This document shows, piece after piece, positions 1 through 64,000 of a DNA stretch of 64,000 nt (positions are counted from its first letter, which is position 1; every line of letters begins with the position of its first letter). The position numbers and the translations under genes are program-made. This DNA comes from Macrostomum lignano (Eukaryota). Under the pieces are notes generated by a model that was not told where the DNA came from, searched no databases, and saw nothing but the letters and a program-made list of their open reading frames with translations. Location of the stretch: assembly GCA_002269645.1 (NCBI GenBank), contig NIVC01001708.1, forward strand, positions 62,001-126,000. Reading direction: 5' to 3'.

Positions 1-165
1 AAGCTTGAAAACTTGCACTTGCCCATTTTTTGTCCCACATATCGATCAAAGTTGGGCCTTTGTGGAAGGACCATTTTTTGTGTTGCTTTTTTGTCCCACA
101 ACGCGCCTGGGCAAGCCCCCGAGATTCGCAGTCTATATTCTATATGGTCTGTGGATAGAGGCTTT

Positions 166-190
166 GCGGGCCGGAGTTTGCCCACCCCTG
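166..190 (-). mobile_element. hAT/Charlie-like terminal sequence (also at ~7480-7504)
   Basis: Minus strand reads CAGGGGTGGGCAAACTCCGGCCCGC, resembling hAT-Charlie TIRs; no partner end found. Confidence 0.3.
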
Positions 191-204
191 CCTTTAGAAG
201 AAAC

Positions 205-787
205 TCATGGCAATGCCACTGAAAATTATATACTACCGGTACATTTAACATTCACATCACTACTTACTGCAACCGGAGCTGCGTTCCCGTAATCGCAGCG
301 GCGATGGAAATCTGAGCAGACCGTGCAGGTAACACTTTCGCTTCCAACTGCTGCTGCTGGCGCCGCCACTGCCGCAACTATAGTCGCTATCAAAGTGCGG
401 CAAATCGACTAGAAATGACAAGTGAACGCGAATTAGTTCGCGGAATTTATCGGGACAGGCGTGGCGAAAATTTAGCATCGACTGCAGCAACTGACGATCT
501 GACTCGGTGGACACGTTCAGCACAGCGTTGAGACGCTGACAGTAGCTTGTTACTGCGCGATCCTAATAAGGTGAGGCGAAAGAGGAATTGATGTTTGATG
601 GATTTAATCTGAAGACTGATGCTTTAATATGTTTATAACACTCAATCATAGTTCATAGTTCAATCATATCAACAGCTACAATCTCCATGTATACAAAGTT
701 AAAAAAGCCAGCTAGTTGTACTCATACCGGTTGAGAAGTTTCCATGTCCATTCGTACGATTGTTGTTCCACACGAGATTAGAGTCAT
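205..787 (-). CDS. Putative small 3-exon protein of unknown function (~122 aa), copy 1
   Basis: Exons 787-728, 562-268 and 218-205 with canonical sites (ccg|gtatga, ttattag|gat, tgca|gtaagt, ttttcag|tg) and consistent phases. Reads MTLISCGTTIVRMDMETSQPDRAVTSYCQRLNAVLNV...WKRKCYLHGLLRFP...GCMALP*. Confidence 0.45.
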
Positions 788-1529
788 TCGTGCAAATCGT
801 GCAAGTTCTCTTGTCTCTTAAAGTGGCGATTTTAAAATAAAAACTTCGATACAGATTTTCGAAGCTATTAGCTAGGTCAAGTCAAGGAGTTAAAAAATCT
901 TTTTTTCAAAGACTCGAACCTTTTAAACGGTTTTTCATTTCAATTCTTTACGAGTAGTTTCCTGTCTTTGATTGGATGAGACTTCTGTCAAATAAGCTGT
1001 GAGGAAAATTTCTAGACTGGTAATATACAAACTTGCCCTTTACTACTTTCAATAGAATAATTTGTATACTGCTCCTTAGATCTTTAAAAGGGAGAACGCG
1101 ACAAGTCTAATAATCTATACGTACATATTTTTTACATGTAGTTCGAGATTCGGACCCTTTCTATATACTAAAAATGATCTTCCTAAAACTGATGGCGAAA
1201 CATGCGTTGGGGTCCTGATCATGGTACTTTCTACCTCTGCCCAGTCTCTTTAGCACAATTTTCCTCTGCAGCTGGTAGCACACCATGGTTTCTTCAATCT
1301 ATCCTTTTTTACCGGCCTCGATCCGTTCTATATAAATGAACCTTTATAGCCATAGATGCATACTAAAATTGAATATGAATTAAACCTATGTTAAGAAAAT
1401 ATATCAAAGGTAGCTTAAAGTGGTGGCCCTGGTCCACTGCCCCACATTCTGACGCCTTATATGCCCCTATATCTATATTTCCACGCGCTATTATAGGCTT
1501 TTTTTAGCTGTTCAAAGCTGCATGGGAAG

Positions 1530-2014
1530 CATAGGCGTAGATACGTTTCAAAAAGTGGGGGGTGGGGCAGGTTCAGTGGCGGATTTAGGAGGGGGGTGCA
1601 CAGGGCGCATGCTCCCGTCGAGTTAGATTTTTTAGATGGAAAAGCTAGGCACATTATCATGTACCGATTATTTTCAGAATCCGTCTTGTCAGCACTAAAC
1701 GCAGGCAATCATTTTATAGCGCCGCAAGCACTCATTTTAGCGCTGCAGGCACTCATTTTAGAACTGCAGGCACTCATTTTAGCGCCGCAAGCACTCATTT
1801 TAGCGCTGCAGGCACTCATTTTAGCGCTGCAGGTGCTATGTTTTGTCGCCCTGCAGCAAAATGCATTCATGCAAAGCAGCAATTAAAAACCAAAAATAAG
1901 CAAAAAGTCTGCATTTTACATTTAAAATGTGGAGGGGCCAGATACCTTTACTGCCACCCCCATTTTAAAGAGTGGGGGCATGGCCCCACCGGCCCCCTCG
2001 TTCTTACGCCTATG
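1530..2014. mobile_element. hAT-type MITE with internal 21-bp tandem repeat, copy 1
   Basis: TIR cataggcgta...tacgcctatg; 8-bp TSD atgggaag/gtgggaag; internal (gcaggcactcattttagcgct)n. Confidence 0.75.
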
Positions 2015-2402
2015 GTGGGAAGAAAAAAAGTTGAATTTCATTTTTCAAGCTCGTTAACTTCATGAACTGAGCAATTCGAAAATAAAATAGTAAAATTCGT
2101 ACTCTTTAGGGCTTTAAGGCAAATAGATTCATTTTTTAACACGTCAATAAATTACATTTGGAAGTGATGGTTTTGATTTATTAGGCTTGGGCTGTGCCCC
2201 CCCCCCTAAGATTTGTTAAGAACAAGGTTTTTCTAACTGCATTTTAAAATAACTCCTAGTTCGACTAATAACTAATAATAAAGACGACTAATAAAGGCCC
2301 GACCTTTCAGATTTCTTTCCATGTACATTTAGGAACAAAAAATTCTTAACAACCCTCCTAAAACTGAAATGCGAGATTACACCCAACTTTTTTTCTCAAG
2401 AA

Positions 2403-2500
2403 CCATGTAAAATGTGTGGAGCGCGAAATGGTTCTGATATTCTACACTACTTGACCGAATGTCCACAAACTGAAGAGATCAGGAAAAAATACTTCTGTCA
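2403..2500 (+). mobile_element. 3' fragment of a non-LTR retrotransposon (CCHC zinc knuckle)
   Basis: Translates CKMCGARNGSDILHYLTECP, the Cx2C...Hx4C pattern typical of LINE C-termini. Confidence 0.5.
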
Positions 2501-5048
2501 ATACCTCTTAAATAGCAATCAAATACACAAGATAGGATATGCTACAAACTTTACTAGCTTTACTAGAAAAGTCCTTCAACCTTCGGCAACTTCTTTTTCT
2601 GAGTTGCCTATTATTAGGCCCTATGCCATTTAGTGAGCTCAGTGGACTATTGACTGCTATGGACTAACTTGTTTTAACTTAGTGAGTCGATTTTAACTAA
2701 AAATAATTTAACACAGGTAACTAGGATTATGCCTTTAATTAATTGTTTGTGCTATGTAATTTTTGGGTACTTCTGGGTCACCCTTTATGTTTAGGAATTT
2801 AGGATTTTTGTGGTTAACTATCAGTATCAATCAAGTTCAACCAACCAAACCCAACCAAACATATGCCAATGTTTTGGTTGGTTAGGCCCCTACAAAAATG
2901 GACAATTGAGCTTTGTGTTTTGACTGTTTTTTCTTTGTCCTGTCAATTCCAAATTTCTATTATTTCATTTGTTAGTCTAGATAGTTATTTTATTGATTAG
3001 GCCTTAGGCTTAGGGCCTAGATTAGCCTAGGACCTATTTTTAATGGCATGGCAGTTGTTATTGTTATTGAGACCCTATGCCCTATTGGAAAAAGTTGCTA
3101 AATGGTGGATGCCTGTCTGGCATATATTTAAAATGACCCTGCAGTGCAACACATTTTCTGTAAGGTAGCACTTGGTACAGCCGCAATGCAAACTACAGTG
3201 TGACATTGACACTTGGGACCAGGCTTGGAATCAATTTCAAAGACTCAAAATGACCATAGGTCTACCCCATACACAGAATGCAAATGGCCTAATAAATGTC
3301 AAAAGTTGGCAAAGTTTTTTGGCATGCTCTTTGTAGTAATATTGTTTTGTTAGTATGCTACCATTGTTAGAGCAATATAAAGTAGGGTTTAGGCCTAGGC
3401 CTACCAAAAAGGAAAAAAGGTCTTTTATTTATCCAATTTACAAAAAGGATCCTTTATTGTTGCAATGCTTCCTAGGCCTTGGTGCATACTTGGTCACCTT
3501 TTGATCTTTGATGTAGCCTATATACCTTAGAGAATAACCCTTTAGCATACTTTTGTTTTATAATATTTGTTATTATTGTACTATTATTTTGATATAGCAA
3601 TCCTTTAGTTTTGCAAATTTGATTATTATTTTTAGCTTAAGCCACAGGTTAGCAAACTCAGTCTGCAAAACCTCTCTATTCGGCCCTTTGATAAAATAGT
3701 TGGATGTATAAAATTAAAGGATTGCTTTGATAATTGCCTTAGACATTTATCTATAATAACTAGTCTGAAGACCTTAATACCAAAAGGCTTATTGCAACTA
3801 AGAGGTGTTTTTATTGATAGTAGACCTAGTCTAGCAAAATAAAAAAGCAATTGCATTGACATGTTAAGGTTAAAATATTTATATAAAATATTGTGCATTT
3901 TAATAAGTTTATCTCTCTAGCTACATATGAGTTATAAACATAGAACTTTTGACAATTGCTAAGTATAATTCCAGCTGACTTTAAAATGTCAAAATCAATT
4001 ACTTTTGTTATTTCCAAAAAGGTTTGCATATATCTATGTATGGTACTATTTGCTATTTTTATTTTTAACCCTGTAATATATATCTTAATATATCTAAAGG
4101 TCATAGTAAATTTTTGTATTGTTTTTTTGCATAGGCCTAAAGTGTCAAAACTGGCTAAAAACTAACTTGAAAATAATAATTATGCCATAACCCAAAAACC
4201 TAGTGGCTAAACCCAACCGACCTAACCCCCAAACCCAGTGCTCTAATCCCAAACACTATACCCCCTCCCAAACCCCAAACCCAGTATCAAAACCTGACTC
4301 TGAACCCCAACTCAACCCTAAACCCTAAATACCTACTATAAATGTTTTGACTAAGTATCATAATGTTCAACTTGTTTTACTAAATATGTATTTAACTATA
4401 AATTATAAAAAAGCCTTGCTAATCAATTCAAATGGAACCTAAGTTAAGAATTAAAACTATCTATCTAATATCAACTAAGTTCTTTTTTTTTTGCTAATAT
4501 CATGGCAGTATTAGAATTGTCTTTATATCTAGTTGCTAACAAGCTAACAATTAGCTAACAATTCTATAATATAATATAAATGTAGGTGTAGCATACTAGT
4601 ATCTACTCTTTGAATGTATACCTGTTGATATTTGGTAGTTAGATTAATATAAGTCAAATATTGATAATACATTGTTATTGCATGTATGGATTTTCTATGC
4701 CAAATTTTTAGTACAATACTTAAAAAATTATTATGACACCTTAAAAATGTTCATGTTAGACTAACATTTTGAATTTGTATCTTTATTGGTTAGAAAGCTC
4801 TGGATTAGTAATATTGCCTAGTTATCAGAGGGCAGGCTTGGATTCCAGTCTTACACAATCTAAAATTGATCCTTTTCAGTTTAATAATGTGTGATATATA
4901 AGTAAAGGTATAGTCATCCCAGCCACATTATCTCGAAATCCTAGGATTGTAGCTACAAGCTATAATATAGTAGTACTTTATCCTTGTCTCAACTGTGCTT
5001 CCATTGCTATTAAAAGTATTGTAATGCAATCATCCCAATCTTCTCCAG

Positions 5049-5423
5049 GCTTCCCCAGCCAAATCAGCCCGCCGTTTTGGCGGCGTAAAGTTGGCCTTGC
5101 CATTAAACTTCGCTGAGGCCATTGAGGCCGCCACTAGGGCCGCAAAACTGACTGACACTATTAGCCAGTCGCAGAGTCTGGCCGATGTTGCCGCATTTAG
5201 CGTCGATGGCGTCACAATGACGGCTCGAGCCACCGACTTTGACAGTCTGGACGAGCTCGGTAGCGGACGATTCGGCGTTGTCGACCGCGTGATTCACCGC
5301 GACTCTGGCTGCCTGTTTGCTCGGAAGCGAATCCGGCTGTCCTTTGATCAGCAGGAGCACGAGCTGCAGCAGCGCGAGATTAGCGTCCTCAAACCCACTG
5401 ATGAGCAGTATGACACCAACTGA
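5049..5423 (+). pseudogene. MAP2K6: MKK3/6-like MAP2K copy 1, 5' exon truncated by internal deletion
   Basis: Identical to 13474-13817, then jumps at 5392/5393 into the intron-2 minisatellite, giving ...SVLKPTDEQYDTN*. HRD, DFG and the activation loop are absent. Confidence 0.85.
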
Positions 5424-5717
5424 TGAACCAGTATGACACCCACTGATGAACCAGTATGACACCCACTGATGAGCAGTATGACACCCACTGATGAGCAGTA
5501 TGACACCCACTGATGAACCAGTATGACACCCACTGATGAGCAGTATGACACCCACTGATGAGCCAGTATGACACCCACTGATGAACCAGTATGACACCCA
5601 CTGATGAACCAGTATGACACCCACTGATGAACCAGTATGACACCCACTGATGAACCAGTATGACACCAACTGATGAACCAGTATGACACCAACTGATGAA
5701 CCAGTATGACACCCACG
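5393..5717. repeat. ~22-23-bp minisatellite (gacacccactgatgagcagtat) in MAP2K copy 1
   Basis: Direct tandem units; arrangement differs from the array at 15192-16317. Confidence 0.95.
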
Positions 5718-5796
5718 GAGGAAGCTGCATACGCTACTAACTGTGAGATCAGTCGGCAGGCATTCGCTAACTCTACCGCCCCCTTCCACTGCGCAG

Positions 5797-6072
5797 GTGC
5801 AGCACCTGACCGAAGACCCGCCACCGTCGCTTTCGGCCGAGGCCGCAGCCGGCCGGTTCCCACAGGAGCTGAACGACTTTTTATCCTGCTGTTTGGCCAA
5901 GAAGGCGAAGGATCGTTGGCGACTTCCCCAGTTACTGGAGCACCCCTATGTAGGCGGGGTGGTTGCTATGGAAACCGAACTGCGAGACCGCACAGGTCAG
6001 TTTGTTTGCAGCGTGCTCGACCGGTGCGATAGCAGCAGTCTGGCGGCGGTTGGCGTCACAGTTAAAGAATGA
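5797..6072 (+). pseudogene. MAP2K6: MKK3/6-like MAP2K copy 1, last exon
   Basis: Same acceptor (tgcgcag|gtg) and same translation as 16398-16673. Confidence 0.85.
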
Positions 6073-6620
6073 ATGATGCTATTTGATATTTGCCATGCTG
6101 ACTGACTGCGAATTTCGAGCTCAATAATGTGCCATTTTGTTTTAAAACCTGTTTTTTAGTTTATTTTTTATATTCTAGATTTTTGAATAATCACTCAGTA
6201 ACTATACTTCTTCTCTCGTATCGAAGTCCTTTATGTACTCTTTTTTAACTTTTGCTATGTCCTGTTTTTCTGCCATTGTGACGACGTTATACTATTCCAG
6301 TGAACATTTTTGCTGAATAATTTTCTGCAGTATTGGAGTAAAATTACGCTTTTACAGTGTGTCATTAGTAAGGTTGTTCCAATTTTTAGAAGAAAACAAA
6401 TTAACATTTTCGAACAGTAATCAATATTCTCACCATTGGTTCTCAATTGTGTTTTTTCTATTGCCAAAGATTGAAGCTTTGTCTTCATTAGCCATTGCCT
6501 TCATTAGCTCTAACATGATCCGTTTTACTTTTTAGATTGCCGCTTTAATAGTATGCCATTGTACTGTTATCAAACTGCTATCCGATTTTGTTGTTTATAG
6601 CTTTGATAATTTAAAGTGTG

Positions 6621-6662
6621 GATAGATAGATAAATAGATAGATAGATAGATAGATAGATAGG

Positions 6663-6701
<39 letters not shown>

Positions 6702-6810
6702 GTAGATAGGTAGATAGGTAGATAGATAGGTAGATAGATAGGTAGATAGATAGATAGATAGATAGATAGGTAGATAGGTAGATAGGTAGATAGATAGGTA
6801 GATAGATAGG

Positions 6811-6845
<35 letters not shown>

Positions 6846-6973
6846 GTAGATAGGTAGATAGGTAGATAGATAGATAGATAGGTAGATAGATAGATAGATA
6901 GATAGGTAGATAGGTAGATAGGTAGATAGATAGATAGATAGGTAGATAGATAGATAGATGGATAGAGATAGAT
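6621..6973. repeat. (GATA)n/(GGTA)n microsatellite
   Basis: Visible tandem repeat. Confidence 0.98.
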
Positions 6974-7518
6974 CAACTAATAGGTAGATAAGCAGCTAAA
7001 TTACTAGCGAGAGACTACCGAGTGGTTCATTGTTATCTATTTGATAAATTCCTTTAAATATCACTCAACGCCCGTTGTTCTCCCCAGCTCCATTTTCTCT
7101 TTCTCCTTTTTGATACACTATAGAAGCTGGCTGAGGCTGCATGGATAAGAATGCTTTAATTGGTTTTTTGCTGGATATTTTTGCAAGGAACTTGTAATTC
7201 AAATCAAATTCAATTTCAATTAAATTCAATTCAATTCAATCAATTCAATTCAAATCTAATTTACATTTATTTTGCCTCCCTGGGATTTTAAACTCTTTAT
7301 AATAAGTAAATTTCAAGCTTGAAAACTTGCACTTGCCCATTTTTTGTCCCACATATCGATCGAAGTTGGGCCTTTGTGGAAGGACCATTTTTTGTGTTGC
7401 TTTTTTGTCCCACAACGCGCCTGGGCAAGCCCCCGAGATTCGCAGTCTATATTCTATATGGTCTGTGGATAGAGGCTTTGCGGGCCGGAGTTTGCCCACC
7501 CCTGCCTTTAGAAGAAAC

Positions 7519-8098
7519 TCATGGCAATGCCACTGAAAATTATATACTACCGGTACATTTAACATTCACATCACTACTTACTGCAACCGGAGCTGCGTTC
7601 CCGTAATCGCAGCGGCGATGGAAATCTGAGCAGACCGTGCAGGTAACACTTTCGCTTCCAACTGCTGCTGCTGGCGCCGCCACTGCCGCAACTATAGTCG
7701 CTATCAAAGTGCGGCAAATCGACTAGAAATGACAAGTGAACGCGAATTAGTTCGCGGAATTTATCGGGACAGGCGTGGCGAAAATTTAGCATCGACTGCA
7801 GCAACTGACGATCTGACTCGGTGGACACGTTCAGCACAGCGTTGAGACGCTGACAGTAGCTTGTTACTGCGCGATCCTAATAAGGTGAGGCGAAAGAGGA
7901 ATTGATGTTTGATGGATTTAATCTGAAGACTGATGCTTTATGTTTATAACACTCAATAATAGTTCATAGTTCAATCATATCAACAGCTACAATCTCCATG
8001 TATACAAAGTTAAAAAAGCCAGCTAGTTGTACTCATACCGGTTGAGAAGTTTCCATGTCCATTCGTACGATTGTTGTTCCACACGAGATTAGAGTCAT
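7519..8098 (-). CDS. Putative small 3-exon protein of unknown function, copy 2
   Basis: Exons 8098-8039, 7876-7582 and 7532-7519; the main-exon translation is identical to copy 1. Confidence 0.45.
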
Positions 8099-8866
8099 TC
8101 GTGCAAATCGTGCAAGTTCTCTTGTCTCTTAAAGTGGCGATTTTAAAATAAAAACTTCGATACAGATTTTCGAAGCTACCAGGTATTAGCTAATCAAGTC
8201 AAGGAGTTAAAAAACCTTTTTTTTCAAAGACTCGAACCTTTTAAACGGTTTTTCATTTCAATTTTTTACGAGTAGCTTCCTGTCTCCGATTGGATGAGAC
8301 TTCTGTCAAATAAGCTGTGAGGAAAATTTCTAGACTGGTAATATACAAACTTGCCCTTTACTACTTTCAATAGAACAGTTTGTATACTGCTCCTTTAGAT
8401 CTTTAAAAGGGGAGAACGCGGCAAGTCTAATCTATACATGTACATATTTTTTACATGTACTTCGAGATTCAGACGAGATTCGATATATACTAAAAGTTAT
8501 CTCCTAAAACTGATGGCGAAACATGCGTTGGGGTCCTGATCATGGTACTTTCTACCTCTGCCCAGTCTCTTTAGCACAATTTTCCTCTGCAGCTGGTAGC
8601 ACACCATGGTTTCTTCAATCTATCCTTTTTTACCGGCCTCGATCCGTTCTATATAAATGAAACTTTATAGCCATTAGATGCATACTAAAGTTGAATATGA
8701 ATTAAACCTATGTAAAGAAAATACATCAAAGGTAGCTTAAAGTGGTGGCCCTGGTCCACTGCCCCACATTCTGACGCCTTATATGCCCCAATATCTATTA
8801 TTTCCACGCGCTATTATAGGCTTAATTTTTTTAGCTGTTCAAAGCTGCCGTTAGCTGCGTGGGAAG

Positions 8867-9305
8867 CATAGGCGTAGGAACGTTTCAAAAAGTGGGGGGT
8901 GGGGCAAGTTCAGTGGCGGATTTAGGGGGGGGGGGTGCACAGGGCGCATGCCCCCGTCGAGATAGATTTTTTATATGGAAAAGGCACATTATCCCGTTTC
9001 TTTTCAGAATCCGTCTTGTCAGCACTAAACGCAGGCAATCATTTTATAGCGCCGCAGGCCCGCAGGCACTCATTTTAGCGCTGCAGGCACTCATTTTAGC
9101 GCCGCAGCCACTCATTTTAGCACTGCAGGTGCTATGTTTTGTCGCCCTGCATCAAAATGCATTCATGCAAATCAGCAAAAACCAAAAATAAGCAAAAAGT
9201 CTGCATTTTACATTTAAAATGTGGAGGGGCCAGATACCTTTACTGCCACCTCCATTTTAAAGAGTGGGGGCATGGCCCCACCGGCCCCCCGTTCTTACGC
9301 CTATG
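8867..9305. mobile_element. hAT-type MITE, copy 2
   Basis: Same TIRs; TSD gtgggaag/atgggaag; fewer internal repeats. Confidence 0.75.
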
Positions 9306-9797
9306 ATGGGAAGAAAAAAAGTTGAATTTCATTTTTCAAGCTCGTTAACTTCATGAACTGAGCAATTCGAAAATAAAATAGTACAATTCCCACTCTTTAG
9401 GGCATTAAGGCAAATAGATTCATTTTTTTACACGTCAATAAATTACAATAGGAAGTGATGGTGTTGATTTATTGGGCTTGGGCTGTGCCCCCCCCCCCCT
9501 AAGATTTGTTAAGAACAAGGTTTTTCTAACTGCATTTTAAAATAACTCACTAACGACTAATTTGAAGATCTCAAAAAAATTTGAGATCTGATATTAAGGC
9601 CTATAAAATTTTGAATCCAAAACTTTCGGATACAACATGTGACGGTCGACAAAAGAACTAATGCAGAGCACACTGCAGAGTGACCCAAAGGTAGCTGACA
9701 TTTTTTAATTGGGCATAATCCTAGTTTTCCGCGTTAAATTATTTTGAGTTAAAAATTGACTTAAACAATTTAATCCATAAGTTAATCTTTGGATCTC

Positions 9798-10185
9798 TAA
9801 CTTAAACAAGTTAATCCATAATCCATAGCACTCAATAGTCCACTGAGCTCACTAAATGGCATAATAATGAGCAACTTAAAAATAGTTGGAAACTAAGAAC
9901 TTTGCAAATGAATGCCATTGAAAGGACCTGGGCGCATGTCAAGGCAAAGTTCAAGAACATGTATGGCACCAGCGACGACCTATTCGATTTGCGCCTTTGG
10001 CACCACCTCTGGCACCACCTCTGGCTTAAACGAGTACCTCTGGCACCACCTCTAGCTTAAAGGCTTTACCTAGAAAAGTCCTTCGACCTTCGGCAACTTC
10101 TTGTTCTGAGTTGCCTATTATTATGCCATTAAGTGAGCTCAGTGGACTATTGACTGCTATGGATGGACTAACTTGTTTTAACTTA
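9798..10185 (+). mobile_element. Inverted-repeat-bounded relic containing a Merlin/IS1595-like transposase fragment
   Basis: Imperfect ~80-bp inverted repeat (9798-9876 vs 10109-10185) enclosing NAIERTWAHVKAKFKNMYGTSDDLFD, which resembles the ISXO2/IS1595 C-terminal motif. Confidence 0.5.
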
Positions 10186-11968
10186 GTGAGTCGATTTTTA
10201 ACTAAAAATAATTTATTACAGGAAACTAGGATGCCTGTTATGCCTTTAACTAATTGTTTGTGCTAAGTAATTTTTGGGTACTTCTGGGTCACCCTGTATG
10301 TTTAGGATTTTTGCGGTTAACTATCAGTATCAATCAACAAACCAAGGCCCAAGCCCAACTAAAAATATGCCAATGTTTTAGTTGGTTAGGCCCTTACAAA
10401 AATAGACAGTTGAGCTTTGTGTTTCAATTGTTTTTTCTTTGACCTGTCAATTCCCAATGTAATGTATATTATTTTATTCAAGTTAGTCTAGATAGTTATC
10501 TTATTGATTAGGCCGTAGGCTTAGGGTCTAGATTAGCCTAGAACCTATTTTTAATGGCATGGCAGTTGTTATTGTTATTGAGACCCTATGCCCTATTGGA
10601 AAAAAGTTGCTAAATGGTGGATGCCTGTCTGGCATAAATTTAAAATGACCCTGCAGTGCAACACATTTTTCTGTAAGGTAGGCCTAACACTTGGTGTAGC
10701 CGCAATGTAGACTACAATGTGACATTAGGGCCTAACACTTAGGACTATGCTTGGAATCAATGTCAAAGACTCAATATGGCCATAGGTCTACCCCATACAC
10801 AATGCAAATGGCCTAATAAATGTCAAAAGTTGGCAAAGTTTTTTGGCATGTTCTTTGTAGTAGTGCTGTTTTGTTAGTATGCTACTATTGTTAGAGCAAT
10901 ATAAAGTAGGGTTTAGGCCTAGGCCTACCAAAAAGGAAAAAGACCTTTTATTAATCTAATTACAAAAAGGATCCTTTATTGTTGCAATGCTTCCTAGGCC
11001 TTGGTATATACTTGGTGACCTTTTGATGTAGCCTATATACCTTAAAAAGTGACCCTTTAGTATACTTTTGTTTTATATTATTTGTTAATATTGTTCTATT
11101 ATTTTGATATAGCAATCCTTTAGTTTTGCAAATTTGATTATTATTTTTCAGCTTAAGCCACAGGTTAGCAAATTCCAGTCTGCAAAGCCTCTTTATTTGG
11201 CCCTTTGATAAAATAGTTGGATATATAAAATTAAAGGATTGCTTTGATAATTGCCTTAGACATTTATCTATAACTAGTCTAAAGACCTTAATACCAAAAG
11301 GCTTATTGTAGCTAAGAGGTGTTTTTATTGATAGTAGGCCTAGTCTAGCAAAATAAAAAAGTCATTGCATTGACATGTTAAGGTTAAAATATTTGTATAA
11401 AATATTGTGCATTTTAATAAGTTTATCTCTCTAACTACATATGAGTTGTAAACATAGAACTTTTGACAATTGCTAAGTATAATTCCAGCTGACTTAAAAT
11501 ATCAAAATCAATTACTTTTGTTATTTCCAAAAAGGTTTGCATATATCTATGTATAGTACTATTTGCTATTTTTATTTTAACCCATTGTAATATATATCTT
11601 AATATATCTAAAAGTCATAGTAATTTTTTGCATTGTTTTTTTGCATAGACCTAAAGTGTCAAAACTGGCTAAAAACTAACTTAAAAAAAATAATAATGCT
11701 AAAACCGAAAAACCCACTAGCTAAACCCGACTGACCCAAGCCCCAAACCCATTGCTCTAATCCCAAACCCTGACTCAACCCTATACCCCCCAAATCCCAA
11801 ACCCCAAGTATCAAAACCTGACTCTGAACCCCAACCCAACCCTAAACCCTAAATACCCTTACTATAAATGTTTTAACTAAGTATCATAAAGTTCAACTTG
11901 TTTTACTAAATATGTGTTTAACTATAAATTATAAAAAAGCTTTGCTAATCAGTTCAAATGGAACCTAA

Positions 11969-12875
11969 TGTAAGGTGGGTACCTCTTCTCGGGTTCTCAG
12001 AGATGTTCCTAGAAATTAGAACCCGCTGCTCCTGAAGAAGCTAGTTAGCACCGCAGTACTACCTATCGATTTGCCTGAAAATGAACCTATAAATGTTAGC
12101 CGTGACTTGGTAGGGTTGCTGCCACCTTGGTGTGCGGACTCGACGCGTCGGCAGAGTTGTCTATCCGTCACCTGAAATAAATAATGAAGTCGCTCAGAGC
12201 AAAGGCAAATCTGAAAAATGTCTCGACAGTCGATCGTCTTAGTTGAATGCTGCTTGAACCTGAAAACCTGAAAACCTGAAATGAGTGAGGAGAGCTTGGA
12301 GGCAGAGAGGTAGCTCCGGTCAAGCCCAGGCAGGACGACGCGATGCTCCACAATCTGGAGAAAAATGGCTCGCAGATGCTCCATATTTATAGCCAAGCGG
12401 ACCCCAAAAAGTCACATGAGTTTCATGCAGTGAGCGCGTGAAACTTCCTTATTTGGGCATTGGAATCATGCGAGCGACGCGTGATCCAAGGCCAACTTCC
12501 AAATAAGGCAACCCTGTCACGCAGCAGTGGCGTGACTCAAGGTCAGTGGCCATGCACAGAGTGCGTGCATAGTCACATGCTTAGTCTGTGCTAAAAATAG
12601 AACTTGGGCGGATGAGTCATCCTGTTTACTCCCTCTAGGCAGCCCTTACACTCCGCACAGGTGATGAGTCATCCTCAGCGCGAGTGGGAAGACATTGAGT
12701 GTGGCTGCCCGCGCCTGCTCAGGCGATGAGTCATCGGGCAGTAAACACTTAGGCCCAGCACAGGGTATCTCTCTCACTAGATCAGGTGGACTGAGCTACT
12801 GTGCAGCAGATGACAGCACTCCTAGGGAAAGCTAGTGAATGCTGCTGAATAGCCAGTTAGCAGCCAGTCACTACA
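11969..12875. mobile_element. Solo LTR (907 bp), Gypsy-like
   Basis: TG...CA ends; 4-bp TSD ctaa (11965-11968 and 12876-12879); absent at the equivalent site in copy 1 (~4440). Confidence 0.88.
12384..12733. promoter_or_regulatory. AP-1 x4, CArG x2 with overlapping ETS cores, and a minus-strand TATA inside the solo LTR
   Basis: TGACTCA at 12533; TGAGTCA at 12613, 12665 and 12727; CCTTATTTGG at 12447 and CCAAATAAGG at 12499, each preceded by ACTT(CC); TATAAATA on minus at 12391-12384. Confidence 0.55.
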
Positions 12876-13473
12876 CTAATTTAAGAATTTAAACTATCTA
12901 TTTAATATCAACTAAGTTCTTTTCTTTTTGCTGATATCATAGTAGTATTAGAATTATCTTTATATCTAGTTGCAAATTAGCTAACAATTCTTTAATATAA
13001 TATAAATGTAGGTGTAGCACACCAGTATCTAATCTTTGAATGTATACCTGTTGATATTTGGTAGTTAGATTAATATAAGTCAAATATTGATAATACATTG
13101 TTTATGTATGTATGGATTTTCTATCCCAAATTCTTAGTGCAATACTAAAAAAATTATTATGACACCTTAAAAATGTTCATGTTAGACTAACATTTTGAAT
13201 TTGTATCTTTATTGGTTAGAAAGCTCTTGATTAGTAATATTGCCTAGTTATCAAAGGGCAGGCTTGGATTCCAGTCTTACACAATCTAAAATTGATCCTT
13301 TTCAGTTTAATAATGTGTGATATATAAGTAAAGGTATAGTCATCCCAGCCACATTAACTCGAAATCCTAGGATTGTAGCTACAAGCTATAATATAGAGTA
13401 CTTTATCCTTGTCTAAACTGTGCTTTCATTGCAATTAAAAGTATTGTAATGCAATCATCCCAATCTTCTCCAG

Positions 13474-14042
13474 GCTTCCCCAGCCAAATCAGCCCGCCGT
13501 TTTGGCGGCGTAAAGTTGGCCTTGCCATTAAACTTCGCTGAGGCCATTGAGGCCGCCACTAGGGCCGCAAAACTGACTGACACTATTAGCCAGTCGCAGA
13601 GTCTGGCCGATGTTGCCGCATTTAGCGTCGATGGCGTCACAATGACGGCTCGAGCCACCGACTTTGACAGTCTGGACGAGCTCGGTAGCGGACGATTCGG
13701 CGTTGTCGACCGCGTGATTCACCGCGACTCTGGCTGCCTGTTTGCTCGGAAGCGAATCCGGCTGTCCTTTGATCAGCAGGAGCACGAGCTGCAGCAGCGC
13801 GAGATTAGCGTCCTCAAGCGCACTGTCGAGTGCCCGTTTGTTGTGTACTTTTATGGGGCAATGTTTCACGACGGCGACATACATATTCTGATGGAGCTGA
13901 TGGACGCCTCGCTTAGGCAGTTCTACTTGGCAGCGTACAGCTCGGCTGTGAACATGCCAATCACTAACCCCGTGCTGCAATACATTGCCTATTCGGTTCT
14001 GAAGGCTCTGAGTTACATACGCAGCATTGAGGTCATGCATAG
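13474..14042 (+). CDS. MAP2K6: MKK3/6-like MAP kinase kinase, exon 1 (docking site, N-lobe, to HR)
   Basis: Acceptor ttctccag|gct; D-domain-like RRFGGVKLALP; LGSGRFGVV, ARKRIR and RTVECPFVVYFYGAMFHDGDIHILMELMDASL match MKK3/6; donor catag|gt. Confidence 0.92.
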
Positions 14043-14280
14043 GTGCGCGTGAAAGTTCAATAAGCCGCTGTATGCTAGTTAGCTAGTTGTCTGTTAGATA
14101 GTTCAAAGGCGACAGTCAACCCAAAGCCAGTAAGGAGACCTGAACAGTTGTGCCAATTCCACCGATCCCTGAGCAAGAGCACGTACGCAGGCACACACTC
14201 ACAGGGTGTACAGTGGCCCTGACTTTCCAATCGTCGGGCATGTGCAGTCTCTGGGCTTTTAAGGCTGACCCATGTGGTTC

Positions 14281-14706
14281 CTGCCTTCAAAAGACCGAAA
14301 TTTCACACAACACCAAAAGACACCTGCCTTCACAAAACCGAATTTCACAACGCCGAAAGACACCTGCCTTCCCAAGACCGAAATTTCACACAACACCAAA
14401 AGACACCTGCCTTCACAAGACCGAAATTTCACACAACACCGAAAGACACCTGCCTTCACAAGACCAAATTTCACACAACACCGAAAGACACCTGCCTTCA
14501 CAAGACCGAAATTTCACACAACACCAAAAGACACCTGCCTTCACAAGACCGAAATTTCACACAACGCCGAAAGACACCTGCCTTCAAAAGACCAAATTTC
14601 ACAACGCCGAAAGACACCTGCCTTCACAAGACCGAAATTTCGCACAACACCAAAAGACACCTGCCTTCACAAAACCGAATTTCACAACGCCGAAAGACAC
14701 CTGCCT
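14281..14706. repeat. ~41-43-bp minisatellite in MAP2K intron 1
   Basis: Units of aaagacacctgccttcacaagaccgaaatttcacacaacacc; a perfect 25-bp inverted copy lies at 14742-14766. Confidence 0.95.
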
Positions 14707-14879
14707 TATGCATAGTCCTTGTTGTGTTAAGTTTTCTACAATGTGAAATTTCGGTCTTGTGAAGGCCCCCGTTTGCACCTAAGCTCCCCAACCAGAATCG
14801 ACCCTTAGATATTTAGCCGTTCCCACTGTTGAAGAAGTCTTACCAGTTAGACGGATTCGCAATGGCAACGCAATTCCAG

Positions 14880-15168
14880 AGACATCAAGCCCAGCAACAT
14901 GCTTATTAATCGGTCTGGCCAAGTGAAACTCTGCGACTTTGGCGTTGCTGGCATTCTTAAAAATAGCATCGCCAAGTCAAACGTTGGCTGCCAACTGTAC
15001 GTTGCCCCGGAGAGAGTTTCTATCTCCATGGCAACCGAAGGAGGCCTTGGTGCCGGCGATGAGCCCGGCTTCACCACCGCCTCGGACGTGTGGTCTCTGG
15101 GCATCAGCTTGCTGGAGCTGGCGTCCGGCGCCCATCCCTACGGCTCGTGGAAGAATCCGTTTCATCAG
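14880..15168 (+). CDS. MAP2K6: MKK3/6-like MAP2K, exon 2 (catalytic and activation loops)
   Basis: ttccag|a gac completes HRDIKPSN; DFG, SIAKS, YVAPER, SDVWSLGISLLELASG; donor catcag|gtag. Confidence 0.93.
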
Positions 15169-15191
15169 GTAGCTTGCTTAGTTTGCTTGTG

Positions 15192-16317
15192 ACTGATGAG
15201 CGGTATGACACCCACTGATGAGCATTGAGCAGTATGACACCCACTGATGAGCAGTATGACACCCACTGATGAGCATTGAGCAGTATGACACCCACTGATG
15301 AGCAGTATGACACCCACTGATGAGCATTGAGCAGTATGACACCCACTGATGAGCAGTATGACACCCACTGATGAGCATTGAGCAGTATGACACCCACTGA
15401 TGAGCAGTATGACACCCACTGATGAGCATTGAGCAGTATGACACCCACTGATGAGCAGTATGACACCCACTGATGAGCATTGAGCAGTATGACACCCACT
15501 GATGAGCAGTATGACACCCACTGATGAGCATTGAGCAGTATGACACCCACTGATGAGCAGTATGACACCCACTGATGAGCAGTATGACACCCACTGATGA
15601 GCATTGAGCAGTATGACACCCACTGATGAGCAGTATGACACCCACTGATGAGCATTGAGCAGTATGACACCCACTGATGAGCAGTATGACACCCACTGAT
15701 GAGCATTGAGCAGTATGACACCCACTGATGAGCAGTATGACACCCACTGATGAGCATTGAGCAGTATGACACCCACTGATGAGCAGTATGACACCCACTG
15801 ATGAGCAGTATGACACCCACTGATGAGCATTGAGCAGTATGACACCCACTGATGAGCAGTATGACACCCACTGATGAGCAGAGCAGTATGACACCCACTG
15901 ATGAGCATTATGACACCCACTGATGAACCAGTATGACACCCACTGATGAACCAGTATGACACCCACTGATGAACCAGTATGACACCCACTGATGAACCAG
16001 TATGACACCCACTGATAAACCAGTATGACACCCACTGATGAGCAGTATGACACCCACTGATGAGCAGAGCAGTATGACACCCACTGATGAGCAGAGCATT
16101 ATGACACCCACTGATGAACCAGTATGACACCCACTGATGAGCAGTATGACACCCACTGATGAACCAGTATGACACCCACTGATGAACCAGTATGACACCC
16201 ACTGATGAACCAGTATGACACCCACTGATGAACCAGTATGACACCCACTGATGAACCAGTATGACACCAACTGATGAACCAGTATGACACCAACTGATGA
16301 ACCAGTATGACACCCAC
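15192..16317. repeat. ~22-29-bp minisatellite in MAP2K intron 2
   Basis: Units gacacccactgatgagcagtat with attgagc/aacc variants. Confidence 0.97.
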
Positions 16318-16397
16318 GGAGGAAGCTGCATACGCTACTAACTGTGAGATCAGTCGGCAGGCATTCGCTAACTCTACCGCCCCCTTCCACTGCGCAG

Positions 16398-16673
16398 GTG
16401 CAGCACCTGACCGAAGACCCGCCACCGTCGCTTTCGGCCGAGGCCGCAGCCGGCCGGTTCCCACAGGAGCTGAACGACTTTTTATCCTGCTGTTTGGCCA
16501 AGAAGGCGAAGGATCGTTGGCGACTTCCCCAGTTACTGGAGCACCCCTATGTAGGCGGGGTGGTTGCTATGGAAACCGAACTGCGAGACCGCACAGGTCA
16601 GTTTGTTTGCAGCGTGCTCGACCGGTGCGATAGCAGCAGTCTGGCGGCGGTTGGCGTCACAGTTAAAGAATGA
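16398..16673 (+). CDS. MAP2K6: MKK3/6-like MAP2K, exon 3 (C-lobe, to stop)
   Basis: tgcgcag|gtg cag; VQHLTEDPPP...DFLSCCLAKKAKDRWRLPQLLEHPYV...VKE*. Confidence 0.92.
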   Translation: MQHLTEDPPPSLSAEAAAGRFPQELNDFLSCCLAKKAKDRWRLPQLLEHPYVGGVVAMETELRDRTGQFVCSVLDRCDSSSLAAVGVTVKE

Positions 16674-17198
16674 ATGATGCTATTTGATATTTGCCATGCT
16701 GACTGACTGCGAATTTCGAGCTCAATAATCTGCCATTTTGTTTTAAAACCTGTTTTTTAGTTTATTTTTTATATTCTAGATCTTTGAATAATCACCCAGT
16801 AACTATACTTCTTCTCTCGTATCGAAGTCCTTTATGTACTCTTTTTTAACTTTTGCCATGTCCTGTTTTTCTGCCATTGTGACGACGTTATACTATTCCA
16901 GTGAACATTTTTGCTGAATAATTTTCTGCAGTATTGGAGTAAAATTACGCTTTTACAGTGTGTCATTAGTAAGGTTGTTCCAATTTTAAAAGAAAACAAA
17001 TTAACATTTCGAACAGTAATCAATATTCTCACCATTGGTTCTCAATTGTGTTTTTTCTATTGCCAAAGATTGAAGCCTTCATTAGCTCTAACATGATCCG
17101 TTTTACTTTTTAGATTGCCGCTTTAATAGTATGCCATTGTACTGTTATCAAACTGCTATCCGATTTTGTTGTTTATAGCTTTGATAATTTAAAGTGTG

Positions 17199-17211
17199 GA
17201 TAGATAGATAA

Positions 17212-17271
<60 letters not shown>

Positions 17272-17272
17272 G

Positions 17273-17355
<83 letters not shown>

Positions 17356-17386
17356 GTAGATAGATGATAGATGATAGGTAGATAGG

Positions 17387-17431
<45 letters not shown>

Positions 17432-17459
17432 GATAGATAGATAGATAGATAGATAGATG

Positions 17460-17554
<95 letters not shown>

Positions 17555-17575
17555 GGATAGATAGATAGATAGATG

Positions 17576-17640
<65 letters not shown>

Positions 17641-17641
17641 G

Positions 17642-17734
<93 letters not shown>

Positions 17735-17761
17735 GGATAGATAGATAGATAGGTAGATAGG

Positions 17762-17792
<31 letters not shown>

Positions 17793-17845
17793 GTAGATAG
17801 ATAGATAGATGGATAGATAGATAGATAGATAGATAGGTAGATAGG

Positions 17846-17876
<31 letters not shown>

Positions 17877-17908
17877 GTAGATAGATAGATAGATGGATAG
17901 AGATAGAT
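17199..17908. repeat. (GATA)n microsatellite
   Basis: Visible tandem repeat, about twice the length of its copy-1 counterpart. Confidence 0.98.
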
Positions 17909-18074
17909 CAACTAATAGGTAGATAAGCAGCTAAATTACTAGCGAGAGACTACCGAGTGGTTCATTGTTATCTATTTGATAAATTCCTTTAAAAATCACT
18001 CAACGCCCGTTGTTCTCCCCAGCTCCATTTGTACTCCAGTTGCTCAAATTACTTATAAATGAATTCCAGCCGTC

Positions 18075-18230
18075 ATGCCGTCCCACAAGACGTTCCGCAT
18101 GAAGATGAAGCTGGCCCGCAAGCAGAAGGTGAACAGGCCTGTGCCGCAGTGGGTCCGCATGCGCACAGGAAACACGGTCAGGTACAACGCGAAAAGGCGT
18201 CACTGGCGCCGCACCAAGCTGAGGTTGTAA
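18075..18230 (+). CDS. RPL39: 60S ribosomal protein L39
   Basis: [51 protein letters not shown] (51 aa, below the ORF-track cutoff); acceptor-like ttccag 5 nt before the ATG. Confidence 0.97.
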
Positions 18231-18520
18231 GAAGGCAGCTGCCGGTCGAGCAGACTAAGTCTGTCCGCTTCTATCGAATCGGGAGAGAATTGTCTGTTTG
18301 AACTTTTTTTCAGTTTTGCATTGAGCTGGTTGTGAGACCTCGCTGTGAGAAAGTAAACGATTTGAAGAGTGCGTACCTGAGAATAGCGCGCGATTAGCTG
18401 TTTGTTGGAAAGAATCATGTCTTGTCCGCGTTTTTTATTTTCATGTACTGTAGTTTTCTGCTATAGAATTTGACCATAGCTGCATACTACTTGTTTCAGA
18501 ACTTATTCAGTAGTTAAAAT

Positions 18521-18650
18521 AGGGTTTGTAGCCTGCTGGTTTGAGCTTCGGACTTAACGACTAAAAGGTCAAGCGTTCAATTCTCGACCCACTGGAACTA
18601 GTAGTGTCCTTGAGCAAAGACACTTCACCCAGCATTAGCTGGGGTACGAG
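18521..18650 (+). mobile_element. Degenerate tRNA-derived CORE-type SINE
   Basis: Degenerate A/B boxes followed by gtgtccttgagcaaagacactt and cagcattagctggggta, shared with the SINE at 33925-34229. Confidence 0.6.
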
Positions 18651-18910
18651 CTACCCATGAGGTACCTCTGTGTCTGACTGTCGAGACACAGTGCCCAAAT
18701 CTGCTGTACACCCTATGTGAGCGTGTGCCTGCATACTTATCCGTTCTCAGGGTCAGCGGAATGAGCTGCTTGTCTCCTCTCCTTCTCGTCCCTTATTTAG
18801 AATGCGCATCAGAGACTGGTAAAAGTAGCTTATAAGCCAAACTTAATTTATTGCATGTCTGTCGCAATGCTCAGCTCAAGGGAACAAGAACTAGGGAACA
18901 TCTAATATAA

Positions 18911-19335
18911 ATGAGCGAGCGAGACGTGCTGCTGAATGGCGGCGTCAGCCCTGCCGCGCCGCCTGTTCGAGAAGGCGAGCTGTTCTGTGAGGAGGGCCAC
19001 GACTCCGCGCTGCCCTGGTGGCGGGCCAATTTCCTGCTTCGATTCGGCGAATCAGTGAAATTCGGCACCTGGGACGGTGTGTTCACCACCTGCCTGTTGA
19101 ACACGGTCGGCATGGTGGTGTTTCTGCGCACCGGCTGGGTTGTTGGCAATGCCGGCCTGCTTCTGGGCTTGCTGGTCATCCTCATACCCGTGTCCGTGGC
19201 CCTGTTCTCCGTGCTCAGCGTTATTGGCGTGCTGGAGCGCTGCGGCGCCGAGGCCTGCGGAGTCTATCCGCTGCTGGGCGCGTGCTGGGCGGCCGGCGGG
19301 CTGCGGCTATCGGCCTGATGTACTGCCTGGCTCAG
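18911..19335 (+). CDS. SLC12A8: SLC12A8-like cation-chloride cotransporter, exon 1 (1-nt frameshift near 19277)
   Basis: FGTWDGVFTTC, FLRTGWVVGNAG; the expected RVLGG...IGLMYCLAQ continues in another frame; exon is 425 nt (1 short); donor cag|gtgag. Confidence 0.9.
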
Positions 19336-19511
19336 GTGAGATGGGTTGATTGATTTATTGATTCATAGGCAGCTAGATAAATAGATAAGGCAGGGTAGAT
19401 AGACAGATAGGTAGATAGATTATTTGACACATAGGATTGATACTGTTTGTTCGTATTTTAATTGTTTGATAGGATTAAGAGATTAGTACGAGTAGATTGA
19501 TTGGGGAGTAT

Positions 19512-21573
19512 GAAGTTTGCTTGCAGGAATTTTGCTTGCCGAAGTTTGCTTGCCGAAGTTTGCTTGCAGGAATTTTGCTTGCCGAAGTCTGCTTGCCAAA
19601 GTTTGCTTGCAGGAATTTTGCTTGCCGAAGTCTGCTTGCCGAAGTCTGCTTGCCGAAGTTTGCTTGCAGGAATTTTGCTTGCCGAAGTCTGCTTGCCAAA
19701 GTTTGCTTGCAGGAATTTTGCTTGCCGAAGTCTGCTTGCCAAAGTTTGCTTGCAGGAATTTTGCTTGCAGGAATTTTGCTTGCAGGAATTTTGCTTGCAG
19801 GAATTTTGCTTGCCGAAGTCTGCTTGCCGAAGTTTGCTTGCAGGAATTTTGCTTGCCGAAGTCTGCTTGCCGAAGTCTGTTTGCCGAAGTCTGCTTGCCG
19901 AAGTTTGCTTGCCGAAGTTTGCTTGCAGGAATTTTGCTTGCCGAAGTCTGCTTGCCGAAGTCTGTTTGCCGAAGTCTGCTTGCCGAAGTTTGCTTGCCGA
20001 AGTCTGCTTGCCGAAGTTTGCTTGCAGGAATTTTGCTTGCAGGAATTTTGCTTGCCGAAGTTTGCTTGCCGAAGTTTGCTTGCAGGAATTTTGCTTGCCG
20101 AAGTCTGCTTGCCGAAGTCTGCTTGCCGAAGTCTGCTTGCCGAAGTTTGCTTGCCGAAGTTTGCTTGCAGGAATTTTGCTTGCCGAAGTCTGCTTGCCGA
20201 AGTCTGCTTGCCGAAGTCTGCTTGCCGAAGTTTGCTTGCCGAAGTTTGCTTGCAGGAATTTTGCTTGCCGAAGTCTGCTTGCCAAAGTTTGCTTGCAGGA
20301 ATTTTGCTTGCCGAAGTCTGCTTGCAAAAGTTTGCTTGCAGGAATTTTGCTTGCCGAAGTCTGTTTGCCGAAGTCTGCTTGCCGAAGTTTGCTTGCCGAA
20401 GTCTGCTTGCCGAAGTTTGCTTGCAGGAATTTTGCTTGCAGGAATTTTGCTTGCCGAAGTTTGCTTGCAGGAATTTTGCTTGCCGAAGTCTGCTTGCCGA
20501 AGTCTGTTTGCCGAAGTCTGCTTGCCGAAGTCTGCTTGCAGGAATTTTGCTTGCAGGAATTTTGCTTGCCGAAGTTTGCTTGCCAAAGTTTGCTTGCAGG
20601 AATTTTGCTTGCCGAAGTCTGCTTGCCGAAGTCTGTTTGCCGAAGTCTGCTTGCCGAAGTCTGCTTGCCGAAGTTTGCTTGCCGAAGTTTGCTTGCAGGA
20701 ATTTTGCTTGCCGAAGTCTGCTTGCCGAAGTCTGCTTGCCGAAGTTTGCTTGCCGAAGTTTGCTTGCAGGAATTTTGCTTGCCGAAGTCTGCTTGCCAAA
20801 GTTTGCTTGCAGGAATTTTGCTTGCCGAAGTCTGCTTGCCAAAGTTTGCTTGCAGGAATTTTGCTTGCCGAAGTCTGCTTGCCAAAGTTTGCTTGCAGGA
20901 ATTTTGCTTGCCGAAGTCTGCTTGCCAAAGTCTGCTTGCCGAAGTTTGCTTGCCGAAGTCTGTTTGCCGAAGTCTGTTTGCCGAAGTCTGCTTGCCGAAG
21001 TCTGCTTGCCGAAGTTTGCTTGCCGAAGTCTGTTTGCCGAAGTCTGTTTGCCGAAGTCTGCTTGCCGAAGTCTGCTTGCCGAAGTTTGCTTGCCGAAGTC
21101 TGCTTGCCGAAGTCTGTTTGCCGAAGTCTGCTTGCCGAAGTCTGCTTGCCGAAGTTTGCTTGCCGAAGTTTGCTTGCAGGAATTTTGCTTGCCGAAGTCT
21201 GCTTGCCGAAGTCTGCTTGCCGAAGTTTGCTTGCAGGAATTTTGCTTGCCGAAGTCTGCTTGCCGAAGTCTGCTTGCCGAAGTCTGCTTGCCAAAGTTTG
21301 CTTGCAGGAATTTTGCTTGCCGAAGTCTGCTTGCCAAAGTTTGCTTGCAGGAATTTTGCTTGCCGAAGTCTGCTTGCCAAAGTTTGCTTGCAGGAATTTT
21401 GCTTGCCGAAGTCTGCTTGCCAAAGTTTGCTTGCAGGAATTTTGCTTGCCGAAGTCTGCTTGCCAAAGTTTGCTTGCAGGAATTTTGCTTGCCGAAGGCT
21501 GCTTGCCAAAGTTTGCTTGCAGGAATTTTGCTTGCCGAAGTCTGCTTGCCGAAGTTTGCTTGCAGGAATTTTG
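19512..21573. repeat. 2-kb compound satellite (gcttgccgaagt[c/t]t / gcttgcaggaatttt) in SLC12A8 intron 1
   Basis: Visible tandem units of 14-15 bp; stop-free in all six frames. Confidence 0.98.
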
Positions 21574-21817
21574 ATGTCTTCTTGCTTGCTTGCTTTAATT
21601 GCTTGTGAAGTTGGAAGTTGATTGCTTGTGAGTAAAAAACTAAATTATTCCATTTCTGCGTTAGGGCTTTTCAAATCCGCCATATTCTCATACAAAGTCA
21701 TAACACTATAGGCGACTTCCACAAATCTTAGAAAATGATTTTTGTACAATGGATGAAAATTAGAAATACAAGAGCTTAAAAATAGGTTCTTTAAGGTTCC
21801 GCAAGAAAACTGTGGCT

Positions 21818-21953
21818 GGCAAACCTCGGCAAGCAAAATTTCTGCAAGCAGACTTCGGCAAGCTTATGTGCAGCAAGCAAATTTCCTGCAAGCAAAATTC
21901 GGAAAGCAAAATTCCGCAAGCAAAATTCCGCAAGCAAACTTCTCGCAAGCAGA
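21818..21953 (-). repeat. Degenerate inverted copy of the intron-1 satellite
   Basis: ggcaagcaaaatttctgcaagcagacttcggcaagc is the reverse complement of the array units. Confidence 0.85.
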
Positions 21954-22144
21954 TTTGATAGACCTCTTTGGACAAATGCGCTTTGCGAATGGCCCGGTTG
22001 CTCAATGCTGAGATTGTGGAAATCACCATTAGTCCTACAAATCGGCCCTTTTCCGGCCTCGCAAGAAGTGGAATAAATAGAATGAATCATTCAGTCCACA
22101 AGCGTGCTGTCCACTAATGAAAAGTACACTCTGCACTTTCGCAG

Positions 22145-22867
22145 ACCATCGGTGCCTCTCTGAACGCCGTCGGCTTGGGCGAATCGGCCGCCTCTCTGCT
22201 CCCGCTGGCGCCGTCGTCAACGTCGGCAGCCTGGGCAGCCCGCGGATTCGCCGTCGCCGTCACTGTCGGCCTGGTCGGCGTCAACGCGGCCGGGGTGAAG
22301 TGGGTTGTCCGACTGCAGCTGGCCCTGCTGGCAGTGCTGCTGGCCGCTGTGCTGGACTTCCTGCTCGGCTCCTTCGCTAATTGGCGCCATCCAGTCGGCT
22401 TTGCGGGCTACTCAGCTGGCGTCCTTAGTAACAACACTTTTCCACCTAGCAACCATGGGTACCACGTCGACAATGACTCCGTTAATGGTTTCTTCACTGT
22501 GCTTGGCGTATTCTTTCCAACTATAACTGGCGTCATGTCCGGCGTTAATATGTGCGCAGATCTGCGCGATCCGAAGCGCAACATACCGCTCGGCAGCCTG
22601 TGCGCTATCGGCGCCAGCTGCCTGCTGTACCTCACCTTCGCCATGGTGCTGGGCGCCACCTGCTACCGTCAGGCTCTGCTAACAGACTACGCCATCGCTC
22701 AGAAGGTATCCCTGCTTGGCCCGCTATTCCTGTGCGGCCTCTACGTTAGCGCGCTTAGCGCCGCTCTCGGTGGCATGTCCGGCGCCTGTAGAATTTTGTC
22801 GGCAATAGCCGCTGATACGAAATTGGCTTTCATGGAACCCCTGGCTGTTCGCAAGTTCTCTGTGCAG
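22145..22867 (+). CDS. SLC12A8: SLC12A8-like, exon 2
   Basis: ttcgcag|acc; AGVKWVVRLQL, FFTVLGVFFPTITGVMSGVNMCADLRDP, AQKVSLLGPLFLCGLY; donor gtgcag|gttt; 723 nt, phase 0-0. Confidence 0.93.
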
Positions 22868-22981
22868 GTTTGTGTTGGGCTTGATCTGCTCCACTATTTG
22901 TTTGCTGTTTGCTTCTTGAACCGATTTATATTCTTTATCCACTCGATTTACTGACCAAGGGGACCCGGTTTCTTTCCTGAC

Positions 22982-23748
22982 TTGACTTAGCTTGACCCGA
23001 TTTTCTCACCTGGCTTGACCTAGCTTGACCGATTTTCTCACCTGGCTTGACCTAGATTGACCGATTTTTTCACCTGGCTTGACCTAGCTTGACCCGATTT
23101 TCTCACCTGGCTTGACCCAGCTTGACCCGATTTTCTCACCTAGCTTGACCTAGCTTGACCCGATTTTCTCACCTGGCTTGACCTAGCTTGACCGATTCTC
23201 TCACATGGCTTGACCTAGCTTGACCCGATTTGCTTACCTGGCTTGACCTAGCTTGACCCGATTTGCTTACCTGGCTTGACCTAGCTTGACCCGATTTGCT
23301 TACCTGGCTTGACCTAGCTTACCCGATTTTCTCACCTGGCTTGACCCAGCTTGACCCGATTTTCTCACCTAGCTTGACCTAGCTTGACCCGATTTTCTCA
23401 CCTGGCTTGACCTAGCTTGACCGATTCTCTCACATGGCTTGACCTAGCTTGACCCGATTTGCTTACCTGGCTTGACCTAGCTTGACCCGATTTTCTCACC
23501 TAGCTTGACCTAGCTTGACCCGATTTGCCCACCTGGCTTGACCTAGCTTGACCCGATTTGCTCACTTGGCTTGACCTAGCTTGACCCGATTTGCCCACCT
23601 GGCTTGACCTAGCTTGACCCAGCTTGACCCGATTTTTCACCTGGCTTGACCTAGCTTGACCTAGCTTGACCCGATTTTCTCACCTGGCTTGACCTAGCTT
23701 ACCCGATTTTCTCACATGGCTTGACCTAGCTTGACCCGATTTGACCCG
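22982..23748. repeat. ~33-bp minisatellite in SLC12A8 intron 2
   Basis: Units cttgacctagcttgacccgattttctcacctgg. Confidence 0.96.
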
Positions 23749-23808
23749 CTTTTCTACTGGTCTTTTGAATGTTTTTAAATAAAACAGCAATCGTTTCTCT
23801 TTGCCCAG

Positions 23809-24720
23809 GTGCCCGTCTACTCCCTGCTAACTGTGGCCAGCATCTCCCTGCTATTTATCCTGATTGGCAACGTAAACTTATTGGGTCCAATAGTTGCCAT
23901 GCCGTTCCTACTTACCTACGCCGCTGTGAACTACGCCTATTTCGCGTTGGCAATGTCCTTCGACTTAGAGCAACGTCAGCGCAGGCGTTTCGACGCCGCC
24001 AAGAGCGTGACCACCGCGGCGGCTCGGCCGGAGACTGCGGGAGACCTGGCCGGCAACAGACAGCGGGCTCTGTCCCGCAGCAGCGACCTGGACAAGCTGT
24101 TTCCAGCCGAGCGCAGGCGGAATGGCTCGGCCGCCTCGGTGAAGTCTTCCGCCTCGCCTGACAAGCAGCAGCAGGCGGTTCCTCCTTCACCTTCAGCGAT
24201 TCTAGACAAGTCAACCGCTCGCTACGCCAGCCTTAGCAACCGTTGGGTCTCCTTAGCAACCGCTATAGCCTGTCTGGCCGTAATGTTTGCCACCCGCTGG
24301 GAGTACGCCCTCGCCGCCGTGCTGCTGCTGGCCGCCCTGCACCTCTACCTGGGCCGGGCCTACCCGGGCGCCGCTCCAGGCATCACCGCTCAGTTCTCCC
24401 TGACCGACTGGCTGACCGACTTGGCTAGGCAGCTTCGTCGGTGCTGCTGCTGTCGCTGCTGCTGCCCGGCCAGTCAGCGTCACCACGGTCACGGCGATGC
24501 TAACGGTGAAGGCGGAGAAGGCGACAATGACGATGATGATGATGATGACGAAGCTCGCCAGCTGGTGTTGAAGCCGACCGCTGTGCCCGAGCTGCCTCTG
24601 ACGGCCAAGCCGGCCACTCTGGCCACCCAGGGCACCGAAGGTGACTACGGCGATCGGGATCGCTACCACCGGAGCGGCGCCCTGTCCGACCGGCACCTGC
24701 CGTCCGTTGGCCTGGACTGA
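23809..24720 (+). CDS. SLC12A8: SLC12A8-like, exon 3
   Basis: ttgcccag|gtg; GNVNLLGPIV...LTYAAVNYAYFALAM, SNRWVSL, terminal TM pair; ends TGA. Confidence 0.92.
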   Translation: MPVYSLLTVASISLLFILIGNVNLLGPIVAMPFLLTYAAVNYAYFALAMSFDLEQRQRRRFDAAKSVTTAAARPETAGDLAGNRQRALSRSSDLDKLFPAERRRNGSAASVKSSASPDKQQQAVPPSPSAILDKSTARYASLSNRWVSLATAIACLAVMFATRWEYALAAVLLLAALHLYLGRAYPGAAPGITAQFSLTDWLTDLARQLRRCCCCRCCCPASQRHHGHGDANGEGGEGDNDDDDDDDEARQLVLKPTAVPELPLTAKPATLATQGTEGDYGDRDRYHRSGALSDRHLPSVGLD

Positions 24721-25807
24721 CGATCCCTGGACTGGCACTATTGGCCTTTCAAAATTCTGTCACATTGTCTGCCGATATGTTGCGTATATTATTTTAGAGA
24801 GGCATAGTTTCTATTGCTTCTGGACTGCCGATATGTATCGAAAAAGTAATTTTTGAAAGGTATCCTATCGTATTTCATACTATTTGCAGTTATATTCACA
24901 CTACCGATATGTAGCGTAAACCGTTTTACCTAGCTACTCGTAGTTTGTTAAACTATTTGGCGGCAGAGAAAGCGATCGAAACCAATGGCTACGATCTCTT
25001 AGGGACTTTTAACTCTTCCAATGAGGTTCTACAACTTCTAATACCTACTTACGAGTTTTTGTTACTTGATATTACATGTTCGCATATCTTATCAGATTTC
25101 AGCAGAATTTAATAATTTGCATTATTATTGATAACCTCTCCAGCTAGTCTAGTTAATCCAGGGATTACAAATTGTTTACTTCGTGCTTGTACATGATTTA
25201 TGGCGTATAACTGATTTGTTTATTGGTCTCTGGTGTGGCTTGTTTATTGAACCGAAGGTCAGTCACAATGTCGGTGCTGGTGCATGCAATCTAGGCGTGG
25301 AATTATAACACGCTTACAACTAAGGTCATTTACAAATAGACTGGTACCTTGTACTTTTAACTAATTGCTTTCCTCACTTGGGGCCTGGTGCTTTGCTGCC
25401 GTATGCTCTTGTGCTCATATTTTAAGCCGAAGTTGTCTGCGCGTCTTTCTATTCACGAGATTTATTATACTACATGTATCAGAGGTGATTTTATTGACCG
25501 CGGATTTTTCCGCTTTTGCTGGTGTCGGTTTTTATAATAGCTTTTGTTTCGTCAGATTTTGGCTGATATCTACCTATTTTTTAAATTATATATAGCATAA
25601 CTGCTTCCTTATACTATTTTTGCGCGATGTAACACTAAATATTTTAAAACCAGATTAACTGTTATATATATATACTTTCCATTGAAACATTTTATTAAAT
25701 CATATTGCCTTTATATTAATTGGCATTGGTGACGCAACACTTATAATACTTACTGTCACTGTAGCCTATTCTTTGAAGTAGACACTTACAACCAACCAAT
25801 CCAGACA

Positions 25808-26422
25808 CCCAATCTAGTTCCAGCTAATTAAAGTACACACACCAACAACCAACCCCGCAATCTAGTCCCAGCCAATTTAAGTACACACACCAACAACCAG
25901 CCCCCAATCTAGTCCGAGACATTAAAGTACACACACCGGCAACCAGCCCCCAATCTAGTCCCAGACATTAAAGTACACACACCGGCAACCAACAACCCAA
26001 TCTAGTCCCAGACATTAAAGTACACACCGGCAACCAACAACCCAACCTAGTCCCAGACATTAAAGTACACACACCGGCAACCAGCCCCCAATCTAGTCCC
26101 AGACATTAAAGTACACACACCGGCAACCAACAACCCAATCTAGTCCCAGACATTAAAGTACACACACTGGCAACCAACAACCCAATCTAGTCCCAGACAT
26201 TAAAGTACACACACCGGCAACCAGCCCCCAATCTAGTCCGTGACATTAAAGTACACACACCGGCAACCAGCCCCCAATCTAGTCCGAGACATTAAAGTAC
26301 ACACACCGGCAACCAGCCCCCAATCTAGTCCGAGACATTAAAGTACACACACCGGCAACCAGCCCCCAATCTAGTCCCAGACATTAAAGTACACACACCG
26401 GCAACCAACAACCCAATCTAGT
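25808..26422. repeat. ~44-bp minisatellite
   Basis: Units aatctagtcccagacattaaagtacacacaccggcaaccagcccc. Confidence 0.95.
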
Positions 26423-26739
26423 AGAGCAATATTATGCTTTTTGGCGTATGGTTAAAGCACATTTGATTATTGAAAGAGTCACTTCTAAATAAACGGCCAC
26501 TTTCAGAAATAGCCACTTATATTGCATATCTTTTAGTACAGGTGTCTTTAATTTTGTCTGTCTTTCGCTTCCATTACTACTCTAAATAGGATAATAGGGA
26601 AATTCGGCGTTTTAGTGGATTGTAATGGAAACTCAATAACCTTTTTCCTTGTATCCATGCATGTGCTTGATAACTATCCTCCGCGAATTTCACCAACCTC
26701 AATTTTCCGTTGTTGGCTCACCGCTACCATCCTAGACCC

Positions 26740-27212
26740 TCAGTCGCTGTGCCACCCTCCCAGATCCTCAGTCGCTGTGCCAGCCTCCCAGATCCTCAGT
26801 TGCTGGGCCAGCCTCCCAGATCCTCAGTTGCTGGGCCAGCCTCCCAGATCCTCAGTTGCTGGGCCAGCCTCCCAGATCCTCAGTTGCTGGGCCAGCCTCC
26901 CAGATCCTCAGTTGCTGGGCCAGCCTCCCAGATCCTCAGTTGCTGGGCCAGCCTCCCAGATCCTCAGTTGCTGGGCCAGCCTCCCAGATCCTCAGTTGCT
27001 GGGCCAGCCTCCCAGATCCTCAGTTGCTGGGCCAGCCTCCCAGATCCTCAGTTGCTGGGCCAGCCTCCCAGATCCTCAGTTGCTGGGCCAGCCTCCCAGA
27101 TCCTCAGTTGCTGGGCCAGCCTCCCAGATCCTCAGTTGCTGGGCCAGCCTCCCAGATCCTCAGTTGCTGGGCCAGCCTCCCAGATCCTCAGTTGCTGCAC
27201 CAGCCTCCCAGA
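26740..27212. repeat. 28-bp minisatellite
   Basis: Units cctcccagatcctcagttgctgggccag. Confidence 0.96.
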
Positions 27213-27719
27213 TCGGCAGTCTAGCAGGGTGGCCCAGCAAGTCGCCAGCTGTCTAAGCTTACCGCAGTACTGACTGAGCATCGATGTCAGTTCAAATAAT
27301 TATTACGTGCTCCATAGCCAGATAGCTGATGTTAGACACCTGCTATTTCCCAGCCTGTTATTATTCTATGACTAGCTGAGTGAGTTGCGTACTTAGTCAG
27401 CCCAGAATGGCTCTGCAGCATTGGCCTAAACTGTTCTTTAATTGCAGCAGTGTCTCCTGGGAGCTGCCTTGCGCATTCAGGCAGCGGCACCTGCCGCCGG
27501 CTGCTGCGTCTGTCGCAACTGGATTAGGTAGGTTGAACTGTCCTTTTTTCCGTCAGTCTGTGCATGCTAGAACAGGTGCACAGGGCCATTAATCGCGATA
27601 GAGTCCACCAAGCCACTTTAGTGCAGAAACAGCTCAACTCTTAAAGCTTCGATTCCGTGTGCGGTCGCACTCATTCGCGTTCGTCATAGTCACGAGAGCC
27701 AAACCCCAGGCTTATGGGG

Positions 27720-27790
27720 GGGGGCGTAGCCTACTGGTCTAGTGTGGCGCTCCTATGTGCCAGCGGCCCAGGCTTGATTCCAAGTGCAGT
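27720..27790 (+). mobile_element. Possible degenerate tRNA-like SINE head
   Basis: tagcctactgg (A-box-like) and ggcttgattcc (B-box-like); cloverleaf not intact. Confidence 0.3.
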
Positions 27791-30700
27791 CACATTAATT
27801 TGGGGTTAAATCGGAATGTCTGCTTGGGTTTGATCGTAAAATATAAATTTGGTTTGCATGGAAACTATGGCTAAATCAGTGCAATGGAAAGTGATGCTGC
27901 ACAGTGCATGCAATGAATAGGAGAATTCATATTGATGTGTGCGTTTTCTATGTGCATTGGCACTGGCAGACAGATGCGGTGTCTTAATTTCATGTAATTT
28001 AATGCATCCTCTTACTCGTCGTCCCGGTGCTGCCTAGGTCCTTTAACCACTCTGATGGCTTATACCATTACTGGCCTAGTGTTTAAGTTGCTTTCCTTGT
28101 AAAGCTCCATCCATTACGTTGCTCTAAAGTGCAATTACAAAACATTGACTTGTTGTTAATTGCGTCCTAAACATAGAGGCTGGTCATTTGTTGTTGCCAC
28201 ACACTCACTGCGGGCGGCCATTACCAGCATCCTGTCTGCTGCTTCTGCTGTCAAGGATGCTGCTTAGATTGCTGTGTTTTTATATCCTCAAACCTTTTGG
28301 CACCTGATTTAGGAATGGCTATATTTAGAAACTTGCATAAGGCTTTTATTAAAAAGGAACCATACTTTTCATATTTTGACTGAACTATTCAGTCATTATA
28401 TATTTTCTGTTTTATCAATTAATTCTGGTTCGTATAGAAATGAATTTAGTTGATAAAACTGACGTACAGAGAATATCAATATGTGAAATAGATTTCCACC
28501 AGCTTGACTCGCGGAGTGAATTTATAAAAAACATTCTCCACATCATTTTATCCATATATTTGACGCTTTGCCAGCTTGACTGAACCTAATTGATCCGCCT
28601 TTATCGCTGCGCTCTAAAAGCTGATGCATGCTTTCAATTTCAATACTCTCTGTCTGGCACTAATGCACTAATTTACCGCCTAAGCTTAACTTATTTCCCT
28701 AAAAGGTGTCTCTTCTTTGTCCAACTTTAATTTCGGAACCATGATGGGAAAATCAAATGTGCGTTGAATCACTCCCATGTACCCGGAATCGCCCCGAAAG
28801 GGATTAAATGGGGCTGATAGCTTTGTTGGAAATCTTTCGGATTTCTCTGCTATTCAAGGCTTCCAATTGGAGATCAAAATGCGTGATTTGATGTTTTTCA
28901 TGCGAACTTATTTCTATCCACAATGACTAGTTTGAAAGCATTGTACATTTGTCTATTTACGAGATATGGTCGCAGTTAAATAGCGGTCTCCAAGGTAGCG
29001 CATAAGAGGGAGGAGCTTTGTTTCAAATAGTAGCTTGCTTGACTTAACTGCAGGGGCTCCGGTCCGTCCGGGATGCGGCGGGGAGGCTCGCCTATTCCGC
29101 CAAACCTTGTTCCAACTTTTCTCCAACGCCTCTCTCAAATCCGAAATGAACTTGTAAGAAGCAGGTGTTGCTTCTTCTTCCAGTTACTCGTAAATCCGGC
29201 ACATAGGTAACATAAACGGTCAATGAATCACAGGAGATACCGTCATTTGACTGCCAGCAATATGATGCCTAGTTTTTGCGCCTCGACCCTTGCTATAGTT
29301 TGGCACTTGCTTTCTTATTTTGGCGCCTAAGGGCTTCGTCAGGGTGTAGGGGTTCCCTCCTCAAGAAATTTTCTGGATCCACGTCTGCAGGGAGTCAAAT
29401 CCCATCTGCGATCAATGCTACTAAGATCCCTACTATGGTGCTAATTATAGCGCTATAATCTCGCTTGAATTTCTCTTGAAATAAAATGATAAAATGATCC
29501 CCTGCGAAACAGATGTCCCTTCAAGAGAGATCTTGATCCGTCCCTGTGACCCTTAACTGGCGTGACCCCCCCCCAAGACATGTACACAGTCAAAAGGCAG
29601 TCAGTCAAATGTCGTAGACCCGAATGACAAGCAATAACGCGAGAAAAATTCATAATAAAAATTGCAAAATTAAACTTGTCAGTTTCTTAAAAGATTCGAA
29701 ACCCAGCGTCGATGGAAAATATGTATCTGCACAGCTGCATGCTCTTCAATTATGAGTATTCATAATTAGGATATTAACTCTGTTAATATCCGTGCACCGA
29801 TGGGACCCAATTGCTAAGGGGTCTATATATACAGCGTTAGCTATCTATAGTACCGTAGCTACTAATCAATTTGGCCGCCTACCTTGCCAAGCTGTGAGAT
29901 TTTGTCTGACATTCGTTAGCGGAAGTCAGTAATAAGTTTGCAGCAATTGATTTTAAGCCCATCGAGCCGCTGCGTGTTCGTTCCGTTCCTGTGCTTGTTT
30001 TTTCTTGGCCTTGCTTTTAATGTTTAATCTCGCGCTTATCTGCCAGCAGCTTTTAGTCCCACCCCCTCCATTGCTGGATGAATTCGCTTGAAAATATACG
30101 TTCCGTGCTGCTGTCAATCATTCACTTGACATCGTTTCCTCATCGAACTTTACCGATTACATTTTGCGCTCCTAAGTAGCAGATTGCCTCTACCTATCTC
30201 TGTGTCATGTTAGGATTGCTGCTGGTAAAATTGCCTCCTGCACTGGCTGCACAAAATAGAGAGCGAATTTACGAGCGTAGTGCACAACTTTTCTATTGCT
30301 TATCCCTATAGCTTGTCGCATTCTTATCTACCAGATTCTTCTCCTTAACAATTATTAATCTCTCTGTGTGTCCTGCAATTGGTGTAATAAGCCTGGATCT
30401 CAGAGACCCAGCTCAAGGAGACCTTAAATCTTTAGTTCAAACATATGGACACGTTGCTTCATCCAAAATCTGGTTCGAGCCACATCCCTTCTTTTTAAAA
30501 ATTGTCTACCTAGCATTTCCGATGAAAGCCGGGGCGAAAACAAAAAACCTTCCTTCTGTGAACAAGCAATCAAGCGATTTGCTAAATAGGCCTTGAATTC
30601 GGGGCCCAGCAACCGAACTTCGTTTGAAGAGTGAAGACTGACAGGTTTGCGCCGAAACATTGACAGACGAATGAGCGAATGAATGACGACTGAGCGAATA

Positions 30701-32034
30701 AATGGCAGACCAGCGAGGAAGCCTTGTAAACACAAGCCTTGCTCCGCGTAAATCAATGTCCTCCTCCCTCCCTGCTGTGTGCAGTTTCTCTTTGATTCTC
30801 AAATATTTGGTTTACATGTAGTGTACTGGCATTGCTAATGGAATTTGCCTGTTGGCTCTCCCATAGGATTGAGTAGGGTCACAATTTTATTATATTATGC
30901 TCCGTATTCTTACTATTGCTGTCGTAGCGATTACTATTATTATTATTATTATTATTATTATTAGTTTAAGTTGTAAGTATAACTAATTTAGCTAAACTAA
31001 TTGGCAAAGTTGGGGTGTATAAGATTCTTCTAGAAAGAAGGGGGACTACGAAGGCCGAACGGACGGGATGTCTGCCTGACTGGCTACTGAAGTGACCCCC
31101 CCCCCCCTATTAATTGAATCTGAGAAGAGAATCCAGAAGCCCAAGCTCAACTGCATCTCTTCTTTAACTCTCTTTTTCTTGTTTTCGCTCCAACAAACTC
31201 TGTGCGAGATGCTAAGTACTGCTCGGATTTGGGTTTGCACTTTTTGTTTCCTATTTGCTTTTCCCGCCCGTCTGTCGCCTTTTATCATCTCGAATTCCCT
31301 ATACACGTGCAGAGTTTCAGTTTGATTTTGGTTTTGTGCAAGCTTAATCAATATTTCTGGCCGATGCAAAGCGTTTCAATATTTTAGTGATACTTTTTTA
31401 AAGAAAAATGACGAGAAACTTCCGACGTTTTTGTTTAAATTAAAACCACTGTCTGAAATGGCAAACGTGGGTGGGATCTGTGGGCGGCGCGTTGGGACAG
31501 GGCGGCACAGATGTTACTTGGGGCCACCTCAGCTGCATTGATTAGATATGGATTAATTAATCAAATCAGCTATCAGACGTGGTTGCTTTCTTTTAATGTA
31601 ATAAGTGTATTAAGTCTGAGCCTCCGTCCCATGCATTTTCAATAAGCTGCACTGGAGTTGTTCTGCCGGTGCGGCGCCTCTTACCGGCTCCGATGTAGAA
31701 TTTTTAATCTACTTAAGTAGTTTTGCTTGCATTCGACTGCATTTACTTTCGCCCGTATGTTAGGAGAGTTTTATTCATGTCTGGATTTCTACCAGTTCCA
31801 TGCTGTGCTGCCCTACCCTCAGTTGTCTTAACTTCTCAGTCTGCGATTATTTCAACCAAGGACTTCTTAGAAAGGGTAGGATGCTCCACTCGAGCTTAGT
31901 GAAAATTGTTCTGAAAGCTGGATAAATGTTTTTATAAAAACAATCAAAACCATTACTCGTTTCGGATTAGCTTAACTCAGATTAGCTCAGATTAGCTGAT
32001 TCGTTTCAGATCTTACCCTCTGGTCTAGTTTTTG

Positions 32035-32278
32035 CGTGATTGGTCAGGATGGAACAAACCAACTGATTGCTGATTGGTCAGGAGGGAGCAGAACTGCTAG
32101 TTCCTGATTGGTCAGTAGGGAACAGACCTACTGATTGCTGATTGGTCAGGAGGAAACAGACCTGCCGATTGCTGATTGGTTAGGATGGAACAGACCTGCT
32201 GATTGCCGATTGGTCAGGAGGAAACAGACCTGCCGATTGCTGATTGGTTAGGATGGAACAAGCCTGTTAATTGGTCAG
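32035..32278. repeat. 34-bp minisatellite, each unit carrying (C)TGATTGGT(C/T)AG (reverse CCAAT)
   Basis: ATTGG at 32039, 32073, 32107, 32141, 32175, 32209, 32243 and 32270. Confidence 0.9.
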
Positions 32279-32311
32279 AGCTACATGTAAATTTTTCTTG
32301 TCCCCCCGCAG

Positions 32312-32692
32312 CACAACGCCGCGCCTTGACTACATTCAGCGGCGCACCCGACTCCGTGTCGTGGACAACAGCGAACTGGGCCGCCGGGCCATGGAGGCAG
32401 GCAAGCCGCCCAGAGTGATGCACGTCTACGGCAAGAAGCTGAAGGCAGCCACGGGCGACATGGTCATGGTGGCCATTCTTGGCCAGAAGCGGCGCGGCTT
32501 CATTGTCGGAGCCCGCCGACCGAAGGTCCCCTCAGGCCGCAGTTTGATAGCAACAATCTGGTGCTGCTGAACGATGAAGGCCAGCCGCTTGGCAACCGGA
32601 TTCTGGCGCCTGTGCCCAGCTTCCTTCGGGCTAATCGCAATCCCAAACTAGACTATACTAAGCTATTGGCCATTGCCACCAAGTTTGTGTAG
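32312..32692 (+). CDS. MRPL14: Mitochondrial ribosomal protein L14, last exon (1-nt frameshift at C-run 32528-32531); 5' exon not located
   Basis: IQRRTRLRVVDNSELG, GDMVMVAILGQKRRGFIVG, then in the shifted frame PQFDSNNLVLLNDEGQPLGNRILAPVP...YTKLLAIATKFV*. Confidence 0.92.
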
Positions 32693-32805
32693 CAAGTACT
32701 GTTTCCTTTGTATTTGAGGCCGTTTTGAGTACTTTTGACTGCTAGTTCGAGTGGCATTTTGTATATTTAGCTATAATGGGAATTAATGGAAATCAATAGA
32801 GGCGA

Positions 32806-32923
32806 TTGGGACTGCAATAACGGCAATCGGGATTTCAATAACGGCAATTGGGATTGCAATAACGGCAGTCGGGACTTCAATAACGGCAATTGGGATTGCA
32901 ATAACGGCAGTCGGGACTGCAAT
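32806..32923. repeat. 21-bp tandem repeat
   Basis: Units gggattgcaataacggcaatc/agtc. Confidence 0.85.
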
Positions 32924-33924
32924 AAACTGTATATCGAGTTTTTATGTCACAAAGAAAGCATGACATTTTGACTCTGGCAGTCCAGCTTTGCAGTTGCCAT
33001 GCTTGCAATCTTAACCAAACCATTCGTGTTCTATTTGAGCAAGCAAGTTGGAATTGTGGAGATTGTGCTTTTGTACTGCCTAGCCGTTGTCCACCGGCTG
33101 TTCATATTTCAAAATACAGAAAACAATTGTCTCTTTGGGAATATATCGAAATGAATTCTACTTAAACTCTCTTTGAATTGTCTTTTTGCTGTTGATGGAT
33201 AAACAAGGTGAAAGTACATTTCTAGGCAGATGTTCGGTGCGGTCCTGATCGGAGACCCGAGGGAGTTCAAAACCTTGCCTTTCTAGCGCTTCTGCAAAAA
33301 TGGAGGTTCTGTGTACTCTTTAGCTGCTTACAGCATGAATTATGTACCCGGAAACTTGAACTTTCTTATCTATGCTTGGCGTTCAAACATTTGTTCAAAT
33401 ATTGGAGAGGCGAGATGGCGAGGAGATAATGCGGGCAAACATTTTAGGGACTAAATTTTGGGTAAATATCCGGGCAGTGTGAGCCAGGTGACTATTGGGC
33501 CATGCATTCAGCCAATTTGAGTTCCCGTTGGAGTATAGAGTGCTGTCTGTCTCCCCAACCAGATGGTCAATGGTTTTCAGTTCAGTTCTTTATTTTCCGT
33601 TTTTCTCCGTTCTTCTGGTACTGACAGCAGTTGAGCTGCTCAATTGTGCACTTTTGCTTTAAGTCAGTCAGTGAGTGCAGCGCAGTGAGTGCAGTGGGGT
33701 TCAGCGCAAGAGTGCTCGTGTACTATAAATCAATGCTATACGTGACATCCCTGATGTTCTATTGTATTGTATTAATTTTCCTTGTCAGCTTGAAATGAAT
33801 CAGTCAGAGTAATCCAGGAGTCTTTATCTCTCTTTCGGACACTAAATAAGCACTAACACTGGCACCCCTAGCACCGAAAAGCCTCAACTGCAGGTACCCT
33901 CGGACCTCGGACAGCCACAATAGC

Positions 33925-34229
33925 CTAATAATAATAATTGATCACACCTGCCCTAATAGACAGATGTGCAACCGACAGCTCAGCCGCAGCTATTGCGCGG
34001 CGCATCTGAAGGCTGCGTACGGCTGTTCAGTCCAAGGATTGAATGGGGGGTCGCCACACACCCCCTCAATTACCCCAGCTAATGCTGGCACCCATTTTAC
34101 AGCTGGGTGAACTGAGGCAATGCAGAGTTAAGTGTCTTGCTCAAGGACACAAATTGCTCCAGTGGGATGGGGAATCGAACCCCGACCTTCAAGTCGTGAG
34201 TCTGACGCTCTGACCACTGGGCTACAACC
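33925..34229 (-). mobile_element. tRNA-derived CORE-type SINE
   Basis: Minus: GGTTGTAGCCCAGTGG (A box), GGTTCGATTCC (B box), then gtgtccttgagcaagacacttaac...gcctcagttcacccagctgtaaaatggg (CORE-like), and an (ATT)n-like tail. Confidence 0.8.
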
Positions 34230-36020
34230 TAGATTATTGTTGGCGCATTGCCACTGGGAATTCGTACTCATTACAAATTTTACTGTCCTTTGGATTCCTA
34301 TCGATTTCGTATCTATTTTATCTACTCGTGCTTATATTATCCCCTGCTAGGATTTTTTCAGCGGATTTGGATTTCGGTCACTCCGAGTTGAAGTGAGTTG
34401 GCCGTTTTATAATTAACTTGAGGATCGGGAGATTTCCCATAGTATAAGCCTATTGGGAAGACAGAATCGAATTCGAGATTTTTCTCGCAAGGAGCTCAGA
34501 GCGACGCTGAGCATTCAACGATTTCTTAAAACTATTGTTTGGTTCACATTTCTACAAGAGTAAAATTATAAATCTTTGAATTCTAAGCGACCAAATAATG
34601 CCAGCACATAATTAATTCCGCATCAACTCTGATAGAACTTCCGGTTATCATCGCTAATATCCCAGACAAGTCTGAGTAAAATCCTGCCCGAATTTCTAGT
34701 CATGGACAGCGTACTGAACTGGAAGGATGCTACACTGTACTGGGTTTTTCTTGACAGCTTATTAACTGAATGGCAGCTACATTTGTAACTGTCAGACAGT
34801 TTGTTCTTCAAATCCAATAAATACATACATCGTACAGTGCTGGGGAGCAGTTGACATGACAGACTGCCATGTCCAACCCGTCAATGGGATGCCCGTCTTC
34901 ATTACTCTTGTTTTGTTGAATCCCGTCTTCACCGCACAGGTTTGCACGACCCGAGAGAAACTGAAGCTGGTTAAACAAGCAACCACTGCATCAGATTTAC
35001 TCTGCATTTGCAACTCCCTGCATCTACACGGCTAAGGCTGCTTCGTTTTACCTTTCCCAGCATTATAGCAGGATTGATTGCAGCTTTTCGCATGTATCTG
35101 TTCAATATTGTGGATTCGTTGCGCTGATAAAAAACTGCAATAAGCTTACAACGGAACTCACCTTACATGGGAGAGCTGTTTCTCATCGAGCGTCAGATAA
35201 AAAAGTACAAACGCTAACCCGGCGTAATCTCCAGGGTTTCCAACTCTCTTACATTTATTTATTCTTCCGCTATCACTGCCCCCAAACAAGTACGGCGTAC
35301 AGTAAGCTAACCACTTTTCAATTACTGTGTTACGTAATAACTAATAAGTCTTGAAATAAAATAGCCAAATATAGAAGCTTCATGTTGGCATGCAAGCCTG
35401 GACTGACACGGAAAAAGGGTTTCTAAGAAACTAAATGTAGAAAAGTCGAATGCCGAGTCTGGGCTTTCCCTAAACTACACTAATGAGAATTAAAATTTTC
35501 ATTTTTCAAATTGTGATTGTTTTATGGGAAGCAGGTCGAATGCTTATACATTGCCTGATTCGTTGCTCCATTGATCTTTGAACAAGTTTTGTCAGTTGTT
35601 TAAATTGCGAAAAAGTTCCTTATTACATACAGTGTATTGACTTTCTTACTTTAAAAGCATTTGTTGCGTGACTGTGACCGGTGGCAAGTCATGCAAAAAT
35701 ATGAGCCTTTGATCTGCAATTCGATCAGAAATCAATGGCTATATATTGTCTTAAAAGACAATTATGTAACATATTCTAAGAAACTAAGTTTCCCGTCCTT
35801 TCATTTTTAATTCGTCCTTTAATTCATGCAGAACGATGGTCTGGAAAGGCCTCGGAACCAGGTCCCATGCATGGCTGCTTGTCTGCGTGGCTGACTCCGC
35901 ACCCATCAGTTTGATCATTTTCCCCGGCTTATTTCTCGCGTCAGTGATCGACAAAAATTCTTGTTGCCGGAAAGCCCGTAGCTCGTAGTTAGGCAATCCA
36001 ATTACTCAACTCTTGCATTA

Positions 36021-36836
36021 TTAGCCTCGCTGCTGCTCAGTCGTGCGGGTCCATGCCGTTCCGGACATGGCGCCCAGGAACTCTGCTCGACATCCTGGAA
36101 TTAGCAATTTCGTATCGCAGTATGTGGCGTCTTTGAATCTTCGAGTCTTCCAAACTCAAAGCTTCATCAGCTCCAAGTTTCATTAGTTCGAAAGTTTGTT
36201 TTCGAAAAGAGACTGATCAAGCTATTGGTAAATAAAATTTCAAGAAACATTTAAATAAGCTGTCGAAATACAGCCGTTGGTTATAACAAAGACTACTCAA
36301 GTAGAAAGACGGAAACCTCGTTTCTTGGAAAATTTTAAGGAGGCTGGTGTTTCCGAAAATAAGACACCATACGGAGATAGGAATCTATAGGAATAGCCGT
36401 GCCATTTAAATGGGTTTTTAGGCACAGGACATGTGAGTGTACATAGAAGAAAAAATTAACATAAAACCCTAATTTTCTAAACGAAAAGCTTTATGAATAT
36501 CAATGGAGCTATAAGAAAGGCACAACATATCAAAAGATGGACATTTGGTCTGCCTCCTATCAAAAACAATAACAATTTTTGTGCTGAAAAATGAAAACTT
36601 CCTATCTCCGTAGTGTATTTTTTCCGGAAAACCTACCTCTAACATTTTCCAAGAAATGAGGTTTCCCGTCCTTCTGATTAAGTAGTCCTTGGTCCACGTA
36701 GTCCACGATACGAGTACAGTGCCGTGTTGGTGACTTGCTGCTCACCGGCGATCTTGAAGGCGGCTCGGAGCAGACGATGCGGCCTAATGTAAAAGTACAG
36801 ATTCGTCAGCGACTTCGATAGATACACGTCGGGTTG
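36021..36836 (-). CDS. Putative last two exons of an unidentified gene
   Basis: Exons 36836-36746 (cctacag|...gccg|gtgag) and 36094-36021 (ttccag|ga), phase-1 compatible: QPDVYLSKSLTNLYFYIRPHRLLRAAFKIAGCRAEFLGAMSGTAWTRTTEQQRG*. Confidence 0.35.
36291..36687. mobile_element. MITE-like element with ~90-bp imperfect terminal inverted repeats
   Basis: gactact...ggaaacctcgtttcttggaaaa...tacggagatagg mirrored at 36597-36687; no clear TSD. Confidence 0.7.
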
Positions 36837-37574
36837 CTGTAGGGGTCAGCCTGCTACAAGCCTGTTATATGTTACATTCTTTATCATTAATGAACCTGCT
36901 GCTCCATGCTCATTATTCTCATTATTTTCTTCTATCTGTAGAGCAGTTCGCGCAAGTCAGCCGAAAAACACAGAGATGGACGACAGGCCTGCGGGAGGGA
37001 GTTCAATCATCGACATAATTTTACGAGCTAATGACGCAATCCGATTTTCCAATGCATTGCTTTTGCCAGGCAAGTTGATAGTTGAGCCAACCAAGTTGAG
37101 ACTTCCCATGTGACAGCTGTAGATTTGGTCTTGCCAATAGACACAGACGCAAAAAGACAACCCAAGCTGAGAATTCGGCCATAGACATCAGCACGAAGAA
37201 TGATGTCAGAAGCAACCTCTCTCATAGAGATGTTATTGATTTTTTAAGATCATTGTCAAAAATCAGCCTTTCTGATAATGAAAGTGTCTATGGTAAAACC
37301 TGATCCACACAATTAATATATTTCTTTACTTGAAACCTCTAGATAACAATGGGTTATTTTTAAAACAGAAAAATGGTGTAATTCTTTTTTGAAACAACGC
37401 CAACAAGAAAGAATATAAACGCAATAATATACTCGTTTTAATGGTGAAAATTAGTCTCCATAAGTACGGCAGAATTGTCACAGTACCATCTTCCATTACA
37501 GTTGGCAATTGTTGAGAGTACAATTTTTTATTATGAAGATACTCCGGCCGTTAATCTCCCGACCATCGGGCACA

Positions 37575-38450
37575 TTATATCACCGCTTCTTGCGCGATGG
37601 AGCTCTGGATGCTGATGTCGGCAGGCATTGTTACATGACCTTGGGTCGATGCGTTTTCTCCTATGTTCAGAGCAAGCGACACTTTTTGCAAGGACTTGTC
37701 CCGTTTCATCGCCAGGTAGCGCCGGACGGTGCTCTCGGACTCTTGACCCGTAATAGCCATTATCTCGCTCATTGAATGCCCTTCCGATTCCAGGTCGCAC
37801 ACTCTGCTAACTCTAGTCTAGAACGGAGCAGGAAACAAGACCAGGGAAATTCAAATTATTTTCAATCATACAAACAAGCACATCGGAAAAGTCACATATA
37901 CTTTCATCGACCCACTAACTCACCGCGGATGCTGATTTGTGTATTCCTTTGGCAGCTGCACTTCTTTACTCAGCGCCTTCTTGAAGGTCCTTAAGTACGA
38001 GGTAGTTGATTCCTCGCTTCTTTCTGCTTTGAAAAAAATCGCCTGGTGCCTCCGACAATCCTCGGCAGTATCACTTTTCTCTAAGAAAGTGCAAGATGGA
38101 AAAGTAAAAAAATCTTCATTGTCCTTCATGTCCTTCTCGGATAAAGAGACTCACGAGATCCAATTGAGTTCGCTGCTAGTTAAGATTGGAAGCGAGCTAG
38201 GAAAGAGCAACTAGGATGGCGAATAACTGGATGCTAAGTCGGTGAGAGACTTAAAGGGTTGGTGATTTTCTGTCGCCTTGAATAATTCCGAACTGAACTC
38301 GGTGGGTGTCTCCTGCTTCCCGCGAGGACGAGCAGATGGCCTATCGAGATTCAGGCAACGGGGTTCTATTATTAGTAGAAATATTGTTTTATTATTGATG
38401 CTATTCTCATAAAATTTATATGCAATACTGCTGCTAGACCCCCATGGCAA
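37575..38450 (-). mobile_element. Degenerate Crypton-like tyrosine-recombinase element
   Basis: Fragments RPRGKQE, KALSKEVQLPKEYTN(H)SIR (frameshifted) and EGHSMSEIMAITGQESESTVRRY, matching the R...HxxR...TGH...Y tyrosine-recombinase layout. Confidence 0.6.
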
Positions 38451-39426
38451 CTCAGCTTGAGCCGGGGAGCTCAGATCCCCATTCCCGTTTTTCTTCCCCT
38501 AAAAAACTTGATGAATCAGACATCGGGTGGAAGCTGGGGAACAGCTTATGACAATCTTTATTTGATCCGGGGAGAAAATCTCTCGGAACTTCTAGTCAGG
38601 GAGCTAAGTTGGGTGGAGCTTATAATCTTCTGTTCCCTTATCTGCCCCCTCCCCTTCTCAAGCAGTTGATCCGATTCTTCAGAAAGTATCAGCATTGACG
38701 GCGCTGCAAGGATGCAAGGGATTTTGCTAACAGATTTGCGAGCACACTGCCTGGTGCTTCCTTCTTTGTTCCGACAAATTTTCTCAATGCATGCACCTCA
38801 TCTCATAACTCTGCTTGTGACTACATTATAACACGACGAAGTGTGCATTGACATATGGCCAAGCATTCTTAAATGGAATTTACAGCACGGCTTGGGATTT
38901 ACTGCACAGTATTACGAGCTAGCATTCTATGGCTAAAACCAGAAGAATGCTTTGCCCATAAATCAATGATATATTCCTGCACGGTCACGAGTGCACGATG
39001 TCCTTCACGCACGAGTGAACGTGAAGGAATTCCATTGTCGGATGATTCATCGTGCAGGAATGCACAAAACCGTGCAGGAATGCATTTCTGCGCCTAATGC
39101 TTTTTCAGTGAGATTTTACCATAGACATCCATTCCTGCACGCAAAAGAGTGCAAGAATGCCATTCTTGCATGGAAAATCAGCCGACAATGAATCTATCAC
39201 TAGGTTCCTTCGTGCGTAAATAGTCTTGGCACGAGTGCGCGTTAGCTAACCGAAAGCGAAACCTAGAGATAAATCTACCATTTAACAACATAGTCTATGG
39301 CCAAATCGTGGTAATCATTTTGTATTTCAACAAATAAATCAGCGTGCATTTAACGCAGGAGGCGTGCATTTTTATTTTAAGGTTGTACGAGCTATATCTT
39401 CTTTAAAACACAGGTGCAAATCTGGC

Positions 39427-40431
39427 TGAGTGATGGAGAGACTGGGTGATGGAGACACTGAGTGATGGAGACACTGAGTGATGGAGAGACTGAGTGATGG
39501 AGACATTGAGTGATGGAGACACTGAGTAAATGAGAGACTGGGTGATGGAGACACTGAGTGATGGAGAGACTGAGTGATGGAGAGACTGAGTGATGGAGAG
39601 ACTGAGTGATGGAGAGACTGGGTGATGGAGACATTGAGTGATGGAGAGACTGGGTGATGGAGAGACTGGGTGATGGAGACATTGAGTGATGGAGAGACTG
39701 AGTGATGGAGAGACTGGGTGATGGAGACACTGAGTGATGGAGAGACTGGGTGATGGAGACATTGAGTGATGGAAAGAATGGGTGATGGAGAGACTGGGTG
39801 ATGGAGAGACTGGGTGATGGAGACATTGAGTGATGGAGAGACTGAGTGATGGAGAGACAGTGGGATAGAGAGACTGGGTGATGGAAAGACTTTGTGATGG
39901 AGAGACTGGGTGATGGAGACATTGAGTGATGGAAAGACTGGGTGATGGAGAGACTGGGTGATGGAGACACTGAGTGATGGAGAGACTGAGTGATGGAGAG
40001 ACTGAGTGATGGAGAGACTGAGTGATGGAGAGACTGGGTGATGGAGACATTGAGTGATGGAGAGACTGAGTGATGGAGACATTGAGTGATGGAGAGACTG
40101 AGTGATGGAGAGACAGTGGGATAGAGAGACTGGGTGATGGAAAGACTTTGTGATGGAGAGACTGGGTGATGGAGACATTGAGTGATGGAAAGACTGGGTG
40201 ATGGAGAGACTGGGTGATGGAGACATTGAGTGATGGAGAGACTGAGTGATGGAGAGACTGAGTGATGGAGAGACTGAGTGATGGAGAGACTGAGTGATGG
40301 AGAGACTGAGTGATGGAGAGACTGAGTGATGGAGAGACTGAGTGATGGAGAGACTGGGTGATGGAGACATTGAGGGATGGAGAGACTGAGTGATGGAGAG
40401 ACTGTGGGATAGAGAGTCTGGGTGATGGAAA
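39427..40431. repeat. 20-bp minisatellite (gagactgagtgatggaga..)
   Basis: Visible tandem array. Confidence 0.97.
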
Positions 40432-41162
40432 GATGCTGAGGCCTCCTGGCTGCATACGCACGCCGCAAGCCAGCAGTCGGTGCCAGAAGTGCACCGGCAC
40501 CGCTAGCTCGTGCGCAAACAGAGGAGGATCAGTCTGCAATGAGCCGCACTTTACTGGTCCGCGTCAGAGACTTGTAGAATTTGATCCGTTTCACAGCTCT
40601 CTGCCTCCATTTCAGCAGCTGTCCCAGATGCGCGTGTTTCATCGTCATACACCTGAATCAGGGTTCGGCGACCCCCGGCTCTCGAAGCCTCTATATCCGG
40701 ACCTTGGGTGATTTAAAACTCTTTTAATAGAAATGATTAATTAATTACAATAACTGCTTATCCTTCAAATCATTCAAAGAGAATGTTTCCGCTGACATTC
40801 TCTTATTCGGCGATTCTGTAACCATCTCACCCCAAGGTCGCTTTGCCAGGCTGGCCAAGCTGTCTGTCTGAAAATCTGAAACTGCTCCAGATGTTGCTTT
40901 TATTTTCTTGTTTCCCTGCCCCCGCCCCAGTTTCTGTGCTGTGGATTGCCGGCAGAGAGGGCTCGGGCTCAAAGAAATTTCCATCTCAGACTCAAGCCCA
41001 CAACGTCTGCCTGGAGAATCGATAGTTTGACCATGTTTCTGATGGGGTATCGAACGAATTTTCAATGCAGTTTTGTCACTCTTTAGATTAAAAAACACTT
41101 CACACTAAACATTTTTTACATTTTCGAGCTTGTGAAGTTTCGAAATTGCGAAGTTTCGAGTA

Positions 41163-43686
41163 ACAGAAGCGGGAAGGAGATTAAGAGATGGAGGGTGAGA
41201 GAGGGGGACAGAAGCGGGAAGGAGATTAAGAGATGGAGGGTGAGAGAGGGGGGACAGAAGCGGAAAGGAGATTAAGAGATGGAGGGTGAGAGAGGGGGAC
41301 AGAAGCGGGAAGGAGATTAAGAGATGGAGGGTGAGAGAGGGGGACAGAAGCGGGAAGGAGATTAAGAGATGGAGGGTGAGAGAGGGGGACAGAAGCGGGA
41401 AGGAGATTAAGAGATGGAGGGTGAGAGAGGGGGACAGAAGCGGGAAGGAGATTAAGAGATGGAGGGTGAGAGAGGGGGACAGAAGCGGGAAGGAGATTAA
41501 GAGATGGAGGGTGAGAGAGGGGGACAGAAGCGGGAAGGAGATTAAGAGATGGAGGGTGAGAGAGGGGGACAGAAGCGGGAAGGAGATTAAGAGATGGAGG
41601 GTGAGAGAGGGGGACAGAAGCGGGAAGGAGATTAAGAGATGGAGGGTGAGAGAGGGGGACAGAAGCGGGAAGGAGATTAAGAGATGGAGGGTGAGAGAGG
41701 GGGACAGAAGCGGAAAGGAGATTAAGAGATGGAGGGTGAGAGAGGGGGACAGAAGCGGGAAGGAGATTAAGAGATGGAGGGTGAGAGAGGGGGACAGAAG
41801 CGGGAAGGAGATTAAGAGATGGAGGGTGAGAGAGGGGGACAGAAGCGGGAAGGAGATTAAGAGATGGAGGGTGAGAGAGGGGGACAGAAGCGGGAAGGAG
41901 ATTAAGAGATGGAGGGTGAGAGAGGGGGACAGAAGCGGGAAGGAGATTAAGAGATGGAGGGTGAGAGAGGGGGACAGAAGCGGGAAGGAGATTAAGAGAT
42001 GGAGGGTGAGAGAGGGGGACAGAAGCGGGAAGGAGATTAAGAGATGGAGGGTGAGAGAGGGGGACAGAAGCGGGAAGGAGATTAAGAGATGGAGGGTGAG
42101 AGAGGGGACAGAAGCGGGAAGGAGATTAAGAGATGGAGGGTGAGAGAGGGGACAGAAGCGGGAAGGAGATTAAGAGATGGAGGGTGAGAGAGGGGACAGA
42201 AGCGGGAAGGAGATTAAGAGATGGAGGGTGAGAGAGGGGGACAGAAGCGGGAAGGAGATTAAGAGATGGAGGGTGAGAGAGGGGGGACAGAAGCGGGAAG
42301 GAGATTAAGAGATGGAGGGTGAGAGAGGGGGACAGAAGCGGGAAGGAGATTAAGAGATGGAGGGTGAGAGAGGGGGACAGAAGCGGGAAGGAGATTAAGA
42401 GATGGAGGGTGAGAGAGGGGGACAGAAGCGGAAAGGAGATTAAGAGATGGAGGGTGAGAGAGGGGGACAGAAGCGGGAAGGAGATTAAGAGATGGAGGGT
42501 GAGAGAGGGGACAGAAGCGGGAAGGAGATTAAGAGATGGAGGGTGAGAGAGGGGGACAGAAGCGGGAAGGAGATTAAGAGATGGAGGGTGAGAGAGGGGG
42601 ACAGAAGCGGGAAGGAGATTAAGAGATGGAGGGTGAGAGAGGGGGACAGAAGCGGGAAGGAGATTAAGAGATGGAGGGTGAGAGAGGGGGACAGAAGCGG
42701 GAAGGAGATTAAGAGATGGAGGGTGAGAGAGGGGGACAGAAGCGGGAAGGAGATTAAGAGATGGAGGGTGAGAGAGGGGGACAGAAGCGGGAAGGAGATT
42801 AAGAGATGGAGGGTGAGAGAGGGGGACAGAAGCGGAAAGGAGATTAAGAGATGGAGGGTGAGAGAGGGGGACAGAAGCGGGAAGGAGATTAAGAGATGGA
42901 GGGTGAGAGAGGGGGACAGAAGCGGGAAGGAGATTAAGAGATGGAGTGGGAGAGAGGGGGGACAGAAGCGGGAAGGAGATTAAGAGATGAAGGGTGAGAG
43001 AGGGGGACAGAAGCGGGAAGGAGATTAAGAGATGGAGGGTGAGAGAGGGGGGACAGAAGCGGGAAGGAGATTAAGAGATGGAGTGGGAGAGAGGGGGACA
43101 GAAGCGGGAAGGAGATTAAGAGATGGAGGGTGAGAGAGGGGGACAGAAGCGGGAAGGAGATTAAGAGATGGAGGGTGAGAGAGGGGGACAGAAGCGGGAA
43201 GGAGATTAAGAGATGGAGGGTGAGAGAGGGGGACAGAAGCGGGAAGGAGATTAAGAGATGGAGGGTGAGAGAGGGGGACAGAAGCGGGAAGGAGATTAAG
43301 AGATGGAGGGTGAGAGAGGGGGACAGAAGCGGGAAGGAGATTAAGAGATGGAGGGTGAGAGAGTTGGGGCAGAAGCGGGAAGGAGATTAAGAGATGGAGG
43401 GTGAGAGAGTTGGGACAGAAGCGGGAAGGAGATTAAGAGATGGAGGGTGAGAGAGGGGAGACAGAAGTGGGAAGGAGATTAAGAGATGGAGGGTGAGAGA
43501 GGGGAGACAGAAGCGGGAAGGAGATTAGGAGATGGAGGGTGAGAGAGGGGAGACAGAAGCGGGAAGGAGATTAGGAGATGGAGGGTGAGAGAGGGGAGAC
43601 AGAAGCGGGAAGGAGATTAAGAGATGGAGTGGGAGAGAGGGGAGACAGAAGCGGGAAGGAGATTAGGAGATGGAGGGTGAGAGAGG
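41163..43686. repeat. 39-bp purine-rich minisatellite
   Basis: Units cagaagcgggaaggagattaagagatggagggtgagagaggggga; very homogeneous apart from G-run length. Confidence 0.98.
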
Positions 43687-44279
43687 GGGGGCAGTGGGAG
43701 GCGAGTGATGGAGGGTTAGGAAGGGACGTAAATTCTGTTTGGAGACGCGATCCAAAAGGACATTAAGAAAACCCAGAGAACCTCTGCAATATCGGATGAT
43801 TGAATTGAAAGCAATAAGCTCAAAAACAATTTATTTTGCTGTGCGCTGTTTCCAATGCAGAGGCGGTCATTTTCTTGGATCGATGGTCAGCTATATAAAC
43901 AACAGAAATATGAGCATTCATGTAGTATATTTTCATTAAGATGTTGCAGAGAATCTGTCCAAACTGTAGCGCAATATCCTTTTTTATGAGAATCGTTCTA
44001 AATATCTACTTCGGATGATATCGTTTAACAACTGATGCCGTTCATCATTTCTGTCATTAGGAAAAATGGGATTTTTTCACTGCCAAAGCGGCTGTCATTT
44101 CAAGCGGGAGGATAGCAATAAAATAACAATGACTGCCACAAGAAATCAACATAGATAGGGGTGCTGGGAGAGTGAGAATGAGATGTGGGTGCAAATGTGC
44201 GTGTGCTACATGGTGATGACTCAATCAGTCACGTTCATAGTTCACAGAGTTCTTCTATTAAATCATCTTGGCTGCTCAA

Positions 44280-45422
44280 TCAGTTTAATGAAGGCAGCAG
44301 CCGCTGTTGAGTCTCCTGCAGCTCGAACGTCGCTGCCGTCGGCTGCTGCTGCCGCTGCTGCTTCCCCTGCGTCCGGTCGGCGGCCGGTCGCGGATTCCCG
44401 ACGCTCCGACAGGCCGGCAGGCGGTTTAGCAGGGCCTTCAGATCGGTCATGAACAGCGACGAGGTAAAGCTAAAGATGAAGAAGTGGATGAGGTGATTCA
44501 GCCGCTCCAGAATCTGGCAGATCAGCTCGATGCGGCTGCACATGAGCGAGTCCATGTCGCACAGATCCGAGAAGCCGTGGTACCAGACCACGACGGGCGC
44601 CGTGAACAGCAGATGGCAGACAGCCATGGCGAACACGGTCACGAAGATCTTGTTCGAAGCCTGGCGACCGCCGCCGCCGCCGTTGCCGCCTCCCGCGCCG
44701 CGGCCGCCGCTGCGAGAGGCCGCGGCAGCCAGTCTCTGCCGCTGACGACCCAGACGGACCAAAATGACGGCGTTGAGAGAGACGATGAGAGCGAAAGGCA
44801 GGTAGGAGTACACGATGGAGTCGACTATGTTGAACGCTTGTCTGAGAGTCTCGAACTCGGCGCGCTCACTGCAGGTCTCCGGCTCGACAATGAACAGCAG
44901 CGGCAGGTCGCAGGTGGCCAGCAGGCTGGCGACCACAGCCAGGGCGGCGGCACCGTTGCGCAGCTGGCAGACGGACTTCATGCTGAACGGCCAGCAGACG
45001 CAGACGAGGCGCTCGACGCACATCAGGCAGATGATCCACACGGACGTGTTGCTGAGCCAGGTGTACAGGAACAGCGGCCAGCTGCAGCCTAGCAACATCC
45101 GGGGATCGCGGCAGGTGACAGTAATGGCCAGGTGTCTCAGGCAGCCCTGCGCCAGCACGAGGGTGTCTACGGCGCACAGCACAGTCAGGAACAGCGCCGT
45201 GGAGCCCTGCGAGCTGCTGATCCGGCGGCACCAGAGCAGCATGGAGAGCAGGTCGGCCGGCACGCCAACCAGCAGGAACACGATGGAGTAGAACAGCAGG
45301 AGGTAGCGGACCAGCGGGTCCTGGCCCGCCATCTGGCCACCGTTGTCAAAGTAGCTGTTGCTGTCATTCGGCAGGCTGCAGTTGGGCAACCCGAACAGCA
45401 GGGAGGATGCCGGCGTCTCCAT
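44280..45422 (-). CDS. Intronless rhodopsin-class (peptide-receptor-like) GPCR, ~380 aa
   Basis: Seven hydrophobic segments; N-terminal NCS/NDS glycosylation sites; LCAVD (TM2), VERLVCVCWPF (TM3), YLPF (TM5), LNHLIHFFIF (TM7). ATG at 45422 within ORF 44280..45551. Confidence 0.88.
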   Translation of the reverse strand: METPASSLLFGLPNCSLPNDSNSYFDNGGQMAGQDPLVRYLLLFYSIVFLLVGVPADLLSMLLWCRRISSSQGSTALFLTVLCAVDTLVLAQGCLRHLAITVTCRDPRMLLGCSWPLFLYTWLSNTSVWIICLMCVERLVCVCWPFSMKSVCQLRNGAAALAVVASLLATCDLPLLFIVEPETCSERAEFETLRQAFNIVDSIVYSYLPFALIVSLNAVILVRLGRQRQRLAAAASRSGGRGAGGGNGGGGGRQASNKIFVTVFAMAVCHLLFTAPVVVWYHGFSDLCDMDSLMCSRIELICQILERLNHLIHFFIFSFTSSLFMTDLKALLNRLPACRSVGNPRPAADRTQGKQQRQQQPTAATFELQETQQRLLPSLN

Positions 45423-45789
45423 GGCTCTGCGTGTCTCAGCTCTGCAATTTCTGCTTTTGCTGTTCTGTCTGTGCTTGAAATCGGCTTGCCAATCCAATTT
45501 CTGCTGCAGAATAAGTAGCAACTGCTGCGTCCGCCCCTGATTGGTTCGCACGGCCAGCCATCCACCGCCATTAGGGATTAGAGTTAGGGCAGGAGTTTCC
45601 GGCTTTTTGGAAGCCCAAACTCCATTTTTTCCACCCGATTCTCTGCAGCCAGCTTCCTACAGCCCTCCGTAGTCATCCGTCATCATTTGATTTGCCAGAA
45701 AATGGCAGCGAAGATTTCTGGGAATTTCTCAAAATCTACTTTATTCATCCACTTCATTTGGCCCCATTCAGCCGAGAGTACCTTCCCAA

Positions 45790-46010
45790 AGCTCGATCGT
45801 GAGTCGCCCTTGTCTGACTCTCCTGCCGCGACCCCTGGTTCGATCCGTGTTCCGTGGCCAACACCCAAGGCACACAGAGTGCACATGCCAGGGGGCTCAC
45901 AGCAGCCCTCCAGCAAATCGCCCCTGCCCCCTCTGGAAGATGTTGGAAGGCGGTGAAGACCTTCTGTGAATCCGTCACAAAGCAGCAAAATAATTAATCA
46001 ATTGAAGAGA
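45790..46010 (+). mobile_element. Possible SINE (tRNA-like head)
   Basis: B box GGTTCGATCC at ~45837 with a GC-rich body; A box poorly preserved. Confidence 0.3.
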
Positions 46011-46364
46011 TTAAGCGAGCATCTCGGGCCAGTGCAGAATTGGCAATAAAGGCAGTCAGACACTCGCCGTGATTACGAGTAAGCTGCTCATGGGGATTTG
46101 AGCTGCGGCAGAATTAGGGCAGCTAAGAAATAGGCTTAGCGAAGGAGAGCTCTGTCTTAGAGGCTGCCCCGACAGGGTCACATGGCTGGGCAGCCTAAAA
46201 AGGGACGAACTTTTATAGATTTTTGATTGAGTCGACTCGGAAATCCTTCCTTAGCCTCTGTTCGGCACAACTCTGCGATAAGCCTCCCTTAAACCTGATG
46301 ACGAGATGACGGCAGTGAAGAGGGGCCCACTGAGCTGCGAGTAATAAAGGTGGGAAAAGGGTTC

Positions 46365-46685
46365 GGACATTTTGAGTAGAGTTAGGTGGACATTGTGAGG
46401 AGAGTTAGGTGGACATTGTGAGTAGAGTTAGGTGGACATTGTGAGGAGAGTTAGGTGGACATTGTGAGTAGAGTTAGGTGGACATTTTGAGTAGAGTTAG
46501 GTGGACATCGTGAGGAGAGTTAGGTGGACATTGTGAGGAGAGTTAGGTGGACATTGTGAGTAAAGTTAGGTGGACATTGTGAGTAAAGTTAGGTGGACAT
46601 TGTGAGTAGAGTTAGGTGGACATTGTGAGTAGAATTAGGTGGACATTGTGAGGAGAGTTAGGTGGACATTGTGAGGAGAGTTAGG
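46365..46685. repeat. 20-bp minisatellite (gtggacattgtgagtagagttag-like)
   Basis: Visible tandem array. Confidence 0.93.
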
Positions 46686-46974
46686 TTGATAGCGAGTGCC
46701 TGGGAAATGTTTTATTATTGCTTCATTAATATTAGTTAGCCATGCAGATTTGTCTGTTGCTGCACTTTATTGCGGCAGATGGCTGGAGTGAGTGGCGCTG
46801 ACTGGAACTGATTTGAGCAAGAAATTCGGCTTAATTTGTCTGATAAAGTTGCTCCTGAGGTCAAATCTAATCTAATTATTATCTGGGCATGTCTGAGAAA
46901 CAGGTAAGTGCTCATTTGGGTGCATATTGAGCGTCAATATAGTCTGCTCAAGTTAGATTGACACACTCGCTGAA

Positions 46975-47370
46975 GGACTGGGATTGTGACAATCTGCACT
47001 AAAAGACTGGGATAGTGGCATTCTGCACTAAAATACTGGGATAGTGGCATTCTGCACTAAAAGACTGGGATAGTGACATTCTGCACTAAAAGACTGGGAT
47101 AGTGGCATTCTGCACTAAAATACTGGGATAGTGACAATCTGCACTAAAAAGACTGGGATAGTGGCATTCTGCACTAAAAGACTGGGATAGTGGCATTCTG
47201 CACTAAAAGACTGGGATAGTGGCATTCTGCACTAAAAGACTGGGATAGTGGCATTCTGCACTAAAAGACTGGGATAGTGACATTCTGCACTAAAAGACTG
47301 GGATAGTGGCATTCTGCACTAAAAGACTGGGATAGTGACATTCTGCACTAAAAAGACTGGGATAGTGGCA
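46975..47370. repeat. ~29-30-bp minisatellite (ctgcactaaaagactgggatagtggcatt), array 1
   Basis: About 13 units. Confidence 0.96.
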
Positions 47371-48086
47371 CACACGGACGGATTCAAGAGGCACTAATTT
47401 TATCTTTTCTGTATGAACCAAACCAATATAGCTATACTGATGAATTAAAATTGTTCAATACAATGAACTCCCAAATAGTTGCTAATCCAACTGCCGGCTG
47501 ATTGAAGTGGAGTTAATGCGGTGCAGCACTCTAAACCTGGTTCTGCGCCACTAAACTGTGTGCGTGACGCCCTCGCATTTCCGAGAAAGGATCCATTTTA
47601 AATTCATGCATTAAAACAAATCAATTTAATCTTGCTCTACACTTCCATAATTGATTTAATCTGCCAAATAATTCCACCGAATGTACTTGCGATACTTTAC
47701 CCAATAATTTGCGCATATAGGCCCAACACCGGCCCCCCGTAACTTGGCATGGCAGTTGCTGTAGTTTAAAATTAGAAATAGTATAGAAAATGCAAGCATA
47801 ATTAGCAGATGCAACTGAAATTTATGGTTCTGGAATCGATATACTCGTATGTCACCGAGGCCCCACTTGTGGGCCAATTACGAGTTAGAATCGCTAATGA
47901 TTTAAGGCCGGACAGAATCCACTTTTGCTGCGGCACCACGGTTCTCGCTTGCGGTCTGCGCTGCCACCTTGTGATTGAGCTATCATCATCATCCCCACCA
48001 TCATCATCATCATCATCATCATCATCACCATCATCATCACCATCATCATCATCATCATCACCATCACCATCATCATCATCACCACC
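47371..48086. repeat. Left copy of a long direct repeat flanking the RTE-like LINE
   Basis: Matches 51028-51740 (offset 3657), including the interruption pattern of the (CAT)n. Confidence 0.93.
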
Positions 48087-50695
48087 TTCTTCTTCTTCTG
48101 TCCTTTTATCGCCGGGGGGGGGCGTGGACACGGGCACGTTTATTGAGAGGTGCAGGTACGTCTGTGTCTGGCCATGTTGGTCTTGGCCAGGAGTCTGCCG
48201 CAGCTGGGGCACGGTGCTCTCGTGCTGCGGTAGATCCTCGCGCCCAGTTCTTCCACTCTCGCCGGTTGCTCTGGCAGGTGGGCCTGGACTCTCGTTGGTC
48301 CGCAGGTTTTGCGGTGCCGCGCGAAATTCGACTTGCTCCGCCAGCTCCCGCATTGGGCGCACAGGACGAGGCCTCCAGCTTGCTTTTCTCCCTGGCATCG
48401 TTTCTGGTGGTTTTTCCTGGTTGCTTCTGAGGTGAACGTGGTCAAGCAAATTGGGCATGGTAGCTGCACTCTTTCGAAGATGTGGTGCATGCGCCTCTGG
48501 TGGATCGCCAGTCCTCCTCTTGACGCGCAGGTCTTAGTACACCCCTCGTAGCGGCAGCGGTAACCCGTTAGCTCGGATTCGCCCTGCCCGTCCTCTTCTG
48601 GCGGGGTCTCACTTGCCTCTGGTTGTCGCTTTTTTCTTTTGGCCTTCTCCTCCCGGTCCAGTTCTCTTTCGCGTTTCTTTATTCGTTCTTTCCATGCAGT
48701 CCGGTCCGCCACCATCCTCTCGAGGTCTAGCTCGTCGATCTTCGCCCCGCGGAGCATCTTCTTCCAATATGAGACGATCGTCTGCTTCCGTTTCTTGGCT
48801 TTTCGGATGCCCTCCAAGGTCTTATTCCAGCCTAGAATGCACGTCTTAGCTAGGTTCGAGTCGGGTAGGCAGAGCACGTGGCCCATACGCCTCCAGTGCG
48901 CTGCTTCAATTTTGTTGCTGATACTCTTGATGCCGAGTTCTGCGCGCACGTCCCACATATTGACTCCCTTCTCTTCCATTTCTATGAGCGGTGGTCTTGT
49001 CTTCGCGCTCCAGACGTATCTGTACTTTCTGTCCATTGTTTGCTGCATTCTCTTGACCTCGGATTTCTGGAAGGGTCTCGCTCCGGCGTTAAACAGCATG
49101 GTGCTTTCCACGCAGGCTTCGACAATGCGCGCTTGAGTGCGCTTGCTCAGCCGTGTGCGCCGGAGCATGTTCTTTGTTCCGTGCCATGCTTTGGCTGCTC
49201 GTTTCAGTCTTTGCGTCATATCCTGCTTCCTTCCCAGCCAGGTCCCGAGCATCCGGATGTTTCCGCTATCCTCGGTGCCTAGCGTAGCTCTTTCTTCTTT
49301 ATCGTCGTTTGTCCTTTCTTCAAGGTCTGCCATGGTCTCGATGATGACCCTCGTTCCCTGGTTGACCTCGGCTGCGGTCCCGATGACGGTGGTGTCGTCG
49401 GCGAACAATGAGCTCGTGATCTTGATTTCGACCGTCTCGTCGTTGCGGACACCAATTCTTTGCGGAGGTAGGCAGCTGCCTGGTCGGCGGACCCAGCGAA
49501 TCCCGTGCACTTGTCCTGTTTCCTTCGCCAGAGTGGCTCGTCTCTCTTCAGCTAACCTCATGACTGCCTGGTGGAAGATATTAAAGAGTATTGGCGATGT
49601 GGCGCATCCTTCGCGGAGTCCCCGTTGCGGGTAAAACTCCGTGCTCCACTCATTATCACAAAGCACCTTGTACGCGGTAAATTCATGTAGGTCTTTAATC
49701 TTGTCAATCATCTTTTTCGGCATCCTGTAGTGCTCGAGGAGTTCCCACAGTAGTGGCTTGTTGACTCTCGGGTACGCTTTTCGGAGGTCAAGCAGGACGA
49801 TGTTGGTGTCCGTTTCTGGGTCGTAATCCGGGCTCTCGCGGATTTTTTCGGCGTCCTCGTTCAAACGGAGGATGATTTGGGTCGCATCCATGGTGGATCG
49901 TCCTCGCCGGAAGCCAGCTTGATTTTCATCCATCAGTCCCAGCTTCTCCGCCCAGACGCTGAGTCTCGAGGCAATGATGCGTGCGATTATTCGGCTAAGG
50001 CATGGGAGGAGGCAGACGCCGCGGAAATTATTCAGATTTGCTCTGTCTCCCTTTTTGTGAAGTGGTATGATGATCCCCACTTTTTGATCGTTTTCCCATG
50101 TAGATGCTGGATGTTTCCAGAGTCGCTGGATTTCCTGCTTTAGGACTACTTTTGCTTCGTCGCAGGCGTTCCTGATGTACCGTATTCTAAGATCGTCGAC
50201 TCCTGGTGCTCCATCTTTGATTTTAGCAAGCTCCGTCTCTATCTCAGTGTCTTTCAGTTCACTGGCGAGATCCGCGTTTGCAATTTCAATCTCATTTACC
50301 GGTCTGCTCGTAGGGGGCATCCGGTGGACTAGGTGGAGCATTTCTTCTGGGTTGTTCTCGAAACGTTGGTCTTGGATTTTCGAGAGGTGGTTTTTAAACT
50401 CCTCCGCTGAGAAAAGCGGGAGGATCTTGCTGTTATTGCTGTTCTGTGTGTCGCTTTTACCCATTCTCCTCAGGCAGTCATACATCCCTCCGGTGTTTCC
50501 ACTGTCACAATGCCTTTTGCATTCTTCCGCGATTTCGGTCCACCAGCTCTCTTCCCATTCACGGAGCCTGTTTTTTTGTTGTTTTCTGATGGTTTTTAGG
50601 CGCTCTTCTGCCATTTGTACCCTGCTTACTCGCTCTGGTGTTTCTTGCTCGCGGAGCTGTCGTCGTGCGTTGTTCCTCTGTGCTAAGGCATCTTT
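48087..50695 (-). mobile_element. 5'-truncated RTE-like non-LTR retrotransposon (young)
   Basis: Intact RT ORF; short 3' UTR ending in (GAA)4; 5' end fused to the minisatellite. Confidence 0.92.
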
Positions 50696-50704
50696 TAGTG
50701 ACAT
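48140..50704 (-). CDS. LINE reverse transcriptase with four C-terminal zinc fingers (no APE domain)
   Basis: GAPGVD, QAGFRRGRST, DLRKAY, GLREGCATSPILFN, LFADD; C2H2/C2HC fingers at the C-terminus; 854 aa, uninterrupted. Confidence 0.92.
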   Translation of the reverse strand: MSLKDALAQRNNARRQLREQETPERVSRVQMAEERLKTIRKQQKNRLREWEESWWTEIAEECKRHCDSGNTGGMYDCLRRMGKSDTQNSNNSKILPLFSAEEFKNHLSKIQDQRFENNPEEMLHLVHRMPPTSRPVNEIEIANADLASELKDTEIETELAKIKDGAPGVDDLRIRYIRNACDEAKVVLKQEIQRLWKHPASTWENDQKVGIIIPLHKKGDRANLNNFRGVCLLPCLSRIIARIIASRLSVWAEKLGLMDENQAGFRRGRSTMDATQIILRLNEDAEKIRESPDYDPETDTNIVLLDLRKAYPRVNKPLLWELLEHYRMPKKMIDKIKDLHEFTAYKVLCDNEWSTEFYPQRGLREGCATSPILFNIFHQAVMRLAEERRATLAKETGQVHGIRWVRRPGSCLPPQRIGVRNDETVEIKITSSLFADDTTVIGTAAEVNQGTRVIIETMADLEERTNDDKEERATLGTEDSGNIRMLGTWLGRKQDMTQRLKRAAKAWHGTKNMLRRTRLSKRTQARIVEACVESTMLFNAGARPFQKSEVKRMQQTMDRKYRYVWSAKTRPPLIEMEEKGVNMWDVRAELGIKSISNKIEAAHWRRMGHVLCLPDSNLAKTCILGWNKTLEGIRKAKKRKQTIVSYWKKMLRGAKIDELDLERMVADRTAWKERIKKRERELDREEKAKRKKRQPEASETPPEEDGQGESELTGYRCRYEGCTKTCASRGGLAIHQRRMHHIFERVQLPCPICLTTFTSEATRKNHQKRCQGEKQAGGLVLCAQCGSWRSKSNFARHRKTCGPTRVQAHLPEQPARVEELGARIYRSTRAPCPSCGRLLAKTNMARHRRTCTSQ

Positions 50705-51027
50705 TCTGCACTAAAAGACTGGGATAGTGGCATTCTGCACTAAAAGACTGGGATAGTGGCATTCTGCACTAAAAAGACTGGGATAGTGACATTCTGCACT
50801 AAAAGACTGGGATAGTGGCATTCTGCACTAAAAAGACTGGGATAGTGACATTCTGCACTAAAAGACTGGGATAGTGGCATTCTGCACTAAAAAGACTGGG
50901 ATAGTGGCATTCTGCACTAAAAAGACTGGGATAGTGGCATTCTGCACTAAAAGACTGGGATAGTGGCATTCTGCACTAAAAGACTGGGATAGTGACATTC
51001 TGCACTAAAAAGACTGGGATAGTGGCA
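50696..51027. repeat. ~29-30-bp minisatellite, array 2
   Basis: Same unit as 46975-47370; about 11 units. Confidence 0.96.
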
Positions 51028-51734
51028 CACACGGACGGATTCAAGAGGCACTAATTTTATCTTTTCTGTATGAACCAAACCAATATAGCTATACTGATGA
51101 ATTAAAATTGTTCAATACAATGAACTCCCAAATAGTTGCTAATCCAACTGCCGGCTGATTGAAGTGGAGTTAATGCGGTGCAGCACTCTAAACCTGGTTC
51201 TGCGCCACTAAACTGTGTGCGTGACGCCCTCGCATTTCCGAGAAAGGATCCATTTTAAATTCATGCATTAAAACAAATCAATTTAATCTTGCTCTACACT
51301 TCCATAATTGATTTAATCTGCCAAATAATTCCACCGAATGTACTTGCGATACTTTACCCAATAATTTGCGCATATAGGCCCAACACCGGCCCCCCGTAAC
51401 TTGGCATGGCAGTTGCTGTAGTTTAAAATTAGAAATAGTATAGAAAATGCAAGCATAATTAGCAGATGCAACTGAAATTTATGGTTCTGGAATCGATATA
51501 CTCGTATGTCACCGAGGCCCCACTTGTGGGCCAATTACGAGTTAGAATCGCTAATGATTTAAGGCCGGACAGAATCCACTTTTGCTGCGGCACCACGGTT
51601 CTCGCTTGCGGTCTGCGCTGCCACCTTGTGATTGAGCTATCATCATCATCCCCACCATCATCATCATCATCATCATCATCACCATCATCATCACCATCAT
51701 CATCATCATCATCACCATCACCATCATCATCATC

Positions 51735-51740
<6 letters not shown>
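51028..51740. repeat. Right copy of the long direct repeat
   Basis: ORFs 47656..47877 and 51313..51534 translate identically. Confidence 0.93.
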
Positions 51741-51768
<28 letters not shown>

Positions 51769-51806
51769 TCACCATCATCATCACCATCATCATCATCATC
51801 ATCACC

Positions 51807-51838
<32 letters not shown>

Positions 51839-52110
51839 CATCACCATCATCATCATCACCATCATCATCACCGTCATCATCATCATCACCATCCTCATCA
51901 TCACCATCATCACCATCATCATCACCATCATCATAATCACCATCACCATCATCATCATCATCATCATCACCACCATCATCATCATCATCACCATCACCAT
52001 CATCATCATCATCATCATCATAATCATCATCATCATCATCACCATCACCATCATCATCATCATCATCATAATCACAATCATCATCATAATCACCATCATC
52101 ATCATCATCA
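51640..52110. repeat. (CAT)n/(CAC)n microsatellite
   Basis: Visible tandem repeat. Confidence 0.97.
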
Positions 52111-53170
52111 GCATCGTCTTGTTTCTTCCTTTATCGCCGACGCTTCGGATTGGACAGGTCAGTCTCGTTCGCACACTCTTCTATGTATCGCCATATTTGT
52201 TTTTGCTAATAGTCGTCCGCAAATCGGGCATTTTCCTTTCTCGCTGCGGTACACTCTCGCGACTGCCATGATGTGGACTTGCTTGACGGGACTGCCAGGC
52301 TGGCATGCCTTTGCGTGTCTGGCGAAATTTGACCTGCTCTGCCATCGTCCACAGCTTGTGCATTGTACCCTCCCGCTCTCGCTACGTCCGCCTCTGCACC
52401 ACTTTGCGCGGTTCTTGCGTGTGGCTTCTGAGTTGAACGTCGCGTTGCATCCGTTAAATTTGAGTGTTACCTTTGCCTCCCTGTGATGAATCATTCTCTG
52501 ATGTATTGCCAGTCCTCCTCGTGATGCACAGATCTTGTTGCACCCTTCGTATCGACATCGGTAGCCGGTTAGTTCTGTTTCTCTGTCTTCTTCTCTTTCT
52601 GCCTGTGCCCGGGTCCGCGTCTTGGTACCCTCTCGTGCACCCCTTCTCTTCTTCTTGTTTCGCTTGGTCCTCGCGTTGTTTTACAGGTGCTTGCCAGAGC
52701 TCCCTGTCTGTTACCGTTCTTTTGATATCAGTCTCCTTGAGGCCTGCTCTTTTAACTATTTTCTTCCAGAAGGACACGATTGTCTGGTTTCGTAGTCTCG
52801 CCTTCCTCACTCCTTCCAGGTTCTTACTCCATCTCGTGATGCAGATTTTAGCTAGGCTGGTGCCTGGGTTGTTTGATACATGACCCATCCGTCTCCAGTG
52901 CGCTTTTTCTGCTTTCCATTCGATGCTGTCTATGTGGAGTTCTTTTCATACATCCCACATGTTAACGCCTTTTCCTCCATTCGATCAGGGGTGATTTAGT
53001 CTTGCTGCTCCATATGTATCTGCACCTCCTGCCCATTGCCTTCTGCATCTTTTTTAGTTCAGATTTGTAGAACGGGCGGGCTCCCACGTTGAAAAAGAGC
53101 GTACTTTCTACACACACACACGCTTCCAAAATCTTCGCTTGGGTGCGCCGGTGGAGTTTTGTTCTTCGCA

Positions 53171-54436
53171 GTATTTCAAAAGTTCGTAGAAAAGCAGTCT
53201 TTGCATAAAGCTATAGCCTTGAAACTTTTCACAAATACTATTTCATATATCCAAAGCCTACAGCTAAATTTTCAGCAAAATTAATTGAAATGGCCACCAG
53301 AAATCTGCAATAAAACTCTGAACTCCCCACTGCGTTTACTGCGTTCTCCAGAAATGAAGCTGCTGCTGAGATGAAGACTGTACTGCAAGATGAAGCTCCA
53401 TCCCTCAGCACTGTGCACAAGTGGTTTGGTCGCTTTAGAGCCGGCCATTTCAATCTGGCTGACAAGCCAAGAGAAGGTCGTCCAAGAACATCAACAGATT
53501 CCTTAAATGTGGCTGCTGTGCAGTCGGCGTTGAACGAGAATGCAAGACTGACGATTGAGAGGATGGAGGAGAGTTTGGGCATTGATGCCACATCGATTTG
53601 GAGGATCTTGCACGAAGATCTTGGTGTCACCAAGAAAGCTGCCAAATGGGTGCCACGAATCCTCTCGCCTGAGCAGAAGCAGCAGAGAATTGATTTCTGC
53701 AGAAATTTCCTGGATCAGTTCAAAGATGGAGCATCTGCGAATTTCCAGAACATCGTCACAGGTGATGAAGCCTGGTTCCATCAGTACGACCCGCCAACTA
53801 AATCACAGTCGATGGTTTGGTCACTGAAAGGAGCCCCACCTCCCCAAAAGGCGGAGCGGGTGAGGTCAGCTGGGAAAATCATGTTCGCGATTTTCTTCTC
53901 GCCCAGAGGCATCGTAGCCTCAGTGCCTGTTGAGCAAGGCCGCACTGTGACCTCTGATTGGTACGTGACCAGCTGCTTGCCCGCTGTGTTCAATTCCATC
54001 GCAGCTGGCCGCGGCAAAGCTGAGCTACGCCGCTACTTCCTGCATCACGACAACGCACCTGCACACACAGCGAACAACACAGTGCAGCACATTCATGCTT
54101 CTGGCATCAAGCTGCTGAGCGCTCCGCCTTATTCACCGGATCTGGCGCCGTGCGATTTCTGGTTATTTTCGAAAATCAAGCAGCCGCTGCGTGGAAAGTT
54201 GTTTGAGACTCGAGATGAGCTGATTTCTGCTGTGAATGAGCAGCTCAACTCCATTGAAAAAGCTGATTTTAGGGGTTGCTTTGATAGCTGGCTGCAGCGC
54301 ATGCGAACGTGCATAGAAATTGGTGGCGATTACGTTGAGAGATCAGATTGAGATGCTGATTAATGTGTCGCAACCCGCTTTTTGATATCTGCTTGCTTTC
54401 TATCACTTTCTACGAACTTTTGAAATACCCCTCGTA
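53171..54436 (+). mobile_element. mariner DNA transposon
   Basis: TIR gtatttcaaaagttcgtagaaa at left (outer bases deleted) and tttctacgaacttttgaaatacccctcgta at right. Confidence 0.93.
53371..54351 (+). CDS. mariner transposase (D,D34D), N-terminus damaged
   Basis: WVPRIL, IVTGDEAW, HDNAPAH, YSPDLAPCD with 34 residues between the last two Asp; in-frame stop upstream of 53371. Confidence 0.93.
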   Translation: MKTVLQDEAPSLSTVHKWFGRFRAGHFNLADKPREGRPRTSTDSLNVAAVQSALNENARLTIERMEESLGIDATSIWRILHEDLGVTKKAAKWVPRILSPEQKQQRIDFCRNFLDQFKDGASANFQNIVTGDEAWFHQYDPPTKSQSMVWSLKGAPPPQKAERVRSAGKIMFAIFFSPRGIVASVPVEQGRTVTSDWYVTSCLPAVFNSIAAGRGKAELRRYFLHHDNAPAHTANNTVQHIHASGIKLLSAPPYSPDLAPCDFWLFSKIKQPLRGKLFETRDELISAVNEQLNSIEKADFRGCFDSWLQRMRTCIEIGGDYVERSD

Positions 54437-56347
54437 TTCTTTAAACTCCGTTTCAAGCTTGAGCTGCTCTCTTCATTCTCTGTGTTATACGCTGGTATCC
54501 TCTGTACTCCCAAGCCACGTTCCTAGCATCCTGATTTTGTCGTCTTTTTTGTCCTGAGGGTTGCCTTCTCTTCTTTGTCTGTATTTGTTCTCTTCTCTTG
54601 TTCGCCCATCGTTATCTCGATTGTGTCTGTTCCTGATGCTATTTCTTCCGACATGCCTATCAAAGTCATATCGTCCGCGAAATGTGAGTTCGATATGATG
54701 GTGTGTTGGTCGTTTCCTCGTTGTACTCGTATCGTTCTGTTCTTTTGGGCGGTAGCGCGTGTCCTGGCCTATGGACCCACTTCACTCCGTACTGCTTTCC
54801 TTCCTCTCTTGCTTTTTTCGCCCTTTTTCTTCTGCCAGTCGCATGACTGCCTGATGGAATATATTGAAGAGGATAGGTGACGTCGCGCATCCTTCTCTGA
54901 GCCCCCGTTGGGGGTAGAACTCCGTGCTGGTTTCCTTGTCGCATCGCACCTTGTTCGTGCAAGTCCTTGCTGAGAATATTGTTGAGAATGCTCTCTTCTA
55001 GGTATCTCCAAAGCACTGGTTTGTTCACTCTCTGGTAGGCTTTTCTTAGATCCAATAGCGTAATTGCTGTAATCATTCTTCCACTGAAATCTGGGCTGCC
55101 TCATTTTCTTTGAGTCTCAGGATTACTTGGGTGGCGTCTAGGGTGGATCGTCCGCTCCTGAAGCCTGCTTGTGTATCTTTGAGGCGTTCTGTCCATTTGC
55201 TCAGTCTGGTTGCTAGGATTCGCTAGGTTGCTAGGACTCTGCTTACCATCGACAGGAGGCACACTCCCCTGAAATTGTTCATGTTAGCTCTGTCGCTCTT
55301 CTTGTGTAGCGGTACAATGATTCCTGTCTTGTCGCTTGATCTCCACCCGTCTCCGGTTGCTGGAGTCTTCGACAAGCGGTGAATTTTCATCTTCAGGTGC
55401 GTGTTGACTTCTGTACACGCGTCTCTGATATAGCGCATTCTGACGCCATCCTCTCCAGGTGCTCCGTCCTTTATTTTGGCTATCGCTATATCAATTTCAT
55501 CACCGGTTAGTTCCTATGTCAGATCCTTGGTCGCTTCTTCCCTTGTTTGTTCGTCGAGCTCCGGTTTCTGGATCTGTTTGAGTAGTGCATACATTGTGTC
55601 TGGGTCATTTTTGAATCTAACGGCTTGGATGGCTTCCAGGTGATCCCTGAAAACTTCCGCCGAGAACAGTGGTACGGACTTGCTGTTGTTACTGTTAGGT
55701 TGGCAGTTTTTCCCAATTTTCCTCTGACATTCATACATTCCGCCTACGTCCGCAATGTTCTGCCACCATTCCTCTTCCCATCTCTGTATTGCTTCTTTGT
55801 GCTTTTCTCTGCACTCTTTGAGTTGTTCTTTTGTCTGTTCCCTCTCCTCTTCTTGTCTTGCCGTTGCCTCAGGTGTATTGTTCATTCCTGATTCCTTCGT
55901 GCTGTTGCGCCTGGCCAGGGCCTTTGCGATTTCCTTGTTTAAACTCAAGTTCTTTCTCGTGTCCGATCATCCACTCATTCGTTTTGTCTTTTCTTCGTCC
56001 CGCATATCGTCTCTGATTTTCCGGTCCTATCTTTTCATGTTTTCTTCTGTTAGAGTCCTGAAACCTTCTTTGGTTTCTGAGTCGCGTAGGCGTTCCCATA
56101 CGATTTGCTTTTCTTGTGTTTTTGGGTTTCTTCTGGGTATCGCCCTGTGGCGCTCGCAGAAATTCCTGTGTAATGTCACAACTTTCGCTGTAAGGTGGTC
56201 GGATAGGTTTTGCTCACTGTTGGTAAATCACCATGACCATCAATTTGTCAATTTTAATAGCTAGAAGTCTGTTATCCGGTCGTTTTCGCGCCATACCGTT
56301 CACGCGGTGTTGTTCAGCAATATCCCTACTTTGTAGGAGTAGACTAC

Positions 56348-56529
56348 TGTAGTGCTTGTAGTCCGCTTGGCGGATAAGAATCTTAAACCTATAAGAGCCG
56401 TATATTTACGATATATATTCACACAGCTGCAGATGTGCAGCTATGACTTACGCAATACATTGAGGTGCTGAGCACGCTGGCTAGAGAGCAAGAGAAAGGG
56501 CATTGTACACGCATAGGCTGCGCACCACA
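56348..56529 (-). repeat. Probable 3' LTR (182 bp) of the Gypsy element
   Basis: Minus strand: polypurine tract GGGGGAGAGA (56539-56530), then TGTGGTG...CACTACA. Confidence 0.65.
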
Positions 56530-57636
56530 TCTCTCCCCCAAAGCAAAATAAAAGTCCAATACGAAAGGGTTTAAAATTTCATTGCGAAAATTGACGAGAA
56601 AGTTGTAAAGGATTAAAAAAATTAATTAGTAAAACAGTAGCAAAAATTTCGATTTTTGAACGTTTAAATACTTAACCAATCAAAGAATGCCGATCTTAGA
56701 CAGCCTCCCGGCTCAGTTCGAATCAAGTCACTGCTTGTAGCAGACGGGCCGCTTTGCTGTCTTGGGATGAGGCCTCTGCGCAATCGGACCGTCGTTGGCC
56801 GGATTTGCCTCCGTCGCCGGCGCCCCCGGCCGCTGATCGCCGTCCAGCTCGTCAAGGTCCCAGGGGCACTCACGCAGCGGCTTCGCCTCAGTCACATGCC
56901 GCCGAATGACTGCCGTGCCGCGTTGCAGCGTCAGGGTGCCGCCGCTGACTGCTTTGACATGCCAAGGCCGCGGGTCGAACGGACAGCGCAGCTTGGCCTT
57001 GCCGCGGTTTCTGAGCAGCACGCGGGCGCCTGCCAGGATGCCGTGTGGCGCAGCCGATCGCTGCGTGTCGGCCGCCTTGCGCATCGCCTGCTTGTAGCCG
57101 CAGCCGTGGCGCTGCAGCTGCCGTCCGGAGCTGCCGGTTTGCTTTGTCAGGCCAGATGGCAGGATGTCGCCGGTCTCTCGGTTGAACATGAGGTCGTTGG
57201 GCGTGCGGTCGGTGCCTCGGTGCACAGAGTTGCGGTATCCGAGCAGCCACTCGTGGATCGCCCGCCGCCAGTCGTTGCCTTCGGCCGTGGCGGCGTTGAT
57301 GGCCTTGTTGAGGCTGCGGTTGAAGCGCTCCACCTCGCCGTTCGCCGCCGGGTAGAACGGGGTGACCCTGCGCTGTCGAACCCCGAGGCCGTCCAGAAAC
57401 ACACTGAATTCCTCGCTCGTGAAGTAGGTGCCGTTGTCCGTAGTGATCTGCTGCGGCACCCCGAAGCGGCTGAATGATGCCATGACGCAGTTGATGACGC
57501 TGGCGCCATCACCACGTAGAGGTCCTGGAAGGCTTGCTGCTGCTCGCGGTCCCAGACGAATTCCTGGCTTTTCCGTGTTAGTCGCCTCAGCGGCTCCGCT
57601 TTGTTGGCAAGGTGCGGCATGAACTTCTCGAGGTGA

Positions 57637-57904
57637 TTGGCCAGGCCGAGGAACGACCGGACTTCCTTGGCAGACTGTGGATCCTTGAATGCTTGCAGCT
57701 CCGCGATTTTCTCTTCTGATGGCTGGATGCCGAACTTGGAGAGCGTCATAGCCATGAACTTGGCCTTGCCGATGCCCCAGTGGCACTTGCTGGTATTCAG
57801 GGTGATGCCATTGTCACGCAGTCTGGTCAGGCAGGCTGCCACGTGTTCTTGGTGAACTTCAGGGCCCTGACTGGATGATGATGTCGTCGTGGATCCACTT
57901 AACA
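57637..57904. repeat. 268-bp target-site duplication, left copy
   Basis: Identical by eye to 61512-61779; ORFs 57637..57855 and 61512..61730 translate identically. Confidence 0.95.
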
Positions 57905-60900
57905 GCTTGCATCTTTGCGAGCAAAACGCTCAGTGCGTGGCTCAGATCGGACCTGTCCAACAGGGACATCTGCGTCATCCAATCCGAGGACCTTCTTCCT
58001 GGGAAGACCACCCTCATTGCCTCGGTTTACCTACCAGGCGATGCTGCGGTCGTCCCCAGAGCCCTCGCTACGCTGGTAGAGCTCTGCTCTGCCAAAAACT
58101 ACGAGCTCATGGTTGCCGGCGACATCAACGCCCACCACACTCACTGGGGCAGCACTGGCATTAATCAGAGAGGCGAAGACCTCCTAGCCTACGTTGCCTC
58201 TACGACCCTCGAGTTCTGCAACTCTGGGTCCACCCCTACCTTTGACAACGGACGGTGGTCGGAGGTGATCGACGCTACGCTCGCAACGCCCAGACTCTAC
58301 CAGAGTATTGGAGCGTGGCGGGTGCTTCCAGTGTCCTCACTCTCGGATCACAAGTTCATCTCCTTCAACCTAATGGCCGCGCGTAGCGCAACTCGTGTTA
58401 CGTGGAGACGGAACGCCAGAAATACGGATTGGGAAACCTTCGGGCTCGCCCTGAAGGAATTCCATCGGTCTCCTGGCCAACCATCCACGATCACGTCGTG
58501 CCGAGAGGCGGATGAGTGCGCGACTGTTTTGACAGAGACGCTAACCGCCGCCTTTGAGGCGTCCTGCCCTTTAAAAGCCTATAAAGGGAAAAAATCGGCG
58601 CCGTGGTGGAATCCCGAGCTCGGCAACCTCCGTCGCAGGGCTAAGAGACTCCACCGCAGAGCAACTAAAACTAAGAGCCCTGCAGACCAAACCGCCTATC
58701 ATGAAGCAATTCATGAGTTTAAAAGGAAGGTTAGGAATGCAAAGGCTCAAAAATGGCGACAATACTGTGAGGAGCTAGAGGGCTCACGCCCCACCTCCAG
58801 AGTTGTGAAAGCGCTCACGCTGGACAAAATGTCTAAGCTCTCCTCGGTCAAACGCACCGACGGTACGTCCATGGACAACCCAGGGGAAACGCTTGATGTA
58901 ATGCTCACTGCGTTTTTCCCCAACGAGCCAGCTAACCAGACCACTCCGGATCACTCGGAGGGAGGTCACGCGCTGGCTGCCTCTATCATCACGGAGGACC
59001 GCATTGTGAGAGCGGCAAATTCCTTCAAGCCTTTCAAAGCCCCAGGACCCGACGGCATTGTACCGGCCCTTCTAAGAGAGGCGGTTAAATGCCCAGGCTT
59101 CCTGCGCAAACTTTGCAGCCTTCTTCGGGCATGCATCACGCTTGGTTATGTCCCACAGGCTTGGACCGAGGCAAAGGTGATCTTTATCCCTAAGCCAGGC
59201 CGCTCGGACTACCATTCTATCAAATCCTTCAGACCGATCAGCTTGACCTCCTCCCTGGTCAAGCTGATGGAGAGACTGGTGCTTTGGCGCCTTCTCTCTG
59301 TTGAGCTGAAGAACAAACCTCTCAGCGAGAACCAGCACGCTTTTCGGGCGGGTCGCTCCACTGAAAGCGCGCTGCACGTCCTGGTCGATAAACTCGAGAA
59401 GGCCGTGCTTGGTAATGGCTTTGCTCTGGGGATCTTCCTGGATATCATTGGCGCCTTCGATAACGTCCTCTTTGAGGCGTTCCGAAGAGCTCTTTGTGAG
59501 AGGCAAACGCACTCACATCTCACCAGATGGATCATGTACATGATCAGCCATCGCACGGCCACCGCCAGTCTGCTGGGCTACCAGAGGACGGTCCCCGTCT
59601 GCAAAGGTAGCCCGCAAGGTGGGGTGCTGTCTCCAGTTCTCTGGAATATGGTCATCGATGAGCTCCTCCGGGATGTTCGGCCAGACCCCATTCTGAAAGT
59701 TGGATATGCGGACGATGTCACCGCGGTGGCATCTGGTCCGTCCCCTGATACCCTCAGGGACCTTCTTCAGAACTTCATCTACGCTGCTGAGCAATGGGCG
59801 GACCGCTGTGGTTTAAGGCTCTCTGAGACTAAGACCGCAGCGATCATGTTCACCAGCAGGACCAAGTGGCAGATTCGGCCGCTCACGCTTTACGGAAGGG
59901 AAATCCCCTTCTGCAAGCAGACTAAATGTCTGGGTATTACCCTGGACCACAGGCTGAACTGGTCACCCCACGTTCAAACAAAAGCCAAAAAGGCCTTCGC
60001 AGTCCTCGCGCAATTGCGCAGGGCTGTCGGCACCACCTGGGGGCTCACCCCCAAGCGCCTCTGGTGGATCTACACTGCAATGGTTAGGCCCGCTATCTCG
60101 TATGGCGGCCTGATCTGGGCTAGCGCCCTGCAGATAAAGACCTGTCTAGAGGCTCTCAGGAGAGCGCAAGGGCGCGCTTGTCGCACGATCATGAGCGCCC
60201 CTCCGTCTGCTCCCTACGATGGCCTCAACGCCTTCCTCAACATTCCTCCGCTGGACATCTTTGTCCGCAGGGAAGCGGCTAAGACTGCCCGCCGTCTAGC
60301 TGACGCTGGCATTCGAATCCAGCCCCATAGGGCCATGGCTAAGCGCAAGCTTCTGCCCCACGCTGACCTCTGCCTCAAGGACTTGAGAGACAGCGGCGGG
60401 CTCCACGTCCTATCTGACGGCGAACCCCGCACTCTCAACCTCTTTCAGCGCTACAAGGTCACCATCCCCTCTAGGGATGCTGCCAATGACCACTGGAATT
60501 TCCAGGAGGTCCATTGCTACACGGACGGATCCATCAAAGACGGTCGCGCCGGCTTTGGGGTCTGCATCATCATCAACGGCCGCGTAATTGCCACGCATGC
60601 CCAGCACACTGGTAGACTCTCCACAGTCTTCCAGAACGAAGTCCTTGCCATCAGCTCTTGCGCTGCAGAGCTGAACGCCAAGGTTACGAGAGGAAAGACT
60701 ATTGTCATCCACTCTGACAGCCAAGCGGCCTTACAGGCCCTTTGCCACACCACAACGAACTCCCGGACAGTCGCCGACTGCGCCCGGCAGCTCAACCTCC
60801 TGGCCAGAAGCAATACTGTCAGGCTGAAGTGGATCCCAGGGCACGCAGGGTTTCCGGGGAACGAGCTGGCAGACACCCTCGCCAAGAGGGGCGGCTCTGG

Positions 60901-61399
60901 CTCTTTCTTCGGCCCTGCCCCCCTGGTCCCTATGCCCTTGACAGTCATCAATCGTCAGATCGACGACTGGGCTGACTCCCTCCACAGGGACAGATGGGCG
61001 GGCACCCAAAACTGCCGGCAATCTCGTGCCGCGGTTCCTTGCCCGTCTCACAGGCTCAGAAACATCCTTCTGAACCAGAATCGGAAGGATATTCGAGCCC
61101 TTGTCATGACCCTTACCGGCCATGGCTACCTCGCCAGGCACTGCTTCCTCCGAGGCGACCTCGAGAGCGAAATTTGCCCCTTTTGCGAGTGCGACAAAGA
61201 AGATGCTCAGCACTTTGTCTGTCACTGCCCTTTCTTTAACAGAGACCGGCTACGCTACCTCGGGCCGAACCCGTCCATTGACGAGGTCTGCCAGCCCGAC
61301 AGCATCCCACGGCTCATCCAGTTCCTTCGGGCGACTAGACGAGCCAGTTTCTTCCCAACGGAAGATCACGCTGCAGGACGGACCGGCGGACCACCCTGA
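57875..61399 (+). CDS. LINE ORF2: partial APE, reverse transcriptase, RNase H, zinc knuckle
   Basis: GDINAHH/SDH, KAPGPDG, QGGVLSP, YADD, WGLTPKRLWWIYTAMVRP, YTDGS...WIPGH...GNELAD, CPFC..H..C; 1174 aa, uninterrupted. Confidence 0.95.
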   Translation: MMMSSWIHLTACIFASKTLSAWLRSDLSNRDICVIQSEDLLPGKTTLIASVYLPGDAAVVPRALATLVELCSAKNYELMVAGDINAHHTHWGSTGINQRGEDLLAYVASTTLEFCNSGSTPTFDNGRWSEVIDATLATPRLYQSIGAWRVLPVSSLSDHKFISFNLMAARSATRVTWRRNARNTDWETFGLALKEFHRSPGQPSTITSCREADECATVLTETLTAAFEASCPLKAYKGKKSAPWWNPELGNLRRRAKRLHRRATKTKSPADQTAYHEAIHEFKRKVRNAKAQKWRQYCEELEGSRPTSRVVKALTLDKMSKLSSVKRTDGTSMDNPGETLDVMLTAFFPNEPANQTTPDHSEGGHALAASIITEDRIVRAANSFKPFKAPGPDGIVPALLREAVKCPGFLRKLCSLLRACITLGYVPQAWTEAKVIFIPKPGRSDYHSIKSFRPISLTSSLVKLMERLVLWRLLSVELKNKPLSENQHAFRAGRSTESALHVLVDKLEKAVLGNGFALGIFLDIIGAFDNVLFEAFRRALCERQTHSHLTRWIMYMISHRTATASLLGYQRTVPVCKGSPQGGVLSPVLWNMVIDELLRDVRPDPILKVGYADDVTAVASGPSPDTLRDLLQNFIYAAEQWADRCGLRLSETKTAAIMFTSRTKWQIRPLTLYGREIPFCKQTKCLGITLDHRLNWSPHVQTKAKKAFAVLAQLRRAVGTTWGLTPKRLWWIYTAMVRPAISYGGLIWASALQIKTCLEALRRAQGRACRTIMSAPPSAPYDGLNAFLNIPPLDIFVRREAAKTARRLADAGIRIQPHRAMAKRKLLPHADLCLKDLRDSGGLHVLSDGEPRTLNLFQRYKVTIPSRDAANDHWNFQEVHCYTDGSIKDGRAGFGVCIIINGRVIATHAQHTGRLSTVFQNEVLAISSCAAELNAKVTRGKTIVIHSDSQAALQALCHTTTNSRTVADCARQLNLLARSNTVRLKWIPGHAGFPGNELADTLAKRGGSGSFFGPAPLVPMPLTVINRQIDDWADSLHRDRWAGTQNCRQSRAAVPCPSHRLRNILLNQNRKDIRALVMTLTGHGYLARHCFLRGDLESEICPFCECDKEDAQHFVCHCPFFNRDRLRYLGPNPSIDEVCQPDSIPRLIQFLRATRRASFFPTEDHAAGRTGGPP

Positions 61400-61511
61400 C
61401 CGGCCCCACGCCTCTGCCTGTCTGCGGGCCTTCAGGGGCTAGCGGAATGGGCGACCCTCGCCTCCCCGCTGTGTCTACGGACCACCCTGCAGCTAAGTCA
61501 AGTAAGTCAAG
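57905..61511 (+). mobile_element. 5'-truncated LOA/Lian-like LINE inserted in the Gypsy RT
   Basis: Partial APE, RT, RNase H and CCHC; 3' tail (TAAGTCAAG)2; flanked by 268-bp direct repeats. Confidence 0.93.
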
Positions 61512-61779
61512 TTGGCCAGGCCGAGGAACGACCGGACTTCCTTGGCAGACTGTGGATCCTTGAATGCTTGCAGCTCCGCGATTTTCTCTTCTGATGGCTG
61601 GATGCCGAACTTGGAGAGCGTCATAGCCATGAACTTGGCCTTGCCGATGCCCCAGTGGCACTTGCTGGTATTCAGGGTGATGCCATTGTCACGCAGTCTG
61701 GTCAGGCAGGCTGCCACGTGTTCTTGGTGAACTTCAGGGCCCTGACTGGATGATGATGTCGTCGTGGATCCACTTAACA
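61512..61779. repeat. 268-bp target-site duplication, right copy
   Basis: Begins right after the LINE tail and ends at the same ccacttaaca as the left copy. Confidence 0.95.
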
Positions 61780-63125
61780 CCAGTGAGGCCTTCCAGCACT
61801 TGCTGCATGACACGCTGCAGGATCTGCAAGGCGGAGGCGAATCCCATGCTCAGGCGTGTCAGCTGACGCATCCCTCGGGGCATTGAGAAGACCAAGTACT
61901 TGCGGCTGTCCTCACTGATCTCAATTTGATGAAACGCCTTGAAGATATCGAGCTTGGTGAAGATTGTCGACCCCGTCATGTCACTGGTAGCTTCTTCAAA
62001 AGTCGGGATTTGGTGTCGCTGCCTCAGGGACGCCTTGTTAACGTCTCGCAGATCCTGGATGATCCTCAAGGTCTTCCCGTCCTCTTTCGGTACCACGACG
62101 ATGCGACTGACCCATGGCGTGGGGCATTCTACTGGCTGGATGATCTGCATGCGCTCTTGCTCGTCCAGCTCGCGGTCCAGCGCCTCCCTGAGATGTACTG
62201 GTATATTCGAGAGGGCGGATGACAGACGGGCCTAGCGTCGGGCTTGATACGAGCTCGTACCAATCTGAACTAAAACGCCCTTGACCTTGCCGAGGCCTTT
62301 GAAGAGCTCCGGAAATCGCTTGGCCAGCGCCAGGGTCTCTGCGTTCTCCGTCTCGGCTGCTGCGATCGCGCGAACCTGAGGCCCCAATCTCAGAAGGCGG
62401 AGTGAGGTCGATGTCTCTCGTCCCAGGATGTTGACGCCGTCGCCGGGGACGACCATGAAGCGAACCTCCTGGCTGTCCTGGCCGGTTGTCACCTGCAGGC
62501 TGCAGGCTCCCAGGATGCTGAGCGGTTCTGAAGAGCGGAAGGCGAATACCTTTGTGCGAGTTGTCTGCAGCGGCGGGGGTCGCGGAAGTTTCCACCAGGC
62601 TCTCTCTGTCAAGATATTGCAATCAGCCCCGCTGTCGACCAGGACTTCCAGCTGCGTTGAGTCGACGAGCACTGTTGTGCGGGCGCCGGCTGTAGCCGTC
62701 ATGGTGGCCGCCACGGTCAGACAGAAGATGCTGTCCTCCGGCTCTGAGTTGTTGCTGTCGGCCTGCAGGGCACGGACGGCTTCCAACGGCCGGGAGAGAC
62801 AGGCCCTCGCCAGGTGAGTTCGCTTGCCGCAGCGCTCGCACGTCTTACCTCTGGCTGCGTTGCATTTGCGATGGCCCGGGACTCCGCATCTGATGCACGT
62901 GGCTTGCTTACCTGGCTGGTCCCTTGACTAGGCGCTCTGCCGATGAGGCCGCTGCACCAGTGTCTCGAAGCCAAAGTCGCTGTACCGCCGCCTCGTTAGA
63001 TTCCATGTGGCTTGCCTGAGTCTCTGCTGTCTCCATGGCTCTGGCCACCCGAAGCGCCTGCTCCAGGTCGACATTTTCGATCGCTAGCAGCTTGCGGCGA
63101 AGCTGCTCTGAACTGCAGCCGGTGA

Positions 63126-63560
63126 TTTTGGTGGTGGTATCTTCTGATTCCATTTGACACGTTGTTCAGTTCAGTGAATAATGTAGCGTTCCAGTGCGAA
63201 CTTAACCATTTGTCCGAAACGTCCGGCTCCGATGTTCGCTCTTTGGGCATTCCATGTCTCAATTTTTACTTTCTCCTCTTGCCATTTCCTTCTTGCTGTT
63301 ATAAGTCTCGTTTTTGTTCTTGCTTTTCGTTTTTCATTGCCTTTCCTCTTCCTTCTTTCTGATCTGGCTTTCTTCTGGGTTTCGCTCCTTGGTCCGGGGT
63401 TCTTTTCTTCAGGCAGCTTCAGGTTGATGGCGTTTTTATTGCTCTTTTTCTCTCTTTTTTGGTTTTTTTATGGCTCTTCTTTCCTCTTTTAATCCTCACT
63501 GACATCTTTCACCATATTTTGTTTTTAGAGGTGCACAAGTTGGTTACTTCCTGTCTTGGA
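63126..63560 (-). mobile_element. 5' part of the old RTE-like LINE (APE N-terminus)
   Basis: Minus translation KVKIETWNAQRANIG resembles the APE TWN motif; same strand as 52111-56347. Confidence 0.6.
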
Positions 63561-63608
63561 TCTTGTCACTTAAGCCAAGTCCCCAGGCCTCTCTACCCCC
63601 CTATCTCT

Positions 63609-63630
63609 ATCATCATCATCATCATCATTT

Positions 63631-63661
<31 letters not shown>

Positions 63662-63682
63662 CATCACCATCACCATCATCAC

Positions 63683-63714
<32 letters not shown>

Positions 63715-63765
63715 CCATCACCATCATCACCATCATCATCATCATCATCATCATCATCATAATCA
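63609..63765. repeat. (CAT)n microsatellite
   Basis: Visible tandem repeat. Confidence 0.97.
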
Positions 63766-64000
63766 TCGTACCATTGATCATCAAGGACACTCACTAATAT
63801 AGAAAACACCTGTAAATTTTATGTTAATTGAAAACCGCATTGGATTTGATTACTGGGCACAGAAGCTATTATTATAGCTCTCGAGAATCTGCACAAATTG
63901 CTTTAACCAAGAGACAGTATGTGTTCCTGGCGTAATCCTGTCCCGATGTTGCTAATGATCTTCATCTGTCTGTGTGCAGTTTATTTTTGCCGTCAGTAAG

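What the first reader, a model, noticed from the sequence alone, without database searches (positions are those of the whole stretch)
46975..51740. RTE-like LINE flanked by a ~0.7-1.05 kb direct repeat with TSD geometry
Seen: the order is minisatellite-unique A-(CAT)n, then the LINE on the minus strand, then minisatellite-unique A-(CAT)n. 47371-48086 matches 51028-51740, down to the CAT/CAC interruption pattern (one unit of slippage). The left copy stops exactly at the LINE (GAA)4 tail. The right copy starts exactly at the LINE 5' break, with 'tagtg' microhomology. Up to ~330 bp of minisatellite may also belong to the repeat, but unit order differs between the arrays. Inference: a kilobase-scale TSD, longer than those I recall for RTE elements.
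Basis: partly seen in the sequence, partly recalled or inferred. Interest (0 to 1): 0.8.

Follow-up and report, generated by a model that had tools for sequence, protein, structure and literature searches.

The report
LINE insertion with kilobase target duplication
A young, 5'-truncated LINE retrotransposon in what appears to be the flatworm Macrostomum lignano is flanked by a 1,045-bp duplication of its target, a rare but already documented outcome of LINE integration. A second LINE 7 kb away carries a 268-bp one.

Summary
47042-48086 and 50696-51740 match at 98.7% over 1,049 columns. The 611-bp unique core has no substitutions and the (CAT)n part differs by one unit. The repeat ends lie within 1 bp of the LINE's (GAA)4 tail and within 3 bp of where LINE protein homology begins.

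New context:
- **Clade.** The LINE is not demonstrably RTE. Its family has a 2A-like motif, APE, RT and C-terminal C2H2 fingers, without RNase H.
- **Target.** The family inserts into (ATG)n arrays. The right-hand (CAT)n is the tail of an older copy of the same family (52116-56224). The 3' junction is therefore typical and only the 5' junction is displaced by 1 kb.
- **Relatives.** Six related insertions in other genomes show no long duplication.
- **Second case.** An unrelated LINE at 57905-61511 is flanked by a perfect 268-bp repeat. Removing it plus one repeat copy restores a colinear Gypsy pol.
- **Precedents.** A 1,228-bp TSD of ZfL2-2 in DT40 cells, about 900-bp duplications with Dualen in Chlamydomonas, and L1-bridged tandem duplications in tumours.

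Verdict: this is most likely a real, single-event, insertion-coupled duplication, that is, a long TSD. No empty allele was available and the nicks are inferred. It is a new member of a known kind, of moderate interest.

The parts
46976..47370 (.). Left minisatellite array (29/30-bp units, 13.6 copies). The part from about 47042 (register ambiguous, possibly about 46985) to 47370 belongs to the left copy of the duplication.
   Evidence: TRF; unit listing; BLAST register
47042..48086 (.). Left copy of the 1,045-bp duplication. It abuts the LINE1 3' tail and consists of minisatellite units, unique A (47371-47981) and (CAT)n (47982-48086).
   Evidence: 98.7% overall; 611/611 in A; one CAT unit of slippage
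48087..50695 (-). LINE1, a young 5'-truncated non-LTR retrotransposon lacking the APE domain. Tail A(GAA)4G at 48087-48100, a 53-nt 3' UTR including the tail, ORF 48140-50704 (854 aa, uninterrupted). The ORF's first codons (ATG at 50704-50702, then up to two more) lie in the flanking minisatellite.
   Evidence: RVT_1 1.6e-21, C2H2; aligns to P0001 residues 344-1193; all family-invariant residues kept
50696..51740 (.). Right copy of the duplication. It abuts the LINE1 5' break and consists of minisatellite (50696-51027, 11.3 units), unique A (51028-51638) and (CAT)n (51639-51740).
51741..52115 (-). Remainder of the (CAT)n array, which is (ATG)n on the LINE strand. Together with 51639-51740 it forms the microsatellite that follows the 3' end of LINE2. 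This is the array into which LINE1 integrated.
   Evidence: family 3' ends are always followed by (ATG)n
52116..56224 (-). LINE2, an older degenerate copy of the same family (about 35-60% aa identity to LINE1). It is interrupted by a mariner-like element with an ORF at 53371-54351 (+). Its 3' end CGGCGATAAAGGAAGAAACAAGAC resembles that of LINE1.
   Evidence: D7; profile match, HMM 272-1235; mariner domains
57637..57904 (.). Left copy of a perfect 268-bp TSD flanking LINE3. It is supporting evidence and not part of the original finding.
   Evidence: 268/268 identical; flanks diverge immediately outside
57905..61511 (+). LINE3, an unrelated young 5'-truncated LINE with half an APE domain, RT and RNase H. 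ORF 57875-61399 (1174 aa); tail CAGCTAAGTCAAGTAAGTCAAG. It is inserted in a Gypsy-like pol gene.
   Evidence: a relative, L029, has the same 3' end
61512..61779 (.). Right copy of the 268-bp TSD of LINE3.
   Evidence: the reconstructed empty site gives one colinear RVT_1 domain and the downstream pol

Best explanation
A single retrotransposition event inserted LINE1 and duplicated 1,045 bp of target DNA, giving a very long target-site duplication. LINE1 belongs to a family that integrates into (ATG)n microsatellites.

Proposed steps:
1. The first nick fell in the (ATG)n tail of the older LINE2, at 51740/51741.
2. The window + strand end ...CATCACCAC-3' primed reverse transcription at the element's (GAA)4 tail.
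3. cDNA synthesis stopped about 1.1-1.4 kb short of the element's 5' end.
4. Normally the other strand is used a few bases away, inside the microsatellite. Here the cDNA was joined to a break or free 3' end 1,045 bp downstream, inside a 29-bp minisatellite.
5. Fill-in of the two single-stranded stretches copied the interval (CAT)n, A and minisatellite onto both sides of the element.

Shown directly: the geometry, the coincidence of the boundaries with the element ends, the identity of the copies, the family's (ATG)n targeting, and a second long TSD in the same window. Inferred: the two nicks, their order, and what produced the distant second break. It could have been the element's endonuclease, a pre-existing nick, or a replication intermediate.
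For: - **Boundaries.** The repeat boundaries coincide with the LINE ends, within 1 bp at the tail and within 3 bp at the start of protein homology.
- **Youth.** There are 0 substitutions in 611 bp of unique sequence, one 3-bp slip in (CAT)n and an uninterrupted 854-aa ORF that keeps every family-invariant residue. Both the insertion and the duplication are therefore young.
- **Logic of the junctions.** The two junctions of one LINE copy lie 1 kb apart on the target. A short-TSD insertion plus a single crossover cannot give this.
- **3' junction is typical.** Eight of 8 family 3' ends examined are followed by (ATG)n (window LINE1 and LINE2; L001 x2, L002 x2 counting the upstream copy, L003, L004 x2, L005).
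- **Independent second case.** LINE3 has a 268/268 perfect flanking repeat, and the reconstructed single-copy site restores a colinear Gypsy RT/pol. These two pairs are the only non-tandem direct repeats of at least 40 bp and at least 95% identity within 12 kb in the whole window.
- **Precedent.** ZfL2-2 in DT40 cells gave 1 of 25 insertions with a 1,228-bp TSD (PMC2666801). Dualen-4b in Chlamydomonas gave flanking duplications with a median of 900 bp (PMC9977147).
Against: - No empty allele, orthologous locus or read-level support could be obtained. The window's LINE1 protein is not in the 15-billion-protein collection, and the unique A sequence is absent from JGI metagenome contigs.
- The minisatellite part of the two copies differs (about 6 substitutions and 5 A-run indels in about 330 bp), whereas a fresh TSD should be identical. 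This needs a secondary explanation: repeat turnover, slippage during fill-in, or consensus error.
- Six related insertions in other genomes, with both flanks visible, show no long duplication. A long TSD is therefore not a demonstrated habit of the family.
- The microhomology at the 5' junction is unverifiable.
Confidence: 0.77

Rival explanations
1. Chimeric cDNA with no long stagger. The reverse transcriptase copied LINE1 RNA to the truncation point. It then switched template to a local transcript running through (ATG)n, A and the minisatellite on the LINE strand. The composite cDNA integrated with both junctions inside the (ATG)n array, as is usual for this family. The extra copy would then be RNA-derived.
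For: - In 6 relatives the family normally has both junctions in (ATG)n, and this model preserves that.
- A GPCR ORF on the same strand lies downstream at 44280-45551, so transcripts through the region in this orientation are plausible.
- Template slippage by RT could explain the altered minisatellite.
- Template switching by LINE reverse transcriptases is established for L1/U6 chimeras (PMC6789731, listed).
Against: - It requires the second template to come from exactly the locus being targeted.
- It does not explain the LINE3 case without assuming an antisense Gypsy transcript from exactly that site as well. A DNA-level TSD explains both cases uniformly.
- No transcript evidence is available.
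Confidence: 0.08
2. The tandem duplication [minisatellite-A-(CAT)n] x2 existed first, and LINE1, which targets (ATG)n, later landed at its junction.
For: The family's preference for (ATG)n makes a hit in the 105-bp left (CAT)n array unsurprising.
Against: - The LINE would have to sit exactly on the duplication junction, leaving no (CAT) unit on its 5' side and no short TSD. That is roughly 1 in 35 positions, or needs an exactly matching target deletion.
- Two rare, very recent events would be needed at one site, given 0/611 divergence, against one event in the main model.
- For LINE3 the analogous explanation is excluded, because a Gypsy pol gene does not carry an internal 89-aa duplication.
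Confidence: 0.06
3. Assembly artefact in a repeat-rich, recently duplicated genome. It could arise from a chimeric join, or from merging two haplotypes or homeologues through the LINE body.
For: - The window is dense in minisatellites and nested TEs.
- The source appears to be Macrostomum lignano, whose genome is, from my own knowledge, highly repetitive with hidden polyploidy.
- The A4/A5 run differences in the minisatellite look like long-read consensus noise.
Against: - Simple concatenation of haplotypes cannot create the LINE-interior/minisatellite junction at 50695/50696.
- Merging two independent insertions would need a second LINE1 of identical sequence and orientation inserted in the minisatellite, against the family's (ATG)n specificity.
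- The same kind of artefact would have had to occur a second time at LINE3, with base-perfect boundaries.
Confidence: 0.06

Closest known systems
Long TSD of the zebrafish L2-clade LINE ZfL2-2 in chicken DT40 cells (Suzuki et al. 2009, PMC2666801)
   Same: An APE-type LINE with a microsatellite-type tail. One insertion carried a 1,228-bp target-site duplication, the same size class and geometry as here.
   Different: It was an experimental, somatic-cell event with a marked element, at 1 of 25 wild-type insertions. The case here is a natural germline insertion from a different clade in a flatworm, and 2 of 2 young LINEs in the window show it.
Dualen-4b_cRei insertions in Chlamydomonas mutation-accumulation lines (Lopez-Cortegano et al. 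2023, PMC9977147)
   Same: De novo LINE insertions flanked by duplications with a median of 900 bp, interpreted as exceptionally long TSDs.
   Different: Dualen carries both RLE and APE endonucleases, and the authors suggested that this dual action explains the long TSDs. LINE1's family and LINE3 show only an APE-type endonuclease, so that explanation would not apply.
L1-bridged tandem duplications in tumours (PCAWG retrotransposition study, bioRxiv 10.1101/179705)
   Same: A single LINE insertion sits at the junction of a direct duplication, with the endonuclease motif at the 3' junction. The proposed mechanism pairs the cDNA with a distant break or with the sister chromatid.
   Different: The scale is megabases and the setting is somatic cancer, and the events are described as aberrant. 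Here the scale is 0.27-1.05 kb and the insertions are germline.
R9 elements of bdelloid rotifers (126-bp TSD; Gladyshev and Arkhipova 2009, as cited in PMC9977147)
   Same: A LINE with a TSD much longer than the usual 7-20 bp.
   Different: R9 is an RLE-type, rDNA-specific element whose 126-bp TSD has a fixed length. Here the lengths vary (268 and 1,045 bp) and the elements are APE-type.
RTE clade (RTE-1, SR2, SR3, BovB)
   Same: A very short 3' UTR ending in tri- to pentamer repeats. Target choice correlates with the 3' microsatellite (PMC6007223, PMC1291365).
   Different: RTE ORFs are 922-1,066 aa with APE and RT only, and their TSDs are mostly 7-15 bp. This family has ORFs of about 1,200-1,350 aa with a 2A-like motif and C2H2 fingers. 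Clade membership was not tested by phylogeny.
Microsatellite-specific LINEs (Dong, Kibi, Koshi, Waldo, Mino; Kojima and Fujiwara 2004, cited in PMC4494074; the element names and their targets are from my own knowledge)
   Same: Integration is confined to one microsatellite motif, which produces head-to-tail arrays.
   Different: Those families belong to the R4, Tx1 and R1 groups and target (TAA)n, (TC)n, (TTC)n, (ACAY)n and (AC)n. I know of no described (ATG)n-specific family with this domain set, but I could not search Repbase.

Membership tests
Target-site duplication of a LINE (TPRT) | Direct repeats abut both ends of the element with no intervening sequence | tested here: met
   The left copy ends at 48086 and the tail starts at 48087. 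The right copy starts at 50696 and LINE protein homology starts at 50698.
Target-site duplication of a LINE (TPRT) | The two copies are identical at the time of insertion | tested here: inconclusive
   715 of 716 bp-equivalents are identical outside the minisatellite (0 substitutions, one CAT slip). The roughly 330-bp minisatellite part differs by about 11 small changes.
Target-site duplication of a LINE (TPRT) | The sequence is single-copy at the empty (pre-insertion) site | not testable with these tools
   No allele or orthologue was found. For the neighbouring LINE3 the feature is met in silico: one copy restores a colinear Gypsy pol with a single RVT_1 domain.
Target-site duplication of a LINE (TPRT) | The 3' junction lies at the element's own tail and at its usual target | tested here: met
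   (GAA)4 is followed by (ATG)n, as in all 8 family 3' ends examined.
RTE clade | The RT domain groups with RTE-1/BovB in a phylogeny | not tested
   No labelled reference sequences were obtainable.
RTE clade | A single ORF of about 900-1,070 aa containing only APE and RT (PMC1291365) | tested here: not met
   Full-length relatives are about 1,200-1,350 aa with an N-terminal NPGP motif and C-terminal C2H2 fingers (11 of 12 members). LINE1 itself has the fingers.
RTE clade | A very short 3' UTR ending in short simple repeats | tested here: met
   53 nt lie between the stop codon (48140-48142) and the end of the (GAA)4 tail. Relatives end in (GAA)n, (GATGC)4, (GATAC)4 or (AAGAC)3.
Ingi/Vingi-like LINEs | Single ORF with an N-terminal 2A-like motif, APE, RT and C-terminal C2H2 fingers (L1Tc: PMC2805920, PMC3708506) | tested here: met
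   The consensus of 12 family members has ..NPGP.. upstream of the APE domain. Pfam finds APE, RVT_1 and zf-C2H2. LINE1 is truncated and lacks the N-terminal part.
Ingi/Vingi-like LINEs | RNase H domain after RT (Ingi proper); absent in Vingi | tested here: not met
   No RNase H hit in 12 of 12 members at E<=0.1. The architecture therefore resembles Vingi rather than Ingi. Phylogeny was not tested.
Microsatellite-specific LINEs | Insertions occur consistently inside one microsatellite motif, on both sides of the element | tested here: met
   (ATG)n follows all 8 3' ends. It also precedes the 5' ends of the elements in L001, L002, L003 and L004 (x2). LINE1 is the exception at its 5' side.

The most novel reading that the evidence does not exclude
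In Macrostomum lignano, LINE integration may commonly produce target duplications of hundreds to a thousand base pairs whatever the LINE clade. Both young LINEs in this 64-kb window do so (268 bp and 1,045 bp). That would point to a host-side peculiarity of the second half of target-primed reverse transcription. Examples would be no coordinated second-strand cleavage, or use of distant nicks or replication intermediates. It would argue against a property of one element, and against the idea that long TSDs need two endonucleases as proposed for Dualen.
Probability: 0.3. Interest if true: 0.65.

Novelty: new member of a known kind. Interest (0 to 1): 0.45.

Why it matters
How the second strand is cut and synthesised is the least understood part of LINE integration. 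The TSD length is the direct footprint of where the second strand was broken.

Kilobase TSDs have been seen once in a cell-culture assay, as a habit of Dualen in an alga, and as aberrant events in tumours. A natural germline case in an animal, with a second one 7 kb away from an unrelated LINE, suggests that M. lignano might be a genome where this outcome is frequent. If so, it can be studied by a simple genome-wide survey.

Such events also duplicate kilobase stretches of host sequence in one step. Here the duplicated stretch lies upstream of a GPCR gene. The work also defines an (ATG)n-targeting LINE family that builds head-to-tail arrays.

Tried and rejected
- **Same allele or empty allele.** The exact-sequence look-up of the LINE1 ORF found no record. 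A 42-mer of unique A found nothing in JGI metagenome contigs.
- **Labelled RT reference sequences.** The supplement of PMC3708506 is not held and the Vingi paper PMC3002237 is not held. No phylogeny was run.
- **Survey of relatives.** JGI loci (L005-L028) are element-length contigs without flanks. They were useful only for defining 3' ends. The closest LINE3 relative with a contig (L029) lacks flanks.
- **A plus minisatellite as part of the LINE or of another repeat: rejected.** A occurs only twice in the window and not in any related locus. The two flanking LINEs share only about 50% aa identity while A is 100% identical. There is no Rfam or tRNA hit in A.
- **Tandem duplication of a whole [LINE + flank] unit: rejected.** LINE1 and LINE2 are different subfamilies.
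- **LINE1 and LINE2 truncated at the same point: rejected.** LINE2 reaches HMM position 272 and LINE1 starts at 384.
- **Long TSD for LINE2: none found.** Its 5' flank does not match its 3' flank.
- **Better register for the two minisatellite arrays.** A register with a 2-unit gap is no better than the BLAST register (and notebook).

Full report
**1. The observation**

A 29/30-bp minisatellite (46976-47370, 13.6 units) is followed by 611 bp of unique sequence 'A' (47371-47981), a (CAT)n run (47982-48086) and a LINE on the minus strand (48087-50695). The same minisatellite (50696-51027, 11.3 units), A (51028-51638) and (CAT)n then follow again.
- BLAST of the region against the window aligns 47042-48086 with 50696-51740 at 98.665% over 1,049 columns.
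- A global alignment shows no difference in the 611 bp of A and one CAT unit of slippage (47999-48001). The two copies diverge from 48087/51741.
- 48087-48100 is CTTCTTCTTCTTCT, which is the element's A(GAA)4G tail.
- On the other side the repeat starts at 50696, and similarity to full-length relatives starts at 50698 (P0001 residue 344; profile position 384 of 1238).
- Both repeat boundaries therefore coincide with the element's ends to within 1-3 bp. A occurs nowhere else in the window or in any related locus.
- The 'tagtg' microhomology cannot be checked, because no full-length copy of this subfamily is available.

**2. What the LINE is**

- The ORF 48140-50704(-) is 854 aa and uninterrupted. 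It contains RVT_1 (E 1.6e-21) and C-terminal C2H2-type fingers.
- Its first codons (ATG at 50704-50702, then up to two more) lie in the minisatellite and are fortuitous.
- The best homologues are only 45% identical. They are typically about 1,200-1,350 aa with APE, RT and C2H2.
- A 12-member alignment shows a conserved N-terminal ..NPGP.. (2A-like) motif just before the APE domain. All invariant residues are retained in LINE1. None of the 12 has an RNase H hit.
- RTE elements are described as 3.2-3.9 kb, with 922-1,066-aa ORFs carrying APE and RT only, and a very short 3' UTR ending in simple repeats (PMC1291365). Only the last feature fits: LINE1 has 53 nt from stop codon to tail end.
- The 2A + APE + RT + C2H2 layout is that of L1Tc/Ingi (PMC2805920, PMC3708506). 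Without RNase H it resembles Vingi.
- I could not obtain labelled reference sequences, so the clade is untested. 'RTE-like' is not supported by architecture.

**3. The (CAT)n is not an incidental host microsatellite**

- Directly right of the right-hand (CAT)n array, which runs to 52115, lies the 3' end of a second, degenerate LINE of the same family on the same strand. This is LINE2, 52116 to about 56224. It is interrupted by a mariner-like element (ORF 53371-54351).
- Its end, CGGCGATAAAGGAAGAAACAAGAC, matches LINE1's CGGCGATAAAAGGACAGAAGAAGAAGAAG.
- Relatives were fetched from two ENA long-read assemblies and from JGI contigs. Every 3' end has the form GGCGAYAAAAG, then a short repeat of its own, then (ATG)n. 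The own repeats are (GAA)n, (GATGC)4, (GATAC)4 or (AAGAC)3.
- The 5' ends also abut (ATG)n. This gives head-to-tail arrays (L002, L004) and insertions into the tails of earlier copies or of a SINE-like partner (L001, L003).
- The family is therefore (ATG)n-targeting. LINE1's 3' junction, inside LINE2's tail, is exactly what is expected.
- The abnormal feature is the 5' junction. It should lie in the same microsatellite but lies 1,045 bp further on, in the minisatellite.
- None of the six related insertions with both flanks visible has a long flanking repeat.

**4. Which histories can give this structure**

- One LINE copy has its tail joined to target position y and its 5' end joined to target position x, where x = y - 1,045. 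A normal short-TSD insertion followed by any single exchange cannot do this.
- The remaining options are:
  - (a) one insertion event that duplicated the interval, which is a long TSD in the broad sense;
  - (b) a pre-existing tandem duplication hit exactly at its junction;
  - (c) a chimeric cDNA (LINE1 plus a local transcript) integrated normally;
  - (d) misassembly.
- Option (b) needs two rare recent events and an exact landing, roughly 1 in 35 positions of the 105-bp array, with no short TSD.
- Option (d) cannot arise from haplotype concatenation. It would otherwise need a second identical LINE1 inserted in the minisatellite, against the family's specificity.
- Option (c) is mechanistically possible and keeps both junctions in (ATG)n. 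It requires the second template to come from the very locus being targeted.

**5. An independent second case**

- A scan of the whole window looked for non-tandem direct repeats of at least 40 bp and at least 95% identity within 12 kb. It returns exactly two pairs: the one above, and 57637-57904 = 61512-61779, which is 268/268 identical.
- The second pair flanks LINE3 (57905-61511, + strand). LINE3 is an unrelated, 5'-truncated LINE with half an APE domain, RT and RNase H and an intact 1,174-aa ORF. Its 3' end is confirmed by a relative (L029).
- The host sequence there is a Gypsy-like pol gene on the minus strand. Deleting LINE3 plus one repeat copy gives a colinear ..FTKLDIFKAFHQ..GVKWIHDDIII..EVHQEHVAACL..RSFLGLAN|HLEKFMPHL.. 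This has a single RVT_1 match (model positions 1-193) running across the junction.
- A retroviral-type pol does not carry an internal 89-aa duplication. The site was therefore single-copy before insertion, and this is a genuine 268-bp TSD.
- This removes the pre-existing-duplication explanation for LINE3 and makes the artefact and RNA-switch explanations less attractive as general accounts. It shows that long TSDs do occur in this genome.

**6. Source organism**

- LINE3's ORF is 99% identical, over 45% of its length, to a UniRef protein of Macrostomum lignano. Several other M. lignano entries match at 56-79%. The window is very likely from that flatworm or a very close relative.
- The window also holds a rhodopsin-type GPCR ORF (44280-45551, minus strand) about 1.4 kb from the left minisatellite, and an amino-acid permease exon.

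**7. What is known**

- RTE TSDs are mostly 7-15 bp and L1 TSDs 7-18 bp (PMC6007223).
- Long TSDs are documented:
  - 126 bp for R9;
  - a median of 900 bp for Dualen-4b in Chlamydomonas mutation-accumulation lines, there tentatively ascribed to Dualen's two endonucleases (PMC9977147);
  - one 1,228-bp TSD among 25 ZfL2-2 insertions in wild-type DT40 cells (PMC2666801);
  - L1 insertions bridging tandem duplications in tumours (bioRxiv 10.1101/179705).
- The present case is therefore a natural, germline, animal example of a known rare outcome, in an APE-type element.
- If the ZfL2-2 rate (about 4%) applied here, finding that the second young LINE in the window also has a long TSD would be unexpected. 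This hints at a higher rate in this genome, but n = 2.

**8. Unexplained detail**

- The minisatellite parts differ by about 6 substitutions at known variant positions and five A4/A5 run differences in about 330 bp. The other 716 bp have no substitution, which is not uniform point mutation (p about 0.001).
- Repeat turnover after insertion, slippage during fill-in synthesis, or (for the A runs) consensus error are all possible. The exact left end of the duplicated segment within the left array is therefore ambiguous (47042, or near 46985).

**9. Verdict**

- The kilobase-TSD interpretation is the best-supported explanation (about 0.77) but is not proven for want of an empty allele.
- The RTE label is not supported.
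- This is a new member of a known kind, of moderate interest. The interest would rise if a genome-wide survey shows that long TSDs are the rule in M. lignano.

Noticed in passing
window 57637-61779: A second, unrelated young LINE (LINE3, 57905-61511 +, APE-RT-RNase H, intact 1,174-aa ORF) is flanked by a perfect 268-bp direct repeat (57637-57904 = 61512-61779). The reconstructed empty site restores a colinear Gypsy-like pol, so this is a true 268-bp TSD.
   Followed up: yes
window 48087-50695 and 52116-56224; L001, L002, L003, L004, L005: The LINE family (2A-like motif, APE, RT, C2H2 fingers) always ends in GGCGAYAAAAG, then a short repeat of its own, then (ATG)n. Its 5' ends also abut (ATG)n. 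It appears to be an (ATG)n-specific LINE that builds head-to-tail arrays. Examples are two full-length copies 4,041-4,059 bp apart in L004 and nested copies in L002.
   Followed up: partly
L001:5240-5560 and L003:5750-5900: A short, non-coding, SINE-like element is shared by two different assemblies. It ends with a LINE-like 3' end (..GGGGCGAAAAGGGAAGAC.. / ..GGGGAGCAAAATGGGAAAC..) followed by (ATG)n. It is probably a non-autonomous partner of the LINE family, and full LINE copies have inserted into its tail.
   Followed up: no
window 63221-63407 (-) and 63609-63767: A fragment matching the family's N-terminus (profile positions 11-62, E 1.9e-8) lies next to another (CAT)n array. LINE2 (52116-56224) and this fragment may be one old full-length copy, split by the Gypsy-like element (about 56.7-63 kb) that LINE3 later entered. 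That would be three levels of nesting.
   Followed up: partly
window 53371-54351 (+): An intact 326-aa mariner/Tc1-type transposase ORF (HTH_48, HTH_32, DDE_3, Transposase_1) lies inside LINE2.
   Followed up: no
window 44280-45551 (-): A single-exon rhodopsin-family GPCR ORF (7tm_1, E 1.8e-13) lies on the same strand as LINE1, about 1.4 kb from the left minisatellite. The LINE1 event duplicated about 1 kb of its upstream region and pushed the older sequence 3.65 kb further away.
   Followed up: no
window 1-5400 versus 7315-13825, and 5393-7095 versus 15984-18030: Large direct segmental repeats (90-96% identity, about 7.3 kb and 10.6 kb apart) contain their own minisatellites and (GATA)n arrays. 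They are older than, and unrelated to, the LINE-flanking repeats.
   Followed up: no
window 41163-43689, 19512-21563, 39426-40433 and others: Minisatellite density is exceptional, with at least 20 arrays. One has 56 copies of a 45-bp unit at 98% identity, and another is a 2-kb array of a 14-bp unit. These create many long spurious ORFs on both strands.
   Followed up: no
window 46978-47356 versus 50696-51013: Unit-variant order differs between the two minisatellite copies, although the rest of the duplication is identical. Five right-hand units have A5 where their left partners have A4.
   Followed up: partly
window 34161-34232 (-): A tRNA-Val (CAC) gene is found by both ARAGORN and Rfam.
   Followed up: no

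What the first reader, a model, noticed from the sequence alone, without database searches (positions are those of the whole stretch)
57637..61779. LOA/Lian-like LINE flanked by a perfect 268-bp target-site duplication
Seen: 57637-57904 and 61512-61779 are identical by eye. They abut the LINE 5' truncation point and its (TAAGTCAAG)2 tail exactly. Removing the LINE plus one copy restores continuous Gypsy RT sequence (GLTGVKWIHDD...SFLGLANHLEK). Knowledge: TSDs from target-primed reverse transcription are usually about 5-20 bp; TSDs of hundreds of bp are recalled mainly for RTE elements such as C. elegans Rte-1. Inference: second-strand cleavage occurred 268 bp from the first nick in an RNase H-bearing clade not known to me for this. 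The intact ORF and identical repeats imply a recent event.
Basis: partly seen in the sequence, partly recalled or inferred. Interest (0 to 1): 0.82.

Follow-up and report, generated by a model that had tools for sequence, protein, structure and literature searches.

The report
LINE insertion with 268-bp target duplication
A young, 5'-truncated jumping gene (a LINE with an RNase H domain, most likely in the flatworm Macrostomum lignano) sits inside an old Gypsy-type element between two identical 268-bp copies of the target, a rare but already documented outcome of LINE insertion, and an unrelated LINE 10 kb away shows the same thing on a ~1-kb scale.

Summary
Positions 57637-57904 and 61512-61779 are 268/268 identical and extend by no further base on either side. 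They abut a 3,607-bp non-LTR element exactly, at its 5' truncation point and after its (TAAGTCAAG)x2 tail. Removing the LINE plus one copy restores a colinear LTR-retrotransposon RT sequence.

The geometry is that of a target-site duplication from target-primed reverse transcription, with the second-strand break 268 bp from the first nick. No rival explains the native 3' end, the 5' truncation and both exact abutments together.

- The ORF is open, but the copy lacks ORF1 and the first 63 codons of the endonuclease.
- The LOA/Lian label could not be tested.
- TSDs over 100 bp are documented beyond RTE: L1 (up to 10% of HeLa events, kb-scale in NER-deficient cells), rotifer R9 (126 bp) and Chlamydomonas Dualen (median 900 bp).

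A second, unrelated young LINE in the window (48087-50695, minus strand, RTE-like) is flanked in the same way by about 1,049 bp. This hints at a host-level tendency.

Other copies of the family could not be fetched, so whether it habitually makes long TSDs is untested. A 36%-identical relative has an ordinary 11-13-bp TSD.

Verdict: real, a new member of a known kind, of moderate interest.

The parts
57637..57904 (.). Upstream (5') copy of the 268-bp target-site duplication. It is antisense Gypsy-type RT sequence and ends exactly at the LINE 5' truncation point.
   Evidence: 100% identical to 61512-61779 with no extension on either side
57905..61511 (+). 5'-truncated non-LTR retrotransposon, 3,607 bp. 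Partial APE endonuclease, RT, RNase H, C-terminal CX2CX7HX4C motif, 112-bp 3' UTR and tail.
   Evidence: Pfam Exo_endo_phos_2, RVT_1 and RNase_H. PDB sequence hits to R2 and L1 ORF2p and the TRAS1 endonuclease. Residue 1 aligns to residue 64 of the full-length relative P0001.
57905..61399 (+). Open ORF2 remnant, 1,164 codons plus stop. As listed, the ORF starts at an ATG at 57875 inside the duplicated target.
   Evidence: 99% identical to LINE-derived parts of Macrostomum lignano UniRef gene models (P0004).
61400..61493 (+). 3' UTR with a block conserved among relatives (GGCGGAATGGGCG...CCCTGCAGC).
   Evidence: alignment with L001 and with window 29038-29170 on the minus strand
61494..61511 (+). 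Tail, (TAAGTCAAG)x2. This is the native 3' terminus and the site of first-strand priming.
   Evidence: L001 ends ...CTGCAGCTAAGTCAAAG with one unit. Window 29038-29053 (-) ends CTGCAGTTAAGTCAAG.
61512..61779 (.). Downstream (3') copy of the 268-bp target-site duplication. It starts directly after the LINE tail.
56728..63500 (-). Host element: a degraded LTR-retrotransposon pol (protease, RT, integrase; RNase H region missing; frameshifts) into whose RT the LINE inserted. Outer limits are approximate and no LTR pair lies in the window.
   Evidence: Pfam RVP, RVT_1 and rve on minus-strand ORFs. Restored reading frames.
47042..51740 (-). Comparison case, not part of the finding. A second young 5'-truncated LINE (48087-50695, RT plus C2H2 fingers, (GAA)n/(GAT)n tail) lies between direct repeats 47042-48086 and 50696-51740 (~1,049 bp) with the same TSD geometry.

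Best explanation
This is a single retrotransposition event of a young, multi-copy, RNase H-bearing APE-type LINE, most likely in Macrostomum lignano, into the RT region of an old Gypsy-type element. The element's endonuclease nicked the strand complementary to the LINE sense strand between ...GAGGTGA and TTGGCC... (window 57636/57637). The freed 3'-OH primed reverse transcription at the (TAAGTCAAG)n end of the RNA. Reverse transcription or joining stopped early, 63 codons into ORF2. The other strand was broken, or an existing break was used, 268 bp downstream (57904/61780 in empty-site terms) rather than the usual 10-20 bp. Its 3'-OH primed second-strand synthesis on the cDNA. Strand-displacement synthesis and fill-in then copied the 268 bp lying between the two breaks on both sides, which produced two identical copies. 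Shown directly: both exact junctions, the native 3' terminus, the 5' truncation, the colinear restored empty site, the perfect identity, and the existence of near-identical copies elsewhere. Inferred: the order of the nicks, which enzyme made the distant break, and the strand-displacement step.
For: The repeats are perfect and end exactly at the junctions. Neither the 268 bp nor the LINE occurs anywhere else in the window. The LINE domain order is APE-RT-RNase H. The 3' terminus is shared with the 61%-identical full-length relative L001 and with a third fragment in the window, so the insert ends at the element's native 3' end, as TPRT requires. The 5' end falls at residue 64 of the full-length ORF2, a typical 5' truncation. 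Several M. lignano gene models contain 99%-identical pieces, including the upstream APE part and ORF1, which indicates a young multi-copy family. An independent second LINE in the same window has the same geometry with ~1,049 bp, of which 718 consecutive bases are identical. That target is unique sequence plus arrays, not a dispersed repeat. Long TSDs are an established TPRT outcome: over 100 bp in up to 10% of L1 events in HeLa and a median of 1,495 bp in NER-deficient cells (PMC5223499), and a median of 900 bp for Dualen-4b and 126 bp for R9 (PMC9977147).
Against: Only one insertion of this family could be examined. No reads, empty allele or other genomic copies were available, because the M. 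lignano genome is not in the searchable contig collections. A 36%-identical relative, L002, has an ordinary 11-13-bp TSD, so a long stagger is not a general trait of the wider group. Both the host element and the LINE are repeats in a genome reported as hard to assemble (PMC5730564).
Confidence: 0.8

Rival explanations
1. Assembly artefact. The 5' junction (T-end|LINE) and the 3' junction (LINE|T-start) come from two different LINE insertions in two different copies of the Gypsy family, and the assembler switched loci inside the near-identical LINE.
For: Both the LINE and the host element are multi-copy. The M. lignano assemblies are PacBio-based, redundant and difficult.
Against: This needs two same-orientation insertions of the same LINE family 268 bp apart in two copies of one element. 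One would have to be truncated exactly where the assembled copy starts, and the host copies would have to be 100% identical over the shared 268 bp. The whole structure is only 4.1 kb, well within single long reads. The second case in the window lies in non-dispersed sequence, where such switching is not possible.
Confidence: 0.07
2. 5' transduction plus homology-mediated joining. A truncated LINE already sitting at the T-end position in another Gypsy copy was transcribed from upstream antisense Gypsy sequence. The chimeric RNA retrotransposed into a homologous Gypsy copy 268 bp upstream, and the cDNA end annealed to the homologous target, leaving a scar-free 5' junction that mimics a TSD.
For: An ATG inside the duplicated segment (57875) opens the reading frame, so a chimeric transcript is conceivable. 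The host is a repeat family.
Against: It requires the new nick to fall by chance within a few hundred bp of the homologous site in a genome of roughly 500-760 Mb (sizes from PMC5730564). It also requires 100% identity between donor and target Gypsy copies. It cannot explain the second case, whose target is not a dispersed repeat.
Confidence: 0.04
3. Replication-based tandem duplication (template switching of the FoSTeS/MMBIR type) of the 268 bp, with a templated insertion copied from a LINE elsewhere at the duplication junction.
For: Tandem duplications with inserted sequence at the junction are a known class of structural variant (from my own knowledge).
Against: The insert ends precisely at the LINE's native 3' terminus with its repeat tail and is truncated only at the 5' end, in sense orientation. 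A random template switch would not select those end points. The same coincidence would have to occur twice in 64 kb.
Confidence: 0.04

Closest known systems
Human L1 insertions with large (>100 bp) TSDs in cultured cells (Gilbert 2002/2005 and Symer 2002, as cited in Servant et al. 2017, PMC5223499)
   Same: An APE-type LINE, TPRT, 5' truncation, and otherwise ordinary junctions. The duplicated target runs from hundreds of bp up to kb. The attributed cause is a second-strand break far from the first nick.
   Different: L1 lacks RNase H in mammals and has a poly(A) tail. Large TSDs make up 10% or less of events in repair-proficient cells and become the majority only in NER-deficient cells. Here the frequency in the family is unknown.
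Dualen-4b_cRei in Chlamydomonas mutation-accumulation lines (PMC9977147)
   Same: Duplications flank de novo LINE insertions on both sides, are read as TSDs, and are hundreds of bp long.
   Different: Dualen carries both RLE and APE endonucleases, which the authors suggest as the cause. More than half of its insertions show duplications over 50 bp, with a median of 900 bp. The element here has only an APE.
R9 of bdelloid rotifers (126-bp TSD; Gladyshev and Arkhipova 2009, as cited in PMC9977147)
   Same: A long TSD of defined geometry.
   Different: From my own knowledge, R9 is an R2-like, RLE-type, 28S rDNA site-specific element with a fixed TSD length. The element here is APE-type and inserted into a non-specific site.
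C. elegans Rte-1 (Youngman et al. 1996)
   Same: As I recall, it was described with direct repeats of about 200 bp at its ends. The second LINE in this window is RTE-like (single ORF, very short 3' UTR, a (TGA/GAT)n tail as described for RTE in PMC1852546) and has a ~1-kb flank.
   Different: I could not read the primary paper here. RTE-clade TSDs are otherwise mostly 7-15 bp (Ichiyanagi and Okada 2008, as cited in PMC6007223). The element in the finding is not RTE-like, because it has RNase H and a relative has a separate ORF1.
I-factor/LOA/Lian-type RNase H-bearing LINEs with ordinary TSDs
   Same: The domain order APE-RT-RNase H-Cys motif, a separate ORF1 in the full-length relative L001, and a short repeat-unit tail.
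   Different: The one relative I could measure (L002, 36% identical, (TAA)n tail) has an 11-13-bp TSD. The 268-bp event is more than 20 times longer.

Membership tests
Non-LTR retrotransposon (LINE) inserted by TPRT | ORF2 with an APE-type endonuclease and a LINE-type reverse transcriptase | tested here: met
   Pfam Exo_endo_phos_2 (2e-19) and RVT_1 (1e-31). PDB sequence hits to R2 and L1 ORF2p and the TRAS1 endonuclease.
Non-LTR retrotransposon (LINE) inserted by TPRT | Insert ends at the family's native 3' terminus and is variably 5'-truncated | tested here: met
   The terminus CTGCAGCTAAGTCAA(A)G is shared with L001 and with window 29038-29053. The copy starts at residue 64 of the full-length ORF2.
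Non-LTR retrotransposon (LINE) inserted by TPRT | Direct repeats of target DNA abut both ends, and the empty site reconstructs | tested here: met
LOA / Lian clade | RNase H domain downstream of the RT | tested here: met
   Pfam RNase_H at residues 868-996, E = 3e-14. This feature is shared with the I, Tad1, Ingi, Nimb and Outcast clades, so it does not discriminate.
LOA / Lian clade | RT-domain phylogeny places the element inside LOA (RTclass1-type reference set) | not testable with these tools
   No Repbase or reference LINE RT set is available. The database relatives carry no clade names.
LOA / Lian clade | Clade-typical ORF1 | tested here: inconclusive
   The ORF1 of the relative L001 (525 aa) has no Pfam hit.
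LINE insertions with extra-long (>100 bp) TSDs | Flanking duplication over 100 bp with TSD geometry at a bona fide LINE insertion | tested here: met
   268 bp
LINE insertions with extra-long (>100 bp) TSDs | The structure exists in single DNA molecules (spanning reads or PCR), and an empty allele has one copy | not testable with these tools
   No reads or alternative alleles were available. The window's protein and the M. lignano models are not on record in the contig collection.
LINE family that habitually makes long TSDs (like Dualen-4b or R9) | Most or many copies of the same family carry long TSDs | not testable with these tools
   There is only one full copy in the window. A 113-bp 3' fragment at 29038-29150 shows no recognisable TSD. 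The L001 contig does not reach the 5' flank.

The most novel reading that the evidence does not exclude
In Macrostomum lignano, resolution of LINE insertion often uses a second-strand break hundreds of bp to about 1 kb away, whatever the LINE clade. Both young LINE insertions in this 64-kb window, from unrelated clades, carry 268-bp and ~1,049-bp duplications. That would point to a host-side determinant, for example weak flap or NER-type processing, as in XP-deficient human cells where L1 TSDs reach a median of 1.5 kb. It would also make LINEs a steady source of sub-kb to kb local duplications in this duplication-rich genome.
Probability: 0.25. Interest if true: 0.65.

Novelty: new member of a known kind. 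Interest (0 to 1): 0.38.

Why it matters
TSD length records where the second DNA strand is broken, which is the least understood step of LINE integration. One 268-bp TSD in an RNase H-bearing APE LINE adds a clade and a host (a flatworm) to a short list: L1, R9, Dualen and Rte-1. Two unrelated LINEs in one 64-kb window both show it. If that reflects the genome as a whole, M. lignano would be a natural system in which long-stagger TPRT is common. It is transgenesis-capable, which would allow tests of whether host repair factors rather than the element's endonuclease choose the second break. It would also identify LINEs as generators of short local duplications, and of their later loss by repeat recombination. 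As a single event it remains an anecdote.

Tried and rejected
1. I tried to fetch other copies of the family. An exact look-up of the window ORF and of the 99%-identical model P0004 found nothing. The closest relatives with DNA were L001 (61% identical, a 6.5-kb contig that does not reach a 5' flank, no flank repeat) and P0002 (no DNA).

2. I tried distant relatives on long contigs. L002 gave a clean 11-13-bp TSD. L003 is an inverted-duplicated context with no readable TSD. L005 (Chilo suppressalis) did not translate to the query and I did not pursue it.

3. I searched the window for further copies by tail and 3' UTR motif. This found one old 3' fragment at 29038-29150 (-) with no recognisable TSD, and a chance-level hit inside a 33-bp array at 22981.

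4. I looked for a shared nick-site motif between the first-strand site (GGCCAA|TCACC on the primed strand) and the second-strand site (TTAACA|CCAGT). The similarity is too weak, and two or three sites are too few, to claim anything.

5. Microhomology at the 5' junction could not be assessed, because the family's nucleotide sequence upstream of the truncation point is not available. Only the amino acids ...NQPPR|ACIFASK are known, from P0004.

6. The clade could not be assigned by Pfam or PDB. Both resolve only to 'APE LINE with RNase H'.

7. For the second LINE I considered whether the repeated (GAT)n-U-array block could be the element's own long 3' UTR. I rejected this. The older related LINE3, next to the other copy, is only 36-60% identical in protein, whereas the blocks are identical. 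The interruption pattern of the microsatellite is also copied.

8. A literature search for LINE TSDs in Macrostomum found nothing relevant. The primary Rte-1 paper is not in the library.
Full report
**Observation.** The two stretches 57637-57904 and 61512-61779 are identical at all 268 positions, and the identity does not extend by a single base on either side. Self-BLAST of the window finds no further copy of the 268 bp and no second copy of the intervening element. The left copy ends ...GGATCCACTTAACA and is followed directly by GCTTGCATCTTTGCG (57905). The intervening element ends ...CCCTGCAGC-TAAGTCAAG-TAAGTCAAG (tail at 61494-61511), and the right copy, TTGGCCAGGCCG..., follows directly. 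Deleting 57905-61779 gives a minus-strand translation that runs colinearly through an LTR-retrotransposon RT...GLTGVKWIHDDIIIQSGP, then ...QGPEVHQEHVAACLTRLRDNGITLNTSKC...SFLGLANHLEKFMPHLANK.... There is a one-base frameshift inside the duplicated segment, present in both copies. Further on, the RNase H region is missing, so the host element was already dead.

**What the insert is.** From 57905 one frame is open for 1,164 codons to a TGA at 61397-61399. Pfam finds Exo_endo_phos_2 (residues 37-152), RVT_1 (428-678) and RNase_H (868-996). A CX2CX7HX4C motif follows the RNase H domain. PDB sequence hits are to R2 and L1 ORF2 proteins, the TRAS1 endonuclease and bacterial RNase HI. The best named database relatives are Macrostomum lignano gene models. 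These are artificial fusions that contain 99%-identical pieces of this ORF2 (P0004: 524/529 identical). They also contain the part missing here (...INLQHCVAASVNLM...LVQEPW...NQPPR|ACIFASK...) and ORF1-like sequence. The window therefore most likely comes from M. lignano, and the family is young and multi-copy.

A 61%-identical full-length relative on a Logan contig (L001) has a 525-aa ORF1 and a 1,232-aa ORF2. The window ORF starts at residue 64 of that ORF2. The window copy thus lacks the 5' UTR, ORF1 and the first 63 codons of the endonuclease. The ATG at 57875 that opens the listed ORF belongs to the duplicated target. 'Intact ORF' should therefore read 'open but 5'-truncated and not autonomous'.

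The 3' end is native. L001 ends ...CCCTGCAGCTAAGTCAAAG before unrelated sequence. A short third fragment in the window (29038-29150, minus strand) shares the same 3' UTR block and ends CTGCAGTTAAGTCAAG.

**Interpretation.** A sense-oriented insert that keeps its native 3' end, is cut short at the 5' end, and is bracketed by direct repeats of a target that reconstructs when the insert is removed, is the signature of target-primed reverse transcription. The only unusual feature is the 268-bp distance between the two target breaks.

I infer the following sequence. A nick between ...GAGGTGA and TTGGCC... on the strand complementary to the LINE primed cDNA synthesis at the repeat tail. The opposite strand was broken 268 bp downstream, after ...CTTAACA. 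Its 3'-OH switched onto the incomplete cDNA. Strand-displacing synthesis through the cDNA and on across the 268 bp, plus fill-in of the displaced strand, duplicated the interval. The junctions are shown directly. The order of events and the agent of the distant break are inferred.

With 0 differences in 268 bp, the 95% upper bound on divergence between the copies is about 1.1%. Together with the 99% identity to other copies, this supports a recent event.

**Rivals.**
- *Assembly switch.* A switch between two LINE-bearing Gypsy copies would need two same-orientation insertions 268 bp apart in identical host copies. The whole structure is only 4.1 kb.
- *Chimeric transcript.* A Gypsy-LINE transcript re-inserting into a homologous Gypsy copy would need an extremely unlikely target hit.
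- *Replication-type duplication.* A tandem duplication with a templated insert would not end at the LINE's native terminus.

None of these can explain the second case described next. I give them about 0.15 in total.

**A second case in the same window.** Direct repeats 47042-48086 and 50696-51740 (~1,049 bp) bracket 48087-50695. That interval is almost entirely an 854-codon minus-strand ORF with a LINE-type RT (RVT_1; PDB hits to L1 and R2) and four C-terminal C2H2-like fingers. Its relatives are single-ORF APE+RT+zf-C2H2 LINEs of 1,200-1,350 aa. They have a very short 3' UTR carrying a conserved GGCGATAAA(A)G motif and a (GAT)n tail. The literature describes these features as typical of RTE elements (PMC1852546). 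I did not test the clade.

In the LINE's orientation, the upstream repeat copy is cut off inside a 29-bp minisatellite exactly at the LINE's 5' end. The downstream copy begins inside a (GAT)n tract directly after the LINE tail ...(GAA)4. That (GAT)n tract is the tail of an older, related LINE (52171-55921), which is only 36-60% identical in protein and is itself interrupted by a mariner-type transposon. The new element therefore nicked a (GAT)n tract, as its own tail would favour.

Between the two copies, 718 consecutive bases are identical. The only differences are A-run indels and unit variants in the minisatellite, plus one 3-bp microsatellite indel. The length is uncertain by multiples of 29 bp because of the array. 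This is the same TSD geometry, in a different LINE clade, and in a target that is not a dispersed repeat.

**Context from the literature.**
- L1 TSDs are usually 5-30 bp. Events over 100 bp occur in up to 10% of recovered HeLa insertions. In NER-deficient cells TSDs range up to 5.3 kb, with a median of 1,495 bp. The authors propose that a distant, unrelated nick is then used for second-strand priming (PMC5223499).
- In Chlamydomonas mutation-accumulation lines, more than half of Dualen-4b_cRei insertions carry flanking duplications, with a median of 900 bp. The same paper cites 126-bp TSDs for rotifer R9 (PMC9977147).
- TSD lengths are otherwise reported to be clade-specific and short. RTE TSDs are mostly 7-15 bp and L1 TSDs 7-18 bp (Ichiyanagi and Okada 2008, as cited in PMC6007223).
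- I found no report on LINE TSDs in Macrostomum.
- I could not check the Rte-1 primary paper, so its ~200-bp repeats are my recollection only.

**Relatives.** The one relative whose TSD I could measure is L002. It is 36% identical, has a (TAA)n tail, is 5'-truncated, and is nested in a Pao-type element. Its TSD is an ordinary 11-13 bp, ACGTTCAACGT. A long stagger is therefore not a general property of RNase H-bearing LINEs. Whether it is habitual in this particular family could not be tested. The M. lignano genome is not in the accessible contig collections, and the window holds only one full copy.

**Verdict.** It is a new instance of a known, uncommon outcome of TPRT, in a clade and host where it had not been noted, rather than a new mechanism. 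The most interesting lead is that both young LINE insertions in this window, from unrelated clades, have TSDs of hundreds of bp. That makes a host-level cause worth a genome-wide census. I put its probability at about 0.25.

Noticed in passing
window 47042-51740 (LINE 48087-50695, minus strand): A second young, 5'-truncated LINE (RT plus C-terminal C2H2 fingers, short 3' UTR with GGCGATAAAAGG, (GAA)n/(GAT)n tail, RTE-like) is bracketed by ~1,049-bp direct repeats with TSD geometry. 718 consecutive bases are identical, and the differences lie only in a 29-bp array and a microsatellite.
   Followed up: partly
window 52171-55921 (minus strand), with 53371-54351 (+): An older, degraded LINE of the same RTE-like group (36-60% aa identity to the young one, with stops and frameshifts) has a (GAT)n tail expanded to about 570 bp (51549-52118). 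It is interrupted by a Tc1/mariner-type transposase ORF (DDE_3, HTH_48). No long TSD is visible for it.
   Followed up: partly
window 29038-29150 (minus strand): A fragment of about 113 bp shares the conserved 3' UTR block and the CTGCAGTTAAGTCAAG terminus of the LOA-like LINE group. It is either a severely 5'-truncated copy of a sister family or a SINE-like passenger using the same tail. No TSD was recognisable.
   Followed up: partly
window 57875-57904: An ATG inside the duplicated target (antisense Gypsy) is in frame with the truncated ORF2. This creates a chimeric 1,174-codon ORF (MMMSSWIHLT|ACIFASK...) that could encode an RT/RNase H protein without a functional endonuclease.
   Followed up: no
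window 1-7000 vs 7315-17900: A local segmental duplication. Blocks 1-2269, 2557-4448, 4439-5400 and 5393-6990 recur 7.3-10.6 kb further on at 90-96% identity, with different minisatellite content between them.
   Followed up: no
window 6475-7300, 15073-16400, 19456-21600, 22961-23750, 26611-27330, 39299-40540, 41109-43780, 46296-46755: The window has an unusually high density of minisatellite arrays, with units of 8/12, 23/51, 14, 33, 28, 16, 45 and 23 bp. This fits the simple and tandem-repeat-rich M. lignano genome described in PMC5730564.
   Followed up: no
window 44280-45551 (-) and 22175-22954 (+): Two candidate host coding sequences lie between the repeats. One is a 423-aa ORF with a rhodopsin-family 7TM domain, and the other is a 259-aa ORF matching an amino-acid permease.
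   Followed up: no
L004 2944-3394 and 7428-7569: In an environmental eukaryote contig, a 45%-identical relative of the RTE-like LINE sits directly behind a (GAT)n tract that shares the interruption pattern of its own (GAT)n tail (96% over 138 bp). Either the elements insert head-to-tail into each other's tails, or this is a microsatellite-borne TSD of about 140 bp. The two cannot be told apart.
   Followed up: no
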